DNA from: a virus
Taxonomy: Duplodnaviria; Caudoviricetes
DNA: 64,000 nucleotides
IMG/VR virus record: IMGVR_UViG_3300025867_000005
Direction: 5' to 3' (one strand)
Shown: positions 1 to 64,000 of the stretch, piece by piece
Layout of the letters: each line of letters opens with the position of its first letter
Position numbering within the stretch: position 1 is the first letter of the stretch
The notes under the pieces: model-generated
Told to the model about the DNA's origin: nothing
Database searches by the model: none
The model's input: only the letters and a program-made list of their open reading frames with translations
Program-made: the position numbers and the translations under genes

Positions 1-19
1 GTAAAGAAAGGAAGGTATT

Positions 20-337
20 ATGTTATATCCGTGTTTCGTCGCGAGGTTTATTCTTCGTTATCAAAAGTGGAAACAGCCATACGCGGAGTTAAAGCACAGG
101 CGTCGTTATAACCAAGGTGTTTATGTCGATGTTGTTAAAAAGATCAAGATGTCGGTAAGGGACGGGAAAACCTTTTGTTACGAAATCGGTCTTTCAGAAC
201 ATACGGTAAAATATCTTCGGAAGAAGCTTATGCGCAGGGGTTACGATGTCGGGATTTACGATATCAATGGCAAGTATCTTGTCGAAGGTGAAATCAAAAA
301 CACAGAAACATATTCTATTTGTGTCAATTGGGAGTAA
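20..337 (+). CDS. hypothetical protein
   Basis: ORF with GGAAGG RBS. Confidence 0.6.
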   Translation: MLYPCFVARFILRYQKWKQPYAELKHRRRYNQGVYVDVVKKIKMSVRDGKTFCYEIGLSEHTVKYLRKKLMRRGYDVGIYDINGKYLVEGEIKNTETYSICVNWE

Positions 338-354
338 GGAAAGAGGTAGAGATA

Positions 355-1140
355 ATGGAAACAGATTTGAAGAATCAGATTGTTACGTGGATCAAGGATT
401 GGTTTAAGACCAACGGAGACGGATGTCATGCTGTTATCGGGATCAGCGGAGGGAAAGATAGTAGTGTTGTAGCCGCTCTCTGTGTGGAAGCCTTGGGTAA
501 GGACAGGGTACTCGGTGTCTTGATGCCTAACCGCAGGCAGGATGATATTGATTGCAGTTATAAGCTGGTAGAACATTTGGGAATCCAACATCTGCTGGTG
601 GATATCGGGAATGCTTATGAAGCTTTGACGAACAGCATTGACAAGGCAATGATTGATGTCAATTACAGCAATGCGGTTCAAAACAATCCTTCCGCGAAAC
701 CGTATGATTTCAATTCCGTGTATTGGAACAACACACCGGCTAGATTGCGCATGACCACTCTTTACGGTATTGCCGCCTGTGTCAACGGACGTGTTGCGAA
801 TACCTGTAATTTGAGTGAAAACTTCATTTCATATAGCACTAAATTTGGAGATGCGGCCGGTGATTTCAGTCCCCTTAGCGATTTGACTGTTACCGAAGTC
901 AAGGCTTTGGGATATCAGTTGGGATTGCCCAAGGATTTGATTGAGAAGGTTCCTGCGGATGGAATGTGTGGGCAGACGGACGAAGACAGGCTTGGTTTTA
1001 CATATGCCGTTTTGGACAAGTATATCCGGACGGGAGAAATTGAAGACTTGGAAGTCAAGGTTAGGATTGACAACATGCACGTTGCTGGTTTGCACAAACT
1101 CAGGTATATGGACGGCTTTAAGAAGCCTGAAAGAATTTGA
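355..1140 (+). CDS. nadE: NH3-dependent NAD+ synthetase
   Basis: GISGGKDSS PP-loop, ARLRM, TCNLSE, YSTKFGD, QTDEDRLG motifs; start moved to ATG 355 after GAGG. Confidence 0.93.
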   Translation: METDLKNQIVTWIKDWFKTNGDGCHAVIGISGGKDSSVVAALCVEALGKDRVLGVLMPNRRQDDIDCSYKLVEHLGIQHLLVDIGNAYEALTNSIDKAMIDVNYSNAVQNNPSAKPYDFNSVYWNNTPARLRMTTLYGIAACVNGRVANTCNLSENFISYSTKFGDAAGDFSPLSDLTVTEVKALGYQLGLPKDLIEKVPADGMCGQTDEDRLGFTYAVLDKYIRTGEIEDLEVKVRIDNMHVAGLHKLRYMDGFKKPERI

Positions 1141-1157
1141 AAGCTTTTCGGACGAGT

Positions 1158-1189
1158 CTATTGACACCGTGTATCGCTTTTGATATGGT
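1158..1189 (+). promoter_or_regulatory. sigma70-like early promoter (representative of ~30 copies)
   Basis: CTA-TTGACA, 17 nt spacer, TATGGT; similar at ~3075, 5066, 7802, 9582, 10257, 14442, 15892, 17245, 18033, 21729, 22023, 28514, 28736, 33990, 36682, 39629, 47147, 50432, 51917, 54095, 60275, 60733, 63364, 63838. Confidence 0.75.
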
Positions 1190-1214
1190 GTTGGCATTGA
1201 AAGGATTTTTCGTT

Positions 1215-2108
1215 ATGGGATATATGCACATAAACCAGCTTTACAAGGACCAAACAATTCTTGAATTCAAGGAAGCCTTTGCAATGGAAAAGGTTCATGG
1301 GACTTCCTCGAACATTTCTTGGAATGGGACAGAGGTCAGCTTTTTCGCCGGTGGAGAAAGTCATGTAAATTTCGTCAATCTTTTTGACAAAGAAGCCCTG
1401 AAATCGGCTTTCCAGAAGGTTTTCGGTGACACTCCTGCTATTATCTACGGAGAAGCCCACGGAGGCAGCCAACAGAAGATGTCGAAGACGTATGGAGACC
1501 GTTTGCGCTTTATTGCCTTTGATGTCTTTTCTTCTGACAGGTTCTGGGATGTCGAGGATGCCTACCGTCTTGTTACAGAAGATTTTGGTTTGCTGTTCGT
1601 TCCATTCCAAAGGATTCCAGCGACAGTAGAGGCATTTGAAATTAAAAAAAACGCGCCTTCTGAGGTTGCGGCAATTTACGGTTGTCAAGGGAATACCGAC
1701 AGGTTCGGCTTCTGTCCTCCTATCAGGGAGGGAATTGTCATCCGCCCCATTCACGAGTTTACCGACAAGTGGGGAAAACGAGTGATTTGCAAACACAAAC
1801 GCCCTGAATTTCAGGAACGTCAAAATACCCCGGATGTCAAGGATTTCGATCCTGAGAAGATAAAACAGATGGAAGAGGCAGATGCTGTTGCTGAAGAATG
1901 GGTTGTTGTGGAAAGGCTTAATCATGTTTTGGACAAGCTAGGTAATCCTAAAGAATTGTCCATGACGGGGAAGGTTATAAGCGCTATGGTTGAAGATGTT
2001 CTTCGGGAAGCAGAAGGTGAAATCAATCTTGATGACAAATCAAGAATCGCCAAAGCAATCGGGAACAAGACGGTGAAGATGTACAAGGAATTTTGCAGAA
2101 AGGTTTGA
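1215..2108 (+). CDS. RNA ligase, Rnl2-like
   Basis: motif I EKVHGT, YGE, FIAFDV, REGIVIR, KHK nucleotidyltransferase motifs. Confidence 0.8.
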   Translation: MGYMHINQLYKDQTILEFKEAFAMEKVHGTSSNISWNGTEVSFFAGGESHVNFVNLFDKEALKSAFQKVFGDTPAIIYGEAHGGSQQKMSKTYGDRLRFIAFDVFSSDRFWDVEDAYRLVTEDFGLLFVPFQRIPATVEAFEIKKNAPSEVAAIYGCQGNTDRFGFCPPIREGIVIRPIHEFTDKWGKRVICKHKRPEFQERQNTPDVKDFDPEKIKQMEEADAVAEEWVVVERLNHVLDKLGNPKELSMTGKVISAMVEDVLREAEGEINLDDKSRIAKAIGNKTVKMYKEFCRKV

Positions 2109-2109
2109 T

Positions 2110-2334
2110 ATGAAATACTGCTATCATGTATACGGGGAAGTGAAAACGTTTTTTCAAACAGTTGATTACAGTGGTATCGTTACTTCAGATACCAAAATTT
2201 GCAGCGATGTGGATTTTAAACATCTTGAAGAGCAAATTGTCTCCACTTGTATTGAAGTAAAAGGCCTTAGCCAAGACACAAACGCAAGATGTTTGATTAA
2301 GTCTATGACCTTCTTGCATGAAATCGAGGACTGA
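2110..2334 (+). CDS. hypothetical protein
   Basis: coupled ORF in operon. Confidence 0.6.
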   Translation: MKYCYHVYGEVKTFFQTVDYSGIVTSDTKICSDVDFKHLEEQIVSTCIEVKGLSQDTNARCLIKSMTFLHEIED

Positions 2335-2335
2335 C

Positions 2336-2668
2336 ATGAAAATTATCAAATGGATTAAAGACTTGTTTTCGGAACCTGAATTCAGTGCGCAGAGCGCATA
2401 TGAATTGGCGAATGAACGCAAGAAACAAAAAGATGAAGATGAAGCCAAATATCTCATTAAAATGATTAAACGGAAGATTAGCGATGCGGCCTGGCTTCAG
2501 AATTTCCGTTTTGAATATGATTTCTATCGAGAAGGGGGAATTCCTCCGAATGACGAAACCGCTAAGATTATCTGTGATTACTTTAATGACAAAGGATTTT
2601 ACGTTTATCTCAAGAATGATATGTTGCTTATAAGCTGGTATCAGCCAAACAAGGAAAAACGTGTTTAA
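2336..2668 (+). CDS. hypothetical protein
   Basis: GAGG RBS, coupled ORF. Confidence 0.6.
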   Translation: MKIIKWIKDLFSEPEFSAQSAYELANERKKQKDEDEAKYLIKMIKRKISDAAWLQNFRFEYDFYREGGIPPNDETAKIICDYFNDKGFYVYLKNDMLLISWYQPNKEKRV

Positions 2669-2833
2669 AAGGTAAATTTTATGATGACTGAAAAAGACAA
2701 ACAAGAAATCGAAGAGATGATTAAGAAACAGTTATCAGAGAATTCATCTGATGATTCTGGATGTTTGACGATTCTGCTCATGTTTTTGTTTTTATCGGTT
2801 TTTATGGGTTGCTGATATCAAGGATGTAAAATT

Positions 2834-3055
2834 ATGGCTACAGATAGAAAAACAATGTCTATTGAAGACTACGAAATGCTCTTGAAATCTCAGGAGCGCA
2901 CAAATCTTTACAAGTTGATGGAACTTGCTCAGGCCGGTCTTGATAATTGCGGAATCTGTATATTCTGTCAGGATTGCCCGAGACTAGGGAATTGCATTAT
3001 CAAAAAGACGTGCGATGAAGTAGAAGCCAGGATTAAAAGCGGAGAACTTTCTTAG
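2834..3055 (+). CDS. hypothetical Cys-rich protein
   Basis: AAGGA RBS; CxxCxxCxxC. Confidence 0.6.
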   Translation: MATDRKTMSIEDYEMLLKSQERTNLYKLMELAQAGLDNCGICIFCQDCPRLGNCIIKKTCDEVEARIKSGELS

Positions 3056-3157
3056 AACTATAAATTTCAGCAGGCTATTGACAAAGCAAGAAGAAATATG
3101 CTATAGTTCCACCATCAAAAGAAACAATAGGGACAATCCCTAGAAAGGTAAGGAACT

Positions 3158-4012
3158 ATGAACGAGCTGGGTCTGTTGAACGTTTGGTGGATGGTTCGTG
3201 AGGATATTTCGATCGGCATCGTGCAGATGCATGACATCTTGCAAAAGTATGGCCTTGATCCTGATATGATGCGGGTCCCTAGTGACCGTGAGTGTGTGCG
3301 TCGCGGCATCGACAGTTTCCATAACCGTAGGGGTTATAAGCGCCGTGTCGTCGAGAAGATCAGTGAGACTCAGAACAAGGCGGTTTTCGGTATCCTCGGA
3401 ATCAGTCTTGACAAAGAGCACGAGAATTCCAGTTACATCCAGAACACAAAAGTCATTCTTGACAAGAATTCCGGAACTATCAGTGCGGAAGGCGCTTTGT
3501 CGGACGAGGTTCTTAACAAGGTTGACAATTGCCGTGGCACCTATAACAGCGAAGATCTTCGTACGCTTTGCAAGAATGTCGTGCGGAAGTGCTTCGGGGT
3601 CAGCAAGCGGCCTACTGGCGGTGTTTACATGGTTCCGTTCACTTTCAAGAGTAAGATCGATGCCTTGAATGCCGTTCTTGGTGAAGTCGCTGGCAAACGT
3701 GAAGCGTGTGTCTATGTCGAGCGTATTTTCGGCGGAGAAGAGGAGAAAGATACTGCCGCCGTCAGCGTCTTCGATGATCTGAACAAGCGGTTGTCGTTCC
3801 TGATGAACAGCGTCAAGAATGTCACGAAACAGGTTTGCCGACTGAAGGGCAAGAATGTTCAGATGGAAGAGATCAAGTATATCGCTGAAGTCTATCAGAA
3901 CATCCTTGGAAAGCGGGAAGCGATTGCGGAATTCAGTGATGTCTTTAAAACCGCATCTGAGAAGATTGAGGAAGCCATTTCCAATCTTACCATCGTTCCT
4001 GAGAAGGCATAA
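3158..4012 (+). CDS. hypothetical protein
   Basis: own promoter, AAGGA RBS, terminator follows. Confidence 0.75.
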   Translation: MNELGLLNVWWMVREDISIGIVQMHDILQKYGLDPDMMRVPSDRECVRRGIDSFHNRRGYKRRVVEKISETQNKAVFGILGISLDKEHENSSYIQNTKVILDKNSGTISAEGALSDEVLNKVDNCRGTYNSEDLRTLCKNVVRKCFGVSKRPTGGVYMVPFTFKSKIDALNAVLGEVAGKREACVYVERIFGGEEEKDTAAVSVFDDLNKRLSFLMNSVKNVTKQVCRLKGKNVQMEEIKYIAEVYQNILGKREAIAEFSDVFKTASEKIEEAISNLTIVPEKA

Positions 4013-4035
4013 CGGCAATCGGTGACATACAACAG

Positions 4036-4065
4036 AAGGGGATTGGAATTCCAATCCCCTTTTTC
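4036..4065. terminator. terminator between convergent genes
   Basis: perfect 26-nt palindrome AAGGGGATTGGAATTCCAATCCCCTT plus T tract. Confidence 0.8.
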
Positions 4066-4067
4066 CT

Positions 4068-5048
4068 TTATAGAAGCACTTCTTTTATCGCTGTAGCCAG
4101 CTCATACATAAGCGGTGGACAAACGCTGTTTCCGATTATCTGTCTGGCATGGTTTCTGCTTTTAAATTTGAACCCCTGTGGAAATCCTTGAATCGCCATC
4201 AATTCATTCTGACTTAAAACGCGTGGCTGATATGGGCTAAAGTGATCGCTGTTGCAAAGAATAGGACAGGACGGTTTTGAAGGGTCTATTTTCTTCGCGC
4301 TTTTTTGCCGTCCGACAGATTTTCCAGGAAGAGCTTGTTCCCAATACCCGACATACCTTTCTGTCAAAGGACGAAATTTCCCTTCTTCCAATATTTCTAG
4401 AACTTGCTGAGCTTGTACTTCTTGGTATTCAGGACATGGGAATGTGAATTCCTTATTCAAATCCTTACGTATTCCTACGATGAAAATTCTTTTTCTGACT
4501 GTCGGGATTCCGAAATCTTTAGCTGAAATCACCTTGTATTTGATGACATAACCTGCGTTTTCAAATCCTGCTTTTACTTCTTCAAAAATGTGTGAAAATC
4601 TCGCATTGGCCATTTGCGGAACGTTTTCCATTACAAAAGCACGAGGTTGTAAACCTTCAAGAATCCTTACCGCTGCTTTGAAAAGGAAATTTCTTTCATC
4701 TTCTGGATTCATTTTACCAGCAGGGCTGAATCCGCAGCATACCGGACTCATATCCAAGACATCGAGCATTCTTTCTTTCAAACCGGCGACAGACAGGATT
4801 TCACTTGAATCTACTGTCCTTATGTCTTTTGTTATCACAGGAAAACCGAAATTTTCATACAGGCATTCATATGCCGGTTTCCAGAATTCAACGGCACACA
4901 GTTCTCGGTATCCCGCCATAGAATATCCAAGACTGGAACCACCGCCGCCAGCGAAAAGGGAAACTACAGTCGGTGAATTTTCTGATTTCTGTTCTTGGTG
5001 TTTCTGCCAAAGGTAAGATAGGCGTTCGTAATAAGTTAAGTTTTTCAT
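4068..5048 (-). CDS. DNA (cytosine-5) methyltransferase
   Basis: LFAGGGG motif I, SPVCCGFS motif IV, ENV, RKRIF, QGFP, IGNSVCP. Confidence 0.9.
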   Translation of the reverse strand: MKNLTYYERLSYLWQKHQEQKSENSPTVVSLFAGGGGSSLGYSMAGYRELCAVEFWKPAYECLYENFGFPVITKDIRTVDSSEILSVAGLKERMLDVLDMSPVCCGFSPAGKMNPEDERNFLFKAAVRILEGLQPRAFVMENVPQMANARFSHIFEEVKAGFENAGYVIKYKVISAKDFGIPTVRKRIFIVGIRKDLNKEFTFPCPEYQEVQAQQVLEILEEGKFRPLTERYVGYWEQALPGKSVGRQKSAKKIDPSKPSCPILCNSDHFSPYQPRVLSQNELMAIQGFPQGFKFKSRNHARQIIGNSVCPPLMYELATAIKEVLL

Positions 5049-5159
5049 GTTTTAGAATAGAAATGCTATTGACAGATTTCAACATTTTTGGTAAATTACA
5101 CGCATCTAAAGAACAAAAGGCTTGTAAGCCTTAAAGAACAAATAAAAGGAAAAACAGAT

Positions 5160-6383
5160 ATGGGTAAGACTCTCGGAATCAAGATGAGCAAGGCGGAACG
5201 TGAACAGGCTATTTCAAAGTTCATGGTTAAACTTCTAAAGGAAAAGGAAAAGGCGGTTGTCTTTAAGACCCCCCATGAGGTAGTGAAGTCAGACATTACT
5301 GTCAAAGCATTGCTTGACAAGACGGCGACAAGCATGTGCGGACTGCCGGAAATCAATCTGAACCCGATTTTCCAGCGGGGATTCGTTTGGGGTCAGGACA
5401 AAGAAGACGCTTTGTTGAACACGATCCTTGAAGGCGGGCAGATCCCTAGCCTTACATTCGGTAAAGTGCGGGACAAGAACCCCAGCAGTTTTAATCGAAT
5501 CTGTTGTGTCGATGGAGGTAATCGGATTCAGACTCTTTTGCGTTTCATCAATAACAAACGCGCGATTGCCGGTCTGTTCTGTCGAGACGAAGACGACGGA
5601 AGTGTTTCTGTTGATTCTACCAAGACCGTGAATCTGTATATCGGAAAGAAGTTTAAGGATCTTCCCGTTGACGTTCAAAACAAGATTCTGAACTATAAGT
5701 TTTCTTTTATCATTGAAGAGGTTGAGAAGGAAAATGATTTGACCAATATTTTCTTGCGGTTGAATTGCGGCGGTGTGGATATGGATTTCGGGCAGATTCT
5801 TATTGCCAAGTATCGGGAAACGGAATTCGGAAAGGCAATCTTGAATTTTATCGAAACAGAAACAGGGCGTGTTCTTCTTGGTCGCAAACGTGTCGGCAAA
5901 GTCAGCATTCCGAGTCTTTTCCTCCGGTGTTCTGGAATCGTCGCGACGGCAAGTGACTTTATGCGGTTTGTCGGGCGTGGCGGTGCCGATCAGTTTCTTG
6001 GAGAAAGTTCTGCTACTTCTTCTAAGGAAGCCGACAACAGCATGCTTCATTTCAAGAAGGCGGTGGAAGTGTTCAACAAGTATTTCTCAGATTTCGAGTT
6101 TTATCAGCACGTCTTTGAAAAGAATGGCGCTAAGAAACTTGTTACCTGTACTTTCTCAAAACAAGAGAAGGTTAAGACGGCCATTATTTCCGTTCTTTGC
6201 GGAATCGATGATCTTGATTTTGTTATCAAGAATCACATGGCCATCGGAGAAAATCTTGTTCAAAAGCTTCTTCCGTCTACGGTGGCAGATTCAATTCTGT
6301 TGAACCTCCTTACCGTTCAAACGACCATGCGCGGTCGCCGTGAACAGGCAATGATGCAAATCCGTGAATGCTTTGGAATTTAA
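5160..6383 (+). CDS. DUF262 (ParB-like/GmrS-type) domain protein
   Basis: FQRGFVW, VDGGNRIQT, IFLRLN.GG motifs. Confidence 0.8.
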   Translation: MGKTLGIKMSKAEREQAISKFMVKLLKEKEKAVVFKTPHEVVKSDITVKALLDKTATSMCGLPEINLNPIFQRGFVWGQDKEDALLNTILEGGQIPSLTFGKVRDKNPSSFNRICCVDGGNRIQTLLRFINNKRAIAGLFCRDEDDGSVSVDSTKTVNLYIGKKFKDLPVDVQNKILNYKFSFIIEEVEKENDLTNIFLRLNCGGVDMDFGQILIAKYRETEFGKAILNFIETETGRVLLGRKRVGKVSIPSLFLRCSGIVATASDFMRFVGRGGADQFLGESSATSSKEADNSMLHFKKAVEVFNKYFSDFEFYQHVFEKNGAKKLVTCTFSKQEKVKTAIISVLCGIDDLDFVIKNHMAIGENLVQKLLPSTVADSILLNLLTVQTTMRGRREQAMMQIRECFGI

Positions 6384-6394
6384 GACATAACGGA

Positions 6395-6423
6395 AAAGGG
6401 TATATGTATTAGATATACCCTTT
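6395..6423 (+). terminator. stem-loop terminator
   Basis: AAAGGGTATAT / ATATACCCTTT inverted repeat. Confidence 0.6.
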
Positions 6424-6447
6424 GTCCGATTTCCATAAGGTGCTAAG

Positions 6448-6696
6448 ATGAAAAGAATAAGCTTCAAAGGAATTCCTGTAAAGTGTTTTGAAACCCCGAA
6501 GCCAATGAATGAAACCGTTAATCGGAGTCTCTGGATTTTGGAACAGTTCAAGGCAAAACACGGGAGACTTCCCAGACCCGAAGACAAAGCGTTTACAAAG
6601 CTTACAGAAGTCCAGCAGGTATTTGCCAATGGCTTACGCAAGACCGTAACTGAAGGGCTCTATAAGCGTTTCTTGGAGATTTCTAAACATGGCTAA
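6448..6696 (+). CDS. hypothetical protein
   Basis: ORF overlapping next start. Confidence 0.55.
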   Translation: MKRISFKGIPVKCFETPKPMNETVNRSLWILEQFKAKHGRLPRPEDKAFTKLTEVQQVFANGLRKTVTEGLYKRFLEISKHG

Positions 6697-7363
6697 GAAA
6701 GACTTTAATTATTGTCCGAAGAAAGCTGCATTTAGAAAAGAATGTATCTCCAAACCCATCCTTGAAATCTTCAGTGGACCTTTGCCAGAAGACAAAATCA
6801 TTGTGGATACAGCGGGGGAATACTCAAAGAACGTCAAGGCGACAGCATGTTATCAGCTTCTTAAAGCAGGGGCGATCACTTCGACTACCCAATTCATGGG
6901 CGTTGACAACGAATCGAAATCCGGAAGTGATGGCGTTGTCAAGACAAATACTTTACGGTATGGACAGGGTTGCCGCTGGCATATTCCTTGTGTCTGTGAT
7001 GAGATTCAAAATTTCTGTTTGAGTAACAGAGACAGAATCGGGTTTATCAGTCTTGACCTTCAGGCATTGGCCCCGAATTGTTTCTTTGTGTTCGAAAGAA
7101 CATTACAAGCGATGCAGGGAGCCAGTCATAAATTCGGAATTTGTTTCAACTCCATTTTCAGCTTGCCTTGGAATATGCAAGAGAACCTTGTCAAAAACGG
7201 GCTTGTGGAAGAGGCGATGGAAACGGAATTTCAACGCTATCAAGAAGCTAATCCTTTTTTCGTCGATCTTCTTCAAAGCTACATTCCGATGTCTTGGTTC
7301 TGGTATGAAGGATGTGGAAAATCTCAAACTATTTTGGGAAGTTTTGTTTTTGTAAAGGAGTAA
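6689..7363 (+). CDS. hypothetical protein, possible degenerate SAM-dependent methyltransferase fold
   Basis: IIVDTAG..FMGVD..ISLDL pattern; weak. Confidence 0.5.
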   Translation: MAKKDFNYCPKKAAFRKECISKPILEIFSGPLPEDKIIVDTAGEYSKNVKATACYQLLKAGAITSTTQFMGVDNESKSGSDGVVKTNTLRYGQGCRWHIPCVCDEIQNFCLSNRDRIGFISLDLQALAPNCFFVFERTLQAMQGASHKFGICFNSIFSLPWNMQENLVKNGLVEEAMETEFQRYQEANPFFVDLLQSYIPMSWFWYEGCGKSQTILGSFVFVKE

Positions 7364-7393
7364 AATTATGTCTCTTTTCGCCACTGTGTTTTC

Positions 7394-7663
7394 ATGGTCT
7401 TTTTCGTATTGTTTGTAAGCCTAATGATTAAATCGGCTACACTTGACAGGAAAAGGAAAATTGCTGTAGTCAAACCTGGAAGCATTTTTGTCCAAAGCAA
7501 TGAAGAACAGAATCCTTTCGCAAAAGACTATCATGAATATGTTATCCTTGAAGTGAAAAACGGTTATGTTTTATATCAAGACACAAAATCTTTGATAATT
7601 TATACTACAGATATCAACACCTTCATTTATCTGTATCGCCTTCAACAGGGAGTAAAATCATGA
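7394..7663 (+). CDS. hypothetical membrane-anchored protein
   Basis: hydrophobic N-terminus. Confidence 0.5.
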   Translation: MVFFVLFVSLMIKSATLDRKRKIAVVKPGSIFVQSNEEQNPFAKDYHEYVILEVKNGYVLYQDTKSLIIYTTDINTFIYLYRLQQGVKS

Positions 7664-7866
7664 AAAAGTTTCTCAAGTATCTGTTCACTCATGTAAGCCT
7701 TAAACCAAGTCATCCGGAAGAATCAGATCCGGGTTGGGAAGTCCGTTGGATTTTCTTCAAAATTCCGTTCCTGAAAAGAAATGTAAAAAAAGAAGACGAC
7801 CCTGTTGACAAGAACGGCAACATTTGATAATGTATTGTCATTGAAAGCAAACAAAGGAATTGAATT

Positions 7867-8067
7867 ATGAATGAAGTTCAGGACAAGACATTGCCGAAGA
7901 TCAAGAAACCTTCTGGTTGGAAACAAAAAGGAAGTTTCTGGGTTAAAAGTAGTAAGTATGGTTTGCGCTACATGTGTCCGGTTTGCGGGAAAAAGGCACT
8001 TGGCACGAATTTCAAAAGCGACATGCATCATCATTTAAAAACTTGTCCGTGTTTTACGGACAAGTAA
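7867..8067 (+). CDS. small zinc-finger protein
   Basis: CPVC...HxxxC; own promoter. Confidence 0.6.
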   Translation: MNEVQDKTLPKIKKPSGWKQKGSFWVKSSKYGLRYMCPVCGKKALGTNFKSDMHHHLKTCPCFTDK

Positions 8068-8112
8068 TCTCAAATCAGACAAAAGAAAAAACCAAGAAAG
8101 GTAAAAGAAACA

Positions 8113-8559
8113 ATGAATGTTGATCCGAAGAATCGTTACATCATGCAGTACATTAAGGTTAAGGACGAGACCGGCCGAATGGCCCCTATCGGCGTCCTTA
8201 CGTCAGGACTCGATAAGGACGGCAAGATCATCTATGCCTATTCCCTAACCAACACGAAGCCTACCAAGGCGCAGAAGGCCGCAGGTGTTAAGCCTGATAA
8301 GTTCGACATGGAGTTTGCAGTTAATCTCGCAATGAAGCGTCTTGATGATGGCGGGATGGATATTTCCAAGCTTCCTTCCCTTGTTTCGGGAATGATGAAG
8401 CCCAAGAATCTGCAAGTCAAGATTAACCAAGTCAAGACGCGCAAGGACGGGAACCTTCCTGAGAATTTCATCGGGTATCCCGGAACCAACCGTGGCTACA
8501 TCAAGATTCGCGGTTTTAAGGAGCGTTCTGAAGCCTATTTCAAGGATGCCACCAAGTAA
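8113..8559 (+). CDS. hypothetical protein
   Basis: ORF, biased codon usage. Confidence 0.7.
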   Translation: MNVDPKNRYIMQYIKVKDETGRMAPIGVLTSGLDKDGKIIYAYSLTNTKPTKAQKAAGVKPDKFDMEFAVNLAMKRLDDGGMDISKLPSLVSGMMKPKNLQVKINQVKTRKDGNLPENFIGYPGTNRGYIKIRGFKERSEAYFKDATK

Positions 8560-8684
8560 GGCATTGAAAATCTAGAACAGCGAATCTATTAAGAAACATC
8601 TTCCTTTGGCAGAAGGAAAAACAGAAAAAGAAACAGAAGAAGGTAACTGCTATTCCCTTCTTCAAAAAAAGAAAGACAAAAACA

Positions 8685-8897
8685 ATGAAGAATACCAAGA
8701 CTCAGATCACCAGTTCCACCATCGTCGGCTTTGCAGAGGCGCGCAAGATCGTCCGCAAGGCTGGTTTCAAGAGCCATCAGGCTTACTCATGGGCGAAGAT
8801 CGAGGGCCGCCTTCCCGCTGGCCTTCCCGAGACCCCGAAGACCGTGTATGCCCGTTATTGGAAGGGCTGGGATCAGTTTCTTAGCGTCACCAAGTAA
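8685..8897 (+). CDS. phage integrase-repeat (INT_rpt-like) single-unit protein
   Basis: FAEAR..LPETPKTVY..YWKGWDQFL pattern. Confidence 0.6.
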   Translation: MKNTKTQITSSTIVGFAEARKIVRKAGFKSHQAYSWAKIEGRLPAGLPETPKTVYARYWKGWDQFLSVTK

Positions 8898-8925
8898 TCT
8901 TGGATAGACGTTTGTGAAGAAAAAG

Positions 8926-8956
8926 AAAGAGAGGGTGAAAACCCTCTCTTTTTTTA
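8926..8956 (+). terminator. rho-independent terminator
   Basis: AAAGAGAGGGT GAAA ACCCTCTCTTT plus T run. Confidence 0.85.
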
Positions 8957-9244
8957 TTCCTTAAAATCAAATCCGATGCAATGAAAAGGTAGTCGTTCAG
9001 ATTCAAAGATTTCTATTGACTGTTCTCTGAAGTTCGGGCATGAAAGCGGGTCAATCATTATTCTGCTATAAAGACATCCTAGACAGGAGTGGAAGACTAA
9101 TTTTTGATTATTTGCATCATCCGCTTCAGAAATGGAAAGAACACAACTGTTATGTTTACAATTGCCAAGTTTTGTCACAAATTGTTTCATTTTGTTCGAT
9201 AATCCTCCGTAATGTCAAAGAATAGATTGCAAGGAGGAATTCTT

Positions 9245-9571
9245 ATGGGTCGCAAAAGAAAGTTCAATTCGATTCTCGTTCAGGATTCCAAAACAGATAA
9301 CCTTCTGTTGATTTCTTTCGAAAACGGAAAAATTGCAAACGAGGGCTTAAATCTAGATATCGATAAGGGTTTTCTCTCAGACAGACTGGTAAACGGAAGG
9401 TTGCCACCGAACAAGATTTTGTTGACAGATGTGATTAAAGACGGAGAAAATTCAAGCTTCGCCATAAAGGCTTGTGTCGATTTGATTCTTGAAGGGAAAT
9501 CCGTAAATTTTTGGGATATTGTAGAAAATCCCGATTATGTTTCCTACTTCTTACAAAAAGTTAAGATTTAG
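9245..9571 (+). CDS. hypothetical protein
   Basis: AGGAGG RBS. Confidence 0.65.
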   Translation: MGRKRKFNSILVQDSKTDNLLLISFENGKIANEGLNLDIDKGFLSDRLVNGRLPPNKILLTDVIKDGENSSFAIKACVDLILEGKSVNFWDIVENPDYVSYFLQKVKI

Positions 9572-9642
9572 TTTCCAAAATGTATTGACAACCTGGAACT
9601 AAAATGTTATCTTTCTTTTATCAAATGGGGAAGGAAGACTTT

Positions 9643-9900
9643 ATGTTCAAAGCGATTGTCAGAATCACCGAAGGAACAGGGGCGGGTTACGGCATGCCTG
9701 CACATCTCTATGTCAGTGGAGAAGGCATTGCTATGTCCAAGTCTCCGAAGAAAGCACTTACAGAAGCCAACAGGCTTGCAGAAGTAAGCCGTTCAGAAGA
9801 TTGTGTCAAGCAAGGATTACCTAAAGGTGTAGGGCTGATTCCTGTCTACGGAGAAACGATCCTTTTCAAGGATGAAAAGATTGTGATGGTGAAGGCATGA
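9643..9900 (+). CDS. hypothetical protein
   Basis: promoter plus RBS. Confidence 0.65.
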   Translation: MFKAIVRITEGTGAGYGMPAHLYVSGEGIAMSKSPKKALTEANRLAEVSRSEDCVKQGLPKGVGLIPVYGETILFKDEKIVMVKA

Positions 9901-10262
9901 AAAAAGAAAAATTCCATCCATTCTTCAGTTACAATAAAAATTGCCGCAAGACGGCATGGGATACACCGGAATATCTGACAGAAGAAGATTGGAGATTCCT
10001 CGCGGGTTTGATTCCTTTCCTTGAATCAGATGATATCGGTGGGGCTAGAAATTATTTGTTTCCTTTAGGGGAAAAGTGGAATCTTGCTGATGATTTCTTT
10101 AATCGGACAATCGGTTGGCCAGAAGGATATTCATATTGCCCGAATATTGAAATCTGGTGCAAAGACATTGAAAAAACCTATTTCTATCAGTTAGGATTCC
10201 TAGCAATTAAGAAATACTGTTGTAAGATGAAAGAAGCTCTTAAAAAGCATCTGGATACTTGA
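9897..10262 (+). CDS. hypothetical protein
   Basis: ATGA coupling. Confidence 0.65.
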   Translation: MKKEKFHPFFSYNKNCRKTAWDTPEYLTEEDWRFLAGLIPFLESDDIGGARNYLFPLGEKWNLADDFFNRTIGWPEGYSYCPNIEIWCKDIEKTYFYQLGFLAIKKYCCKMKEALKKHLDT

Positions 10263-10319
10263 CAACCGAGATTAGTCTATGATATATTGACGGCATTCCA
10301 ACAGGAAAGGACTTACAAC

Positions 10320-10892
10320 ATGAAAATTGACAGATTTCCGACAGCAGAAGAAGGTTTTAAATTGACTCCGTGCGTTATCGCCGGTGTTGATTGTTTTCTC
10401 ATTGGACCCTTGGACATCAAAACAAAATTCAATGAGAGTAACAAGATTTTCCGTTCCAGCATTTGGACGGCTGACGGCTATCCCGTAAGTCTGGGTTTCC
10501 GCAAGTTTACGAATTACGGCGAAGCCCCTGCCTTCGAACCGTTTGATGTCAACAAAGATGACATGACATTCGTCACGAAGAAAGACGGAACATGTTGTGA
10601 TGGCAACACCAGAATTGAAACAGAAGATGGTATAAAAACCATTCAAGAAATCTGCGAAGGTCGGTATTTGGGTCGGGTTTTAGGATATGATCATTCCAAT
10701 AACCAGATTAAGTTTACGAAGGTTGTTGCACATTCCGTTAAGTCGAACAAAAACGACTGGTTCCTTTTAACCTTAGAGGATGGGACAGAAGTAAAACTAA
10801 CTGGCTCACACTTGGTTTGGCTTCCTGAGTTATCTTGTTATCGTCGGGTTGATCAGCTTAAAGGCGATGAAGAAATTCTGATGTCAAAATAG
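10320..10892 (+). CDS. Rnl1-like RNA ligase N-extein + split intein N half (IntN 10593-10889)
   Basis: SLGFRKFTNYGE and motif I KKDGT, then intein block A CCDGNTRIETEDG and block B LTGSHLVW; ends at stop. Confidence 0.88.
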   Translation: MKIDRFPTAEEGFKLTPCVIAGVDCFLIGPLDIKTKFNESNKIFRSSIWTADGYPVSLGFRKFTNYGEAPAFEPFDVNKDDMTFVTKKDGTCCDGNTRIETEDGIKTIQEICEGRYLGRVLGYDHSNNQIKFTKVVAHSVKSNKNDWFLLTLEDGTEVKLTGSHLVWLPELSCYRRVDQLKGDEEILMSK

Positions 10893-10942
10893 ACTTCATC
10901 TATTTTTGTTGATATTTCCCTTACATAAAGGAGGATATCAAC

Positions 10943-11845
10943 ATGTTAGAAAAAACTGTAATGAATGCGCTTGCTACTCATAATATCGCCAAAGAGGATT
11001 TGTTCAAGATGTATTGTGAGCAAGAAATGAGCTTAACTAAAATAAAGGAAGTCACTGGACTTCAATTCCATCAAACTCTGGGAATTCTAAGGTTCTTTGG
11101 AATCCGCACCAGAGGAATAAGTGAATCACAAAAAACGAAAACTTACCGTAAAGAATTCGAAGAAACCATTGAAAAAAGATTCGGTCAAGGAATCAAAAAC
11201 CCGTCACAAGCAGAATGTGTAAAAGAAAAGAAACGCCAAACTTTTCTTAAAAATTATGGGGTTGATAACATCTGGAAAAGTCCAAGCTTTAAGGAGTTCC
11301 TTGACGGAAGAATGTTGGAACTTTATGGACAGAAAAGAGTTTCTGAAAATTACGCAGAGATGGGAGAAGAAGAACAAAGAAAGGCCTCTGAACGAAGAAG
11401 TCTTTCGGCTCGGACTGCTTGGGAAAATAAAAGTGAGGAATCTAAATCTCAACAAATAAAAAGAATCCACAAAGGAGGGTCTTCGGAGATTGAAAAGGCT
11501 TTCGGGAAACATCTTGATTTTCTAGGGATTGAATATGAAACCTCTTTCTATCTCGGAGTGAATCAGTTTGATTATCGACTATCTGGGACTAACATTCTGA
11601 TCGAAATAAATGGAGACTTCTGGCATGGGAATCCATCCTTATATGTCAGCGGAGACGTTATCCGCTTCCCAGTAAAGAGCGTGTTGGTTGATAAGTTGTG
11701 GGAGAAAGATGAAAAGAAGCGGCAAAAAGCAATAGGAAAAGGGTTTGTTGTCATCACTTTTTGGGAAAGGTTCCTAAAAAAAGCAACAGAAGAAGAAATT
11801 AGGAAGAAGGTATATGATGAAATTAAAGTCCATTCAAAGGATTGA
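10943..11845 (+). CDS. free-standing Vsr/DUF559-like homing endonuclease between intein halves
   Basis: FDYRL..ILIEINGDFWHGNP..D.KK...A...G....FWE; KNYGVDN repeat; GGAGG RBS. Confidence 0.8.
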   Translation: MLEKTVMNALATHNIAKEDLFKMYCEQEMSLTKIKEVTGLQFHQTLGILRFFGIRTRGISESQKTKTYRKEFEETIEKRFGQGIKNPSQAECVKEKKRQTFLKNYGVDNIWKSPSFKEFLDGRMLELYGQKRVSENYAEMGEEEQRKASERRSLSARTAWENKSEESKSQQIKRIHKGGSSEIEKAFGKHLDFLGIEYETSFYLGVNQFDYRLSGTNILIEINGDFWHGNPSLYVSGDVIRFPVKSVLVDKLWEKDEKKRQKAIGKGFVVITFWERFLKKATEEEIRKKVYDEIKVHSKD

Positions 11846-12740
11846 AAACAATTCTAAGCGTTATGATATCCAAACTGAAACTGGGAATTTCTTTGCTAAT
11901 GGAATTTTAGTACACAACTGTTTGATTGTCAGCAAGTTCAACGGTCAGCTTATCGTCAGGACTCGCGGCACCATTGATGCCCGAGGGATGCCTAACGGCC
12001 AAGAAATTGACGAATTGATTGCCAAGTATCCAAAGGCTTTTGATAATGACTGGTTGGACAAAGGATTCAGCATTTGTTATGAGTGGACTACCCCTAGTAA
12101 CATCATTGTTCTGGCCGAATCCACAGAACCGGAACTTTGGCTTACGGGGATTATTGATCACAAAGATTATTCCTATGCCCCGCAGAAAATCCTTGATGCT
12201 GCCGTTACCTTCCTTGGTGGCGTCAAGCGTCCGAAGACGTATAAATTCAACAGCTTTGAAGAAATGGTTGCGGCGGTTGAAGCTTTCCGTGGCATTGAAG
12301 GAGTAGTCGTTTATGCCTGTAACGGTCAAATTTTGAAGAAGGTTAAGAGTGTCGCTTATTTGGCGTTGCACCGTATGAAAAGCCATCTTGGGAGCACTGA
12401 GAACGTTGTTGATTATTTTCTTGCCAACGGTTGCAAAACGTCCGAAGACCTGATTGCGAAAGTGACGGCTGACAGCGATTTCGAAATCGCGAAAGTCATC
12501 AGTCTTTCTGCTCCGATGGTTGCGGAAGCCTATCGCCGCACGGTGGAACAGCTAGATACGGCTTATTCGTTTGTTGAACAAAACGTCAAGGTTCTTGTAA
12601 ACCGTAAAGACATGGCGACGGCGATCCTTGGTCACAATAAGGAATTGTCGGGCTTTATGTTTCAAATGCTTGACGGGAAAATCAAACAGCCTTGGAATGA
12701 TGTTGTTTTGAAGAAAATCATGATGGCCTATGTTAAGTAG
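11814..12740 (+). CDS. split intein C half (35 aa) + RNA ligase C-extein
   Basis: YDIQTETGNFFANGILVHN/C splice junction; LIVSKFNG..RTRG, YEW, EGVV, KKVK ligase motifs. Confidence 0.88.
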   Translation: MMKLKSIQRIENNSKRYDIQTETGNFFANGILVHNCLIVSKFNGQLIVRTRGTIDARGMPNGQEIDELIAKYPKAFDNDWLDKGFSICYEWTTPSNIIVLAESTEPELWLTGIIDHKDYSYAPQKILDAAVTFLGGVKRPKTYKFNSFEEMVAAVEAFRGIEGVVVYACNGQILKKVKSVAYLALHRMKSHLGSTENVVDYFLANGCKTSEDLIAKVTADSDFEIAKVISLSAPMVAEAYRRTVEQLDTAYSFVEQNVKVLVNRKDMATAILGHNKELSGFMFQMLDGKIKQPWNDVVLKKIMMAYVK

Positions 12741-12780
12741 AATTTTTTGATATTCAATTACAAGGTAGGAGAACTAAACG

Positions 12781-13284
12781 ATGAATGATGGGTTTTGGAT
12801 TAATTACGCCAACGGTAAAACTGTACGGATTCACGAGCATGAGACGGATATCAGGAATCCCAGTGTCTTTAAGAAGTTAGGCTTCAATGTCAAAGAAATG
12901 GAAGCCTTCAAACCGTTTAAGCTTGGCGTGGATCGTGAAAAGTTCATGTTGTGGTTGATGCACAAATATCCACTTATGCGGGTACGCGGGCATGGTATTT
13001 CCACGACTTTTGAATTTGATTCCAGGTCACGTCAATCCCCTTTGGATGCTGTTTTTGAGTTTGCTGAAAACAACTTGGGTCAATTTTCCATGTTGACTAT
13101 CAACAACTTTGCAACCAAAGAATCTGTTGACATTTCTTTCGGTGCGTTTAAAGATTTGATGGACTCCGATGGGGCAGAAGGAGTTTTGCGTTACGGTTCG
13201 ACGATTAGAATAAATTCGAACGTTCTAAAAGAGCTTCGTAAAATCTCCCGTGTGCTAAAAACCACTGACATGTTGAAAAAGTAA
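12781..13284 (+). CDS. hypothetical protein
   Basis: AGGAG RBS. Confidence 0.7.
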   Translation: MNDGFWINYANGKTVRIHEHETDIRNPSVFKKLGFNVKEMEAFKPFKLGVDREKFMLWLMHKYPLMRVRGHGISTTFEFDSRSRQSPLDAVFEFAENNLGQFSMLTINNFATKESVDISFGAFKDLMDSDGAEGVLRYGSTIRINSNVLKELRKISRVLKTTDMLKK

Positions 13285-13424
13285 AGGATGGTGAAAAATG
13301 AATTGGATTTTAAAAATGCTTAAACGGTACAATGCTTGGCTGACGACCGACCCGATTATTTGGAAGGCAATGAAAACCGCCAAAAAGAACGGGAATAAAT
13401 GCAACTTAGTCGCAAGGTGGAAAA

Positions 13425-14423
13425 ATGGAATCTGATTATAGCTATGTTTATGATCCGGAACATAAGAAGAACCCAGGAAGCGGATTTTCTAAAACAGAAA
13501 AGGGCTGGTCTAAAACAGACTATCAAGAAGACATACAAAAGCCAGAAGTGCAGGATAAGTTTGTTTTTGAACACAATGCCGTCTTTAAGTTCGGTAGCAA
13601 ACTAAATGTAAATTTTCACGGAACGACGGAAGCATCAAAATCATTTCCTTCAAGATTTCGTGATGCTTTAAAAAGATTTATCGGTAAGAAAAACCAATAC
13701 AAAGAATTTCAGCAGAAGTATTCGGAATTACTTGATTCAGTCGTTGAAAAAACCAAAGGTTCTGAAAACCCTTTGGTTATTTACGGTTGGTCTGTCAGAA
13801 GCGGGCAGGATAATGGTCAATTTGATGTTGAAATGCTTGGTGTTGACCCCGTACATACAGCAATGATAGGCGAAGAAATCGCCAAAGAATTCGGAAGAGT
13901 AGAAATTGCAACTGATACCCCGACACAAGAAACGAAATCCATCATCATTGATAAAAATGGGAATGCTTCTTCTTTTCTTGGTTTACCGGCTGTACACCAG
14001 GGTAAAACAAGGTTTACGTTTTCCACGAATGTAACTGTAGACATTGATAATACGGAACCGAAAGATTTTATAGACGGACTTAAGAAGGCCTTTCGGAACA
14101 AACTCGTTTCTATTAGAAATGACGTGATGACAAGAAACAATGAAAAGAATTTCATCAAGAAGGTAAAGGCGGCGTTTGAAGAGTCTGGGGCAACGTTTAC
14201 TCCGCAACAAATATCCATATCTCCCGTTTTCGGAGGTTATCGCGATCAAAAAACACATGAAGTAGGAACGGAAATTTCATATGACATCCATTTTAAACAA
14301 ATAGATCCAGAACAAGCCGTTCTTATTTCGAAAGCATTGAATAAACAATTTCACCAACAATCCACTCTTCTAACAGGGTACGGAAATAACAAGAGAGCGG
14401 CATTTTATATTTCAGGAATCTGA
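13425..14423 (+). CDS. hypothetical protein (paralog of 44721-45581)
   Basis: YVYDPEHKKNPGSGFSKTEKGWS motif; HQQSTL. Confidence 0.75.
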   Translation: MESDYSYVYDPEHKKNPGSGFSKTEKGWSKTDYQEDIQKPEVQDKFVFEHNAVFKFGSKLNVNFHGTTEASKSFPSRFRDALKRFIGKKNQYKEFQQKYSELLDSVVEKTKGSENPLVIYGWSVRSGQDNGQFDVEMLGVDPVHTAMIGEEIAKEFGRVEIATDTPTQETKSIIIDKNGNASSFLGLPAVHQGKTRFTFSTNVTVDIDNTEPKDFIDGLKKAFRNKLVSIRNDVMTRNNEKNFIKKVKAAFEESGATFTPQQISISPVFGGYRDQKTHEVGTEISYDIHFKQIDPEQAVLISKALNKQFHQQSTLLTGYGNNKRAAFYISGI

Positions 14424-14530
14424 CAAATCTTTTTATGGAAGCCATTGACAAGCCCGAATGGTTTTGATATTGTATCTATATCGAAGCCACTTTAGGATTT
14501 ATTGAAGAGAATTGAAGAAAGGGTTTAGAC

Positions 14531-15097
14531 ATGAAAACTCAAAAGTTGAAACAGTTGGTTCAGGAATGTGGTAAGGTTACAGTCCGATTGACGGATGAAC
14601 TTTGGGATGAATCTTGTGGACAGAAAGGAATGCTTGCGGATGTCATCCAATATATTGATGAGGATGATGGTTGCAGATTCGTTTTCGATTACCAACGCTA
14701 TTTGGCGAATGATCTTCCGCTGCAAACTCGAAACTACTACATCGATACCGGTCTCGGAACGGCATTCGAAGCGGGTCTGATGTCGATGAATCGGGTTCAG
14801 GAAGATATCTATGCGGAGAAAGAGGGAGAAATCTCTTGTGAAATCGTGGATGAACTTCTTAACAAATATCTTTCAAGCGGTAGCCAGCTTTCTTATGTGG
14901 AATGGATGGAAGCCCGCCTGAAGGCTACAACTTCGGAAGACTTAGCCGTTGCGGAAATCAAAGCGTTGGACGGCATGAAGATTGATGAAGTTCACCAAAA
15001 GGCAGATGAAGTCCTTTTGAAGGTTCTGAAATCCGCTGGTTTTTCTAAGCTTGTCGCCGCATATCGCGAAGCAAGTGTTGATTTCTATTACATCTAA
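14531..15097 (+). CDS. hypothetical protein
   Basis: promoter plus RBS. Confidence 0.7.
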   Translation: MKTQKLKQLVQECGKVTVRLTDELWDESCGQKGMLADVIQYIDEDDGCRFVFDYQRYLANDLPLQTRNYYIDTGLGTAFEAGLMSMNRVQEDIYAEKEGEISCEIVDELLNKYLSSGSQLSYVEWMEARLKATTSEDLAVAEIKALDGMKIDEVHQKADEVLLKVLKSAGFSKLVAAYREASVDFYYI

Positions 15098-15139
15098 TGA
15101 AGAAATATGTCGAATTCTAGGAATCGAAGGGATTAGATT

Positions 15140-15370
15140 ATGGTAAGCAGTGGAATGAAAAATCCGATTTATATTGAATACTATTCCCATTCGGGAGAAG
15201 GTTTCTATAAGATCGATATTCCTTGGAGTCGGTTTCATAAATATACGGTGGTTCTTTGTCCCGTAAATGAAGGAATTGAAAAAGCAAAGCTGGTCGCTGA
15301 AAAGGCGATTAAAGAGGCGCTGGCTTTAGCACTTGAAAACCCAATTGAGAAGGAGCAAAACGATGAATGA
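15140..15370 (+). CDS. hypothetical protein
   Basis: ORF in operon. Confidence 0.55.
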   Translation: MVSSGMKNPIYIEYYSHSGEGFYKIDIPWSRFHKYTVVLCPVNEGIEKAKLVAEKAIKEALALALENPIEKEQNDE

Positions 15371-15884
15371 ACGTGTGTATGATGGATACTTGAAGGTTGA
15401 TCGTGTTGATGTTGATTTGGGAGACGGCAAACTTGTCAAGCGGGAAGTGGTCAGGGTCAGGGATGCCGTTGCGGTTCTCTGTTACTGTCCTGGAACTGAC
15501 AAATTCTTGTTCACTAAGCAATTCCGTATTGGGGCCAATGCAGAAACTTTTGAGGTCCCTGCCGGTTGCATTGACAAGGGCGAAAATCCAGTCGATGCCG
15601 CTATTCGTGAAACGAAAGAAGAGACAGGCCGTGAAGTCTTGTACATCCGTAAAGCCGGGGAATTTTTCCTGAGTCCGGGATATACGACAGAGAAGATGTA
15701 TCTGTATATCGCCTGTGTGGGAGAAGACAATCTCGGTCAGCATCTTGATGGTGATGAATTCCTTACGATTGTTGAAATGAGCCCTCGTGATCTGGTCAAG
15801 TATACATTTAAAGACATCAAGACGCAATACCTTGTCAATAGTTTTGCTTTAAAACAGACACCTTTGATCTCTGAAGAAAATTGA
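15363..15884 (+). CDS. Nudix hydrolase (ADP-ribose pyrophosphatase-like)
   Basis: EVPAG..DKGE..AAIRETKEETG Nudix box; KQFR; SPG. Confidence 0.9.
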   Translation: MNERVYDGYLKVDRVDVDLGDGKLVKREVVRVRDAVAVLCYCPGTDKFLFTKQFRIGANAETFEVPAGCIDKGENPVDAAIRETKEETGREVLYIRKAGEFFLSPGYTTEKMYLYIACVGEDNLGQHLDGDEFLTIVEMSPRDLVKYTFKDIKTQYLVNSFALKQTPLISEEN

Positions 15885-15977
15885 TTTCACCCTATTGACA
15901 TCATAGGCTCGTTGTGGTATATTGTCTTCATTCAAGAGACCCAAGGGGGTCTTTTAAAGAAATCAGAGGAGACAGAT

Positions 15978-16151
15978 ATGAACCCAAACCGAGAGAATGA
16001 GAAGAAAGTGATGCGGCAAGAAATCATGAATGTCATTCGTGCCAATGGCGTTCCTATCACTGGTGATTTGTGGTTTTCTTTGATCTTCCGTACACATTCA
16101 GAACTCAAAAAGATTTGTAATGAACTTCACATCGTCACGAAAGGTATCTGA
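15978..16151 (+). CDS. hypothetical protein
   Basis: GAGGAG RBS after promoter. Confidence 0.6.
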   Translation: MNPNRENEKKVMRQEIMNVIRANGVPITGDLWFSLIFRTHSELKKICNELHIVTKGI

Positions 16152-16153
16152 AA

Positions 16154-16600
16154 ATGATGACAAAGCCCGTTGTTAAGAATGCCAAGCAGACCGACGTTAT
16201 TGAAGTCCTCCCTATCCTTAAGAAGTTCATGAGCCCCGGCCAGCTCTGTGCCGTCGCTGATATGACTCGCGGGGAAGAGGGTCAGTTTTTCCGCAACAAG
16301 ATGGTTGAGATGGCGGAAATCTTCAAGATGATGCCCAAGACCTACGAAACTGATGGTGAGGGGAAAAACGCGGTTGCCTACCTCCACTTCTTCAAGAATG
16401 ATTGTGATTGGTACATTACCGAGAAGGATGTTGACAGCGACAATGAAGGTCAGATTCAGGCCTTCGGTTTGGCAAAGATTTGGGAAGCCGAACTTGGCTA
16501 TATCAACATCAAGGAACTTCAGGCTTGCGGTGTTGAAGTTGACCTGTATTGGACGCCCAAGACCATCGGCGAAATCCGTAAGGAAATCGAAAACAATTAA
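16154..16600 (+). CDS. DUF2958-like protein
   Basis: DWYITE..AFGL...EAELGYI...EL..VEVDLYWTP. Confidence 0.75.
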   Translation: MMTKPVVKNAKQTDVIEVLPILKKFMSPGQLCAVADMTRGEEGQFFRNKMVEMAEIFKMMPKTYETDGEGKNAVAYLHFFKNDCDWYITEKDVDSDNEGQIQAFGLAKIWEAELGYINIKELQACGVEVDLYWTPKTIGEIRKEIENN

Positions 16601-16618
16601 AGACAGAAAGGTTGTTTT

Positions 16619-16816
16619 ATGAAATACCTTCGGCCTAAGACTCGCGGAGAATTGCGGGATGCCCTTAAGAAAGGCATTCCTTGTGAAATCATTGCTAGTA
16701 ATCAGGAGATCACCGATATCTGCTTGAAATGGTGGCTGAATTTCAGTGATTATACAGTAGTGGAATCTGAAAATAAAGGATGGTGCCTTTACGTCCCGAA
16801 AGACATGGATCAATAA
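16619..16816 (+). CDS. hypothetical protein
   Basis: ORF in operon. Confidence 0.55.
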   Translation: MKYLRPKTRGELRDALKKGIPCEIIASNQEITDICLKWWLNFSDYTVVESENKGWCLYVPKDMDQ

Positions 16817-16817
16817 A

Positions 16818-17123
16818 ATGGCTAGGACTATCGTAAAACTAAGAGACTACTACTTCGAATATTCTTCCGTTGTTGATGCTCCCGTAACTTGGGGTATGAA
16901 AAAGAAGGACTTCGAAGCCTACTATAGAGAAGAATACGGAAGGTCTTCTCTTGAAGATTTTCAAGACAGGATGAAAAGGGTTGATAAAAACGGAACATCT
17001 TCAGTGTCGGGTTCTTCTGTCGAAGAAGTTTTGGATGGGAATTGCGCGGGTCCAAACGGGAAAGAATTGACGGTAGAGGAAATTTACAAATTCTATTGCC
17101 TTCATGAACCTTTTTCTAAATGA
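16818..17123 (+). CDS. hypothetical protein
   Basis: ORF in operon. Confidence 0.65.
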   Translation: MARTIVKLRDYYFEYSSVVDAPVTWGMKKKDFEAYYREEYGRSSLEDFQDRMKRVDKNGTSSVSGSSVEEVLDGNCAGPNGKELTVEEIYKFYCLHEPFSK

Positions 17124-17306
17124 AAGGGTGAAAATGACAACTTGGGAAAAATTTAAGTAGTCATTTGAAAAATGTTGGATGGCATTTAGGGACAGGCAAG
17201 ATGAATGCAGGACCTACAAGATTATTGTAGAAAACCGTTAGACTCTATTGACATTCCTGAAATGATATGGTATCTTGCTGTTATCAATTGAAAGGAACAG
17301 AAGACA

Positions 17307-18014
17307 ATGGCTAAACGTTTTTGGACAGCAGACCCTCATTATGGAAATCCGAACATTTCCCTGTATTGCGGTAGACCTTGGGTAAAACCCTGTCATCTCA
17401 ATGCGCAGGGTCAATGGATCAGTCCTGAAGCCGCTCTTGAAGTCGCGGAAGCCAATAACCGCATTCTGTTGAAGAATCACAACAGCCGAGTAAAACAAGA
17501 AGACACGACCATCTGTGTCGGGGACTATGCCTGTAAGGGGAATGAAAAGGGTGTCGCCGGTTTCAGAGACAAACCCGCCGATCTCATTTCTAAGCAGAAT
17601 GGAACCTATATTATCATCGAAGGAAACCATGACTTTTGCAATGGCGTTAAAACCGTTGCGGAATTTATGACGGTTTCCATCGGAAGGTATCATGCAGGGG
17701 TTCAGCATATTCCTCTTCTTGACGAGAAAGTCTATAACGATTATATGGCATTGTCTCCGGAAGCAAAGGCGAAATCCGGATTCAAGAACACCATGAGCCA
17801 GTCTATGCGTGATTTTTGTTTCAGGCATGCCAAGTATTGTCGAGAGAATCTTGACTTCATCATTTGCGGACATGTGCATAACAAATGGCGGGTTAAGAAA
17901 ATCGCGGGTATCTGGCATATCAATGTCGGTGTGGATGTCTGCCGCTATATGCCGATTGATGATCAGGAAGTCTTGACCATCTACGAGAAGACGATTCGTG
18001 AATATGGGAAATAA
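17307..18014 (+). CDS. calcineurin-like metallophosphoesterase
   Basis: ADPH, GD, GNHD, H, GHVH, NVGVD motifs. Confidence 0.88.
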   Translation: MAKRFWTADPHYGNPNISLYCGRPWVKPCHLNAQGQWISPEAALEVAEANNRILLKNHNSRVKQEDTTICVGDYACKGNEKGVAGFRDKPADLISKQNGTYIIIEGNHDFCNGVKTVAEFMTVSIGRYHAGVQHIPLLDEKVYNDYMALSPEAKAKSGFKNTMSQSMRDFCFRHAKYCRENLDFIICGHVHNKWRVKKIAGIWHINVGVDVCRYMPIDDQEVLTIYEKTIREYGK

Positions 18015-18097
18015 AGAGAAGGTGTCAGGGAGACTTGACACCTTTTCTTTTTTATGGTATCTTGTGTTTATCAAATCGATACGAAAGGGCTTAAACC

Positions 18098-18370
18098 ATG
18101 AATAACATGACTGAAATCGTTGGAATCTGCGTTCCTGAAATCACTGTTTTTAAAGATGGTGATGAAATCATTATCCTTCACAAGAATCAGGATTCTCTCT
18201 TGAAGTTCACTCTTCCTCCGGATTTTAACCCTATGGCTTCTGAAATCAGCGCGGCGGTAAACCGTGCGTGTTCTGGTTTGGATTGGGACAAGAATTTCGA
18301 TGAAGTGTTTAACCATCGTGCGTATCGGGATGCCGTTATGAACATCCCTTCTTATTTGATTGGAGAATAA
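18098..18370 (+). CDS. hypothetical protein
   Basis: promoter plus ORF. Confidence 0.6.
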   Translation: MNNMTEIVGICVPEITVFKDGDEIIILHKNQDSLLKFTLPPDFNPMASEISAAVNRACSGLDWDKNFDEVFNHRAYRDAVMNIPSYLIGE

Positions 18371-19365
18371 TGAACAAATTCCTAACCGGCAAGATCCCGG
18401 AAGATATCACGGTCTATCTGAAACCCGCTGAAAAAGTTTCACAGGCTGTCAGTGATGAAGATATTCTTAAAGTCGATGCAGTTCCAGGTTTCGTTTTTGA
18501 AACGGGAAATAAAAAGACAGAAGAGACTGCAAAGTCTTGGGCTTTTGGATATTGTAACGATGATTTTAACAAGGAAAGTTTCGCAAACAGAATTGTTGTA
18601 AAGAAGAATGTCCCTGTCAGTGGCTATCACCTTATCGGTTTGGAAATCCGAAGTGAAGGCGGTAGGGCTTGGAAGGTCTTAGATAGTAACGGGCATCTTT
18701 TCGATCTTCGTGAAGATGTTTTGTTGGACATCCTTCAATACGCAGGTGTTGAAAACGGCATCATTAAGGCGGATCTAATCTGGGCTGTTGTCGGGTCACA
18801 GATGAAACTTATCAGGGTAGGATCTGAATTGCACAAGAGAATCCTTGCCTACACTGTAGAAAAGGGGAAACAAAGCATTAAAGATCTTGTCATCGGGCAC
18901 GTTTATTCAACGCCTAAAGGTCAAGACAATTATGTCTTTATTGGGAGATACGATGCTGTTGCCTTTTCTAAAGAAAAGGCGATCAAATATCACAAAGGTT
19001 TCGTCTTCTACAAAATCAAAGAATACAGCTATGATGGTTTTTCATACCAAAAAGAAATTGATGAATGTAACTACTTTAAAGTTGTTATTCTGAAGACATA
19101 CAATCTCGTCAAAGATGTCGGAACGGTTATTGTCCCTGACAACTTCTTAGATAGAGTCCGTAAAAACTATTTGGATCGAGATTCTTTAAAAGATTATCCG
19201 AGATTGCAATTCTTAGGATATGAAAATTACAAGAAACCTAATTATTGGATTTCAGATTCTTCCTTCCTGTTCAATATGGAAGGTTTCACAGACAAACCGA
19301 TTGAAGACATTGATGAATGGAACAGGGATTGGTATTCTATCTTGACTTCGCAAAAGAAAGGCTGA
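18370..19365 (+). CDS. hypothetical protein
   Basis: long ORF, TAATG coupling. Confidence 0.75.
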   Translation: MNKFLTGKIPEDITVYLKPAEKVSQAVSDEDILKVDAVPGFVFETGNKKTEETAKSWAFGYCNDDFNKESFANRIVVKKNVPVSGYHLIGLEIRSEGGRAWKVLDSNGHLFDLREDVLLDILQYAGVENGIIKADLIWAVVGSQMKLIRVGSELHKRILAYTVEKGKQSIKDLVIGHVYSTPKGQDNYVFIGRYDAVAFSKEKAIKYHKGFVFYKIKEYSYDGFSYQKEIDECNYFKVVILKTYNLVKDVGTVIVPDNFLDRVRKNYLDRDSLKDYPRLQFLGYENYKKPNYWISDSSFLFNMEGFTDKPIEDIDEWNRDWYSILTSQKKG

Positions 19366-19368
19366 AAA

Positions 19369-20982
19369 ATGAATTTGCTTAAACAGGTCAAAGACAACGA
19401 TCAGGATTTCGAGTGGTATCCGACTACTAATGAAATGATTTCTGTCGTTTCTAAAAAACTCAATGAACTTTATGAATTTAATATGTTTTCCTGCCTTGAT
19501 GTCGGTGCAGGTGACGGACGTGTCTTGACCAAAATCAATGAACATTTTATTGAAGGTTACGAAGAGTATGAACGTAGATTTCACGGTATCAGCCAGAAAT
19601 TCGCTATCGAAAAGTCGCAGATCCTGTTGCAAAATCTTCCTGAAGACGTGATTGTTTTGGGAACCGAATTCAACAATCAAACCCTGATTGATAAAAATGT
19701 TGATGTCATCTTTTCCAATCCGCCTTATAGTGAGTATGAAGCATGGGCAAGCCGCATCATTCTTGAATCCAATTGTAAACACATTTTTCTTGTCATCCCT
19801 CAAAGGTGGAAAGACAGCCAAAGAGTCAAGACGGCGCTTGAAAAGCGGAAGTCAGAAGCTGAAGTTCTTTTCAGCGGGGATTTTCAAAATGCTGAACGGC
19901 AGGCAAGGGCTAAGATTGATGTCCTTTATATCGACTTGCAGGGCCGTAGTGGAAAAGAAAGTGTTGACCCGTTTGACATTTGGTTTAATGATAATTTCAA
20001 GTTCTCTGCCCCCGAAGTCACCCCTGAAGTTGCCACCGAAGTTAAAAAAGATGAATTGGTAGGTGGCAGGAATCAGATTGAAGTCATGGTTGAACTCTAT
20101 TTGAACGGGTTGTCGAAGCTGATTGATAATTATCAAAATGTCAGTAAGATCGATCCTGAAATCCTACGGGAAATCGGAGTTAATATCGCCAACGTAAAAA
20201 CCGCATTGAAGGAGAAGGTTCGCGGACTTAAAAAACTATACTGGGAAGAACTCTTTGCAAGACTGGAAACCGTTACCAAGCGTCTGACTTCAAAGACCAG
20301 GTATGAAATGCTTCAAAAGATGAACCAATATACAGGGATTGATTTTACAACTGAAAACGTCTATGCAATCGTAATGTGGGCTTTGAAAAATGCCAACAAG
20401 TATATTGATTCTCAGCTCCTTGATGTCTACAAAGACATGACGCGGGAAGAAAATGCCCAAGCATATAAGAGTAATGTACACATGACAAAAGATACTTGGC
20501 GGTATTGCCGTTCCGGTGATGAAAGTGTTTCGCATTACAGCCTTGATTATCGTATTGTTCTTTGTCATTGGAGCGCCTTGGAAAGCTATAGCCGTCAGCG
20601 GCATCTTTCCACGCGTACAGCCGGTATGATTAACGACATCTTCACGATCGCCAACAATCTCGGGTTTGATGTCATTAATGACAGTTATGAGCGGGATTGG
20701 GAATATGGTCAGCTTGAAACCTTCTACTTCAAAACTGAGAAGAAGGGAACTGATTTTAAGGAAGAAATCTTCTGTACATTCAGAATTTACAAAAACGGGA
20801 ACATTCATATCAAGTTCAATCAGAAATTCATGAAAGCGATGAATATCGAAGCCGGTAGGCTTTTGGGATGGCTTAAATCTTCTAAACAGGCAAGCGAAGA
20901 AATGGGGATTGAAGAAGAAGAAGCCGAATCCCTGTTCCTGACGAATATCCAAATCAAAACAATCCCCTTACTTACGGCGTGA
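19369..20982 (+). CDS. amino-methyltransferase with DUF4942-like C-terminus
   Basis: EWYPT, LDVGAGDG, NPPY; C-terminal YKNGNIHIKFN. Confidence 0.85.
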   Translation: MNLLKQVKDNDQDFEWYPTTNEMISVVSKKLNELYEFNMFSCLDVGAGDGRVLTKINEHFIEGYEEYERRFHGISQKFAIEKSQILLQNLPEDVIVLGTEFNNQTLIDKNVDVIFSNPPYSEYEAWASRIILESNCKHIFLVIPQRWKDSQRVKTALEKRKSEAEVLFSGDFQNAERQARAKIDVLYIDLQGRSGKESVDPFDIWFNDNFKFSAPEVTPEVATEVKKDELVGGRNQIEVMVELYLNGLSKLIDNYQNVSKIDPEILREIGVNIANVKTALKEKVRGLKKLYWEELFARLETVTKRLTSKTRYEMLQKMNQYTGIDFTTENVYAIVMWALKNANKYIDSQLLDVYKDMTREENAQAYKSNVHMTKDTWRYCRSGDESVSHYSLDYRIVLCHWSALESYSRQRHLSTRTAGMINDIFTIANNLGFDVINDSYERDWEYGQLETFYFKTEKKGTDFKEEIFCTFRIYKNGNIHIKFNQKFMKAMNIEAGRLLGWLKSSKQASEEMGIEEEEAESLFLTNIQIKTIPLLTA

Positions 20983-20986
20983 AATC

Positions 20987-21229
20987 ATGACAACTAAAAA
21001 AGTGGAAGACTTCCTTAAAAGCGTAGAAGCACAGAAAAAAGACAAAGATCTGTTTTTAAGAGATGGGGCATACTGTTGTCAAAAGCTAACTGAACATTAT
21101 CATGAAGCCAAGGGCGATCTTATGGTGATGGAACATAGCGGGATGTTTGATGATTCTGAAATTGGAGAAGAAAAGAAACGGATTACCACAGTGGAAGCTG
21201 CGCTTCGATTCTATGGTTCTTCTCTTTAG
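20987..21229 (+). CDS. hypothetical protein
   Basis: ORF in operon. Confidence 0.55.
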   Translation: MTTKKVEDFLKSVEAQKKDKDLFLRDGAYCCQKLTEHYHEAKGDLMVMEHSGMFDDSEIGEEKKRITTVEAALRFYGSSL

Positions 21230-21267
21230 CTGTTGACGACATGGAATCGGTTTGATATCTTCTTTCT

Positions 21268-21753
21268 ATGAAAAGTTCTCACGCAATCCGAAACCTTACG
21301 GAAGCCTTAAAGCTCCCTCTCGGGCATTATGACAGAATCAATGCCCAGAAAACTGTTTCGAAAATTTATTCAAAAGTCAGGGATAATGAGAAGATTCTGA
21401 GGGAGAAGATGAGGAAAAGTAGGATTCCGATCTACTTCGAGAAACCTGAATATTTCGACATCTGCCAATCCATTTGTCATTCTTTGTTTCTGCCAGGCAT
21501 AAAGAAGATCGTCTTTCAGAGTCCAGATGTTGATCCTAGTGCCGGTGGGCACTATATTCTCGGAGAAATTCACATCAAATACTGTAATACTGATGTCTTG
21601 ACAATTCTCCATGAATTGACCCATCATATCGAACGGTGTGAAAAAATGAAAGATGATCACGGTGACATCTTCGTTGAATTCGAAAACCTTGCATTCGAAG
21701 CTTTTATTTCTTGGTATCGCCTTCAGACACTTGACAACAATCCGAGTTTTTGA
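21268..21753 (+). CDS. HEXXH zinc metallopeptidase-like protein
   Basis: ILHELTHH...HG..F. Confidence 0.65.
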   Translation: MKSSHAIRNLTEALKLPLGHYDRINAQKTVSKIYSKVRDNEKILREKMRKSRIPIYFEKPEYFDICQSICHSLFLPGIKKIVFQSPDVDPSAGGHYILGEIHIKYCNTDVLTILHELTHHIERCEKMKDDHGDIFVEFENLAFEAFISWYRLQTLDNNPSF

Positions 21754-21788
21754 TACTGTATCAGTATTGAAAGAAAGGAAGTGTTGAT

Positions 21789-22016
21789 ATGGATAAAATC
21801 GTAAACGCCATCAACGAAATTCAGAAGATTGATATGCAGGTTCTTTGCAAGGACATTATCGATATCAGTGTCTATAGAAAAAATCCGCAAGAAATGAACA
21901 TCATGAAGATTTCCGAGAAAGTCGGGTTGCCAGTAGAGGACGTTATCCGTATCGTTACGGACCTCGCCGTTTCTGGCTTTGCAAACGGTCTATATGTAGA
22001 TAAATACAAAATGTAA
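21789..22016 (+). CDS. hypothetical protein
   Basis: promoter plus RBS. Confidence 0.6.
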   Translation: MDKIVNAINEIQKIDMQVLCKDIIDISVYRKNPQEMNIMKISEKVGLPVEDVIRIVTDLAVSGFANGLYVDKYKM

Positions 22017-22261
22017 GTATTCCTATTGACAGATTACTGAAGTTTTGATAATGTATCTTCATCGAATCAAGGAAAGGCAGGCGAAACATGAAAAAAGGTT
22101 TTCAGACTTTTCTATCGGCGAAAGACGAAGCTGACAAGATGAAGGATTTGTTTAAAACTCCTTTTAGCGTTTTCTTTGATTGGGCTTGGGACGGCATCAA
22201 CAATTGGCGGATTGCTGTCGGAGATTACAGGACGGCAGAATACACAGCAAAGGATTAAGAC

Positions 22262-22621
22262 ATGAATGTTTCAGATATCAACATCGGTGATTATTTCATT
22301 ACTTCGGCCATTCCGGAAAATCGGGCGTTCCGATACGGAATTTTTTGTAAAGCAAAGGAAGACCTTAAGGTGGTTTTCGAACGCTTTACCAACGGAGAAG
22401 AATTTCCACTTTTTGTCAAAGACGGACAAGTGGATATGGGAAACTGGGTAAAGACTTGTCTTAGCGGCGAAGAGAAAGTAAAGGCGGTAATTTGCATTCT
22501 TGATCGCGGACAAGAGACGGAAGAACAGCTTCGTTGGCAGATTGATTCCGCGACTAATGACATCATTGCCACCAAGAAGGTGACAGACGACGTTTTTAAA
22601 TCGGTTATGGTAAGGGAGTAA
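22262..22621 (+). CDS. hypothetical protein
   Basis: RBS. Confidence 0.6.
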   Translation: MNVSDINIGDYFITSAIPENRAFRYGIFCKAKEDLKVVFERFTNGEEFPLFVKDGQVDMGNWVKTCLSGEEKVKAVICILDRGQETEEQLRWQIDSATNDIIATKKVTDDVFKSVMVRE

Positions 22622-22622
22622 T

Positions 22623-22895
22623 ATGAAAAAGATCATGTTTTTGGTTGCCCTGTTGGCGGTATTCGTCCTTTCAGGTTGTATTGAAAGAAAGATTGTACAG
22701 GTTGTCGATAAAGATGGCAAAGTGATAGAAGAGTATGATCGACCATTTCCCTCTATGCATCTTAATCCAAAATGTGTATCATTTGTTGAAGGATGTGAAT
22801 ACTTTATCGTGTATGCTGATGCTTCACGCACTTATGTTCACAAGGGAAATTGCAAGAATCCCATTCATATCCACAACGGCGGGAATCACGAGTAA
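22623..22895 (+). CDS. putative lipoprotein
   Basis: MKK + hydrophobic stretch + LSGC lipobox. Confidence 0.7.
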   Translation: MKKIMFLVALLAVFVLSGCIERKIVQVVDKDGKVIEEYDRPFPSMHLNPKCVSFVEGCEYFIVYADASRTYVHKGNCKNPIHIHNGGNHE

Positions 22896-22910
22896 GAAAG
22901 GAATACTACA

Positions 22911-23162
22911 ATGCTAGAAATCAAGTTTAATGGAAAGTTGGAATCGGTGCGGTCAGTCAAGGATGTGAACATGTTTCCATGTCTTGGTAAGTATAAAAAA
23001 GAAAAAGTTATTGTAGCGTTTTTCAACAGTACATGCGGAATTGTTGTTAGCAGTGATGATCCAGATAATAAACCGGGAGAGTTTTACACGAATTGGAGTC
23101 CAGAAAGCTTCATCTATATAAATTCTGGTGCATCAGTTAGTTTCACGGTTACAAACAAGTAA
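22911..23162 (+). CDS. hypothetical protein
   Basis: RBS. Confidence 0.6.
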   Translation: MLEIKFNGKLESVRSVKDVNMFPCLGKYKKEKVIVAFFNSTCGIVVSSDDPDNKPGEFYTNWSPESFIYINSGASVSFTVTNK

Positions 23163-23171
23163 GGAACAAAA

Positions 23172-23363
23172 ATGAAAATTGAAGACTTACAGAATGTAGA
23201 TCGGGATGTATTGATCAGCCGCATTATTGAACTGGAATGCGCTATCAAGTGGCTTGTGAATGACAGGATGAAAAATTTTGATGACAGACAGTACGGCAAA
23301 GGCAACATGCGGAATATCCTAGAAAACGGCAGCCTTCCGGTAATTGAAGTGGAGAATGTTTAA
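23172..23363 (+). CDS. hypothetical protein
   Basis: RBS. Confidence 0.55.
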   Translation: MKIEDLQNVDRDVLISRIIELECAIKWLVNDRMKNFDDRQYGKGNMRNILENGSLPVIEVENV

Positions 23364-23365
23364 AA

Positions 23366-23623
23366 ATGAAAAACGCATTTTCCTTATTGTTTGTCGGATG
23401 CGCTATAATGCTGTTCAGTCTGGCATTAGGAATCTGTGGAGTTACAGTCTTTAGGCTTTTTATGTCTTCTAATTCCGTTACCCCTTCACAGTGGACACAG
23501 ACACTTGAAACATTGGAACGAAGCAGCAACGGAAAAACCAGTTGTGATGTCAAATGGGAAGATAAGAAGATGACCCTTACTTTTCACTTCAATGACATTA
23601 CCAATTCCTTCTTTCGAAACTGA
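23366..23623 (+). CDS. hypothetical membrane protein
   Basis: N-terminal TM segment. Confidence 0.55.
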   Translation: MKNAFSLLFVGCAIMLFSLALGICGVTVFRLFMSSNSVTPSQWTQTLETLERSSNGKTSCDVKWEDKKMTLTFHFNDITNSFFRN

Positions 23624-23711
23624 AATTTATGAGAGTAAAACTGTAAATGATGTTTTTGTCGTCGAAGTGTAGGGTGATGATATTGTTACCAAGAGGGTGC
23701 TTTTCAACTAA

Positions 23712-24026
23712 ATGAAAGCTTACAAACTCATAAGAATCAGGGAAAATGGAAGTTTAGGTCCTCTGTTTATCAACAGGAAACAGGTAATCGAATTCGGGAA
23801 ATGGATACCTTCCAAATGCATACCCACAAAAGGATTCGCTGTAAGACCGGGTTGGCACTGTACATCTAAACCCTGTGCCCCTCATCTTAAAACAACCCTG
23901 TCTAACGGTGAACAGCGGGTTTGGTGTCGGGTTGAAATCAAAGGCGTGACGGAAATCAAAAGACCTATCAGCCAAGGCGGGATCTGGTATCTTGCTAAAG
24001 AGATCAAGTTCTTGAATTTACTGTAA
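23712..24026 (+). CDS. hypothetical protein
   Basis: ORF with PLFIN..RPGWHC..PHL..GGIWYLA. Confidence 0.65.
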   Translation: MKAYKLIRIRENGSLGPLFINRKQVIEFGKWIPSKCIPTKGFAVRPGWHCTSKPCAPHLKTTLSNGEQRVWCRVEIKGVTEIKRPISQGGIWYLAKEIKFLNLL

Positions 24027-24047
24027 GGTTTCCTGAAAAATAAAAAA

Positions 24048-24700
24048 CGGTTGTCTATATCCGGACTGTACGCAAGTATAGGGTTCGGCTATTGCCTTGA
24101 TAACATAATGGCTAGTGTAACCTCTGGACATCGTAAAACCTCTTTAAACAGGGTCTAGGCGAGCCACAGGCGAAGGTCCGGAGCAAGACAGTGGATAACA
24201 CCCCCTTGCTTAAAGATTGACAGAAACGTATTTCTGAGGCTATGCGATCCTTGTGAGAGAACACAGGGAACTAAAAAGGCTTGAGAAGTACGGAATTGCC
24301 CGCGACGGTAGATTTGAGACACTTCTATCGTGGGGATCTGTCGGGACTATTTCCAGGCCACTTAAGTCAGCTAAGTCTAGGCGCGAACGGGGTTTCGCCG
24401 GAGGACGAGGGAAATAGGGAATACAGTGAAATTCTGTATTCAGCTTGTGACACGACGGAACTGAGTAGACCTCTGCATCCTGGCTTTATTTTCGGGATAA
24501 ATACCTGAACTAGCGTAGGACATTGTTGAAAACCTTCCCCTAAGCTTATACGAATTAGGTATCAAGCATGTGTCGGTTTTCAGAAGATATCAGTATTTTC
24601 TGAATACAGGAGAATATGGTTTCATTCTTTATCTTTACTTTGGATAAGGGGTGGAACCGTGTTCTCCAACCTGTCCTTGCTTGCCGAATGTCAATATCAG
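24048..24700 (+). ncRNA. large structured non-coding RNA candidate
   Basis: ~650 nt with no credible ORF; many hairpins including G-U-rich stem 24609-24667. Confidence 0.6.
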
Positions 24701-24875
24701 ACTGGGAAATGATGATTCTCTTCCTTTTCCTTTCGGCAATATGTTTCCTTTTTCTTTCTTTTGGGTATTGGTTTTAAAGCCTTCTCCATATATCCAAGAT
24801 ACATTCTTTAAGAATAGGATTGGAAAATAAGAAATGGAAAAGATATAAAACATATACACAGGAAGGAGGAAAAGG

Positions 24876-25268
24876 ATGATAGAAGAATATGTAATCGGGA
24901 AAATATTAGAAATCAGAGAGAAAGAAGAAAACACATCTAGAAGCATTGTCAGTATTTGTGTCGAAGGAAGAACAGAGACTTCGGAACATTTTAAAGAATA
25001 TGCCAAGATGTTCAAATCAGGAGACGAAGTTATTTGTGTTTGGAGACCTGAATTCAAAAAGATTACGAATATGTGGTTTCCTAATTTATGGACAAAGATA
25101 GCCAAACAGATAGAGCCATATCCAACCGTCTTGTTAAAGACAACAAGTAAAAAAGGGAAAACATATTGGAGAAAAGCAAGGGTAGATTTATTAGAAAAGA
25201 AGAAACAAAAGAAAACCATTGAAAACCCTTCGATTGTAAAATCAGGGAAAAACTTGATAATGTATTGA
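24876..25268 (+). CDS. hypothetical protein
   Basis: GGAGG RBS. Confidence 0.55.
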   Translation: MIEEYVIGKILEIREKEENTSRSIVSICVEGRTETSEHFKEYAKMFKSGDEVICVWRPEFKKITNMWFPNLWTKIAKQIEPYPTVLLKTTSKKGKTYWRKARVDLLEKKKQKKTIENPSIVKSGKNLIMY

Positions 25269-25327
25269 AATCCCTATTTACAGAAAACCGCAAATCTGTT
25301 ATTTTATAAAAAAGGAAGCAAAAGGAA

Positions 25328-25657
25328 ATGATTGAAAACGAACTGAAGATTCTTAGACACAGCTTGGGAACGGATTGGGAAGGGGATCTTACTTGGCATA
25401 GGAATTATTTTGATCCCGGCGGAGAAGACATCAAAATTTGTGAAAGCCTTCTTGCTAGAGGATTGATGACAAAGGCAAAGACGGCCTTTATCGGGAATAA
25501 TTTGTATTATGTGACAGAAGCTGGAAAACAGTTTGTCAGGGAAAATATCATCCAGAAACCTAAGTTGTCTCGAAGCAAGGAACGGTATCGGAAATATCTT
25601 CAGGAAGACAGTTGTTTGGATTTTGGAGAATGGTTAAAGAAAGGTCGGTATAAGTGA
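25328..25657 (+). CDS. hypothetical protein
   Basis: RBS. Confidence 0.65.
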   Translation: MIENELKILRHSLGTDWEGDLTWHRNYFDPGGEDIKICESLLARGLMTKAKTAFIGNNLYYVTEAGKQFVRENIIQKPKLSRSKERYRKYLQEDSCLDFGEWLKKGRYK

Positions 25658-26715
25658 AATTTTTCATCTACGGTGGAACGATTGACGGAGAACACAGCAG
25701 GACTTCGGGTATTGTCAACAAAATCAAAACCTGTTTGTTGGATTACGGAGGCGGAATGTCGATGAACGGACATCCATTGGATACACCGTCATTGGTACAG
25801 GATTTATACAATTCAAACCGGTGGATAGACACTATGATTTGGATGCCGGATATCAGGAACGAAGAACCAAAACATTATCCTATCAAGAAGGTAGGGGATG
25901 TTTTGATTTGTTCCAAAGTTATGCGGGAAGGCTATACCCGATTGGATGCCGTCAGCCGTATTTTTAAAATGCAGGGTAATGCCGTCATCTGCATTTACAA
26001 AGACGAAACTCCTTTCCGTTTCGAGTTGATAGATGCTCTCGGGAATATTTGGTGTTCGACCACCGAAATCAGCGTTCTGTGCAAGGCTATCAATGACCTA
26101 TACAAACAGACGCGGGAAAGTGTACGACTCGGCTCAGTGCACGTCAATAGGCTTGACGGTTATCCTAGAGACAGAGACAGCATTCGGTATCTGATTCGTG
26201 CGAATCAAGCTTTGAAAGACAAAATCATGGAAAGCTGCGGAAACCGGTTTTTCGGAAATATAAGCACAAGATGTCAGAACCTATTCCCGAGTTGTTCCGG
26301 TACCGGCGTTGTTTTTGTCAGTCCGAGGAATTGTGACAAAACCGGCTTGACGGCTGAAGATATGGTTCCCTGTTATCTTGAAGACAGTTTGGTTTGTTAC
26401 GGTGGACAGATGAAACCGAGTGTCGATACTCCGATACAGATTGCCCTGTATAACCAATTGCCTGGAATCAAATACATGATTCATGGACATGCATTTCTAA
26501 AACCAGGCAGTTATTCTTTTGATGTTTCAGAGACAAATGAATACCGGTTTTGCGGGGACTACAGGGAAAAAGATTTGATTTTGAAAGTAATACCAGAAGG
26601 ATCGGAATACGGTGTCGTAAATTTAAAAAATCACGGATTCCTTATCTATTCTTCGAATGAAGACCAACTGAAAGAAATCTTAACTTCTTCAGACTGGGAA
26701 ATGAAAAGATGGTAG
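25654..26715 (+). CDS. class II aldolase/adducin-domain protein
   Basis: FGNISTR, KPSVDTPIQ, IHGH, LKNHG motifs. Confidence 0.75.
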   Translation: MKFFIYGGTIDGEHSRTSGIVNKIKTCLLDYGGGMSMNGHPLDTPSLVQDLYNSNRWIDTMIWMPDIRNEEPKHYPIKKVGDVLICSKVMREGYTRLDAVSRIFKMQGNAVICIYKDETPFRFELIDALGNIWCSTTEISVLCKAINDLYKQTRESVRLGSVHVNRLDGYPRDRDSIRYLIRANQALKDKIMESCGNRFFGNISTRCQNLFPSCSGTGVVFVSPRNCDKTGLTAEDMVPCYLEDSLVCYGGQMKPSVDTPIQIALYNQLPGIKYMIHGHAFLKPGSYSFDVSETNEYRFCGDYREKDLILKVIPEGSEYGVVNLKNHGFLIYSSNEDQLKEILTSSDWEMKRW

Positions 26716-26799
26716 AAGAAAAACAAGAAGAAATTGTCGAAATCATACGTGGATTACCGAAGGATGCTAAGTTACACGTCTTCAACAAGGAGAAAGAAA

Positions 26800-27246
26800 A
26801 TGAATGAATCGAATATGGGATGGATATGTCCGAAGTGTGGAAGAGTAAACGCTCCTTGGGTAAGCAGTTGCCCTTGTTATTGCGAAAAGACCGATCAACA
26901 AGGAAACCGATATCCTATTTATCCGAATACTACACCTTATCCCTTTCCAAGTTTCCCTTATCCTACTTATCCAATCGTAACTTGTGAAGGGAATACTACG
27001 GTGTCAGAAACCAAGGATACCGTAAGGTTCGAAACTTCTACAGAAGGTATCATCGCCGGAATTATTGAAAGTCCTATTCCGTTGGAAGTATTTCCGAACA
27101 AAATGGGAATAAACGTTTGTTCCGTAGAAAAACTTTCTTGGGAACGGCAGAGCGACGGGCAGCTTAGAAGCTTGTCTATACGTTTTATCCCGGATACTGA
27201 AGATCAAAAGGAATCTTTAAATGATCCGGAAAGAACAGTAAAATGA
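26800..27246 (+). CDS. zinc-ribbon protein
   Basis: GWICPKCGRVNAPWVSSCPC. Confidence 0.65.
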   Translation: MNESNMGWICPKCGRVNAPWVSSCPCYCEKTDQQGNRYPIYPNTTPYPFPSFPYPTYPIVTCEGNTTVSETKDTVRFETSTEGIIAGIIESPIPLEVFPNKMGINVCSVEKLSWERQSDGQLRSLSIRFIPDTEDQKESLNDPERTVK

Positions 27247-27493
27247 ATTTATTTTGATATTTGTGAAATGTTTGCGCGAAGAATCTATAATGTGTTAGGA
27301 GACGGAATGAAAGAAACGACAAATAGGATAAACTTGATTACAGGGCGAAAACCCTATAGTCGTTTTTTGTCTAATGGAGGCAAACGAAACTAACCGTTAA
27401 GAGAAAGTTTTAGATTTTTAATGGAAGACACTTGACGGGAGTTAAAGAAACTGTTAAAGTGTCTTTTGTTTTCTACGAGAAGAAGTTGTTTTT

Positions 27494-27583
27494 GGAGAGT
27501 TGGCAGAATTGGTAAATGCGCGGGCCTGGAAAGCCTGCGGGAATCAAAAACCCACGAGGGTTCGAACCCCTCACTCTCCTCCA
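27494..27583 (+). tRNA. tRNA-Ser(GGA)
   Basis: cloverleaf, long V arm, CCA. Confidence 0.92.
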
Positions 27584-27604
27584 GTTTTTGAAATTTGAGA
27601 TTAA

Positions 27605-27697
27605 GGAGGGTTGGGGGAATTGGTTGAACCCGGATGTCTCGAAAACATCTGAATCGGCTAACACCCGGTTCTGTCAGTTCGAATCTGACACCCTCTT
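27605..27697 (+). tRNA. tRNA-Ser(CGA), no encoded CCA
   Basis: GATGT-CT-CGA-AA-ACATC; TTCGAAT. Confidence 0.88.
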
Positions 27698-27767
27698 GCT
27701 GGATAAGTTGAAGTACCTTTACGTGGTTTCTGGTATAGGGTCGCTTGCGATTCTCGAAATCTTCAAC
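27698..27767 (+). ncRNA. HDV-like (theta) self-cleaving ribozyme
   Basis: P1 GCTGGA/TCTGGT, P2 GTTGAAG/CTTCAAC, P3 ACC/GGT, L3 TTTACGT, P4 hairpin, J4/2 CGAAAT; G1 directly after tRNA discriminator. Confidence 0.75.
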
Positions 27768-27788
27768 AGTGTTCTTTAAAATTAGAAT

Positions 27789-27876
27789 CGGAGTTTAGCT
27801 CAGTTGGTAGAGCACCGCACTTTTAATGCGGGGGTAGCGTAAGCAATCACGGGTTCGAACCCCGTAACTCCGGCCA
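27789..27876 (+). tRNA. tRNA-Lys(TTT), long variable arm
   Basis: cloverleaf, CCA. Confidence 0.9.
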
Positions 27877-27892
27877 TTAAAGGGAAACAAAA

Positions 27893-27924
27893 GTTGCGTC
27901 CCCTGCGGGCGCATGAATTGAAAC
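27893..27924 (+). CRISPR. solitary type I-C-like CRISPR repeat unit 1
   Basis: GTTGCGTCCCCTGCGGGCGCATGAATTGAAAC, 32 nt, hairpin plus ATTGAAAC end. Confidence 0.75.
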
Positions 27925-28034
27925 CGACGCAGACTAAGAATCTGTGGCTGCCGAAAGGCAGCGGTTAATTTTGACAATTGAATAAGTTCTTGAATTCACA
28001 CAGGTTCCCTTAAATGGATTCTTGTGTGAAATTT

Positions 28035-28109
28035 GCGGGTGTATCTCAAAGGCTAGAGACTCAGTTTACCAAACTGATTATGAGAGTTCAATTCTCTTCT
28101 CCCGCTCCA
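28035..28109 (+). tRNA. tRNA-Gly(ACC)
   Basis: TCAGT-TT-ACC-AA-ACTGA; U73; CCA. Confidence 0.85.
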
Positions 28110-28284
28110 GATGGGTCCAATCGCCCCATGATTGGTAGCCAGTTCACATGACTGGTTTGCAGCGATATCAGATGTATGGATTTCAGTAGGAGCCTCAGTG
28201 TGACCGCAATGAAATCCAGGCATTGAAGTATTGGAATCTGTTTTAGAAAAAATCATGGCAGTAACCTCTGTGTAAAAGGTAAAT

Positions 28285-28383
28285 AGTAGAATAGGCCAAA
28301 TTGGTAGGGCAGTTGACTGTTACTCAACCCAAGACAATCTTAACCGATTGTGTGTGCAGGTTCGAATCCTGCTTCTACTGCCA
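28285..28383 (+). tRNA. tRNA-Asn(GTT), very long variable arm
   Basis: cloverleaf, CCA. Confidence 0.88.
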
Positions 28384-28392
28384 TTTTAAGAA

Positions 28393-28469
28393 CGGCGCGT
28401 GGGTCAACTTGGTAGACCGCTTGATTCGGGTTCAAGAATTTGCTGGTTCAAATCCAGTCGCGCCGACCA
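28393..28469 (+). tRNA. tRNA-Pro(CGG)
   Basis: cloverleaf, CCA. Confidence 0.92.
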
Positions 28470-28872
28470 TGTTTGAACGGGTTTGAAGAAAATGAAAAAA
28501 ATCTTCAGTATCCCTATTGACAACATGCCGTGGATTTAGTAAGATGTGCGGCGTTGAAAGGACAAGTAGGGAAACCAAAAATCCTGACAACAAATGTTCT
28601 TTGAGAGATGAAATGATGGTTCTGAATAGGTCAGAAGGAAGCGATGCTATGACGGTGGCAACCCAATGGCTAAAACGCGGCCAGATACGGTTCGATTCCG
28701 TGATTCAGAAAAATCAGAAAAATTTTTCGAAGACCACTTGACAGACGGCGGCGGTTTTGCTAAAGTCTGCGGTGTTGAAGAGAAAAAGGCAAAAAGCGGT
28801 TTGACGCCGCGCCCTGCGGAAAAGTTCAGAAATGAACTGGGGTAAAAATTGACAACTGAATACGATTTGAAA

Positions 28873-29250
28873 AAGAGTCTCTGAAGACCGGCCTGAATGA
28901 AAAGCTCAGGAAATGGGAACAAATCCCGCCCGGAAAAAAGAGACTTATCGCCATGCCGCCTTAAAACGGTATGGACTGGTTGATGAATCCAAGATTCCGT
29001 TCCCTTAAAGGAATGTTGAGTCAAGTGAAGTCAATCAAGAATTTCTGAAAACAGGCGGTGTCTGCCTGACCCTATTTAATAGTAGGGTGAAAGGACTCGG
29101 GCGTTAGTTCTGTGTTCAATCCGTAGCGCTTCCTTGAGAAGTGTATAACGTGTTGAAAGGTGTTAATCTTAGAAATCAGATTCACAGGGTCTGATGGAGA
29201 TGTCGGTTGCCAGACTTGTGTGGCAATTAAAAAGCACCGCTGAACGCCAA
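28873..29250 (+). ncRNA. structured RNA candidate
   Basis: ORF-free, consecutive hairpins (AGTCTCT/AGAGACT, CCATGCCG/CGGTATGG, CAGGC/GCCTG, TTGCCA/TGGCAA). Confidence 0.45.
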
Positions 29251-29255
29251 ATCTT

Positions 29256-29344
29256 GAGGGTATGGAGTAATTGGTTAACTCGCCAGGTTTTCATCCTGGA
29301 AACGCACTGCGCTTGTGCGGGTTCGAATCCCGCTACCCTTGCCA
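29256..29344 (+). tRNA. tRNA-Glu(TTC), long variable region
   Basis: cloverleaf, CCA. Confidence 0.9.
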
Positions 29345-29581
29345 TCTTTCGATGCGAATATCGGACAGACAATTTTGAAAATCTTAAGAAGGTAGATTCA
29401 TGGTTCGACGGAATTGTGAATCCTGACCTAACAGGGATAGATTCTACGTGGTGTATGGTGCACACTGGCCCCCTCAAACGGGCCGGGGGACAACGTTCAA
29501 GTCGTTGACGGAAGAACAAGTTTGTGTCTGCAAAGACGCATAAGTGAAATCCCCTACAACTTTACCCCTGAACAGGGGAAT

Positions 29582-29657
29582 GCATCGGTAGTTCAATTGG
29601 TAGAACGATGGACTTCCACTCCGTAGGTTGCCGGTTCAAGCCCGGTCCGATGCTCCA
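29582..29657 (+). tRNA. tRNA-Gly(TCC)
   Basis: cloverleaf, CCA. Confidence 0.92.
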
Positions 29658-29658
29658 T

Positions 29659-29687
29659 GTTGCACAAGTTTGTGTATGAATTGAAAT
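29659..29687 (+). CRISPR. solitary I-C-like repeat unit 2 (shortened)
   Basis: GTTGCACAAGTTTGTGTATGAATTGAAAT. Confidence 0.6.
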
Positions 29688-29731
29688 AAATAGCGGTATA
29701 TCAGTTAGTAGATAGTTTCCATGATTTTTAT

Positions 29732-29807
29732 AGGAGTGTCGTATAGATGGTTTTTACGGATGTCTGATAAACATCTTAAGAGGGTTCGACTCCCTCCACT
29801 CCTACCA
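29732..29807 (+). tRNA. tRNA-Ile(GAT)
   Basis: cloverleaf, CCA. Confidence 0.92.
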
Positions 29808-29918
29808 TTTGTCGGAATTAGAACTGTCGTGAAATTCACATTGATCAGTGAAAAGTAATTCTGGAGCCGCATAGACAGTTATATACCCCCTCGGTCAAAG
29901 GGTACGACAATTAATTTT

Positions 29919-29994
29919 GGGGCTGTCGTCTAAGAGGAAGGACATAGGGCTGAAAATCCTACGGTGATGGTTTCGAGTACCTCTGGCCCCACCA
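29919..29994 (+). tRNA. tRNA-Phe(GAA)
   Basis: cloverleaf, CCA. Confidence 0.88.
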
Positions 29995-30092
29995 ATTTAA
30001 AGCTGAATAGCAACGTATCCAAGCCGTTGTGCCCGTCCCTTCTTTTGGAAGGTAATGATATGCGGTTGAAATCCGAAGCTTGGCCGATTTAC

Positions 30093-30212
30093 GGGGATGT
30101 GGCGCAATGGCAAACACGGGTTGTATCCTAACAGCTTAGGTCGTGCGGAACAGCCTGTTGTCTAAATCCAAATTACGACAACTTGTATGTTCGAATCCTG
30201 CCTTCCCCATCA
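30093..30212 (+). ncRNA. tRNA-like RNA with extra arms
   Basis: acceptor GGGGATG/CTTCCCC, D-loop-like TGGCAA, TTCGAAT; two extra helices. Confidence 0.5.
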
Positions 30213-30219
30213 TTTTTTA

Positions 30220-30383
30220 CGGGACGAAGTAAAACGGAAAGGTCTCGGATCAATTGATCCCGAACACATGTCAGACTGGTAAGCGCAACCGAATTGACTT
30301 CGGGTTTATTTTCCGATAAAAGACTATAACACCAAGGAATGGTGCCTTGGAAATATTTGGTTCGACTCCAAAAGTCCCGACCA
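30220..30383 (+). ncRNA. tRNA-like RNA with giant D-domain (type A)
   Basis: CGGGAC/GTCCCG-A-CCA, T arm TTTGG-TTCGACT-CCAAA, ~100-nt D insertion. Confidence 0.65.
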
Positions 30384-30495
30384 ACATCTGTTTCTAATTA
30401 ATTCAGAGAAAACATTGAACAGCCGTGGGCTCTGTTTAATCTCAATCGGTGAGTTTACCTAATGCGGTAAAAGTCCGTGGCCTCCTCCGTTTTAT

Positions 30496-30584
30496 TGATA
30501 GGTGCGGAGAATGGTATTCCAGTTGGCTGTTAACCAACCGTCCCGCAAGGGCAATCGCTGGTTCGAATCCAGTCCTATCAGCCA
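30496..30584 (+). tRNA. tRNA-Asn(GTT), long variable arm
   Basis: cloverleaf, CCA. Confidence 0.88.
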
Positions 30585-30592
30585 TTTTTTAT

Positions 30593-30725
30593 GCAGTAGG
30601 AGTAAAACGTAAAGTCGGTTCTGGAAACCTCTGGGTTCGTTCGATGTCGTGCCCAGTCAAGGAACTGATATAACACCTCCAAACGAAGGAGGAGATATCT
30701 GGTTAGACTCCAGTCTACTGTACCA
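30593..30725 (+). ncRNA. tRNA-like RNA with giant D-domain (type A)
   Basis: GCAGTAG/CTACTGT-A-CCA; shares AGTAAAACG and TATAACACC with 30220-30383. Confidence 0.65.
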
Positions 30726-30972
30726 TTGCTGCGACTTGTAGCATAAGAATTTCTGGCGTAGCTTAAGCCTTACCCAAACAAAACAGTCCCTATGTCAGGG
30801 ATATGATGTTTGTAAAACAAGGGATAGACCTTGGGTTTAAATTGAAAGGGTGTGGCCACATCTTTTTAAGGAAAACCCAAATAAGGGAACGTGTTTGAAA
30901 TCCCCTTGGGGAAAAAACAACTGCGATGATGCAGTAAGATGATAAGGAAGAAGAGATAGACGGTTTGCATTT

Positions 30973-31047
30973 GACATACTGGTGTAATCTGGTTAGCACG
31001 GCCCTGATAGAGGGGGAGGTCCGGGTTCAAATCCCTAGTGTCGCTAG
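30973..31047 (+). pseudogene. degenerate tRNA
   Basis: D arm TGGTGTAATCTGGTTAGCAC and GGGTTCAAATCCC, but poor anticodon arm and acceptor stem. Confidence 0.5.
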
Positions 31048-31398
31048 ATGCGGGCTGGAACAAGATTGAAATCCTCTGAAGGTACTTATCCGCCAGACCA
31101 ATTTTACCTGCTTCTCAGAAGTTATAGGGTTCTGTTTTGAAACATAAGAATATCAATTTGTTTAGCGGATATCCCTTATGAAAAGGAAGTCTTATGATTC
31201 TGAGGATATTCATTCCCATTTCGTTTATGGAGAGTGCTGGTGAAAGACGCATAGGAAAGGACAATTGGAAGGGATTCACGACTTGCGATATGCCTATGCG
31301 CCTTAAAGTGAATATGCGTTGTCATTCAGTCGGATGTCAATGTGAACTATTTACGGCTCATATCCTTTGGCGGATGCCTTAATCCGTGGAAGGTAAAT

Positions 31399-31472
31399 GG
31401 GGATGTATCTCAATTGGACAGAGTGTGTGGCTTCTAACCACAAGGTTGCGGGTTCGACTCCCGCTTTCCCCA
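31399..31472 (+). tRNA. tRNA-Arg(TCT), no encoded CCA
   Basis: TGTGG-CT-TCT-AA-CCACA. Confidence 0.9.
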
Positions 31473-31473
31473 C

Positions 31474-31543
31474 GGGTGATAAGTTGAAGTACCTTTACGT
31501 GGTTTCACCTATAGAGTCACTTGCGATTCTCGAAATCTTCAAC
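31474..31543 (+). ncRNA. HDV-like (theta) self-cleaving ribozyme
   Basis: P1 GGGTGA/TCACCT (covaries with copy at 27698), identical P2/P3/L3/J4-2. Confidence 0.8.
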
Positions 31544-32190
31544 AAAATGATATCTTGGATAATTTTTAAGAATTTCATAGCTTTCCCTTCTTTAAAGTGT
31601 TGGAAAGTTGAAACATCAATAATACAAAGTTCTATATTTCGTTCGTGACAAGCTTGGCATTTCCTGTTGTCATTGTTTTGAATTTTGGAAAGCTTATCTT
31701 CACCGTAGATAGGTTCGTAATGAAAGATACCATTTAGTTCGAAAGCAAGTTTCAAAGAAGGAATGTAGATATCTAGTTCTGAATTGATAGCGTCCTTCCT
31801 ATTGAAGTGGAATTCAAGATTTGGGTAAAGGATCGGCAACTTCGTTTCCAACCACCTTTCAAGCTTAGATATTTTTGTTCCTTTTGTTTTATGCATGTTA
31901 TTATAGGTTGCTGAACAAGATTGACTGCAAAAATGGTGTTTGGATTTCTTGATGCGCGAAATTTGTATCTTAAATTTTTTACTACATTGTTCGCAGTTGA
32001 TAAAAATTGGAGGATGAACAGATTGACCGAAACAGATAAGAGAACAATATTCAGAAGTTTCACCTTTTTTTGTATTTTGAATCCTGTGTTTTTCTTTGTA
32101 GAAAGTTTTACCGCAATGTTTACATTGTAACGGTAGTAGTTGACGTGATTTAGCTGCTTGGAATTCTTCTTCGGTAAAAAGTGGTATCAT
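31495..32190 (-). CDS. zinc-finger + Vsr-like homing endonuclease
   Basis: CxxC..FCSxSC repeats; ELDIYIPSLKLAFELNGIFHY. Confidence 0.8.
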   Translation of the reverse strand: MIPLFTEEEFQAAKSRQLLPLQCKHCGKTFYKEKHRIQNTKKGETSEYCSLICFGQSVHPPIFINCEQCSKKFKIQISRIKKSKHHFCSQSCSATYNNMHKTKGTKISKLERWLETKLPILYPNLEFHFNRKDAINSELDIYIPSLKLAFELNGIFHYEPIYGEDKLSKIQNNDNRKCQACHERNIELCIIDVSTFQHFKEGKAMKFLKIIQDIILLKISRIASDSIGETT

Positions 32191-32233
32191 AATCTATTCC
32201 TCCTACATATGGAATGAATATCGAAGAACAATT

Positions 32234-32256
32234 TTCGACTCTCGCCTTCCCCACCA
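32234..32256 (+). repeat. displaced duplicate of tRNA-Arg(TCT) 3' end
   Basis: TTCGACTCTCGCCTTCCCCACCA vs TTCGACTCCCGCTTTCCCCA at 31453-31472. Confidence 0.8.
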
Positions 32257-32536
32257 ATAACCGAGAAGGGTCAGCAAACTTCAAAATAATGAAGGCTGGA
32301 AAAAATAGACGGCATAGGACATGGTTCGATTCCCTTAGCCTTGGTAGGATGTCCGGATTGCTGGAACTTATGTGAAATCACCTTCTCGATGCTTTCAAAC
32401 ATCCCCTTTGAGTCAGAAAAATCAGCGGGATGTTTTCAAATAAGCCTTGTGACTTCTACAAATTTATCTGACAAGTTTCTGTTTGTCACAGGGAAGATCG
32501 GAAACTTCCGACACGGGGATGAAAAGCCCCGAATAT

Positions 32537-32613
32537 GCTTGTGTAGCGCAACTGGATAACGCATCTGGCTCTTACCCAGAGGATTGCGGGATCGTTCCCC
32601 GCCACAAGTACCA
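32537..32613 (+). tRNA. tRNA-Lys(CTT)
   Basis: cloverleaf, CCA. Confidence 0.9.
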
Positions 32614-32625
32614 TTTTTTTTAAGA

Positions 32626-32715
32626 GGGGGTTGTTCTTTACGGAGGTCTGTAAAACCTTTGCCGTTATTATGTAAAGCGGTTCGGCAGATAGTTCGACTC
32701 TATCAGCCCCCACCA
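32626..32715 (+). tRNA. tRNA-Tyr(GTA), D-arm-less
   Basis: acceptor, anticodon, long V and T arms, CCA; D arm replaced by 10-nt linker. Confidence 0.75.
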
Positions 32716-32829
32716 ATTTTGCCGAGTTCCTACCTGAAACCTGCCGCTTCAACAACCGGTTACAGAAAACCTTGATTTTCGCACGTCAAGGATTTTGTGA
32801 AGGGAAAGCGTTAGGGAAAACGGTGAATC

Positions 32830-32906
32830 GCCCCTGTAACTCAATTGGCTAGAGGCTCTGACTCGTAATCAGAAAGTTGTCAGATCATACCTGACCGGGG
32901 GCTCCA
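32830..32906 (+). tRNA. tRNA-Thr(CGT)
   Basis: cloverleaf, CCA. Confidence 0.9.
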
Positions 32907-32922
32907 TTTTTAGGATTAACAT

Positions 32923-32993
32923 TGCGAGAGGTTTAAATCACGCCGGACACATGTTCCGGAGTTGTCGGTATCCAATCCGTTTTCCCGCAAACA
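32923..32993 (+). pseudogene. degenerate tRNA(CAT)-like
   Basis: CCGGA-CA-CAT-GT-TCCGG arm, TGCG/CGCA ends, no D arm. Confidence 0.35.
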
Positions 32994-33003
32994 CTTTAGA
33001 ATG

Positions 33004-33078
33004 GGGGGTATAGCTCAATGGCTAGAGCTCCACGCTTACATCGTGGCTATAGGAGTTCGATTCTCTTTACCCCCACCA
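33004..33078 (+). tRNA. tRNA-Val(TAC)
   Basis: cloverleaf, CCA. Confidence 0.92.
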
Positions 33079-33396
33079 TGTTTAAGAATGCTTTAGAATG
33101 GGAGAAAGGTCGGGTAGAAAAGTCCCAAGTCTCACAGCCAATTTCGGTTAGATTCCTATTTGAATGTGCTTTTGAAAAAGTGATTCAGGATATGGATCTT
33201 TCCGACCAGTTTGACAGACAAGAGATGTTGAAAAACACGCCTATGGAATAGACCTACTACGAGAACGGCTATTATGTAGGAAGGAAGAAACCCCGTGAAG
33301 CAACATGGGGATAGTGCCTGGTGGCTTAACCACCATCCCCGTAAAGGGTATAACGTAGATAAGCGGCACCACTTGTTTTTGTCTGTCAGATTTTAT

Positions 33397-33519
33397 GGGG
33401 TCCCTGTTTTCCAAACACTGGTACTGATTAAACACTAATTATCAGGAAACGGCTTGCGGATGGTAACGCAGGTGTTCTACGGAACTAGAGAATGGTGAAA
33501 ATCCGTTCGGTCCCCACCA
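33397..33519 (+). ncRNA. CCA-ended tRNA-like RNA with enlarged D region
   Basis: GGGGTCC/GGTCCCC-A-CCA, T-like arm GAATGG/CCGTTC. Confidence 0.55.
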
Positions 33520-33540
33520 CTTTTAAGGTTTATTTTTCAT

Positions 33541-33615
33541 GCCTGCGTCGTCTACTGGCTAGGACATTAGATTCTCAATCTAATAAAGACGGATCGATAC
33601 CGTTCGCAGGTGCCA
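33541..33615 (+). tRNA. tRNA-Glu(CTC)
   Basis: cloverleaf, CCA. Confidence 0.9.
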
Positions 33616-33646
33616 GAGGGGGAAGATTTTGGTTTTGAAGACGAAT

Positions 33647-33736
33647 GAGAGTTTGGGTGAAATGAATTAGCCAACGGTCTGCAAAACCGTAAAACACAGA
33701 AATGTGATGAGGGTTTAAGTCCCTCAACTCTCTCCA
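33647..33736 (+). tRNA. tRNA-Cys(GCA), long variable arm
   Basis: cloverleaf, U73, CCA. Confidence 0.85.
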
Positions 33737-33746
33737 TTTTTTAGAT

Positions 33747-33821
33747 AGGGATATGATGTAACTAGTAGCATGAAAATCTCCAAAATTTTCTGTCCAGACG
33801 CGAATTCTGGTATCCCTGCCA
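33747..33821 (+). tRNA. tRNA-Trp(CCA)
   Basis: AAAAT-CT-CCA-AA-ATTTT; CCA end. Confidence 0.85.
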
Positions 33822-34113
33822 CACAAAGGAAACTACGACGCGCTACAAACTGAAGCCGAGAAGCCTAAGATGCGCTAAGTACGATCAAGGGGTGAGACGA
33901 TTCTTGATTTGCGCAAGAGATAGAAAAGTCAACGTACCCTAGTTTCCCTGATTTACTAAAAAAAGATTAGCGGAAAACTATCAAGAACCACTTGACACAG
34001 AAGCAGAGGTTTGATACAGTGTTTGTGTTTGAGAAATTCTAGGTGCTGTAAGCAAGTCCTTATTAGGACTGTGAAGCCCGAATAGACCTTTGAAAACTGA
34101 ATGTGATTTAAAT

Positions 34114-34193
34114 GGTGGAATGGCCGGAAACTCTTTTTCGGGGCTCCGATTTAATGGGGCTTAATGTTGGGGAAGATCCAATATCCACTACCA
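34114..34193 (+). ncRNA. degenerate CCA-ended tRNA-like RNA
   Basis: GGTGGA/TCCACT-A-CCA with three internal hairpins. Confidence 0.45.
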
Positions 34194-34230
34194 ATTTATG
34201 TCGATTTATGTTAATTTATGTCGATTTATT
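34194..34230 (+). repeat. 10-nt tandem repeat (~3.7 copies)
   Basis: ATTTATGTCG ATTTATGTTA ATTTATGTCG ATTTATT. Confidence 0.8.
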
Positions 34231-34309
34231 GCGGTAGGGATTAAGGTAAGGTTTACCTAATGAGGCTCATAACCTTGTAACCAGAGATCGTTCCTCTGCG
34301 CCGCATCCA
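34230..34309 (+). tRNA. tRNA-Met(CAT)
   Basis: TGAGG-CT-CAT-AA-CCTTG; CCA. Confidence 0.75.
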
Positions 34310-34316
34310 ATTTTAA

Positions 34317-34349
34317 GTTGTGCTATTCGAATAGCACATGAATTGAAAC
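34317..34349 (+). CRISPR. solitary I-C-like repeat unit 3
   Basis: GTTGTGCTATTCGAATAGCACATGAATTGAAAC. Confidence 0.7.
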
Positions 34350-34362
34350 ATCACGGGACAAT

Positions 34363-35366
34363 GGGAATATGGAATAACGGCTAGTTCACCTCACTTAACC
34401 ATTTCAATAGTTAAATATTCTGCCATTTTGTTTGATAATTATAATCCGTGTAGAGGAGACGTATGATACCACTTTACACCGAAGAAGAATTTAACAAGGC
34501 TAAATCAAGAGATTTACTTCCCAACCAATGTAAAAATTGCGGGAAGATTTTCTTTAGAGAAAAACACAATATAATGTTTTACATTAATAATGGAGGTGGA
34601 GATTTTTGTTCAATTTCTTGTTCTTTTAAATTCAATAACCCACTGATTGAAGTTGTTTGTCATACATGTGGAAAATCATTTAAGAAGAAAAAACTTGATG
34701 CAGATAAAGAAGAACGGCATTTTTGTAGTAGAAGTTGTGCTAATAAATATTCTTCAAATATCAATAAAGAACAAAAGACTTTAAACCAAAAGAAATGGGC
34801 AAATTCAGAAGAAGGAAAAAATTTTTTAACTAAAACAAGCAAATTGGCATGTATTAAAAGTATAGAAATTAGAAAACTTAAATGGAAAATGAATAAATGT
34901 CCGGTTTGTGGTAAAGAGTTTAGGGTAATGTTTAAACATAAGAAATACTGTTCGGCAACTTGTTATAATAAAATATCTGGTGGTATAAAAAGGGGGTCTA
35001 GTAGAGGTAAGCATGGTTGGTATAAGGGATACTGGTGTGATTCTTCTTGGGAACTTGCTTGGGTGATTTACAACCTTGATCATGGGATTAAGTTTGAAAG
35101 GAATCATCAAGGTTTTGAATACGAATTTGAAGGAAAGAAACATAAATACTATCCAGATTTCATTTTAGAAGATGGAACTTACGTTGAAATTAAATCTGTT
35201 ATGGATGAAAAGAACAAAGCTAAAATTGCTTCGTTCCCAACTTCAATTAAAGTTTTACAGCATAAAGAGATTAAAATATTCATAGACCATGCGATTAAAA
35301 TCTATGGTAAAAATTTCATCTCATTATATGAGGAAGGTCTGGGTTCGAATCCCGGTATTCTCGCCA
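34363..35366 (+). tRNA. tRNA (probably Asp) split at the anticodon by an endonuclease gene; halves 34363-34395 and 35327-35366
   Basis: GGGAATA/TATTCTC acceptor, CCTCA/TGAGG anticodon stem, G73, CCA. Confidence 0.75.
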
Positions 35367-35380
35367 ACGCCTTGACATAG
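34463..35380 (+). CDS. zinc-finger + TnsA-like PD-(D/E)xK homing endonuclease
   Basis: CxxC..FCS repeats; CDSSWE, YYPDF..YVEIK. Confidence 0.82.
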   Translation: MIPLYTEEEFNKAKSRDLLPNQCKNCGKIFFREKHNIMFYINNGGGDFCSISCSFKFNNPLIEVVCHTCGKSFKKKKLDADKEERHFCSRSCANKYSSNINKEQKTLNQKKWANSEEGKNFLTKTSKLACIKSIEIRKLKWKMNKCPVCGKEFRVMFKHKKYCSATCYNKISGGIKRGSSRGKHGWYKGYWCDSSWELAWVIYNLDHGIKFERNHQGFEYEFEGKKHKYYPDFILEDGTYVEIKSVMDEKNKAKIASFPTSIKVLQHKEIKIFIDHAIKIYGKNFISLYEEGLGSNPGILANALT

Positions 35381-35445
35381 CTTAAGCGTAAAGCCCCGAC
35401 ATTGTAGTCGGGAGATGAAGCCTAACGAACTTCTGACTCGGCCAA
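35369..35445 (+). pseudogene. degenerate tRNA-Thr(TGT)-like
   Basis: TAGCTTAAGCGTAAAGC D arm, CCCGAC/GTCGGG stem with TGT, poor T arm. Confidence 0.4.
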
Positions 35446-35588
35446 TTTGTCCCATGTCCTGAACAAAGGGATAACAGGACTTAATTACGTTTCTGCTGGC
35501 AGAGCCGATAAAGATCCACCCCGGAAGTGCAGAAAGTAAGGGACAAACTTTTTGATATCAGATTCTATTAATGTAACAAGGGTTTTAT

Positions 35589-36077
35589 ATGTCTAGGAAA
35601 AGAACATGGACTGATGAAGATTTTACTAAGGCGGCTTCTGTTTCTACTTCTGTTCGAGATCTTCTAAAAAAGATAGGATTACATCCAACTGGAGCAAACT
35701 ATAAAACGGTTTGGGCAACTGTCAGGCGTTTAGGAATAAATACCAAACATTGGGTCGGGAGTGGCCATCTTAAAGGTAAAACACATAATTGGTCTAAGTG
35801 TCTACCTTTCGAAGAGATTTTGATAAAAGATTCGCATTATAGAGGTAGTACTTCTCGGTTAAAATCTAGACTAATAAAAAACGGAAAGCTTTTAAATAAG
35901 TGTTATGAATGTGGACAAGAACCTTTATGGAAAGGAAAGATTTTAGTTCACGTTCTTGACCATATTAATGGCGACAATACAGATAATAGAATCGAAAACC
36001 TTAGATTGTTGTGTCCGAATTGTAATAGTCAAACAGAAACTTTTGCTGGGAAGAATAGAAAGTTTGTTCATTGTTAA
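35589..36077 (+). CDS. HNH endonuclease
   Basis: CYEC..LDHINGDNTDNRIENLRLLCPNC. Confidence 0.9.
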   Translation: MSRKRTWTDEDFTKAASVSTSVRDLLKKIGLHPTGANYKTVWATVRRLGINTKHWVGSGHLKGKTHNWSKCLPFEEILIKDSHYRGSTSRLKSRLIKNGKLLNKCYECGQEPLWKGKILVHVLDHINGDNTDNRIENLRLLCPNCNSQTETFAGKNRKFVHC

Positions 36078-36079
36078 TA

Positions 36080-36169
36080 CGTGCCGTATCCCAACTGGCT
36101 GGAGGAGCGGGACTCAAAATCCCGTGGACGGAAGTCCCACTGTGGGTTCGAATCCCACCGGCACGACCA
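36080..36169 (+). tRNA. tRNA-Leu(CAA)
   Basis: cloverleaf, CCA. Confidence 0.9.
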
Positions 36170-36176
36170 TTTTAAA

Positions 36177-36213
36177 CAGGGTGTAGCTCAATCTGGCTAG
36201 AGCGCGTGATTTT
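36177..36213 (+). pseudogene. 5' half of a tRNA (Pro-like)
   Basis: CAGGGTGTAGCTCAATCTGGCTAGAGCGCGTGATT, no 3' half. Confidence 0.55.
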
Positions 36214-36245
36214 TATCATTCCTAAATCTTAAGGGCAGTATTTAT

Positions 36246-36331
36246 CTGTGTGTAGTCCGTAATTTGGTAGCGGGTCGGCTTTGGGAGCCGGAGCGAAAGT
36301 CTTGTAGGTTCAAATCCTATCACACAGACCA
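36246..36331 (+). tRNA. tRNA-Pro(TGG)
   Basis: cloverleaf, extended V, CCA. Confidence 0.88.
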
Positions 36332-36400
36332 CTGTCGGCTATGGATAAGCTTCCTTCTATACTTTTATGGAAAAACCAGCTTTCCGCTTTCCGACACTTT

Positions 36401-36477
36401 CGAGGTATATTTCAATTGGTTAGAAGAACGGTCTCATAATCCGTTAGTTGAAGGTTCGACTCCTTCTACCTCGACCA
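36401..36477 (+). tRNA. tRNA-Met/Ile2(CAT)
   Basis: cloverleaf, CCA. Confidence 0.88.
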
Positions 36478-36543
36478 ATTTTCACTTCAACTTAGTAACG
36501 CCAAAAGAAGAAATGTACGGCTTCTTGAGAAGAAGTGAATTAT

Positions 36544-36620
36544 GCTCCTGTGGCGCAATTGGCAGTCGCGTCTGGCTAAGGACCAGATTGTTGGGGATTC
36601 GAATTCCTCCAGGAGCACCA
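36544..36620 (+). tRNA. tRNA-Leu(AAG), short variable arm
   Basis: TCTGG-CT-AAG-GA-CCAGA; CCA. Confidence 0.85.
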
Positions 36621-36745
36621 TTTTTATTACAGGTAGTGAGAAATAGGAATCTCCATAAACCAATGAATAATTTTTCAAGACCTGTTGACGGAAGTAATCC
36701 GTTGTGGTATTTTATCTTTATCGAAAGCAAGAAAGGGATAAAACC

Positions 36746-37147
36746 ATGACAGTTAAACAGCTAGTTAGTCGTTTCAAAAAGATCAAGAAACTTGATTTGT
36801 CGAAGATTGCTTTTGAACAGCACACAAAGAGTGAGCTCGATGTATGTTTCGTTATTGACGGAAGCATTAAACGTCTGAGGATTTTCTATGTTGGTGAATA
36901 TCAGTTTGATTGGTGGAAACCACAATTCGAAGAATTTGTGAAGACGGGTAAATTTGATTTTTCAACGTATCACGAAATCTATGGAAATGGGACTCACCCA
37001 TCAGATGTCGGTGTCGCGATTCGGGTTCCGATGATTCTTGAAAACGGTGTTTATGTTGAAGATTCGAAGAAAACGTTGGAATTGGTTGGTGAATATCGCA
37101 GAACGATTAACTATGAAGTCGGTATTCGTCGCATCGCAAAAAAGTAA
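36746..37147 (+). CDS. hypothetical protein
   Basis: promoter cassette plus RBS. Confidence 0.7.
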   Translation: MTVKQLVSRFKKIKKLDLSKIAFEQHTKSELDVCFVIDGSIKRLRIFYVGEYQFDWWKPQFEEFVKTGKFDFSTYHEIYGNGTHPSDVGVAIRVPMILENGVYVEDSKKTLELVGEYRRTINYEVGIRRIAKK

Positions 37148-37235
37148 AGAGAAACCTTGTGATAGCGGTTTCTGGAAACGTGGTCGTAGCCTAATTGGAT
37201 AGGCAACAGCTTGTTCTTTGAAAAGTTAATTTTAT

Positions 37236-37310
37236 GGGGGTATACTATAATGGCTATTACGCCACACCTGCACTGTGGCAATCTCGGTTCGATTCCGAGT
37301 ACCTCCACCA
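37236..37310 (+). tRNA. tRNA-Ala(TGC)
   Basis: G3:U70, CCA. Confidence 0.9.
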
Positions 37311-37338
37311 GTTTGGTTAACCCGTAAGGGTTTGTGAA

Positions 37339-37370
37339 GTTGCGCCATTTACGGGCGCATGAATTGAAAC
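37339..37370 (+). CRISPR. solitary I-C-like repeat unit 4
   Basis: GTTGCGCCATTTACGGGCGCATGAATTGAAAC, 32 nt. Confidence 0.75.
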
Positions 37371-37412
37371 ACGCGGCTCCATTCCTCTGTTACACTACGC
37401 GTATACACTAAT

Positions 37413-37488
37413 GTCCCTGTAGCTCAATTGGAAGAGCGTTACACTACGAATGTAAAGGTTGCAGTTTCGAATACTGTCAGGGATGCCA
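37413..37488 (+). tRNA. tRNA-Arg(ACG)
   Basis: cloverleaf, CCA. Confidence 0.9.
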
Positions 37489-37493
37489 AAAAG

Positions 37494-37582
37494 GGAAGAC
37501 GAATCAGTAAGGTTGCTGACACTGTTTGCTAAACAGATGGCTCCCTAAAAAGAGTGAGAATCGTGTTCTCCGTCTTCCGCCA
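37494..37582 (+). tRNA. tRNA-Ser(GCT)
   Basis: cloverleaf, G73, CCA. Confidence 0.85.
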
Positions 37583-37809
37583 TTTTCTGTGTGTTAGCGC
37601 GTCAAGTTGAGGGCGTGTCGCGGTTCAATTGTAAAAACTTGCGGTTTCCGGACTTTACTCCCGGACGAATGGAAGTTGCGTTCCAGACACACAGGATGTT
37701 TTAGAGGTTTGTTGGTCGAAAAACCATCCCCTGTGTTTATGTAAAGGCTGGGCATCTTTATTCCTTAAACCAGCGTGTCCCCTTGGGGAGCGCATAAAAG
37801 GAGAAAAGT

Positions 37810-38244
37810 ATGAACAATATGTTGCCGAATCTGTTTACAGACAGGGTGTTTAACGAGATGATGGAAGCTTTGGAAAGAAGCCCAAGCATTTATCATCAGG
37901 ATAGTTCGGGGTATCCCGTGGATATCGCCGAAAGAACTTCAGAAGAAGGAGTCGTCTTGTCATATGAGATTATCGTCGCCCTTGCCGGGATCAGGAAAGA
38001 AAATCTTGATGTCAGCATTGACGGTGATGAACTTACAATAATTGTCAGGAAGGCTTCTGAAACTGAAAGCAAGACAAGGAAAATCATTCAGAAGGGAATC
38101 AGCAGCCGTGCTATGGAATTGCGTTACAAGCTGAACGGAATAGACAAAGCAGGGATTAAGTCGTGCTTTAAAGACGGCTTGCTGAAAATCGAGCTTCCTC
38201 TTCAGGAAGAAGCGAAAGCTCAGAAAATCACAATCGAAGACTAA
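37810..38244 (+). CDS. small heat shock protein (Hsp20/alpha-crystallin)
   Basis: YPVDI, ALAGIRKENLDV, KGISSR, FKDGLLKIELP. Confidence 0.9.
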   Translation: MNNMLPNLFTDRVFNEMMEALERSPSIYHQDSSGYPVDIAERTSEEGVVLSYEIIVALAGIRKENLDVSIDGDELTIIVRKASETESKTRKIIQKGISSRAMELRYKLNGIDKAGIKSCFKDGLLKIELPLQEEAKAQKITIED

Positions 38245-38304
38245 AAACCCGGAATGAAGATGTGCCGTTAAGGTCTTTGCTTTTTAGACACAAGGGATGG
38301 TTTT

Positions 38305-38381
38305 GGCGGTGTGTCGCAATTGGCAGTCGAGGAACACTCAGAATGTTCTTGTTGTGGGTTCAAATCCCGCCACCGTCACCA
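38305..38381 (+). tRNA. tRNA-Leu(CAG), short variable arm
   Basis: cloverleaf, CCA. Confidence 0.88.
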
Positions 38382-38404
38382 CTTTTAAAACGGAAAGGAA
38401 AAAT

Positions 38405-38710
38405 ATGAAGAAACTAATTATTCTTTTGGTTCTGTTGTTAGGTCAGATGTCTGTTAGGGCTGATACGAACAGTACGGAAACCATTAACAATTACGGCATT
38501 ATCGCGACGAACCTGATAGATTTTTCGTATCTGTCTGTTACGAATGCATCTTTCAGTGGTGTTTATTATGATAGCCGAACGACTTTTACGAATGTGGAAT
38601 TCGTTGCCATAGATAATCGTTTCATGCTGAACCTGAATAGCAATCAGATGGAAATTGTCAAGGAAAGATTCCCTGGAAAAGTCTTTACGAATTCCATAAC
38701 CATCTATTGA
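38405..38710 (+). CDS. secreted hypothetical protein
   Basis: signal peptide MKKLIILLVLLLGQMSVRA. Confidence 0.65.
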   Translation: MKKLIILLVLLLGQMSVRADTNSTETINNYGIIATNLIDFSYLSVTNASFSGVYYDSRTTFTNVEFVAIDNRFMLNLNSNQMEIVKERFPGKVFTNSITIY

Positions 38711-38759
38711 ATGTGTGCCTCGACGGCTTCAAATCGTATTCAGAGAAATGATTTCAAAT

Positions 38760-38834
38760 GTTGGTATTAGCACAACGGTAGTGTGTCTGACTGTGAATCA
38801 GAAGAAGAGGGATCAGCACCCTCATGCCAACCCA
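38760..38834 (+). tRNA. tRNA-His(GTG)
   Basis: G-1:C73 8-bp acceptor, CCA. Confidence 0.88.
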
Positions 38835-38976
38835 ACAAATACGTCACAACACCTGTTAGACGTTAAAAAACAGAGTAAGCAAATAAACAGAAGACCTGTG
38901 CGCCTTAGGCTTAACGAATTCCGACGTTTTCTTCGTCGAAAATTCTGAACCATTCAAGAAATGAGGTTATAAATTC

Positions 38977-39573
38977 ATGGTTAAGTTCATTGATGATAAT
39001 GGAAAGGAATTCTTTTCCTGTTCTAGCGCAGAAGCCAGATTCGCGATTCAGTCGGTTAAAGAAAAGAGGGAAAAGATAGACCCTGCCGAAAGGGAATCGC
39101 AAAGAATAATTAGAGAAAGGGAATTCATTCTTTCCAAATATGCAGAAACCCCGGTAGAGAAAATTTCTTGTGAAAAGCCGTATATGGATGTAAACTTCTT
39201 TATTGACTGTAAGGTAGAGATCGAAAGTTTAGACAAGATAGTGACACAAATATTTATGCACCCATTTCAATATGCCAATCTTCTGAAGCGGGAAAGAGAT
39301 ATTTTAGAACTAGAGCGCCAAATAGATTTCACAAGAACAGGGATGGTGGCGAAACTTTGGAATTCGGAAATATATATTTCCCCAAAAATTCAAGAAGATG
39401 AACTTTACCTGGTTTCACTAGAGCCGGAAGAAGAATTCTTCGGAAAGAGATTCAAGATTGACAGGACAGAAGAAGTTGAAACCATTTCTTCGATTGAAGA
39501 CTATCTTGGAAAGGTAATCGAAGAATTAGAAGACAAGAGAAATGAAATCATGGCTTCTAAGTTAAATCGCTAA
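38977..39573 (+). CDS. hypothetical protein with major-capsid-like segment
   Basis: IFMHP..YA....RDILE.E.Q....TG..AKLW..EIYIS..EPE pattern. Confidence 0.55.
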   Translation: MVKFIDDNGKEFFSCSSAEARFAIQSVKEKREKIDPAERESQRIIREREFILSKYAETPVEKISCEKPYMDVNFFIDCKVEIESLDKIVTQIFMHPFQYANLLKRERDILELERQIDFTRTGMVAKLWNSEIYISPKIQEDELYLVSLEPEEEFFGKRFKIDRTEEVETISSIEDYLGKVIEELEDKRNEIMASKLNR

Positions 39574-39582
39574 ATCTTTACA

Positions 39583-39622
39583 AGAGCGGGGATTCCTTAC
39601 AGGGGTCTCCGCTTTTTTCTTT
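39583..39622 (+). terminator. rho-independent terminator
   Basis: AGCGGGGATTCC/GGGGTCTCCGCT plus T run. Confidence 0.75.
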
Positions 39623-39860
39623 TCCACCCTGTTGACAATCTGGGATGATTATGGTAAAGTGTCTGTATTGAAAGGAAGAAAAGGATGAACTTCAAATACA
39701 GAGTTGTTAAGGTCGGTGGCTTTCAGATCGGTTCTTATAAGACGAAGAAGGACGCAAAGAAAGCTATCCGTGGTTCAGAATACGGATTTTACCAGATCAT
39801 CAACAAGCTTTCGGGTCTTGCGGTTTGGGAAGGTTGGAACTGAAAAGAAAGGGAACCATT

Positions 39861-40115
39861 ATGTACGAAGATTATTCTGAAGCTGAAAGTCACGGTGGGA
39901 CGATGCACGGTGGCCTTTTTATTTCGGCAGACGAAATCCAGTGGATGGAAGAACTTGACAAACAGGAAATGGAAGATGATTTGAAACAGTGGGCTATCGA
40001 TAGCGCTAGGCGTGACATGCTTGCGCCGACTGTGTATGCATTGAACGGAAAGAAAATCTTCCGGAACATCTATACCGGAGACCTGTGTTTCGAGGATGGT
40101 TCGGAAGTAAATTAA
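39861..40115 (+). CDS. hypothetical protein
   Basis: RBS. Confidence 0.55.
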   Translation: MYEDYSEAESHGGTMHGGLFISADEIQWMEELDKQEMEDDLKQWAIDSARRDMLAPTVYALNGKKIFRNIYTGDLCFEDGSEVN

Positions 40116-40133
40116 AAAGAAAGTATGTAAGAA

Positions 40134-40325
40134 ATGTTTAAGTTTGTTCGTGGATTCATCGCGTTTGTTTTTGTCATGATTATTCTGACGTTCCTTGCAT
40201 ATGGCATCATCTTCTTCGGGGCGATCAGAATTATGTCTCCCGTAGTCAAGGATGCACAGCAGAACGGCCTTAAGGCGGTTGTCGATAAGGTTTGGTACGG
40301 AGAGGCTGGGAATACCAACCGGTAA
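40134..40325 (+). CDS. small membrane protein
   Basis: single TM segment. Confidence 0.6.
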   Translation: MFKFVRGFIAFVFVMIILTFLAYGIIFFGAIRIMSPVVKDAQQNGLKAVVDKVWYGEAGNTNR

Positions 40326-40356
40326 TTTTGATGGGCATGAGGTGTAACGGTTGCAT

Positions 40357-43300
40357 TGCGAGGAAAAGGGAGGCTAAAAAATCGTGACGAAAACTGTAAG
40401 GCTGACAGCGCCGCCCCGCTTTGGTACGCTTTGCCTATCAAAATATGCCGCAATGCGCTTGCGGTATCGAGTTTCAGGAATGCTTGAAGGCTTGACCGTC
40501 AAGGCAAGGGAGCGACATGAATCCGGTTGAACAGTATTTGAGTGACATGGGGGCGATTCGCTCGACTGGCGCGGGAACCGTGGAAACGTCCTACTACACC
40601 GCGCTTTCCACGCTCTTGAACGAGATCGGCAAGAAGCCAAGCCCGAAAGTCCGTTGCGTTATCCAGCTTCAGAACAAAGGCGCGGGCATGCCTGACGGCG
40701 GCATGTTCACCGCCGACCAGTTCAGAGGCAAAGCCGCCAAAGAGGACGCCGGGGCGAACCCGCTCAAAACCCTCCCGCCTTCCCGTGGCGTGATCGAAGT
40801 CAAATCCCCCGCCGAGGACATGGCGGACATCATCGAAAGCGAGCAAATCGCCCGCTATTGGGATCACTACGGCCTTGTTCTGGTCACGAATTACCGCGCT
40901 TTCACGCTGATCGGGCGCACGGCCACAGGTCACGCCGTGGAACTGGAAAGTTTCACGCTGGCCGCGACCGAGGCGGAATTCTGGAAACTGGCCGCGCACC
41001 CGCGCACCTGCCCCGCCGCCCTGCGCGAACGGTTCGCCGAATACCTATACCGCGCGATGACCCATAACGCCCCGCTGGCCTCGCCGCAGGACGTGGCCGC
41101 TATCCTCGCCTCCTATGCCCGTGACGCCAAGGCACGCATCGAACACGCCGACTTGCCCGCGCTGGCCGGATTGCGTGAAGCCCTGGAGCACGCCCTTGGT
41201 CTCAAATTCGAGGGCGATAAGGGCGAGCACTTCTTCCGCTCCACGCTGATTCAAACTCTCTTCTATGGCATTTTCTCAGCATGGGTGCTTTGGGCAAGGA
41301 AACGCAAGCCTGCCCCCGCCGCATCCGTCAAGGAAAAGAGCCTCAAATATGCGTTGAAAGAAACGGCAGCATCCTACCGCACGAACGCCAAGCAGTTTGA
41401 ATGGCGTTCAGCCGTGTGGCTCCTGCGCGTGCCGATGATCCGCGCACTATTCGGGCAGATTGCCACGCCGGAACGTCTCGGCCCCTTGGGGCTGGAAGAA
41501 GTCCTCGACTGGGCCGCGTCCGCCCTGAACCGCGTGGACGGCGACGCGTTCTTCACCGCCTTTGACGAGGGGCACGCCGTCCAGTACTTCTATGAGCCGT
41601 TCCTGCAAGAGTTTGACCCCGAGTTGCGCAAAGACCTTGGCGTATGGTACACGCCGACCGAGATCGTTGAATATCAGGTTGAGCGCGTGGATACCGTCCT
41701 GCGCGAAGAGCTGCACATTGCCGACGGGCTGGCCGACCCGCGCGTGATCGTCCTTGACCCGTGCTGCGGCACCGGGGCCTATGTGCGTGCTGTGCTGAAC
41801 CGCATCGCCAAGACGCTAGACGCCAAAGGCGGCGACGCGTTGAACGCGCAAGAAGTAAAAACCGCAGCGCTTGAACGCGTGTTTGGCTTCGAGATCCTGC
41901 CCGCGCCGTTCGTTATCGCCCATCTGCAAATCGGTCTGTTGCTGGAAACGCTCGGCGCACCGCTCATAGAGTCAAAAGAGCCCGACAAGAAGGCTGAACG
42001 CGTCGGCGTATACCTGACCAACTCCCTGACCGGCTGGGAGCCGCCCAAGGAGAAGCCCAAGCAACTGCTCCTCATGCCCGAACTCGAACAGGAGCGCGAC
42101 GCGGCCAACAACGTGAAACAGGGGAAGAAAATCATAGTCGTAATCGGCAACCCACCCTATAACGGTTTTGCGGGTGTCAGCCCCGAAGAGGAGAACGGGC
42201 TTGTAAATGCATATAAAGAAGGACTGAGTGATTGGGGCATAACCCGAAATTACCTCGATGACTTGTATGTGAGATTTTTCCGTTTGGCCGAAAAGCGTAT
42301 TACCGAGCACAGTGGTTTGGGAGTTGTGTCCTTCATTTCAAACTTCTCCTACCTCTCTGAACAGTCTTATGTGATTATGCGTCGTCGTTTCCTTGAAGAG
42401 TTCGACACACTCCGGTTCGACTGCCTTAACGGTGACAGTCGCGAGACTGGCAAACTGACACCGGATGGGAACCCCGACCCTTCAGTCTTCTCGACTCAAT
42501 GGAATCGTGAAGGTATTCGCGTTGGCACTGCCATCGGACTGATGGTCAAACACGATAATCGAAGTCAAAGCAAAGACAAGGCGAAAGTCTCGACTGAGCA
42601 TGGGACGGTTCGCTTCCGGCAATTCTGGGGAACGAAGAAACGCGAAGAACTACTTGCGAGCCTTGCATCCTCAAATTTTGATGCTCAATACGACATTTCA
42701 AGCCCCTCGCTTTCAAATCGTTGGAGTTTTCGACCGTCTGACGTTTCGGCCACATATTTGCAATGGTCCAACGTCGTTGATTTGAGTGCCGAGAAGCCTT
42801 TTCTTGGCTTAAACGAAAATAGAGGCGGCGATCTTCAGTGTATTGATAAGGATGCTTTACGGGCTAAGATTCAAGTCTACCTTGACCAAAATTTGTTGTG
42901 GGATGAATATGTTTCACCTTCTGCTGCGCTAACAAAGCCTGCCGCTGGGTTCAAACCTGAAAGTGTAAGGAAAAAAGTTCAGGCAGAAGAGCCTTTCTCG
43001 GAGGATCGCATTCAACGTTACTTGCGTAGACCATTCGATACTGTTTGGGCTTACATTTCGGACGTGAGCCCACTGTGGAATCGCTCTCGCCCCGAGTTGC
43101 GCACACACTTGGCGGGCAGCCAGAAGTGTTTCATAACACGTCCCTCATGTCCCGCTAATCCCGAGGGTATCCCAGTGCATATGACAAGGCTCGCAGGGGA
43201 GCAGGATTCAATACGTGGTCATGCGTACTATTTCCCTGTCAGACTGAAAAAGACCCAAAAGAAAAAAGTAGCCATGATGGGTGTGGAATCTGAAGAAGTG

Positions 43301-43633
43301 AAGCCCCGAAATGCGGAAGAGAAGTCTGACGAGTCCGCCAGAAGAGTATACCATAAACAGGAGGTACTCTTTGATGATGATGTTTCAACAGCCAACCTTT
43401 CCCCCGCCACGCTCTACTACCTCCCCGGCACATCCGGTTGGGACGCTCCCGCCGAACCGCTCCTCACATACGAACTCGTAAACGGAGAAATGACGATCAC
43501 GGGCGTAGACTCCTTCTTCACAGGCAATTCTTTGCCTATCCCGGAAAATCTTGCAGGCTACCCCGTTACCTCCATCGGCGACTACGCATTTTCCGACTGT
43601 GCATCCCTCACCTCTGTCAACATCCCCAGCGGC
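40357..43633 (+). mobile_element. GC-rich foreign (host-like) DNA insert
   Basis: abrupt GC and codon-usage shift; left edge truncates a tRNA-like 5' half (40333-40356). Confidence 0.7.
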
Positions 43634-43804
43634 GGATATAGTGACAATATGGGATGGCATAAAACTCAGAGTCATAATGCCCTATACAGGATTAAAAAGG
43701 GTTCATGGTACGGTAGTTGCCGGCCTCTTGTAGAATATCGTGGTGGCGTCAGTAGGAAACAAATGCTTGCGGATATCGAAAAGTTTTCAAAGAAAGGAAA
43801 TTAA
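40517..43804 (+). CDS. chimeric ORF: truncated type IIG/ISP-like RM enzyme (N6-adenine MTase) + BspA-type LRR fragment + phage C-terminus
   Basis: PDG..IEVK nuclease, WYTP, LDPCCGTG, GNPPY; then PVTSIGDYAFSDCASLTSVNIP. Confidence 0.8.
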   Translation: MNPVEQYLSDMGAIRSTGAGTVETSYYTALSTLLNEIGKKPSPKVRCVIQLQNKGAGMPDGGMFTADQFRGKAAKEDAGANPLKTLPPSRGVIEVKSPAEDMADIIESEQIARYWDHYGLVLVTNYRAFTLIGRTATGHAVELESFTLAATEAEFWKLAAHPRTCPAALRERFAEYLYRAMTHNAPLASPQDVAAILASYARDAKARIEHADLPALAGLREALEHALGLKFEGDKGEHFFRSTLIQTLFYGIFSAWVLWARKRKPAPAASVKEKSLKYALKETAASYRTNAKQFEWRSAVWLLRVPMIRALFGQIATPERLGPLGLEEVLDWAASALNRVDGDAFFTAFDEGHAVQYFYEPFLQEFDPELRKDLGVWYTPTEIVEYQVERVDTVLREELHIADGLADPRVIVLDPCCGTGAYVRAVLNRIAKTLDAKGGDALNAQEVKTAALERVFGFEILPAPFVIAHLQIGLLLETLGAPLIESKEPDKKAERVGVYLTNSLTGWEPPKEKPKQLLLMPELEQERDAANNVKQGKKIIVVIGNPPYNGFAGVSPEEENGLVNAYKEGLSDWGITRNYLDDLYVRFFRLAEKRITEHSGLGVVSFISNFSYLSEQSYVIMRRRFLEEFDTLRFDCLNGDSRETGKLTPDGNPDPSVFSTQWNREGIRVGTAIGLMVKHDNRSQSKDKAKVSTEHGTVRFRQFWGTKKREELLASLASSNFDAQYDISSPSLSNRWSFRPSDVSATYLQWSNVVDLSAEKPFLGLNENRGGDLQCIDKDALRAKIQVYLDQNLLWDEYVSPSAALTKPAAGFKPESVRKKVQAEEPFSEDRIQRYLRRPFDTVWAYISDVSPLWNRSRPELRTHLAGSQKCFITRPSCPANPEGIPVHMTRLAGEQDSIRGHAYYFPVRLKKTQKKKVAMMGVESEEVKPRNAEEKSDESARRVYHKQEVLFDDDVSTANLSPATLYYLPGTSGWDAPAEPLLTYELVNGEMTITGVDSFFTGNSLPIPENLAGYPVTSIGDYAFSDCASLTSVNIPSGGYSDNMGWHKTQSHNALYRIKKGSWYGSCRPLVEYRGGVSRKQMLADIEKFSKKGN

Positions 43805-43806
43805 AA

Positions 43807-44226
43807 ATGAAGATTACTCTTCTTCCAGATCAGCTTTTTGCACTTAGAATCTTGGGAAAAAACGGATACCGTCCCCATTTTTATTGGGATGTCGCTTCCC
43901 TTAACAAATGTCAGGAAGAAGTAGCAGTGCTTATTGTTGCTCTTCTCAGGAAACGGACTCTTAATTATTTCGGATTGAAATCGGAAGGTCTTGACTTTGA
44001 TATTGACGGAAATCCGATGGAAGAAACTTTCCAGAGATGGATGTCGGCTAGCAATTCCAAAAAATCAGTAGGAGTTCCAGACAAGGGATGGGATTTGTTT
44101 GTTAATTCCTTGCTGAATTCCGTGCCGAATCAACCCATGACTTCTTGGGTCGGAAGTGATAAGGAATTTCTTGCCGCTATTCAAAGCGTATGGGATGATA
44201 TTTTCTTTAACAAGAGAAGTCGGTAA
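43807..44226 (+). CDS. hypothetical protein
   Basis: RBS. Confidence 0.65.
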   Translation: MKITLLPDQLFALRILGKNGYRPHFYWDVASLNKCQEEVAVLIVALLRKRTLNYFGLKSEGLDFDIDGNPMEETFQRWMSASNSKKSVGVPDKGWDLFVNSLLNSVPNQPMTSWVGSDKEFLAAIQSVWDDIFFNKRSR

Positions 44227-44262
44227 TAAAACTTTATCTGATAGTCTTGTCAACTATCAGAT

Positions 44263-44724
44263 ATGCGCAAGAACTTCATCAGGTGTGACGGCGGCAGACG
44301 GGCAGCTGGGTTTAAAGGCATAACATGCGATTGTGTATGCCGCAGTATCGCTATCGTTACCGGTCGGCCTTATCTTGAAGTCTACAATGAGCTGAAAGTC
44401 CTTTGCAAAAAAGAACGAAGGCTTAAAACGAAACGTCGGTCTAGTCATAGGACAGGGATTCATACCGGGCATAAATGGTTTCGAGATTGGATGGTTTCTA
44501 AAGGTTTCATTTGGGTTAAATCAAGAAGGGGAAAACTTAATTTCAGCCAAAATAATCTTCCGATGGGAAGACTAATCGTGTTTATTGCGGTTCATGTACA
44601 TTACGCAGCGGTTATCGACGGAATCGTGTATGACACATGGAATCAATATATGGATGATGATAACACCATCTCAGGATATTGGGAATTTGATAGAAAAGAC
44701 GTATGTAAAGGAGTTGATAAATGA
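44263..44724 (+). CDS. hypothetical protein (papain-like C..H..D pattern)
   Basis: CDCVCRSIA..HYAAVIDG..YDTW. Confidence 0.65.
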   Translation: MRKNFIRCDGGRRAAGFKGITCDCVCRSIAIVTGRPYLEVYNELKVLCKKERRLKTKRRSSHRTGIHTGHKWFRDWMVSKGFIWVKSRRGKLNFSQNNLPMGRLIVFIAVHVHYAAVIDGIVYDTWNQYMDDDNTISGYWEFDRKDVCKGVDK

Positions 44725-45581
44725 ACTTTTCAATTGTGCCCGTACAAGAACAAAAACAAGGAAGGACAGATTTCTATCTGATCGCGGTTTCTCAAATAAA
44801 CAGAAGAACGGCTTATCAGTATGTCCACGATCCTTTACACAAAAACAAACCTGAAGGAAGTGGTTGGGAATCTACCGATTCCGGATGGAGCAAAGACAAA
44901 GGAGATCCTTCAGGCGCGAAAATGACATTCAGCCCGGAAGTAAATGTGCCGGTCTTCAACAAAGAAAAGACAGAAGAGAATATTAAAAACATGTCAGTCC
45001 ACATTTCTTCTGCGATTAAAGAAGTGCTCGGTAAAGAAGTAGGACACCGGCTTTCTTCACGTAAATCGGGTAGATATATGGAAGCGGGTGTTATTTATAA
45101 GGAAGCAAGTTTTTCTGTAGACATCAAAGACATTAATGAAGAACAGGCGGAGAAGATAGCTAGGAAAATAGCGGACAAGATGCAACAAAGTTCAGTCCTT
45201 GTTTTCAACAATGACACAAGAAAGGCGAATCTCGTATTCGCTTCCGGAAGAGAAAATGAAGATTTTGAGTTGACGCCGCAAAGCAAAGAATTTTTCCTAA
45301 AGTCTACCGGGAATAACAAACAGACGATTGATAAAATAGACGAAAGTGTCAGAGCTGCAATGGAAGGCAAGGTAACGGGTTGGACAACAAGGAAAATAAA
45401 ACAGACTAGCATCAGAATCGGGAAAGACAGTTACATCAATACAAGTCATGCCGTTTCTCTTCATGGAATTGAAGAAGAAGATGCAGAAAAAATTGCCAAG
45501 CACTTGACAACAACCTTTGGAACTGATATCCTTTGTGTTGATTTGAAAAACAGATCGAAGAAGATAATCAAGAAAGGTTAA
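44721..45581 (+). CDS. hypothetical protein (paralog of 13425-14423)
   Basis: YVHDPLHKNKPEGSGWESTDSGWS; MQQSSVL. Confidence 0.72.
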   Translation: MNFSIVPVQEQKQGRTDFYLIAVSQINRRTAYQYVHDPLHKNKPEGSGWESTDSGWSKDKGDPSGAKMTFSPEVNVPVFNKEKTEENIKNMSVHISSAIKEVLGKEVGHRLSSRKSGRYMEAGVIYKEASFSVDIKDINEEQAEKIARKIADKMQQSSVLVFNNDTRKANLVFASGRENEDFELTPQSKEFFLKSTGNNKQTIDKIDESVRAAMEGKVTGWTTRKIKQTSIRIGKDSYINTSHAVSLHGIEEEDAEKIAKHLTTTFGTDILCVDLKNRSKKIIKKG

Positions 45582-45586
45582 GACAC

Positions 45587-45826
45587 ATGAGAATTGTGAA
45601 AATTGGCGGCAAGTGGTATGTCAACCGCTGTGGAGGGGTTGGGATTCAGGGGAAAGAAGCACGAGATTCAGAATTCCGTGAATTTTGCCATTTGCGGCAG
45701 AATAAAGAAGGGTGTAATTGTCCACTTCTTAATGACAAGTTAGGAACCAAGTACTTTGGCAAAGAAGAAGATGTCATTGAAATTGAAGAAGATGTCGCGA
45801 TGGCATTGTTGCGAAATTGCCGATAG
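45587..45826 (+). CDS. hypothetical protein
   Basis: RBS. Confidence 0.55.
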   Translation: MRIVKIGGKWYVNRCGGVGIQGKEARDSEFREFCHLRQNKEGCNCPLLNDKLGTKYFGKEEDVIEIEEDVAMALLRNCR

Positions 45827-45899
45827 CTGATTCTATCTTGTGTCGCCGTGATTGATTTAGATAAGAAAAAGTTTTTATAATTAATTCTATTAGACACAT

Positions 45900-45975
45900 G
45901 CCCCTGTAGCTCAGTTGGAAGAGCGCGACGGTCCTAACGTTGAGGTCGCTGGTTCGAGCCCAGTCAGGGGTGCCA
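45900..45975 (+). tRNA. tRNA-Arg(CCT)
   Basis: cloverleaf, CCA. Confidence 0.9.
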
Positions 45976-45983
45976 ATTCAGAT

Positions 45984-46059
45984 GGAGATTTAGTTTAACT
46001 GGAAAAAACCGGAGAATCATAATCTCTTAATATCGGTTCGAGTCCGGTAGTCTCCACCA
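45984..46059 (+). tRNA. tRNA-Ile2/Met(CAT)
   Basis: cloverleaf, CCA. Confidence 0.85.
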
Positions 46060-46113
46060 GATCCACTGCTGGGAACAAAATGACAGCGCCTGTCTTGCGA
46101 TAGTAGGCAATAT

Positions 46114-46188
46114 TGCCCTATGGTGTAATTGGTAGCACGAAACGCTCTGGACGTTTAGGACTGGGATCGTACCCTGGTAGGGCAACCA
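46114..46188 (+). tRNA. tRNA-Gln(CTG)
   Basis: U1-A72, cloverleaf, CCA. Confidence 0.9.
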
Positions 46189-46195
46189 ACGCTAT

Positions 46196-46271
46196 GGCCC
46201 TGTGGTGTAATCGGCAAGCACATGACTCTTTGAAAGTCAAAGACAGAGATCGTACCTCTGCGGGGCTACCA
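46196..46271 (+). tRNA. tRNA-Gln(TTG)
   Basis: TGACT-CT-TTG-AA-AGTCA; CCA. Confidence 0.85.
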
Positions 46272-46496
46272 ATCGAGTATCACGCGGACTCATGAATAGA
46301 AAAGGAAGATATGAACACAGAAATACGTAAAGCATATGTCGAAGGCTGTGTAGACGAAATGAGTTTCTTTAAGCGCTTGGAAAAAGCAATGAAGGAAGAT
46401 TCTCAACCAGAAGAATATGAATTGGGTACAGATATCCATGATTTAGATATCAATCCAGATACGCTTAAGTTTTGATTTGAAAGGAAACAAAACAGA

Positions 46497-46694
46497 ATGT
46501 TCAAACAAAACGAAGCAGTGAAGTATACCTGTGGAAGTTTTTGCGGAGAAGGGATTATTGTCGGAATCTGCGCAATTGAACAGCCAGTGATCGGAGCCAA
46601 TTACATCATTCAGGATTTGTCTGAAAACTTTCCTAATGATGTATATCCGTATAGTCACATCTCTTGTTCCGAATGTTGGCTAACAAAGGTCTGA
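46497..46694 (+). CDS. hypothetical protein
   Basis: RBS. Confidence 0.55.
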   Translation: MFKQNEAVKYTCGSFCGEGIIVGICAIEQPVIGANYIIQDLSENFPNDVYPYSHISCSECWLTKV

Positions 46695-46695
46695 A

Positions 46696-47145
46696 ATGAA
46701 CATCAGTCTTAAAAATGACGCCGAAGCTTGGAAATTCCTTATTGAAATGGGTGGGGACTTCCGTATTCACACCAATAGAAACGGATTGAAGGTTTACATC
46801 TGTGTTTTAAACAGGAAGTATTCTGGCTACTACAAGTACTTCAGAAGGCGCTGGGATCTTTCGTCAAAACCAGACAAAAATAGTTGTGCCACTAGACCGG
46901 CATATATCCATCAAGAAGATATTGTTGAATTTCCGAATGGATATCAAAATTCTATTTCTGGGAAGACTCTTGTTGAAATCGTAAATGCACACATTAAGAA
47001 CATGTCGGGAAATATTTATGTCCCAGAAGGCGATTTTGAAGATTTTGAAAAACAGATTCAAGAAGACAAAGCCCGTCATGACTGGACACTTGAATTTAAA
47101 GGGTCTTTAGAAGATTTTAAAAAGCTAAGCGAAACTTGTTCTTGA
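46696..47145 (+). CDS. hypothetical protein
   Basis: coupled ORF. Confidence 0.65.
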   Translation: MNISLKNDAEAWKFLIEMGGDFRIHTNRNGLKVYICVLNRKYSGYYKYFRRRWDLSSKPDKNSCATRPAYIHQEDIVEFPNGYQNSISGKTLVEIVNAHIKNMSGNIYVPEGDFEDFEKQIQEDKARHDWTLEFKGSLEDFKKLSETCS

Positions 47146-47209
47146 CCTATTGACATCCTAACCCGTATTTGCTATATTGTCTTCATTCAAGGAAGCAAAG
47201 GAGTAGACG

Positions 47210-47500
47210 ATGGCGAAGAAACTTTCAGACAAGACTTATCGCAACTGTTTGGACGCAAAAGGCAATTGTCTGAACTTGAAAGCCAAACAACCTAAGACCG
47301 TATCTGTCTTCTGTTGCGAAGCCACGGGAGAAGAATTCTCCTGTGTCGTATTAAATACCGACAGAGGCCTTTTAAGGGCTGCTGTTATAACGGATGAAAA
47401 TGACTTTGTTAAATGGATAGGAAACAAATGTATAGGAGCAGTTGTTCCTAGAAGAAATGCGCAAAACAAGGCAGTAGAAATGGGAATGTTGAGTTGTTAA
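47210..47500 (+). CDS. hypothetical protein
   Basis: promoter plus AGGAG. Confidence 0.65.
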   Translation: MAKKLSDKTYRNCLDAKGNCLNLKAKQPKTVSVFCCEATGEEFSCVVLNTDRGLLRAAVITDENDFVKWIGNKCIGAVVPRRNAQNKAVEMGMLSC

Positions 47501-48010
47501 ATGGCACATACTAGAAAAGACAGTTACGTAAAATGCAATGACATGTGGGATCATCTCCGTCCAGAAAATAAGAGATTCGTGGCGAAAAGGGAACGGATAG
47601 AAGCTAAAAAAATGATTCGCGATGAAATCGAATCTCCGGATGAAGTTGCAGAGAAAGGTCTTGGGCTTACCAAAGCCATTTCTACAATGCGAAAACTAAT
47701 TTTCGAAAAGGGAATATCTGTAATCCCTAAAGGTGATTATTGTTATAGAGGTAAATGTTGTTGTCCGTATTGGGACAGTGCTTCCAATGTAGAGGAACAG
47801 AGCAATGGGTTTTGTTGGTTTCTAGGCAAGGGAGACTGGATGCCTCCGGAAGAAGGTGGGACATTCCTCCTTTGGGATCAATGTAAAGAATGTGGGGAAA
47901 ATGAATGGGATGAAGACTGTTTTGCATCAAGACTTGAAGAACATCGTGTCAGTCTTGATTTGTCAGTAATTCAGAAAAATAAGAAGGATGAAGATTATGA
48001 AAATCTATAA
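47501..48010 (+). CDS. Cys-rich hypothetical protein
   Basis: IPKGDYCY..CPYW..C..LLWDQCKECG. Confidence 0.65.
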   Translation: MAHTRKDSYVKCNDMWDHLRPENKRFVAKRERIEAKKMIRDEIESPDEVAEKGLGLTKAISTMRKLIFEKGISVIPKGDYCYRGKCCCPYWDSASNVEEQSNGFCWFLGKGDWMPPEEGGTFLLWDQCKECGENEWDEDCFASRLEEHRVSLDLSVIQKNKKDEDYENL

Positions 48011-48833
48011 GTGTATAAAGGTTGATTCTGAAAATGGTAGTCATGCTATCGGAAAGAAGTTTTTCATTTATGACGGGATTCTTTATCCTTGGAAAACGAC
48101 GAATGGAGTAGGGATTGAATTGAACGAAGTTGGTTTGGAAAGTTCAGAGAAATTCGAAGAATACTTTGAAGTCTGTGAGGAAGTCGGGCTGGATCAAATC
48201 CCGATGCTCAGGATACACAAGGAAAATCTTATCAAGAAAAGAGATTCTTTAAAAAAGGAAGTTTCTGACATCGAAGAGGAACTTGCGGAACTGGAAGCGT
48301 CAGAATCAAAAATACAAAACCCGAAAGAGCTTACTGATGCAGAACTTTTTACAGAATTCTTTAACTTGGAGAAGAAACCGTTTCGTCTGATGTCCGAATC
48401 GGCCAAGAAAGTCCTTTTGCAACATAGTAAATGGGTAGAATGGTATAGTAAAGATGCTCAAATTTGGGTTCCGGTGTTTACTCGTTGGGACGCGTGGAAT
48501 GATGAAGCTTATCGGTTGCCTTTAGCTGTCATTTCTTTTTTTGCTGAAGGATATCGGGTTAAGAAACTTAGCGGAAAGCCCTTTAAATCAGGGAACAAAA
48601 TCGGTACAATTAAGGCTATCGTTGTAAACGAACAATGTCCGAATAAGCGTCTTGCATATACGTTTGAAGAAGATAATTCTTGTGTAAACATTGGAATGTG
48701 CGAGGTTATTAAAGAACATCATCATCCCTTCTGTAATTTTTGGAACGGACCGGTAAGCAAATGTAAACAATGCAAAGGTCTTTATGAAAGATACGGGGAC
48801 AAAACGCCGAATGAAATCATCGAAGAAATCTGA
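47988..48833 (+). CDS. hypothetical multidomain protein
   Basis: long ORF, coiled coil. Confidence 0.7.
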   Translation: MKIMKIYKCIKVDSENGSHAIGKKFFIYDGILYPWKTTNGVGIELNEVGLESSEKFEEYFEVCEEVGLDQIPMLRIHKENLIKKRDSLKKEVSDIEEELAELEASESKIQNPKELTDAELFTEFFNLEKKPFRLMSESAKKVLLQHSKWVEWYSKDAQIWVPVFTRWDAWNDEAYRLPLAVISFFAEGYRVKKLSGKPFKSGNKIGTIKAIVVNEQCPNKRLAYTFEEDNSCVNIGMCEVIKEHHHPFCNFWNGPVSKCKQCKGLYERYGDKTPNEIIEEI

Positions 48834-49128
48834 TTTTGAAAAGATGTTCAAGATAGATTGGCCAAAGATTTGGGAAAAGATAGGCGCTAATTGCTTGCAC
48901 ACTGTGGAGCGTGACGACGCCGAAGGTTACATGAACGTAGGTGCAACTTGTGACGGGGACTTTCATCTTAGTCTTGAAAAAGGAAGGAATCAATACGGGA
49001 TTTCTCCTTCTTTCAGTGCTCGTACTTTTAACGGCGGTGGAATGAATGAAAAAGTCAGAACGGCTTTAGCACTGCTTGCACTTGCCATAGTCGAAGATGC
49101 GGAGGAGAATAATCATGGACAAATCTGA
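48784..49128 (+). CDS. hypothetical protein
   Basis: ORF in operon. Confidence 0.55.
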   Translation: MKDTGTKRRMKSSKKSDFEKMFKIDWPKIWEKIGANCLHTVERDDAEGYMNVGATCDGDFHLSLEKGRNQYGISPSFSARTFNGGGMNEKVRTALALLALAIVEDAEENNHGQI

Positions 49129-49308
49129 AAAAATTGTTAAGGCATTAATTTCTGATCTGACAGATAGAAGTGGATTCGGAAATGTGTGGGATTCATTGGA
49201 TGATGAAATCCAAACTGAAATCAAACGAGAATGGAAGAACATCATTAATTCAGTTTCGGATAGGGATTAATTCTTGATATCCGTCTTTCCTTTTAGGAGG
49301 TAACGCAT

Positions 49309-49698
49309 ATGTTTACTGAACTAAAAAAGATAGCAAAGCTTCTTGTCGCCACTGACGGGAAAGACATTGACGGAACGATTATCGACTTCTTCATAAAGAA
49401 TGAGAAGGTTGATGACAATGACATCCACGCTCTTGCAGAGAAATTAGGATTGGACCCACATGAATTTGAAGGTAGGATTTATGGCATTCTGTCGGGTTTC
49501 CTTCATCAGGGGAAGAGTAAGGGGAAAACGGTGGATATTGAATCCAATCCGGATTTGCTGAGCAAGGCCATTCAAATTGAAATGGAACACACGACGATTC
49601 CAGCCCTTGCCAAGAAAATCGTAATGGATCATGTCGCGGAAGCCGGTTGGGGATATTACACCGCATTGATAGAAATGGAAAAGACGTTGAAGGGATAG
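49309..49698 (+). CDS. DUF5661-like protein
   Basis: IQIEMEHT....AKKIVMDH..E...YY. Confidence 0.65.
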   Translation: MFTELKKIAKLLVATDGKDIDGTIIDFFIKNEKVDDNDIHALAEKLGLDPHEFEGRIYGILSGFLHQGKSKGKTVDIESNPDLLSKAIQIEMEHTTIPALAKKIVMDHVAEAGWGYYTALIEMEKTLKG

Positions 49699-49749
49699 GT
49701 TCTCAACCTTTTTTGATACAACTGTTTAAAGGCATATAAGGAATGTCTG

Positions 49750-50124
49750 ATGTCTATTTTAAACAGTTGGAATATCAGCGCAGGAAGCAGGCACAAACAC
49801 AATTTCAGAAGGATGATAAAATCTCTGCTGGTTCAATCTTTCGGCGGTAGATGTTGCTGCTGTGGATATGAAAAAAGCTTGTGCAGTTTGACATTCCATC
49901 ATCTTCAGCCAGAAGAAAAAGAATTCACTATCGGGAAAATCAGATTAACGGAAGAAGACATGGACAAGCTTATTGCGGAAGCCAAAAAATGTGTAATGGT
50001 ATGCAATAACTGTCATGCGGAAATCGAATCTGGAATCACGCAGGTTCCAGAAATCCATTATGAATTCAATGAAAAAATGTTCAGAAAATCTCTAAAAGAA
50101 CATTTGAAAAGCAAAGACGAATAA
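49750..50124 (+). CDS. HNH endonuclease
   Basis: CCCCGY..LTFHH..P..K..EAKKCVMVCNNCHAE. Confidence 0.85.
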   Translation: MSILNSWNISAGSRHKHNFRRMIKSLLVQSFGGRCCCCGYEKSLCSLTFHHLQPEEKEFTIGKIRLTEEDMDKLIAEAKKCVMVCNNCHAEIESGITQVPEIHYEFNEKMFRKSLKEHLKSKDE

Positions 50125-50138
50125 TCTATTTCATTTCA

Positions 50139-50420
50139 GAACGTGGTAGTAGGGCTCTAATAAAGCCCGAAATCCCGGAAAGACGTAAAACTTCCGGACT
50201 GTTGGGGATGTCCCTAAACAAGATGTCCTAGTTTCGGTGCAGATTAGGCCGAAATGGTCCTGACTAGAGTTGTGAACTTTACGCAGGCGGTGAAGCGGAA
50301 AATGACAGAATTAAACGACTGTCTTACCGTGAGGGTTAAATACCTTGGGCCAATATACCTTGGGACACAAAGCGACGGCTCTACCCTTCAACTGTTGAAA
50401 AACAGAGAAACAGCACGTTC
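50139..50420 (+). ncRNA. structured RNA candidate
   Basis: closed by GAACGTG/CACGTTC and GTAGGGCT/GGCTCTAC; multiple internal hairpins. Confidence 0.55.
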
Positions 50421-50490
50421 TCCCCTTTCCCCTGTTGACAAATTCAGAAATAAGAAGTATATTCAATGTCGAAAAAAGAAAGGTATTCTT

Positions 50491-50763
50491 ATGGAAATGC
50501 CGCTTAGGGTTACAGGGGTACAGCTTATCGGGCACAGTTATGAATATCGCACAGGGTTCCGCATGCCAGGAACCAACATCGCTATTCTTTCAGATGGAAC
50601 AAAAATCTGTGTAGAAGAAGAAAAGAGTGAAGGGATTACCGGATTGCTTGATTATATTGACAAGGATGTCAAAAGAGATATCGATACGTCTGTTTTCAGG
50701 AAGAGAATTGATAGATGGGTTAAGACAGGGAGACTACCTGAAGAAAAGGAAGTGATGGGTTGA
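50491..50763 (+). CDS. hypothetical protein
   Basis: promoter plus RBS. Confidence 0.6.
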   Translation: MEMPLRVTGVQLIGHSYEYRTGFRMPGTNIAILSDGTKICVEEEKSEGITGLLDYIDKDVKRDIDTSVFRKRIDRWVKTGRLPEEKEVMG

Positions 50764-51608
50764 AAACAAAAACAGAAGCTATTTGGCCGATTCTCGGTTG
50801 CCTTGCTAAGGCTCAGGAATTTCTCAAGACAGAAGAAGAATATGCGTGTCAAGACAACATTCAAGAGAAATTCTTAGAAACGTTTTGGAGATGGAAGAAA
50901 GATTTGGTAAAAGTTCCTGTCGAATCAAGAGCAGACTTCAGCGTAGATCCGATTAATTCATGGTTGAAAGAAAGAGGGTTCGAGATCAGTCTTGATCCTG
51001 TTTGTTCTCCGGAATTCGCCGTCGCTTCTATCTTAGATGCTCTTGTCGAGTGGAAAGAAGAAGGGAGTTCTTGTAAGGTTAAGGATTTTACCGGCAAGCT
51101 GTATGACGGTGTTCGAATGGATTCCGGATATCAGATCCTTTATAGTCCAGAAGTCGGAAAGTATTTACAGGTCTACACCAAAACGGGTGAAGAAGTAAAC
51201 ATGGCTGTTTGTGACCCGGTTGGCCGTTTGGACAATTTCGGACTTACACGTCTGGCAATGGAAATCAACGATACAATGACCCATGATTCGTTTTCCCCGT
51301 CTTATGTCAGTTTCCCTATGATCGATTGTGATGAAAAACCAGACATTTCGTTTTTGAAGGGATTGAGCATTGAAGGATTCCGAATCGGAGAAGCATTACA
51401 GCAAACCCGTTTTAGGATGAATGAAAAGGGTGCTAGGGCGCAAAGCGCCGTCGCAATGGGATTCCGTTGCCTGTGTATGATACAGCCTACAAGTTTTGAT
51501 ATTGACAGTCCTTTCCTTCTTTGGATTAATTCTCCGAAAACCAGATATCCGATTTTTGCCGGATATTTTATGACTGAAACATGGAAACAACCGAAAGATC
51601 TGAAATGA
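50760..51608 (+). CDS. serpin-like protein
   Basis: INSW; QQTRFRMNEKGARAQSAVAM hinge; FDIDSPFLLWI; PIFAG. Confidence 0.6.
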   Translation: MKTKTEAIWPILGCLAKAQEFLKTEEEYACQDNIQEKFLETFWRWKKDLVKVPVESRADFSVDPINSWLKERGFEISLDPVCSPEFAVASILDALVEWKEEGSSCKVKDFTGKLYDGVRMDSGYQILYSPEVGKYLQVYTKTGEEVNMAVCDPVGRLDNFGLTRLAMEINDTMTHDSFSPSYVSFPMIDCDEKPDISFLKGLSIEGFRIGEALQQTRFRMNEKGARAQSAVAMGFRCLCMIQPTSFDIDSPFLLWINSPKTRYPIFAGYFMTETWKQPKDLK

Positions 51609-51892
51609 ATAACGAAGAGTTTATAGAATCTGCATTCAAAAAGCACGAAGAACTTGCTTCCCTGCTTCCGAAAGAACCGAATGCTGGAAGACACGGATAC
51701 CTATGTACATGCATTTTATGTCGAAGGGACAGGGAAAAAAGCGAGGAATTTCAGAATTGGCTTTTGGAAAGAAGGGATGTTGAAATTTTCAAAGCACATA
51801 TCGTCGGATTACGCGCCATTATAAAAGAAAACGCGACACCTGAAGAAATTGAAGCCAAAAAGAACATTCTACAAAGATGGTTAAATGATTGA
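51605..51892 (+). CDS. hypothetical protein
   Basis: coupled ORF. Confidence 0.55.
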   Translation: MNNEEFIESAFKKHEELASLLPKEPNAGRHGYLCTCILCRRDREKSEEFQNWLLERRDVEIFKAHIVGLRAIIKENATPEEIEAKKNILQRWLND

Positions 51893-51971
51893 ATTCCAGT
51901 AACTTCGTTTCGGCTGACTTGACAAAGAATCACGTATTTGTTATGTTGTCAACAACTGAAAGGAATAGGAT

Positions 51972-52748
51972 ATGTTTTTTTGGGAAAAAGAGAATAAGAA
52001 AATCGCGGTTCTGATTGACGGAGAGAACGCAAGACCGAAAAGCCTTAGACAAGTTTTAAAAACGGTGAACGGGCTTGGTAAGATTGACATCTTGCGTCTT
52101 TATGCTGATTTTTCAAGTCCTTTAACTTCAGGATGGAAATCGACTGTCATTGAGAATGACATTGAAATCAAGCATCAGTTTTGCCTTGTAAAGGGGAAAA
52201 ACACGATTGATATTGAAATCGTCATGGATGCTATGGAAATGATGGCCAATGGTATTGTTGACGCCATTTGCATTGTAAGTTCAGACAGCGACTACAGAGG
52301 ACTTGCAATCAGGCTTAAAAAGGGCGGCATTGAAGTTTATGGTTTCGGCGAGGGAAATACCGTGCCATATTTCCAGCAAGCCTGCACGAAGTTTTACGTC
52401 ATTTCTGAAGAAAAGAAAACCATGACAGAAGAAAATGTCAAAATTATCAGCAATGCGTTGGAAACACTTGCTACAGATGAAAGCCGATACGTGTATATCG
52501 CCCATATCGGAGAATGGTTGAAGAAAAACGTCAATGATTTTAACTTCAAGGATTTCGGATATAAGACCGCTCGTTCTTTCTTCGAAAGCCGTCCGGACAT
52601 TTTTGAAGTCCAGCTTCGTCCCGCAGGACTCACACAACAGGTTTATGTCAGAAACAAGGTTGCGGTTGAAAAGCCTACTGTTGTTACAATGTCAACAGAT
52701 TATGAACGTGATATCATGGCATCTGCTTTGTCAGACAGAATGGATTGA
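51972..52748 (+). CDS. NYN/LabA-DUF88 domain protein with OST-HTH
   Basis: LIDGEN, GKNTID, IVSSDSDY, FGYKT motifs. Confidence 0.88.
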   Translation: MFFWEKENKKIAVLIDGENARPKSLRQVLKTVNGLGKIDILRLYADFSSPLTSGWKSTVIENDIEIKHQFCLVKGKNTIDIEIVMDAMEMMANGIVDAICIVSSDSDYRGLAIRLKKGGIEVYGFGEGNTVPYFQQACTKFYVISEEKKTMTEENVKIISNALETLATDESRYVYIAHIGEWLKKNVNDFNFKDFGYKTARSFFESRPDIFEVQLRPAGLTQQVYVRNKVAVEKPTVVTMSTDYERDIMASALSDRMD

Positions 52749-53476
52749 TACAAATGAAACTCTCATCTCTTGGATTTGATGAACATACAGGTAAATATGC
52801 AGGGGAAGAATATGTTTTATCTTATCCTGACAAAGAACGTTCTGATAAGCTTACGAAGGCGCTTGGGTGGCCAGCAGGTTTGTCGGAGAAAATCGGAATA
52901 TTGAAAGAATTGGCAAACCCGAAAGACTTTAATTCTGAGTGGGAAAACATACTAAAAGTCTTTTCCAATCTTGGTCTTGAAATGAAGAACCTTAAGACAA
53001 GAGAAGATAAGGTTCTTTTGAAAATGGCCGAAGTTGTTTTTGAAGGTTCAAATCTTAATTTCGGTATTCAGTTGATGAACAAGAAACTCTTCGGATTGGT
53101 AAATGGAAAAATTTCATCCAAATGGGAACCTATTCCTCGAAAAGAATACGGTGAAACCGTAACCATTCATCAGATTTCTCCTCATACAGAAGGAGAATGC
53201 CTTTATGACCTTCAGTGCGGAAATGAAGCCTGTTATACCTGCTATCAGCATGTCACGATGAACGGCAACAGAATCCTTTGTTTCTATGGAAACGGATGGA
53301 TAGATGAAGGATTCCCTTATGATGAAGAAAAGGGTTATCCTGGGATTATCGGCAAGACGGCTGAAAATTTGAGGAAGTGCTTCAAAGAAGATAGTATTCC
53401 TATGTTTCATGAAATCTATAGTGGAGACATTCGGGATTTTGTAGATTATCATGAAGATCATGTTGACAACGCATAG
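52745..53476 (+). CDS. hypothetical protein
   Basis: long ORF. Confidence 0.7.
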   Translation: MIQMKLSSLGFDEHTGKYAGEEYVLSYPDKERSDKLTKALGWPAGLSEKIGILKELANPKDFNSEWENILKVFSNLGLEMKNLKTREDKVLLKMAEVVFEGSNLNFGIQLMNKKLFGLVNGKISSKWEPIPRKEYGETVTIHQISPHTEGECLYDLQCGNEACYTCYQHVTMNGNRILCFYGNGWIDEGFPYDEEKGYPGIIGKTAENLRKCFKEDSIPMFHEIYSGDIRDFVDYHEDHVDNA

Positions 53477-53514
53477 GAAATGTAATATCTTATAGACATT
53501 GAAAGGAAAATCGT

Positions 53515-53796
53515 ATGGTAAACGTCCAAGACTTTAAGAACTATTACTGGTATAAGTATGTTGTCTTTGCCGATGGACAAATCTTATTCGGTGAAGTAGA
53601 TCGCCCTCATACTAGTATCCGTAACGGAAATGTTACGGCTATCGGAGCCGGTAAGATCAAGTATAATGACGGATGTTTCAGCTTCGATGAAAAGGGAAGT
53701 TTCACCCTTAATTTAAAAGAAGCTTGTCAAGAAGAAGTCCGGGCTTTTCTTGTAGGTTTGGGAATCCAAGAGGCAGAAGGGGAAGCCTTTTATTAA
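53515..53796 (+). CDS. hypothetical protein
   Basis: promoter plus RBS. Confidence 0.6.
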   Translation: MVNVQDFKNYYWYKYVVFADGQILFGEVDRPHTSIRNGNVTAIGAGKIKYNDGCFSFDEKGSFTLNLKEACQEEVRAFLVGLGIQEAEGEAFY

Positions 53797-53806
53797 GGAA
53801 ACAAGA

Positions 53807-54085
53807 ATGAAAGAGTTTTCTTATAGTGTTTGTCGCGGGAGATACCTTCTCGGGGAATTGAATCCAGACAGAATTGAAGCCTTTTATGTCAGAGGTAAGA
53901 CGAAGAAACGCTGTATCGAAATCCTGAAGACTTATGGGAAATGCCATGTAAGCTACAACCTCTTGTCAAATTACGGTGGTCTTTGGGGAAATTACATAAA
54001 TAAACCTTCTTTTGAAGGTGAGGGGCTTTGGATGACGAGAGATTTTTGTTCCAAAGAACTTATTCCCGTCTGGACAGAAGAATAA
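53807..54085 (+). CDS. hypothetical protein
   Basis: RBS. Confidence 0.6.
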   Translation: MKEFSYSVCRGRYLLGELNPDRIEAFYVRGKTKKRCIEILKTYGKCHVSYNLLSNYGGLWGNYINKPSFEGEGLWMTRDFCSKELIPVWTEE

Positions 54086-54158
54086 TATCATGTCCTATTG
54101 ACATCTGACAACAGTTGTGCTATATTGTCTTCATTCTAAGCAACCAAAGGAGACGATT

Positions 54159-55130
54159 ATGGAAACTATTGAAGAGGTTCTCGGTAAGGCGGATGTCGTT
54201 CGCGATTCTAAGGCCCGCAGGGTTCTGAATGTCAGTGATAAGGATAGCGGCATCACTCTTAAGGAAATCGAAACACAGGGCGTTACGATTGAGCGCCTTC
54301 TCAGTCTCGATGTCCCCGTGTTCACCTATGGCGGTCAAGTCACGATTCACGGAAGGTTTCAGGACGACATTCAGGACAACCTTCGCGTTGCCGGTTACAA
54401 GTCGGTTTTCAAGAACGGAAACGGTAGCCTTGGCGTCCGGTATGTCGCTGTTGACGGGGAAAAGAAACGTCGGCTTGAAGACATTTGCAGTCTCGGCGGC
54501 ATGTGGTGGGTGTCGATTGACAGCAAGGGTTGTCAGGCATCCCGTTCCTTTAGTGACAAGCAGGCTTGCTTGGATTGCTACAACAGCGCCCCGACTGATT
54601 ACATCGGAACCAAGTATGCCTTCCGTGGTATCTACGGACGGTTTTATGTGGTTCTGGAGATCGGTGCCGTCTACGAGAAAGACTTTTGGAAGCTCGCAGA
54701 ATCACTTAGCGGGCTAAATGAAGACGGTTATAAAAATGCTTGTGCGGAACGGGAAGCAAAGCGGGAAGCCGATAGGTTGGAATATGAGAAAAGGCTAAAA
54801 GAACAGGAAGCCAAAAACGCAGAAATCAAAGCCAACCAAGCCGTGATTCGTGCCGGTATGGATAAAGCCCTTGAAGACAGTGGCTTCGTTAAGACGGCGT
54901 ATAAAGGTCCGGGCACCTATGTTTATTCCTTCATTTCCCGATACTATTCCGACAAGGTTGGATATATGGTTGTTGAAGTCAAGAAGGGCGGTTTCGGGAG
55001 GACGCTTCGGCGTAGCGTCTTAGTCAAAGACATCGTGGCAATTAAGTCGGTTGTCTTCAGCGGCAAGGCTAAAGTGATTGATGAGCTGAACCTGAAAAGC
55101 ATGGAGAAAAAGACGATGTTCCTTGTCTAA
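54159..55130 (+). CDS. hypothetical protein
   Basis: promoter cassette, AGGAG, terminator at 55135-55169. Confidence 0.75.
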   Translation: METIEEVLGKADVVRDSKARRVLNVSDKDSGITLKEIETQGVTIERLLSLDVPVFTYGGQVTIHGRFQDDIQDNLRVAGYKSVFKNGNGSLGVRYVAVDGEKKRRLEDICSLGGMWWVSIDSKGCQASRSFSDKQACLDCYNSAPTDYIGTKYAFRGIYGRFYVVLEIGAVYEKDFWKLAESLSGLNEDGYKNACAEREAKREADRLEYEKRLKEQEAKNAEIKANQAVIRAGMDKALEDSGFVKTAYKGPGTYVYSFISRYYSDKVGYMVVEVKKGGFGRTLRRSVLVKDIVAIKSVVFSGKAKVIDELNLKSMEKKTMFLV

Positions 55131-55242
55131 AAAAGATCCCCTTGCCTCTTGACAGGCAGGGGGATTTTTAGTATAGTACGGGTATCAAAAGAACCAAAGG
55201 GTTTTGTAAACCCAAAGAGGTTCTAAAGAAAGGTTCTGAAAA

Positions 55243-55515
55243 ATGATCAAAGCAACTGAAACCAAGCCCGGCGTTTTCGTTTTGGAGAATGAAAAGACCT
55301 ATGTCGAATACGATACCAATGAAAAGGTTATCTTCGGCAGGGATAAAGTTGACAGGAATAATGAACCCGCTTTCCTTACGACTTCTAAGCGTGGTTTAAA
55401 GAAAGTTTGGCCGATGATCGAATTTTCCTTTACGGAAGAGACGCGCATGGGTGGAATTCAGCAACAGTGTATGGGACAGGGCATCCGCACTCATCGTTGG
55501 TGCATGATGGACTAG
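55243..55515 (+). CDS. hypothetical protein
   Basis: promoter plus RBS. Confidence 0.6.
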   Translation: MIKATETKPGVFVLENEKTYVEYDTNEKVIFGRDKVDRNNEPAFLTTSKRGLKKVWPMIEFSFTEETRMGGIQQQCMGQGIRTHRWCMMD

Positions 55516-55538
55516 TCTGATGGATTCGAAAGGGCGAT

Positions 55539-55763
55539 ATGAAAACCAAAAACGAAGTCAGACAGGAATTTCTTTCCAAATTTCAAGCCTTGCTCAATGA
55601 GTATGACGCTGAAATTGAAGCTGACGATTATTATCCCGGATATCCGGAATGTGGTGAAGATATTCGGATGGTTGTAACAATTCCTTGTCTTTTTAAAAAC
55701 AATGAACTTGTTCGTGAAGGTGTGGAAATTCAGCTTGGGAAACACGTTTGGCCCCAATCTTAA
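55539..55763 (+). CDS. hypothetical protein
   Basis: RBS. Confidence 0.6.
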   Translation: MKTKNEVRQEFLSKFQALLNEYDAEIEADDYYPGYPECGEDIRMVVTIPCLFKNNELVREGVEIQLGKHVWPQS

Positions 55764-55767
55764 TAAA

Positions 55768-56376
55768 ATGCATATCCTCGGAAATATTCCTAAAGAACCA
55801 TTCTATATCGCCTGTAGCGGCGGTGTAGACAGCATGTTTATGTTGGATTTCCTCAGCCGATATCCACAAAACCATTTTGAACTCTTGTTCTTTAATCACG
55901 GGACTTCTGATTGTCATAATGCAGAGGCTTTCCTCCGCAGGTTCTGTGCTAACAAGAATTTCATTTTGCATGTAGGAAATGCGAATCGTGTTAAAGACAA
56001 GAAAGAAAGTCAAGAAGAATACTGGAGATGTATCCGGTATGATTTCTTGAATCGGTATATTGATCGTCCTATTTTGATGGCGCATAATCTTGATGACGCT
56101 GTTGAATCTTGGGTCATGTCTTCTATCAAGGGTGGAAATCCTATTCTTTTGCCGTATAGGAGAAACAACATCATCCGTCCGTTTCTGACTGTCAGCAAAA
56201 AAGAAATTATGTCTTGGGCTCTTAGGAGCCATTTGGAATGGTCACAGGACCAAAGCAATGAAGACACCGTACATCTCAGGAATTATATCAGGCATGTCGC
56301 AATGCCGATGATTTTACACATGAATCCTGGGATTCATTCTATGATCAGAAGGAAAATTATTGAAAGAGGGGTTTAG
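55768..56376 (+). CDS. tilS: tRNA(Ile)-lysidine synthetase, catalytic domain only
   Basis: ACSGGVDSM, NHG, RY, AHNLDD..E, IRPFL, DQSN, RNYIRH. Confidence 0.88.
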   Translation: MHILGNIPKEPFYIACSGGVDSMFMLDFLSRYPQNHFELLFFNHGTSDCHNAEAFLRRFCANKNFILHVGNANRVKDKKESQEEYWRCIRYDFLNRYIDRPILMAHNLDDAVESWVMSSIKGGNPILLPYRRNNIIRPFLTVSKKEIMSWALRSHLEWSQDQSNEDTVHLRNYIRHVAMPMILHMNPGIHSMIRRKIIERGV

Positions 56377-56377
56377 T

Positions 56378-57328
56378 ATGATTAAGGTTTTCTATTCCGG
56401 AAGTTTCAATCCATTTCATTACGGGCATGAATACGTTTATGACTTGGTTTGTAAGATGTTCGGTAAGGAAAATGTATGGCTTGGTATCGGACAGAACAAC
56501 AACAAGAACACACAGAACGGTGATCATCTTCGAAGGTCTCTTGTCCCTATCACAAAAAATGTCATCGCCTATGACGGACTTACGGCAGATGTCGTAAGGA
56601 AGCACGGCTTCAATCTGTTGATTCGTGGAATCCGTCCCGGAAGAAGTTTGGAAGACGAACAGGATTTGATGTATTGGAACCACAGGCTTTGCGGTGTCAA
56701 TACGATTTTCATCCCGACTCCGCCCGAAGTTAATCAAATCAGCAGTAGTGCGATTCGTGTTTTGGAAGAATATCATCAAGAAGACGAAATCAAGAAGCTG
56801 ATGAACTTTGACGTTTATCTTCGTTGGAAGAATAAACTTCCTCTTATCCCCGTTGTCTATGGCCGTTGTTGTTCAGGGAAGTCAACGATGGTCAAGAAAG
56901 AATATTCATCTGTGTGGGAATTTGACAAGGGATTCACGGATTATCTCCGTAATGATTGGTCTGAAAACCAATTACTTGAAATCAAGAATCTCTTCTATCA
57001 AAAGTCTCCTTACTTCTTAGATAGGATTGAAGAACTTTCTCTTTCAGCGGATTGGGAAAGATTATTTAAGGATCTATTGCTATCTCGTAGTAGAGGGAAA
57101 GATTTGTGTCTTGATATCCCGATGCTTGGAATGTACTGGGAATATCTTCCTGATGCCCTTAAAGGTTGTCTTGACATTTGCAGATTTGAAGCGGATATGG
57201 AAACGAGGAAACGGTTCTCTAGTCTACGAGAAGCCAATCCAAAGCTGATAGAATGTAGTGACCATTTCTATAAAGAAATGCCGTTTTGGGATACGAAAAT
57301 CGAACAAAAGAAGGAAAACATATGTTAG
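56378..57328 (+). CDS. phosphopantetheine adenylyltransferase (CoaD-like) fused to P-loop kinase
   Basis: SGSFNPFHYGH, YDGLTAD, LIRGIR, ISSS; then GRCCSGKST. Confidence 0.75.
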   Translation: MIKVFYSGSFNPFHYGHEYVYDLVCKMFGKENVWLGIGQNNNKNTQNGDHLRRSLVPITKNVIAYDGLTADVVRKHGFNLLIRGIRPGRSLEDEQDLMYWNHRLCGVNTIFIPTPPEVNQISSSAIRVLEEYHQEDEIKKLMNFDVYLRWKNKLPLIPVVYGRCCSGKSTMVKKEYSSVWEFDKGFTDYLRNDWSENQLLEIKNLFYQKSPYFLDRIEELSLSADWERLFKDLLLSRSRGKDLCLDIPMLGMYWEYLPDALKGCLDICRFEADMETRKRFSSLREANPKLIECSDHFYKEMPFWDTKIEQKKENIC

Positions 57329-57603
57329 ATTTGAACTGTTCTGTTGCAACAACGGTGGAATTAGACGTTTCCGATCTTATCAGATTGATGGATGTGGAAA
57401 TTATTCTTGGTTTGATATCTGAGATTCAAGATCCTTCTTCTGTTTCGAATACCGTTGTACCTTGGCTTCGCAATGAAGGTTTGTCTACGATCTATGTCGG
57501 ATTCAAGACAAAAACGACTGACGCAGAAACTATCAGGATTTTGGTCTATAACATCAAAAGGAAAATCAATGATAAAGCCAAAGAAATGGGCATACAGATT
57601 TGA
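57322..57603 (+). CDS. hypothetical protein
   Basis: RBS. Confidence 0.55.
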   Translation: MLDLNCSVATTVELDVSDLIRLMDVEIILGLISEIQDPSSVSNTVVPWLRNEGLSTIYVGFKTKTTDAETIRILVYNIKRKINDKAKEMGIQI

Positions 57604-57800
57604 AGAGAATGGTGGGTATGATTGCCTGTACAGTGCCTATTTCATAGAAGAAAACGGTAGGTTCAGAATATCGATAGACGCTGTGAATTTTTATGATCCG
57701 AATGATGAACCGACTTGGGAAGAACGTCACTCAAAAAACGCAGAGGCAGAAGCTTTGGCAAAAAGAATTGTTAATCTGTTAAACAAAGAAGAGGAAGAAA

Positions 57801-58724
57801 ATGGAAACTAAAGAACCGGACTATAAGATTCAAATGATTATAAAATCAGATGATTGTGTTTACATCAAGGTGTTAGGTGTCGGATTCGGTACATATCATA
57901 GCACCATTATTTTAAACCCAGGATATCTGATTGATGGCGTTGTGGCAGAACCGACTTCAGAAGAACACTGGTTCAAAGTCAAGGCTATCCCTAAACGTTT
58001 TCAGGTAAAAGAGAGTAGCAAACGGGTGAATATCAGATTTGTTCTCCGTAATGGGAACCCCGCTTTGAATAAACTTCCTGAATCCATTCCCGCAACTTCA
58101 TCAGGATGTCTTCCGGAAGAATATAAAATGGTTTCAGGGTGTTATGAATTGAAGTACGACAAAGTGGAAGGAGAATGGAAAGACCTTAGTTTTGAGACTG
58201 AAATCATTTATAAGAGCAATGATTTTGAATGGCTGTGCAGTAAATATCCGCACCAAAGTTCTTTGATTGACAGGATTGAATTTAACCATGACATCTTGGA
58301 TTCGGTCAGACCATGTATGGCGGATAGCAAGCAAATGTATAAGATTATCCGAAACCACATAAAGAAGAATATTAATCCTGCCGTTGCTACGATTACAAGT
58401 GATTATGACTTTGTATTTTCGGTTTCGCGGGATGTAAAACTTGTCGTTCCTGAACGCATAACACTAAATGTCGGAACGTCCCGCCGTCCTAGAGTTATTA
58501 ACAGATTTAATGAGAAGAAGTCTGTTGTAATCTATAGCATCACTACAGAGTCCTCTTATTTGAAGGAGGGTTGTGTATATCCCGATCCTGTTGTCGGTAA
58601 AAATGCGAAAGACCTAGATGAAAAAATCGACAAGGTGTTGGAAGAAATTATGGAAGAAATCAATAAGGAATTTTGTGAATGTCCGCATTGTAACGGGTAT
58701 GGATATGTTGAGGTAAAGAAATGA
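57801..58724 (+). CDS. hypothetical protein, C-terminal CxxCxGxG
   Basis: long ORF, GAGG RBS. Confidence 0.75.
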   Translation: METKEPDYKIQMIIKSDDCVYIKVLGVGFGTYHSTIILNPGYLIDGVVAEPTSEEHWFKVKAIPKRFQVKESSKRVNIRFVLRNGNPALNKLPESIPATSSGCLPEEYKMVSGCYELKYDKVEGEWKDLSFETEIIYKSNDFEWLCSKYPHQSSLIDRIEFNHDILDSVRPCMADSKQMYKIIRNHIKKNINPAVATITSDYDFVFSVSRDVKLVVPERITLNVGTSRRPRVINRFNEKKSVVIYSITTESSYLKEGCVYPDPVVGKNAKDLDEKIDKVLEEIMEEINKEFCECPHCNGYGYVEVKK

Positions 58725-58990
58725 AGAGACTTTTTAAGAAAGAAGAGTTACTGAATCTTGGCTTGCCTTATGACAACTGCATTTATGACGAAATCGTCGA
58801 TCAGACACGTTGGTCAACTATTCACGAAATCGTTTTCCCTTATGAAGGAAGTTTTTACAAGGCCCACTATCAAGTAGGTTCTACTGAATGCCAAGAAGAA
58901 CGGCCTTGGGAATTCCTTAAAGAAGTTGAATGTTTGGAAGTCGAACCGAAAGAGAAGACGGTCATCTGCTGGGTAGAAAAGAAAGGTTGA
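58721..58990 (+). CDS. hypothetical protein
   Basis: ATGA coupling; RW...E..GSTECQE. Confidence 0.65.
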   Translation: MKRLFKKEELLNLGLPYDNCIYDEIVDQTRWSTIHEIVFPYEGSFYKAHYQVGSTECQEERPWEFLKEVECLEVEPKEKTVICWVEKKG

Positions 58991-59204
58991 TATGTGTAAA
59001 TTTTGCGGACATGAACATCACATGTGCAATGATTATAAGACAGTTACTGTCCCTATTCCGGGAACGACTCAGACGCGATATGAAATCTGGTATTGAACAA
59101 GGGAACGTAACCATTTGGGTCCTCATGTCGCCTGTCCTCCTGATCCAAAAAATATGACATCAGGCCCATGTTTGGGTTAGTGACACAGAGGAGAAAAAAG
59201 ATAA

Positions 59205-59756
59205 ATGAAAAAGACTTTGGTGGTTAATCTTTACGGAGGTCCCGGAAGTGGTAAGAGCACTATGCGGGCTGGTCTCTTTGAACGCCTGAAAAACCTCGGG
59301 TATAACGTAGAAGAGGCAACGGAATACGCGAAAGATAAGACGTGGGAACAGAATCAGGTTGTTCTAAGAAATCAGATTTATGTCTTCGGGAAACAGCATT
59401 TCCGAATTTCCAGGCTTCTCGGTAATGTTCAAGTCATTGTAACGGATTCTCCGTTGCTTCTTAGCCTTTACTACGGGCGGAACTTGGGCAAAGAATTCGA
59501 CAATCTTGTAGTGTCCGAATACAGGAAGATGTGGAATTTAGATATCTTTGTAAAACGCACGAAGCCATACAATCCCGCAGGTCGCGGGCAGACAGAAGAA
59601 GAAGCAAAGGAAATTGACAAGTGGATTAAGGAAGTCCTTCCTGATTACGGGATTGATTTCGTGGAATTCGATGGAGACCAGAAAGAATACGATACAGTTG
59701 TTTCTTTTGTCCTAGGGTTTTTAGAATCAGAAAATCTGAAACGTATAGAAGACTGA
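59205..59756 (+). CDS. P-loop kinase, NadR/Ttd14 AAA-like
   Basis: GGPGSGKST, EYAK, TDSPL, GRGQTEEEA. Confidence 0.82.
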   Translation: MKKTLVVNLYGGPGSGKSTMRAGLFERLKNLGYNVEEATEYAKDKTWEQNQVVLRNQIYVFGKQHFRISRLLGNVQVIVTDSPLLLSLYYGRNLGKEFDNLVVSEYRKMWNLDIFVKRTKPYNPAGRGQTEEEAKEIDKWIKEVLPDYGIDFVEFDGDQKEYDTVVSFVLGFLESENLKRIED

Positions 59757-59766
59757 AAAGGAAATT

Positions 59767-60288
59767 ATGATCCCTCGTAGAAACAGACTTGATCTAAATA
59801 AACCCGTTGAACTGAAAATATTATCCCTTTTGAAAGAAATAGAAAGACTTGGTTGTCACGCCCTGATTACTGAAGCAATTTCCCTAATAGAACAGGCAAA
59901 GGAAAAGGTTTCAGATTTTATAGATGAAGAAAGCAGTAAGAGTTTGTCACAAATAGCTCATGCGGCTATCCTTCATGAAGAAGACAGAAAGGCATTTGCC
60001 GAAATAGATAGGCTGTCTTTCGAGCTTACGAAAGAAAACGAATCCCTTATGCAGTGGGGATATGAAGAATATTTGTACCAGCTACCTCTTTGTATGTGTG
60101 GAGGAAAACCAATTTATTCTTCCGTTGACTTTTTTATTAGAAGCCAAAAACCGCATATACTAGAATGTGACAAATGCCATAAGATAGTAGGGAACCAGAG
60201 TTCTATACGTTGCATGGAAATATGGTTATCAGGAAGCGTCAATCCGTCTTTTAAGATTCAAACTTATGGAACCGCTATTGACAGCTGA
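59767..60288 (+). CDS. hypothetical protein with Lar-like zinc ribbon
   Basis: LCMCGGKP..ECDKC..W. Confidence 0.6.
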   Translation: MIPRRNRLDLNKPVELKILSLLKEIERLGCHALITEAISLIEQAKEKVSDFIDEESSKSLSQIAHAAILHEEDRKAFAEIDRLSFELTKENESLMQWGYEEYLYQLPLCMCGGKPIYSSVDFFIRSQKPHILECDKCHKIVGNQSSIRCMEIWLSGSVNPSFKIQTYGTAIDS

Positions 60289-60335
60289 TTAAGTTTATGG
60301 TATCCTTTCTTTGTCAATTGGAAAGGATACTTGTT

Positions 60336-60725
60336 ATGAAACTCAGAATCATTCGAGGATTGCCAGGTAGCGGAAAATCTACGTTTGCCAAAACTTTCGG
60401 CTGCCTGCATATCGAGAATGACATGTTCAGGATGCGTGATGGGAAGTATCATTTCGATTGTCGTTCTTCAACCGTCAAGAACCAGTGTAAAAGGTTTGTT
60501 GAGGAAGCGCTGAGGCTCGGGATTGATGTCTGTGTCTCCAATGTCTTTTGCCTTTATGACATTGTCGATGAATATGTTGAACTTGGAAAACATTACGGTG
60601 CGGATGTCGAAGTCTACAAAATGGTTGGCCATTTCAAGAACGTTCATAGCGTCCCAGACCACGTAATTAGTCATTTCAAAAATGAGTGGGAAGATTATCA
60701 CGGAGAAAAAATCATCAAGAAGTAA
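60336..60725 (+). CDS. small P-loop kinase (polynucleotide kinase/AAA_33-like)
   Basis: IRGLPGSGKSTFA, END, VSN, NVHSVP. Confidence 0.85.
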   Translation: MKLRIIRGLPGSGKSTFAKTFGCLHIENDMFRMRDGKYHFDCRSSTVKNQCKRFVEEALRLGIDVCVSNVFCLYDIVDEYVELGKHYGADVEVYKMVGHFKNVHSVPDHVISHFKNEWEDYHGEKIIKK

Positions 60726-60792
60726 AACCGACAGTTGACAGAATCTGAAGAAAGTGTTATCTTATTGCCAAACAAAAGGAAGGAATCCCGAT

Positions 60793-61038
60793 ATGAACAG
60801 AAATCGTCTTGAAGTCGGAATCAATGAAGTGATGAATCGTTGGTGTCAGGAAGCCATGATCTGTGCGGCGATTGCCTTTAAGAAGGGTGTTAAAACCGTT
60901 CTTATTACCTATCCGACAGGTAAGCAGATGATGCGTTTCTGTCAGCCGTACTCATGCGGAATGCATTATGAAGTCGAACCTGAAGGTTGGGACTATATCG
61001 TCCGGAATAACGGAATCTTGAAAGAAGGAGAATATTGA
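60793..61038 (+). CDS. hypothetical protein
   Basis: promoter plus RBS. Confidence 0.55.
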   Translation: MNRNRLEVGINEVMNRWCQEAMICAAIAFKKGVKTVLITYPTGKQMMRFCQPYSCGMHYEVEPEGWDYIVRNNGILKEGEY

Positions 61039-61228
61039 AATGAGAAAACTGATTTCAGGTGTTTTGATTGTATTGTTCGCATATTTTGCACTTGCTGGGA
61101 TTACCTTTAAAATCCGACACCCTTGGGCGACAGATGCTCAGACTTGGGCAAGAATCGGAAACGTAATTCGGTTTGAGACACTGCAGAAATCGGATTTCGA
61201 ATAGTTTCAGAAGGAATAGGAAACACTT

Positions 61229-61642
61229 ATGAATAATGAATTTTCTTTGAAGCTATATGTCGTTAGAAATTCCGCCGGTAAATACTTCCGGAACAAGGGT
61301 TTTGGGGGATATGGAGATGTCTGGGTAGATGACATCAACAGGGCAAAAATCTATCCGCGTATCGGTCCCGCCAAGTCTGTCGTTACCTTTTGGGCAGGAC
61401 ACTATCCCAAATACGGAATTCCTGAGATTATTGAGTTGAAGGTTACGGAATCTGTAGTTCTTAATCAAGAAGTTCGTTTTGGCAAGCTTGTGACAGCAAA
61501 CGAAAAGCGGGAAGCGAAGAAAGAAGAACAGGATCGTAAACAAAAACTCTCGAAAGCAAAGAAGGATTACGAGAGAGCTCTTAAGGAATTGGAAAGGTTT
61601 AACAATGAACCCGAAACTGGTAAAAACCAGCAAATTCATTAG
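61229..61642 (+). CDS. hypothetical protein
   Basis: RBS. Confidence 0.65.
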   Translation: MNNEFSLKLYVVRNSAGKYFRNKGFGGYGDVWVDDINRAKIYPRIGPAKSVVTFWAGHYPKYGIPEIIELKVTESVVLNQEVRFGKLVTANEKREAKKEEQDRKQKLSKAKKDYERALKELERFNNEPETGKNQQIH

Positions 61643-62147
61643 TCTTGTCCTACGTCACAGACCAGACAAGATCGGCCTTGAAATAGATGCCAATGGATGG
61701 GCTAAAGTGGGAGAACTACTTGAAAAGGCTTCGATTAGCTTTGAAGACCTTTGTGAAGTCGTGGATACAAACGAAAAGAAGCGCTTTGCATTTAATGCGG
61801 ACAAGACTTTAATCCGTGCTTCTCAGGGACATTCTATCAATGTAGACCTCGAAATGAAAGCCGTTCAACCTCTGGATGTCTTGTATCACGGAACCGCAGA
61901 AAAGAATCTAAAATCCATCATGGATGGCGGGTTGAAGAAGATGAGTCGAAACCATGTCCACCTTTCTCCGGACTGGCAGACAGCATATAATGTTGGAATT
62001 CGACACGGGAAACCAGTTATCTTGATAGTTGACAGCAAAACGATGTATTCCAAGGGATACAAATTCTATCTATCAGAAAACGGAGTGTGGCTGACTGACA
62101 GTGTTCCTGTTGAATTTATCAAAGAAAGGCATATAGATTACCCATGA
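61605..62147 (+). CDS. kptA: RNA 2'-phosphotransferase (Tpt1/KptA)
   Basis: SKFISLVLRH, KKRF, IRASQGHS, YHGT, RNHVHLS, NGVWL. Confidence 0.93.
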   Translation: MNPKLVKTSKFISLVLRHRPDKIGLEIDANGWAKVGELLEKASISFEDLCEVVDTNEKKRFAFNADKTLIRASQGHSINVDLEMKAVQPLDVLYHGTAEKNLKSIMDGGLKKMSRNHVHLSPDWQTAYNVGIRHGKPVILIVDSKTMYSKGYKFYLSENGVWLTDSVPVEFIKERHIDYP

Positions 62148-62377
62148 ATCTTAAACGTGACAACTGGACAAATGATGAAGTAATCAATCTTCTTAAATCA
62201 AGAAGGGTTGATACATCTCCATCAGATGAATTCAAAGCAGATTGGAATAACACAGTGAATCAATGCATTTATCTTTTCTATGACATGAAGGCAGATCCAA
62301 AGATTACAGCAGGGGCGAAGGCCCTAGATACCGATACCGGTAATATTGTTTGCATAGGTAGGAGACTACCGCAATAA
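62144..62377 (+). CDS. hypothetical protein
   Basis: ATGA coupling. Confidence 0.6.
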   Translation: MNLKRDNWTNDEVINLLKSRRVDTSPSDEFKADWNNTVNQCIYLFYDMKADPKITAGAKALDTDTGNIVCIGRRLPQ

Positions 62378-62564
62378 GGGAAAAATATGGAGAAAACAAA
62401 ACAAGAATCTGGTCCTATTCCATTGCCGGTGGTCGGTGAAATGGAAATAATCGTGAAACAGCGTTACGGCATTTGTGAGGGGTGTAAGTGGCATCCCAAT
62501 GTCTGTGAATACTGTGAGCAAAACTATTCCGAAGAAAATTTCTTCGGAGAAGGAAACGTATAAA

Positions 62565-62837
62565 ATGATTAATGTTGGTATCGAACAAATTGGGAATGAC
62601 CTTCCACTTTATGACAAGGTTCCGGGGAAAAGTGTCATTTTGGCGATGTGTGACGAAGACAGATATAATTCTGCCGTTATTGTTTCAATAGCTTCAAAGT
62701 TTCTCGTGCCTTTAGGAGAACCCACTCCTGAATGGCTGAAGACCATTGCGGAAGCCATCAGTGTCGCAGAAAAGAACGGCAACAAGACTGCCAAGATTTT
62801 GATTCAGGGTAATAAAATCGGTGTTTACTCAGTGTAG
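62565..62837 (+). CDS. hypothetical protein
   Basis: RBS. Confidence 0.55.
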   Translation: MINVGIEQIGNDLPLYDKVPGKSVILAMCDEDRYNSAVIVSIASKFLVPLGEPTPEWLKTIAEAISVAEKNGNKTAKILIQGNKIGVYSV

Positions 62838-62874
62838 AACTAACTGACAATTTCTTTCTTAAAGTATAAAACAC

Positions 62875-63342
62875 ATGAGAAATGCAACTGAAATCCGCTC
62901 CGAACTTAAGAAGCTAAATGATTTCTCTACCCTTATTTTTGATCCTAGGGTTAGGAAGTTTATCTCTTCTATTATCGAAGAGAACCAGCCTAGAATCAAG
63001 GAACTAGAAAAAGAGCTGGAAGTTTGTCTTGCTTCCAAGAAGGCTTCTAAACCAAGATTTCCAGAAGGTGTTCCAGAAGAAGTTTTCAGCGCCTGTGAAA
63101 AATATTGGAAAGGCTGTGAGGAATATCATATCTACAGAATTCATTGCTGGAATAACAAAGCTGTTTGGACAAGCTATCCGACACATGCTTGGTATTGTCA
63201 AGGAGCTAGATATCAGGCAAAAGCAACATTCTATCTTCTGGACCTTACTCTTTGGGAAATGGGTAGTCCAAAGGTTTTGAGAATCGAAGACGGTAGGTTA
63301 TCCGACAAGGCAATGAAGAAGATTTTGGATGGAATCAAATAA
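62875..63342 (+). CDS. hypothetical protein
   Basis: ORF. Confidence 0.65.
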   Translation: MRNATEIRSELKKLNDFSTLIFDPRVRKFISSIIEENQPRIKELEKELEVCLASKKASKPRFPEGVPEEVFSACEKYWKGCEEYHIYRIHCWNNKAVWTSYPTHAWYCQGARYQAKATFYLLDLTLWEMGSPKVLRIEDGRLSDKAMKKILDGIK

Positions 63343-63428
63343 TCTTCTAAAAGATTACAAACCCTATTGACAATTTTCAATAGGGAATGGTATCTTATCT
63401 TTATCGAAAGCAAGAAAGGGACGATGCC

Positions 63429-63833
63429 ATGATGAAACTTGGAACAGATACAGGAAGCCTTATCAATCATGCTATGAGTCGTGAAATTGCCGTTACTGAA
63501 GACGGAAAACCCTTCGTTCCGCAAGCCGGAATGCCCGCGACTATCCTTCTGTGGAGTGACCGCAACCCCGCTACTGTCATTTCTTTTGACGGCAAGATTC
63601 TCCAGGTTCAGGAAGACAATGCCGTCCGGATTGATGGCAACGGAATGTCTGACTGCCAGAACTATGAGTATTCGGAAAACAAGGAAGGGAGTATCTACTG
63701 CTATCGTCAAGACAAGCGTGGATTCTGGAAAGAGGTTGTTTTGAATCCGGAAACTAACCGTTATAACAAGGCATGCGGAGGCAGTGGATTGCGACTTGGA
63801 GACCGCGAGAAGTATTACGATTTTAGTTTCTAA
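63429..63833 (+). CDS. hypothetical protein
   Basis: promoter cassette; C-terminal GDREKYYDFSF. Confidence 0.7.
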   Translation: MMKLGTDTGSLINHAMSREIAVTEDGKPFVPQAGMPATILLWSDRNPATVISFDGKILQVQEDNAVRIDGNGMSDCQNYEYSENKEGSIYCYRQDKRGFWKEVVLNPETNRYNKACGGSGLRLGDREKYYDFSF

Positions 63834-64000
63834 TACTACTTGACAGTTCAACAAGTCTATGATAAAGTATTGGCATTGAAAGAAAGGGTTTAAAAGATGA
63901 AAACTGTTTACGGACATGAATTGCGTGATATCGGTGGTATGTGGCTTCAGGCAGCGCGTGAGTGGATTCAATGGCGTTGTTTCAACGGAAGCGATGTGAT

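Follow-up and report, generated by a model that had tools for sequence, protein, structure and literature searches.

Homing endonuclease genes persist between genes or in self-splicing introns and inteins, and the classic mark of integrase insertion into tRNA genes is a direct repeat that extends from the T-loop to the 3' end. In the homing genes of group I introns and inteins, a selfish nuclease is combined with a self-processing, self-splicing partner that preserves the invaded gene. The Vsr-like homing endonucleases of the EDxHD family (I-Bth0305I) reside inside such introns or inteins; they are phage-borne and modular, with a DNA-binding NUMOD helix-turn-helix at the N-terminus and a nuclease at the C-terminus (PMC3239194). 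SegB of T4/T6, a GIY-YIG enzyme, is encoded by a free-standing, intergenic gene in the phage tRNA array and is a presumed cutter of relatives' tRNA genes (PMC2330249, PMC13096335). The R2 non-LTR retrotransposons occupy a specific site in the 28S rRNA genes and feature zinc fingers, a restriction-like nuclease of the PD-(D/E)XK superfamily and, where the element meets the host RNA, an HDV-like ribozyme; they move via RNA with their own reverse transcriptase, and the ribozyme frees the element RNA (PMC3636483). Theta ribozymes lie directly behind CCA-less tRNAs, have the HDV helix order and share the core signature ACC, U, two P1.1 bases, ACGU, GGU and a C-starting J4/2 (e.g. CUAA or CGAAU); genes for CCA-adding enzymes and DRB0094-like ligases are enriched in the phages bearing them (Kienbeck et al. 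2024, PMC10879173). Neither endonucleases nor duplicated tRNA ends are mentioned in the latter study.

The window, that is, the whole 64,000-nucleotide stretch of giant-phage DNA analysed here, contains a locus that resembles each of these systems in part (Table 1). The segment 31474-32233 (760 bp), formed by a putative ribozyme and an antisense nuclease gene, is likely to be a copy of a widespread, selfish and mobile homing-endonuclease cassette equipped with a portable tRNA 3'-end maker. It shares with the islands and prophages of tRNA genes the T-loop-to-3'-end repeat and the tRNA rebuilt at the left junction, and differs from them in having no integrase, in its size and in the repeat being re-made for each tRNA type. 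As in R2, zinc fingers, a restriction-like nuclease and an HDV-like ribozyme occur together at a specific site in an RNA gene, but here a reverse transcriptase is missing, and it is the host tRNA that the ribozyme would free. The logic is that of the intron and intein homing genes, with the difference that the partner is a predicted self-cleaving RNA, viable only at the 3' end of an RNA gene, and that the nuclease gene is antisense and outside the ribozyme. SegB, similarly free-standing in a tRNA array, has neither a ribozyme nor a duplicated tRNA end.

Table 1. Features of the tRNA-Arg(TCT) cassette and of the second ribozyme site, in window coordinates
Feature	Position	Strand	Evidence and remarks
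tRNA-Ser(CGA) and second ribozyme	27605-27767	+	tRNA 27605-27697, without CCA; ribozyme 27698-27767
tRNA-Arg(TCT)	31399-31472	+	tRNA positions 1-73; ARAGORN and Rfam (62.3 bits); C74 at 31473
Left copy of the 21-nt direct repeat	31453-31473	+	tRNA T54 to C74
HDV-like (theta-type) putative self-cleaving ribozyme	31474-31543	+	hand fold, descriptor scans, comparison
Putative homing endonuclease gene, 231 aa	31495-32190	-	ORF and domain/structure comparison
Cassette right end: nuclease 5' untranslated region and RBS	32191-32233	-	
Displaced native tRNA tail	32234-32256	+	T54 to N73 plus CCA

CCA is encoded by 28 of the 30 tRNA or tRNA-like genes of the window, the two exceptions being tRNA-Arg(TCT) and tRNA-Ser(CGA). 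The letters immediately 3' of tRNA-Arg(TCT) are C and then G, so that the gene indeed lacks an encoded CCA, as the original prediction had stated and as the flanking letters of the 30 genes show. The second copy of the T-loop and acceptor strand, predicted to carry CCA, is also confirmed: 31453-31473 and 32234-32254 are identical at 19 of 21 positions and lie 781 nt apart, CCA follows directly in the downstream one, and no such match occurred in 100 shuffles. Read from the sequence, the left copy is the working 3' part of tRNA-Arg, whose 3' end would be set by the putative ribozyme cleavage site 31473/31474. The downstream copy runs on unbroken into native downstream DNA and is probably non-functional; the remnant tails in relatives retain CCA and the native spacer. 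It had been claimed to pair better with the 5' strand of the tRNA, which is true for G7-C66, replacing G7.U66, but not for the T-stem, where the pair 52-62 becomes G.U. Phage tRNA arrays are rich in tRNA fragments, e.g. the tRNA-like 5' piece at about 36175-36245, and one could see here an ordinary gene beside a tRNA with a chance or pseudogene fragment downstream. Such a description is hardly credible, as zero chance matches are expected and the same arrangement of three parts is seen again at independent loci in controlled comparisons.

The cassette is discrete: its left end is G1 of the ribozyme, and its right end is situated just before the displaced T54. The nuclease gene is the sole long ORF between the repeats, the other frames on either strand being short and lying inside it. 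Pfam yields no recombinase match in the cassette, Pfam and PHROG yield no transposase domain, and no terminal inverted repeats pairing the cassette ends were found. The scan of the cassette for sigma-70 promoters and terminators gave nothing above the shuffled background. The prediction that no integrase is involved thus stands, given the Pfam result and the single long ORF. A small integrative element using a recombinase in trans, with a T-loop crossover as in tRNA-targeting islands, would leave direct repeats of the observed kind. However, the cassette codes for the nuclease alone, is very short and resides inside phage genomes, and for more than ten tRNA types the repeat is that of the local tRNA, an agreement impossible for a fixed attP; we regard this origin as very improbable. 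Both integrase-type insertion and chance were rejected, based on the lack of a recombinase, the number of tRNA types, the controls and the recurrence. As for the insertion point, the sequence fits both an insertion at 53/54 that supplied a new 3' end, as initially suggested, and an insertion at 73/74 accompanied by a duplicate.

The putative ribozyme is 70 nt long; its G1 is position 31474, and C31531 is the candidate catalytic base. P1 is formed by 31474-79 and 31505-10, with the closing pair G31474.U31510, P2 by 31483-89 and 31537-43, P3 by 31491-93 and 31501-03, and P4 by 31513-18 and 31525-30. Both the hand fold and the descriptor give the HDV order P1, P2, P3, P1.1, P4, that is, a nested double pseudoknot. 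The theta core signature (ACC/U/NN/ACGU/GGU, C-starting J4/2) is present, but there are extra junction bases and an 18-nt P4 hairpin, whereas L4 of the published theta ribozymes is short. Further, P1.1 is weak, with one clean pair only in this subtype, and the sample, unlike that of the theta ribozymes, is not from gut.

The case for the ribozyme is a comparative one. Between the two copies in the window, P1 is preserved by compensatory changes. Among 18 unique relatives, P1.1 is represented by the variants CU/AG, GC/GC, CC/GG and GU/AC, and both P1.1 and P4 covary, though neither was required by the descriptor. G1 forms a G.U pair in 14 of these relatives and G-C in four. In one locus, L077, the ribozyme has decayed, with both G1 and the catalytic C gone. 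No ribozyme family of Rfam 15 matches the region 27000-39000, either at the gathering threshold or with E up to 10; an exact-word search of IMG/VR with the ribozyme core gave no match, and the sequence is absent from the published theta ribozyme sequences compared. Nested thermodynamic folding against shuffles is not significant (z about 0), which carries no weight for or against the ribozyme. On the comparative evidence, the predicted theta-type ribozyme directly behind tRNA-Arg is borne out as an HDV-like fold.

The nuclease gene overlaps the ribozyme in antisense by its stop codon and last 15 codons. It is preceded by an AGGAGG-type ribosome-binding site (about 32198-32204), and the terminal motif of the right end is conserved up to the junction in the clade relatives. 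The N-terminal part of the protein contains two FCS-type zinc fingers (residues about 20-95, CxxC...FCSxxC), with a weak match to Pfam zf-FCS and a match to the MYM finger in PDB (E 0.0012). Residues about 103-227 form a predicted Vsr-like nuclease domain. The AlphaFold2 model (pLDDT 86.5) aligns with 3r3p, the catalytic domain of I-Bth0305I (Z 9.9, rmsd 3.0, 97 aa), 3hrl (Z 9.7) and 1cw0, Vsr itself (Z 9.4). This fold is evident only after structural re-alignment: nothing passed E <= 0.001 when the model was run through plain Foldseek, and a PDB search with a sequence profile yielded zinc-finger matches only. The PHROG homing/HNH endonuclease families match the protein. Candidates for the catalytic residues (Glu, Asp, His and Asp in the EDxHD/Vsr-like enzymes) are E111, D140, E151, H157, D174 and D192, none of which varies across 32 sequences. 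Thus the minus-strand gene for a putative zinc-finger endonuclease was predicted correctly, including the overlap of its last codons with the ribozyme. The phage origin, the modular order and, as modelled, the Vsr-like fold are common with EDxHD; on the other hand, the zinc fingers stand in place of the NUMOD helix-turn-helix, and the gene is free-standing, with tRNA genes as the putative target. A second tRNA-embedded gene of the window encodes the same zinc-finger module joined to a different nuclease.

The family of this nuclease has more than 4,400 members (homologue count above 4,461), and these are confined almost entirely to tRNA arrays, where the gene runs antisense to the tRNAs and adjoins the 3' end of one of them. 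In 75 of the 76 tRNA-holding IMG/VR loci all tRNAs are on the strand opposite to the nuclease gene, and in most IMG/VR loci the tRNA 3' end is situated from -66 to +200 nt from the nuclease stop codon. The cyanobacterial chromosomal tRNA arrays show the same nuclease/tRNA layout. Apparently this is a large, undescribed family specialised on tRNA arrays.

Some of these loci also repeat the other parts of the cassette. A ribozyme between the tRNA and the nuclease gene is present in 18 of 70 non-redundant loci, compared to one of 315 other tRNAs (Fisher p = 1e-13). It is absent from about three quarters of the family members, and hence is optional. An exact or near-exact duplicate of T54-N73 is located 14-64 nt beyond the nuclease ATG in 15 of 66 non-redundant loci, where a score of 12 was the 99th percentile of the control; eight of the 15 are identical at 20 of 20 positions, and 14 of the 15 loci have a ribozyme. 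The remnants include identical ones and others reduced to 13/20 matches or interrupted, a spread that DNA under no constraint should show, and many family members carry a T-loop-like stub rather than a full duplicate. In the clade of the window's nuclease (the phylogeny is a quick tree, and all relatives are metagenomic contigs) the host tRNAs are Arg, Ser, Met, Leu and Pro, with one ribozyme subtype throughout: here the ribozyme and the nuclease are co-inherited.

The situation is different for the canonical theta ribozymes: none of 33 gut ones has a member of the nuclease family within 1.5 kb, and only one of 34 has a partial downstream duplicate. The survey of nuclease and ribozyme co-occurrence suggested in the original prediction therefore had a split outcome, positive for the nuclease loci and negative for the canonical gut theta ribozymes, and the latter result does not support the cassette as a general explanation of how theta ribozymes have spread.

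The presence of the cassette at syntenic sites of related genomes is sporadic. The syntenic tRNA-Arg(TCT) of a related phage, G001, has no cassette and ends in CCA. The tRNA-Leu(CAA)/tRNA-Pro(TGG) site, empty in the window, holds two tandem cassettes in L133, and in L003 a recombinant deletion between two tandem cassettes has removed tRNA-Pro. Contigs carrying the identical nuclease protein come from the same phage and show no variation. No near-identical empty allele of the window's tRNA-Arg was found in IMG/VR; the matches among metagenome contigs were limited to unrelated bacterial tRNAs and to a phage-like array with a related tRNA, tRNA-Arg(CCT)-CCA, and blastn against isolated phages gave a tRNA-Lys match only. 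Thus an empty tRNA-Arg allele in related phages, expected if the cassette is mobile, is seen at the syntenic site of G001, but not as a near-identical allele of this very tRNA.

We infer that the protein cleaves DNA at a tRNA gene target, that the RNA cleaves itself and that the cassette homes. In a mixed infection, the putative endonuclease would cut or nick a cassette-free tRNA allele near the T-loop or the 3' end, and recombinational repair from the filled allele would copy the cassette into the cut one. The filled allele would be immune, as the intact site, from the T-arm through CCA and the trailer, is no longer in one piece. A point against this scheme is that recognition of the conserved T-arm only would imply cutting of all tRNA genes. 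The insertion would separate the tRNA from CCA and its native trailer, so that about 700 nt of antisense RNA follow. The ribozyme may then cut 5' of G31474 and release a tRNA-Arg whose terminal A73-C74 bears a 2',3'-cyclic phosphate. Since an HDV-like ribozyme cuts whatever sits upstream, it could restore the 3' end of any tRNA. The tRNA would be completed by end-healing enzymes and a CCA-adding enzyme; similarly to the theta-bearing phages, this phage encodes a PolyA_pol/CCA-adding family protein, a candidate for the latter role, and a DRB0094-like RNA ligase. Of the proposed neutral partnership of a ribozyme and a nuclease, the discrete integrase-free cassette, the empty site in a relative and the tie between the two components hold, whereas a ribozyme as an obligatory part does not.

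Ordinary homing accounts for the inheritance of the duplicate, yet it does not explain why each new tRNA type acquires an exact local one of its own. An alternative is a transposon-like event, in which the nuclease makes one nick per strand with a stagger of about 20 nt (53/54 on one strand, 73/74 or 74/75 on the other), the cassette becomes joined to the ends, gap filling yields a 20-21-bp target-site duplication, and homing merely spreads the product. The repeats are exact, local and always extend from T54 to N73 or C74, they occur at many tRNA types within one nuclease clade, and both cassette ends are defined; besides, single-strand nicking predominates in the Vsr-like homing enzymes described in the literature (PMC3239194). 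At that, a 20-nt stagger is unprecedented among homing endonucleases, transposase and terminal inverted repeats are absent, the 231-aa nuclease has no joining activity, and frequent homing into naive alleles could also maintain the repeat identity; we consider this mode of insertion rather unlikely. A bolder reading, also rather unlikely, is that the locus represents a new type of mobile DNA, a one-gene element with staggered nicks at 53/54 and 73/74, a 20-21-bp duplication and a ribozyme as the 3'-end maker.

The nuclease could also be domesticated and serve the phage in recombination or amplification of the tRNA array or in exclusion of rivals, with the ribozyme as a device for regulated tRNA maturation and the duplicate as a by-product. 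SegB in the tRNA cluster of T4/T6 benefits the phage and can amplify tRNA loci (PMC2330249, PMC13096335), and the nuclease family persists in cyanobacterial chromosomal arrays. The sporadic occurrence among close relatives, the decayed ribozymes, such as that of L077, and the remnants, as well as the tRNA gene destroyed in the L003 recombinant, make domestication improbable, and we retain the mobile homing cassette as the preferred reading.

The literature search found no published description of such a cassette. Its recurrence behind different tRNAs suggests an undescribed route for selfish genes into RNA genes without breaking them. If the proposed reading is true, it provides a rationale, and a possible origin, for a part of the tRNA-linked HDV-like ribozymes, and accounts for some of the churn in giant-phage tRNA arrays (insertions, tandem cassettes, tRNA deletions). 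For tRNA expression it would also offer a small module of natural origin that makes 3' ends, and it would point to nucleases whose zinc-finger module may read tRNA genes. If, further, the staggered nicks are real, the ribozyme would be the third harm-limiting partner of homing nucleases, after introns and inteins, and the cassette would be the source of at least some tRNA-linked HDV-like ribozymes. The exact T54-N73 duplication raises the testable question of how the DNA gets cut.

The second site of the window, tRNA-Ser(CGA), has neither the nuclease gene nor the duplicate. Its ribozyme differs from that behind tRNA-Arg by three compensated changes in P1 and two nucleotides in P4. It had been proposed to be an endonuclease-less derivative, which is reasonable because a nuclease-bearing counterpart exists: in L131 a tRNA of this type goes together with a ribozyme of identical P1 and with a nuclease gene that shares 70% identity with that of the window. 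Hence 27605-27767 probably belongs to the same cassette lineage as a derivative that lacks the nuclease gene.

The window corresponds to bases 164667–228666 of a 304-kb IMG/VR phage record that is rated complete. The plus strand carries nearly every gene, including each of the 30 tRNA or tRNA-like ones, and the cassette is situated in the middle of the tRNA array. When the 3' flanks of all 30 were tabulated, CCA followed directly in 28; the two exceptions are tRNA-Arg(TCT) and tRNA-Ser(CGA), both succeeded by the same 70-nt sequence (31474–31543 and 27698–27767, respectively). The 304-kb genome contains no further copy, and the two differ at three positions per strand of one helix, with pairing kept, and at two hairpin bases. 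The 21 nucleotides from T54 to C74 of tRNA-Arg (31453–31473) are repeated at 32234–32254 with 19/21 identity and are followed there by CA, which completes CCA; 100 shuffles produced no comparable match. Hence the tRNA, the ribozyme, the minus-strand ORF and the tail copy listed in the original prediction are all real at this site. The downstream copy had been said to pair better with the 5' strand; it does gain the pair G7-C66, but the T-stem pair 52–62 becomes G·U.

Features of the cassette site, of related loci and of the phage genome (window positions unless a locus or contig is named)
Feature	Location	Strand	Remarks
tRNA-Ser(CGA)	27605–27697	+	no CCA; 70-nt element follows
tRNA-Arg(TCT)	31399–31472	+	Rfam 62.3 bits
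Nuclease ORF	31495–32190	-	231 aa; AGGAGG-type ribosome-binding site
Second ORF	34463–35380	+	305 aa; zinc-finger half and endonuclease I-like C-terminus
Seemingly split tRNA-like gene	5' part ~34363–34395; 3' part with CCA ~35327–35366
CATGAATTGAAA examples	about 27898–27925, 34330–34349, 37339–37370
L133	1400–3330		two complete tandem cassettes behind adjacent tRNA-Leu(CAA) and tRNA-Pro(TGG)
L037 ribozyme	1062–1144	-	theta-type, long P4, directly behind tRNA-Thr(CGT); no adjoining nuclease gene
L077 decayed ribozyme	just past nuclease gene (HEG) stop at 3175	-	between tRNA-Glu and nuclease gene
L189	8191–8480		tRNA-Met, then canonical 55-nt theta ribozyme, then 45-codon ORF
L266–L277, cyanobacterial		antisense	Microcoleus, Nostoc, Tolypothrix, Microseira; one zinc finger and nuclease domain
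PolyA_pol/CCA-adding family protein gene	G000:C1:53854–54282 (window's own phage genome, outside the window)		64.8 bits, above cut-off
DRB0094-like RNA ligase gene	G000:C1:25276–26394 (outside the window)		80 bits, below cut-off

The 70-nt element folds in the HDV order, with P1 of 6 bp (closing G1·U), P2 of 7 bp, P3 of 3 bp, a 7-nt L3 loop, a 6-bp P4 hairpin and J4/2 beginning at C31531. The supplement of the theta-ribozyme paper lists segmented sequences of the published examples (PMC10879173). The element shares with them the core ACC, U, two P1.1 bases, ACGU, GGU and a J4/2 like CGAAU or CUAA, whereas its P4 is longer and its junctions contain extra bases; its sequence was not found in that supplement. 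A descriptor scan of related loci yielded 18 unique relatives. As the descriptor demanded pairing in P1, P2 and P3, these helices add no independent evidence; it left P1.1 and P4 free, and both covary, P1.1 occurring as CU/AG, GC/GC, CC/GG and GU/AC. Rfam gives no match, P1.1 is weak in the window's own subtype, and the nested folding energy does not stand out, nor would a pseudoknot be expected to make it do so. Hence it is on comparative grounds that we call the element a putative HDV-like, theta-type ribozyme.

Long minus-strand frames are few in this mostly plus-strand region; the nuclease ORF is one of them, and its stop and last 15 codons lie antisense inside the 70-nt element. Two CxxC...FCSxxC zinc fingers are common to 32 aligned homologues, as is a C-terminal block in which acidic and histidine positions are invariant and which includes the motifs ELDIYIP and AFELNGIFHYEP. 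Pfam produces weak zf-FCS matches and nothing else, while PHROGs points to homing/HNH endonuclease families. In the AlphaFold2 model (pLDDT 86.5), residues 103–227 match the catalytic domain of I-Bth0305I (Z 9.9, rmsd 3.0, 97/97 residues), a DUF559-type endonuclease (Z 9.7) and Vsr (Z 9.4). The EDxHD family of Vsr-like homing enzymes has I-Bth0305I as its prototype; published assays of this enzyme show mostly nicking, a 2-base 5' overhang being possible (PMC3239194). Unlike that family, the protein considered here has zinc fingers in place of NUMOD motifs, and its gene is free-standing. The gene's start codon and ribosome-binding site lie between the arms of a 15-nt inverted repeat (32162–32176 / 32219–32233, 87% complementary), which could sequester both in the mRNA.

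The zinc-finger half recurs in a second ORF, whose first 106 residues are 45% identical to it. The C-terminus differs from that of the cassette nuclease and resembles phage endonuclease I. This ORF is situated between the halves of a tRNA-like gene seemingly split near the anticodon (region 34363–35380). The arrangement fits a putative tRNA-gene-directed DNA-binding module shuffled between nucleases.

The family is large: the metagenomic protein set yields more than 4,461 homologues and IMG/VR 209. Of the fetched IMG/VR loci, 76 contain tRNAs, and in 75 of these the nuclease gene is on the strand opposite to all the tRNAs; most loci have a tRNA 3' end at -66 to +200 nt from the nuclease stop codon, and the adjoining tRNA may be of almost any isotype. 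Relatives occur in just 22 of 185,579 species genomes, the majority being small MAG contigs. The rest are filamentous cyanobacteria with a shorter form of the family, antisense in a chromosomal tRNA array, its 3' end overlapping that of tRNA-His(GTG) in most such loci.

In 18 of 70 non-redundant loci, the nuclease gene and its adjacent tRNA have a theta-type ribozyme exactly between them, compared with 1/315 at other tRNAs of the same loci, the sole case being that of L037 (Fisher p = 1e-13). The decayed ribozyme of L077, with A replacing both G1 and the catalytic C, is additional to the 18. Copies of the 3' part of the adjacent tRNA were sought within 130 nt past the nuclease start codon, the cut-off being the 99th percentile of a control of mismatched pairs, in which left and right sides came from different loci. 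Such copies were found in 15 of 66 non-redundant loci, 14 of the 15 having the ribozyme. All but two start exactly at T54, and eight are 20/20 identical through N73. Where native tRNAs encode CCA, the displaced copy retains CCA and the native spacer. The identical copies are probably recent events or frequently renewed; other remnants are 13–14/20 identical or interrupted by insertions, hence the displaced copy is under no visible constraint. About three quarters of the family members have no ribozyme, and in many of these the tRNA retains CCA and a T-rich trailer, with just a T-loop-like stub past the start codon.

Comparison of relatives points to mobility. A cassette-free allele, which the original prediction proposed to look for in related phages, is present in the related phage G001 as tRNA-Arg(TCT)-CCA at the syntenic place; G001 has a cassette behind tRNA-Leu(CAA), a site empty in the window. 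In L133, tRNA-Leu(CAA) is followed by a ribozyme, a nuclease gene and a duplicate that retains CCA and the native spacer; next stands tRNA-Pro(TGG) with a ribozyme, a nuclease gene and a duplicate of its own, the last retaining CCA and the native flank. The window has a plain tRNA-Leu-CCA and a tRNA-Pro at the equivalent place. Another relative (L003/L034) is a recombinant between the two L133 cassettes; its tRNA-Pro is gone, which is a cost to the phage. In L131, tRNA-Ser(CGA) is followed by a ribozyme with the same P1 as the window copy at 27698 and then by a nuclease gene 70% identical to that of the window. Hence the copy at 27698, predicted to be an endonuclease-less derivative, is best explained as the remainder of a cassette from which the nuclease gene has been lost.

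A quick maximum-likelihood tree was built from 70 nuclease proteins. On it, the ribozyme-bearing genes are clustered (11 changes versus 18.9 in shuffles, none of 500 shuffles being as low) and do not form a single clade. In the window's group, a single ribozyme subtype accompanies all the cassettes, whose hosts are Arg, Ser, Met, Leu and Pro tRNAs; subtypes of their own are seen in other groups. Thus the ribozyme and the nuclease gene move jointly between different tRNA genes.

Canonical minimal theta ribozymes were retrieved from IMG/VR by a 14-nt core word, and 33 satisfied the descriptor. Nearly all are directly behind a tRNA, and none of the 33 has a member of the nuclease family within 1.5 kb. 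A partial tRNA-end duplicate was seen at one of 34 unique canonical junctions, 163 nt downstream in L189; the ORF there ends in this 15-nt copy of the tRNA 3' end and, judged by eye, may be a degenerate fragment of the nuclease gene. Therefore the partnership, proposed to explain how theta ribozymes spread, does not do so in general. For the ribozyme group of the nuclease loci, the partnership is real. The copy at 27698 is separated from tRNA-Lys(TTT) by just 21 nt (region 27698–27788); this spacer contains the motif GTTCTTTAA, which several related phages also have at the left ends of cassettes and in front of tRNAs.

The likeliest reading, which we consider probable, is a homing-endonuclease cassette, all its cleavage steps being ones that we infer. 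The enzyme would cut the cassette-free tRNA allele of a co-infecting relative, and repair would copy the ribozyme and nuclease gene into it. In the filled allele the site would be destroyed, since the stretch from T-arm and acceptor end to CCA and trailer is interrupted there. Ribozyme cleavage would give the tRNA a defined 3' end again and, as no particular upstream sequence is required, the ribozyme would be portable between tRNAs. The tRNA so released would have A73-C74 as its last bases and carry a cyclic phosphate. CCA-adding and DRB0094-like ligase gene types are reported to be enriched in theta-bearing phages (PMC10879173), and the phage considered here has a candidate of each type. However, plain homing propagates the 20–21-nt local duplicate and does not create it at each new tRNA type. 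Insertion at staggered nicks at 53/54 and 73/74 would create it, but neither terminal inverted repeats nor a transposase were found in the cassette, and we regard this route as unlikely.

Taken singly, the components of the cassette are familiar: HDV-like/theta ribozymes, Vsr-like homing nucleases and homing genes in phage tRNA clusters are all known. What appears undescribed is the ribozyme–nuclease combination, the fixed T54–N73 duplication, a zinc-finger/Vsr-like family almost exclusively at home in tRNA arrays, and a self-cleaving, rather than self-splicing, RNA that keeps the invaded gene working. Linked HNH or GIY-YIG homing genes are mentioned in papers on tRNA arrays (PMC8421152, PMC2330249), and we found no published account of this nuclease family, the duplication or the ribozyme partner. 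The nearest analogy is R2, with zinc fingers, a restriction-like nuclease and an HDV-like ribozyme at an rRNA-gene junction, but R2 moves via RNA with its own reverse transcriptase (PMC3636483).

Several minor features of the window may be listed here. A small hairpin followed by the motif CATGAATTGAAA is found repeatedly a short way downstream or upstream of tRNAs; the motif is also kept upstream of tRNA-Arg in G001. A tRNA-like 5' fragment (acceptor and D-arm, 36175–36245) lies between tRNA-Leu(CAA) and a weakly scoring tRNA-Pro(TGG). Finally, a 1095-aa ORF (40517–43804) is situated in a stretch with GC content 0.49–0.58, compared with about 0.41 in the rest of the window.

Follow-up and report, generated by a model that had tools for sequence, protein, structure and literature searches.

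We consider it quite likely that a jumbo-phage tRNA gene was disrupted by a DNA-level insertion, which placed a free-standing homing-endonuclease gene (HEG) cassette, without an intron, in its anticodon loop. The disrupted gene was most probably a tRNA-Asp(GUC) with the loop CUGUCUA, and the locus is most likely a recently killed gene rather than a new kind of spliced tRNA. This reading draws on the anatomy of the locus, in which a ribozyme was undetected, on the contexts in which homologous genes lie, and on the pattern of divergence from a related allele.

The locus lies in a 64,000-nt stretch of DNA, referred to here as the window, that represents bases 164667–228666 of a 304-kb virus contig (41% G+C). 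When introns were allowed, ARAGORN called one tRNA at 34363–35366, consisting of a 76-nt cloverleaf with a 928-nt insert in the anticodon loop; without introns it made no call at 34363–35380. All features described here are on the plus strand. The 5′ half (34363–34395, tRNA positions 1–33) comprises the acceptor strand GGGAATA, the D arm, CCTCA, C32 and U33, and the 3′ half (35327–35366, positions 37/39 to 76) comprises UA, TGAGG, a 5-nt variable loop, the T arm, TATTCTC, G73 and CCA. When joined, the halves form a 7-bp acceptor stem with one G·U pair, a D stem (GAAT/GTTC), an anticodon stem (CCTCA/TGAGG) and a T arm (CTGGG-TTCGAAT-CCCGG), followed by G73 and an encoded CCA. The ARAGORN call thereby agrees with an earlier note on this DNA, which had described two halves forming a full cloverleaf around an insert of ~930 nt at the anticodon. 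The Rfam tRNA model gave a good alignment to the 3′ half only (22.9 bits). A functional tRNA gene would be expected to have a contiguous cloverleaf with an anticodon loop of 7 nt in which position 37 is a purine; at this locus the cloverleaf requires the removal of 928 nt, and position 37 is a U in every possible joined 7-nt loop. Intact tRNAs with U37 and A38 do adjoin homologous HEGs at two other loci, where they are a tRNA-Glu (L003) and a tRNA-Asp (L027). The label assigned by ARAGORN, 'tRNA-Stop(tta)', was rejected as an artefact of the ambiguous junction, the TTA being composed of a Leu codon of the HEG and the junction T. Intron-aware tRNA finders will therefore report a 'suppressor tRNA(UUA)' here, a label that the evidence does not support.

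The split arrangement was found in 10 near-identical metagenome contigs with an identical ORF, originating from several anaerobic-digester metagenomes, and two loci of 6.9 kb showed 0 and 1 differences from the window, respectively. Because the arrangement also occurs in a diverged relative (L020), an assembly artefact can be ruled out. According to a tRNA scan of the whole genome, all of its tRNA genes fall inside the window, from 27.5 to 46.3 kb. The earlier note had regarded Asp as the sole amino acid without a tRNA, which needs correction in that a tRNA for Trp was likewise undetected. A Phe tRNA at 29919–29994 (identified with Rfam) and a Tyr tRNA at ~32626–32715 are both missed by ARAGORN. 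Conversely, an ARAGORN prediction of 'tRNA-Arg(cct)' with a 194-nt intron at 30092–30383 was discarded, as it fuses parts of two separate tRNA-like genes.

The insert contains an ORF of 305 amino acids (34463–35380) that is predicted to encode a homing endonuclease with N-terminal zinc ribbons and a C-terminal PD-(D/E)xK domain similar to that of T7 endonuclease I. The ORF is preceded by a spacer (34426–34462) with a Shine-Dalgarno-like AGAGGAGA, which is homologous to the spacers separating tRNA and HEG in L003 and L004. As the earlier note had observed, the ORF continues across the entire 3′ half of the tRNA, and it ends at a stop codon located 12–14 nt beyond the CCA, such that residues 291–305 form a read-through tail derived from the tRNA. 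In L020 this tail has another sequence, length and stop position, following the pairing of the tRNA rather than the codons. Pfam searches of the protein matched zf-FCS (zinc ribbons) and Phage_endo_I (PF05367), the latter with 24.0 bits against a gathering threshold of 29.1, and gave no match to TnsA. T7 endonuclease I was also the match obtained from PDB with phmmer (E=1e-3) and with a profile of 13 homologues (E=1.8e-5). The PD-(D/E)xK catalytic residues E197, D232, E242 and K244 are invariant across these 13 homologues. In an AF2 model the nuclease domain has a pLDDT >90 and the tail, at <50, is disordered. Foldseek comparisons with this model were all weak (E ≥0.05) and nearly all to PD-(D/E)xK proteins, including Bax1, Cas4-like proteins, I-Bth0305I, TnsA and T7 endonuclease I; the TnsA structures 1t0f and 1f1z gave E values of 0.1–0.2 and a TM of ~0.15. 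The description of this protein as TnsA-like in the earlier note is only loosely apt: the predicted fold is PD-(D/E)xK, and the best sequence match is to T7 endonuclease I. Homologues of the HEG number >1000 among metagenomic sequences, with Lak megaphages among the carriers; a protein-query search for HEG relatives in viral contigs returned none.

From its sequence context, the insert looks like a free-standing HEG cassette. At all nine homologue loci examined (9/9, excluding the window and representing seven different homologues), the HEG either follows a tRNA gene at a distance of no more than ~80 nt or overlaps such a gene or lies inside it. Specifically, it follows an intact tRNA-Glu(UUC) in L003 and L004 and a tRNA-Ile in L006, lies beside tRNA-Asp(GUC) in L024 and L025, and is situated between two tRNA-Asp(GUC) genes in the near-identical pair L027 and L028. 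In L020, which derives from the same MAG as L004, the HEG is inside the same tRNA as in the window, with identical junctions. Among relatives with intact tRNAs, the HEG lies 40–80 nt downstream, adjoining tRNA-Asp(GUC) for three homologues, tRNA-Glu(UUC) for two and tRNA-Ile for one. Five syntenic relatives (L005, L008, L009, L011 and L012) lack both the tRNA and the HEG between conserved flanks, and L020 has both. The cassette exhibits both the presence or absence at a syntenic site and the greater similarity of cassette than of flanks by which free-standing HEGs may be recognized. The syntenic site is marked by a neighbouring conserved structured element (35376–35445) that is outside the cassette and contains two covarying hairpins and an invariant 3′ segment ending in GGCCA. 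This element is present in L003, L005, L008–L012 and L020, and compensatory changes were found in 4/13 of its predicted pairs. In L010 an intact tRNA-Asp(GTC) is located 37 nt upstream of the element. A long-range helix between the 3′ end of the element and sequence upstream of the tRNA seemed possible in L010, but its position is not conserved and it was dropped.

Both junctions reflect what appears, by sequence, to be a DNA-level accident. On the left, a 20-nt filler (34396–34415) that is identical in L020 can be read as a small hairpin, TTAAC...GTTAA, which uses T34395, together with a TTCAAT motif. This is followed by TATTCT-GCCA (34416–34425), a putative remnant of a tRNA 3′ end that corresponds, with one deletion, to the 11-nt 3′ terminus of the split tRNA (TATTCTCGCCA). 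A match of this quality (≤1 edit) was obtained in 6 of 20000 shuffles of 34396–34462 (p ~3e-4), and only 2 such sites occur in the 64-kb window. In an alignment with L004, the GCCA that terminates the tRNA-Glu ahead of its HEG falls exactly on the remnant, and L020 retains the window-type remnant although the 3′ end of its own tRNA is TATCCCCGCCA. More than one rearrangement may have been involved at this junction, with its filler and remnant.

On the right, the codons TTA TAT GAG of the HEG, for Leu-Tyr-Glu (35324–35332), overlap tRNA positions 37–42, with a microhomology of TATGAG(G). The 13 homologues share a C terminus of ...YGKxFIxLYE with a stop 0–5 residues later, and some extend into a further zinc ribbon. 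In the ORF of the window, LYE leads directly into codons supplied by the 3′ half of the tRNA, and the original HEG stop is missing. Because the Tyr and Glu codons (TATGAG) coincide with tRNA positions 37–42, the tRNA 3′ half appears to have taken the place of the natural end and stop of the HEG. At the L027 locus, the HEG ends with TTA TAT GAA TAA and the loop and stem of its upstream tRNA-Asp are CTGTCTA TGATG. The earlier note had put forward, as one of two alternatives, a knockout in which the insertion used a TATGA microhomology at the Tyr-Glu codons; the LYE end, the remnant and L027 favour this reading.

Comparison of the window with L020 suggests recent homing of the cassette into alleles that had already diverged. 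The cassette differs at 12/931 positions (1.3%) and the tRNA halves at 7/73 positions (9.6%), which implies that the cassette is younger than the halves, and the term 'recent' used in the earlier note is borne out by this difference. The upstream flank is ~50% different and, farther out, unrelated; 17 nt and 8 nt adjoining the junctions are identical. This pattern is most likely explained by movement of the cassette through homing with short co-conversion tracts. The L020 allele has three substitutions in the 5′ half, all of which are compatible with pairing, and four in the 3′ half, including the compensatory partner of position 4. All five stem changes preserve pairing (A4-U69 to G4-C69, G2·U71 to G2-C71, U50·G64 to C50-G64 and A11-U24 to G11·U24), an outcome for which a rough estimate gives a probability of a few percent under neutral decay. 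Because preservation of pairing is unlikely under such decay, the changes are best read as divergence between intact alleles before the invasion. They could also mean that selection has acted on the joined structure after the split, and this preservation is the main point keeping a functional reading alive. A pseudogene only fits if the stem changes are older than the homing.

No anticodon is left in the DNA. For the identity of the tRNA we favour Asp, which the sequence clues make somewhat probable, with Glu as a plausible but clearly less likely choice and any other amino acid as an unlikely one. Asp is suggested by G73 and G10, by a genome without another tRNA-Asp, and by the intact tRNA-Asp(GTC) that L010 carries in the corresponding position, upstream of the conserved structured element. 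In addition, the tRNA-Asp of L027 has an anticodon arm, CATCA-CTGTCTA-TGATG, that is one compensated pair away from CCTCA-CT...TA-TGAGG and has the same unusual U37 and A38. The loop of this tRNA, upstream of a HEG, is an exact match to CTGTCTA, the intact loop predicted by the earlier note. In favour of Glu, the two closest free-standing homologues of the HEG (in L003 and L004) adjoin tRNA-Glu(UUC), the D arm of tRNA-Glu(UUC) is similar, the L003 loop is CTTTCTA, and the 5′ junction keeps a T at tRNA position 34. A global alignment of the joined halves to the tRNAs of the window and of related loci ranked the tRNA-Glu(UUC) of L003 first, weakly. The Asp assignment made in the earlier note is strengthened by three homologues that adjoin tRNA-Asp(GUC) at four loci, two of them near-identical, but falls short of proof given the missing anticodon and the two closer homologues that adjoin Glu(UUC). 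BLAST searches of annotated phage genomes with each half did not reveal the isotype, yielding generic T-arm matches (mostly tRNA-Arg) and one chance match outside tRNAs. Alignment to intact alleles in relatives, the check that the earlier note had suggested, found none to align in the contigs scanned: pattern scans of viral and genome contigs with both halves, the predicted anticodon arm and the exact Asp prediction returned no intact allele of the split tRNA, and a scan for the T-arm and acceptor pattern matched only the split allele of L020.

The searches for a splicing apparatus revealed a sealing enzyme available to the phage, and they did not reveal a mechanism for cutting. Rfam models for group I and group II introns and small ribozymes had no matches at 33700–36100, either at the gathering threshold or at E values up to 10, and genome-wide matches to the group I model RF00028 were only outside the locus. 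This agrees with the earlier note, which had described an endonuclease ORF interrupting a tRNA at its anticodon in the absence of a ribozyme core. HDV-like theta ribozymes, a family described in PMC10879173, were sought with a model built from four copies; the two known copies in the window scored 98–100 bits, and the insert gave nothing on the plus strand and at most 12 bits on the minus strand. Bulge-helix-bulge motifs were absent from the minimum free energy folds of 12 junction mini-precursors. EndA (PF01974) was not found in the 304-kb phage genome, to which this search was confined. The phage does encode RtcB, in an ORF interrupted by an intein-like insert, along with three proteins of the PF09414 ligase family (Rnl/ligase), so a ligation step is available in principle.

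A self-splicing intron, either degenerate or novel, with a catalytic core that overlaps the ORF and is invisible to Rfam, is an extremely improbable explanation for these features. Bacterial tRNA group I introns classically reside in the anticodon loop, and a PD-(D/E)xK homing endonuclease is known in the tRNA-fMet intron of Synechocystis, according to the citation of Bonocora & Shub 2001 in PMC3984707. Nevertheless, RF00028 is silent at this locus even at the relaxed threshold, and the G required at the 3′ end of a group I intron is missing: bases 35310–35329 contain no G, and the last one, at 35308, is ~18 nt before any possible junction, which makes a group I omega-G impossible. Moreover, the sequence outside the ORF consists of 67 AT-rich nt homologous to ordinary HEG upstream spacers, and the HEG family is free-standing everywhere else among the loci examined.

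It is quite unlikely, in our assessment, that the split tRNA works through a protein or RNA nuclease that cuts both junctions, followed by joining with the phage RtcB or Rnl-type ligase to give a tRNA that reads Asp or UUA/UAA. The RtcB ORF and the three PF09414 genes are consistent with this proposal, as are the perfect pairing of the halves in both lineages, which includes a compensatory change spanning the 930-nt gap, and a tRNA set that is otherwise rich in RNA-processing oddities such as the theta ribozymes. For the rejoining by RNA ligases that the earlier note had offered as its alternative, the support found was limited to the presence of the RtcB and ligase genes. Arguing against a working tRNA are the failure to find a ribozyme, a bulge-helix-bulge motif or EndA in the searches above, the U37 in all possible joined loops, a 3′ boundary that falls inside codons conserved for reasons of protein sequence, and a duplicated remnant of the 3′ end that indicates rearrangement of DNA; furthermore, because the halves are considerably older than the cassette, the simplest reading places the covariation before the insertion. 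A more specific form of this idea, which we regard as very unlikely, is a ribozyme-free, protein-only splicing of phage tRNA in which an unrecognized nuclease (possibly the encoded PD-(D/E)xK protein or a host anticodon nuclease) would excise the message and RtcB would seal the halves. If this were true, protein-only splicing could allow a homing endonuclease to colonize an anticodon loop at no cost. It also appears quite unlikely that the halves have been co-opted as signals for processing or stability of the HEG mRNA, such that the acceptor/T-arm minihelix would be cut by RNase P and 3′ processing enzymes and the message thereby excised from a polycistronic tRNA transcript; a cut at the CCA would also take off the stop codon. 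The two halves form an exact bracket around the ORF, its stop codon lies just past the CCA, and the array otherwise uses tRNA-linked processing elements, all of which would accord with co-option. However, in relatives HEGs of this family are expressed with no such bracketing, and the origin of the arrangement alone accounts for it.

The preferred explanation, a disruption of the tRNA gene by insertion at the DNA level, would have proceeded as follows. The HEG probably resided at first ~35 nt downstream of this tRNA, comparable to the arrangement that relatives still have. A double-strand break in the anticodon region would then have undergone illegitimate repair using microhomologies; we infer this site of breakage and route of repair, as well as the loss of tRNA function, from the junction sequences. 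The left junction would have retained a scrap of the tRNA 3′ end, and the right junction would have formed at TATGAG, common to the Tyr-Glu codons of the HEG and tRNA positions 37–42, with loss of the anticodon and of the HEG's own stop codon. The tRNA gene, once disrupted, would be immune to the nuclease, and the predicted nuclease would be intact, with a 15-residue unstructured tail. Subsequently, the HEG-bearing allele most likely homed into a diverged allele in a second phage lineage.

This proposal can be compared with several known systems. Free-standing HEGs in phage tRNA clusters include T4 SegB, which recognizes a T-psi-C motif (PMC2330249), and the F-Tfl HNH enzymes of T5 (Akulenko et al. 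2004, as cited in PMC10644984). The locus described here resembles them in that a nuclease gene is situated among phage tRNA genes, is present in some related phages and absent from others, probably targets tRNA-gene sequence, and would spread by gene conversion together with its flanks. It differs from SegB, an intergenic GIY-YIG enzyme, in encoding a zinc-ribbon and endonuclease-I-like PD-(D/E)xK nuclease that lies inside a tRNA gene and would destroy the tRNA. The homing endonuclease I-Ssp6803I reportedly has a PD-(D/E)xK fold as well. This enzyme belongs to the group I intron of Synechocystis tRNA-fMet and is specific for the anticodon region, on the account of Bonocora & Shub 2001 given in PMC3984707. 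Both genes encode nucleases of the PD-(D/E)xK superfamily and reside in a tRNA anticodon loop, with the anticodon arm as the likely target. I-Ssp6803I, however, rides a self-splicing intron and its tRNA stays functional, whereas the window locus has no detectable ribozyme, and PDB searches revealed no sequence similarity between I-Ssp6803I and the window protein. In phage Aeh1, the nrdA gene is said to be split by mobE, an intron-less HEG within a gene whose flanking pieces, as at our locus, are intact. The two cases differ in that protein fragments can reassemble non-covalently, whereas a tRNA split in its anticodon loop cannot decode unless it is religated. Genes in pieces that arise through HEG insertion have been reviewed in general (PMC2988022). 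T7 endonuclease I (PDB 1m0d, 2pfj), the best sequence match to the nuclease domain, aligns with it at the PD...ExK residues (D232, E242 and K244) but is a junction resolvase without zinc ribbons.

What distinguishes this locus from the known systems is the combination of a location in the anticodon loop with the absence of any intron; the host gene is sacrificed, yet the allele has apparently still spread. Homing endonucleases are generally considered to persist inside genes only when an intron or intein keeps them out of the final product. The locus represents a bare alternative, with an intron-less endonuclease at the anticodon-loop site that is used by pairs of group I introns and endonucleases. 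Having apparently spread between two phage lineages, it provides a snapshot of an element invading a dispensable target. The zinc-ribbon and endonuclease-I-like family to which the predicted nuclease belongs, with its >1000 metagenomic members, is large and uncharacterized, and it tracks tRNA-Asp and tRNA-Glu genes in the arrays of huge phages.

Immediately downstream of the split tRNA, the window contains a conserved element of approximately 70 nt (35376-35445) that recurs at other loci, among them L003, which carries a homologue of the homing-endonuclease gene (HEG) (2602-2670); L005, a syntenic relative that lacks both the split tRNA and the HEG (5894-5965); L010, where it follows an intact tRNA-Asp(GTC) (1444-1515, reverse complement); and L020, a diverged relative locus carrying the same split tRNA (2537-2610, reverse complement). 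Comparison across loci revealed two hairpins in which 4 of 13 pairs show compensatory changes; the loops (ATTGTA) and the 3' segment, GAGATGAAGCCTAACGAACTTCTGA..GGCCA, do not vary. A search of Rfam returned no match for this element.

A hairpin followed by ATGAATTGAAA(C) occurs repeatedly between tRNA genes, both in the window (34317-34349) and in L005 (~5775-5805 and ~5995-6025); the window copy lies 13 nt 5' of the split tRNA, an arrangement not found in L020. An odd 70-nt gene resembling tRNA-Met(CAU) (~34237-34310) lies a short distance 5' of the split tRNA; ARAGORN reports it in L020 (1148-1217, reverse complement) but misses it in the window.

Elsewhere in the array, a tRNA-like gene (window 30093-30210; L005 1319-1425) has an acceptor stem and T arm, together with a covarying stem (GTCGT/ACGAC versus GCATC/GATGC) that closes a 22-30-nt loop containing the conserved sequence CTGTTRTCTRAATCCAAAT. 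The ARAGORN assignment of this gene as a tRNA-Arg(cct) with an intron is a forced call, and its tRNA-Leu(caa) at 29442-29517 lacks Rfam support. Within 27789-36331, variable arms are long in Lys(UUU), both Asn(GUU), Glu(UUC), Cys(GCA) and Pro(UGG), and short in Leu(AAG) and Leu(CAG). HDV-like theta ribozymes are located immediately 3' of tRNA genes in the window (27696-27772 and 31472-31548) and in L005 (6186-6262). The two window copies score 98-100 bits with a covariance model built in this analysis, which detected no further copies within 27-47 kb of the window.

An HNH endonuclease gene (35589-36077; PF13392, phrog_10822) ends 2 nt before tRNA-Leu(CAA). The whole segment 35558-36070 is missing from L020 and L005-type relatives, which identifies it as a second mobile endonuclease insertion, independent of the first.

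Outside the window, the same contig encodes an RtcB RNA ligase (G000:C1:11701-13749, minus strand) in an 837-aa open frame, whose Pfam match falls into two parts (positions 1-76 and 137-424) separated by a large insert, probably an intein. At G000:C1:47696-47952, on the plus strand, the group I intron model aligns over its full length but below threshold, scoring 25.6 bits (E=2e-5 for a single genome).

Two tRNAs lie directly upstream of HEG homologues, tRNA-Glu(UUC) in L003 (1432-1505) and tRNA-Asp(GUC) in L027 (1348-1421), and their anticodon loops (CTTTCTA and CTGTCTA, respectively) have U37 A38; other nearby Asp tRNAs have A37 or G37 instead. The U37 A38 tRNAs could represent alleles resistant to the endonuclease or to an anticodon nuclease.
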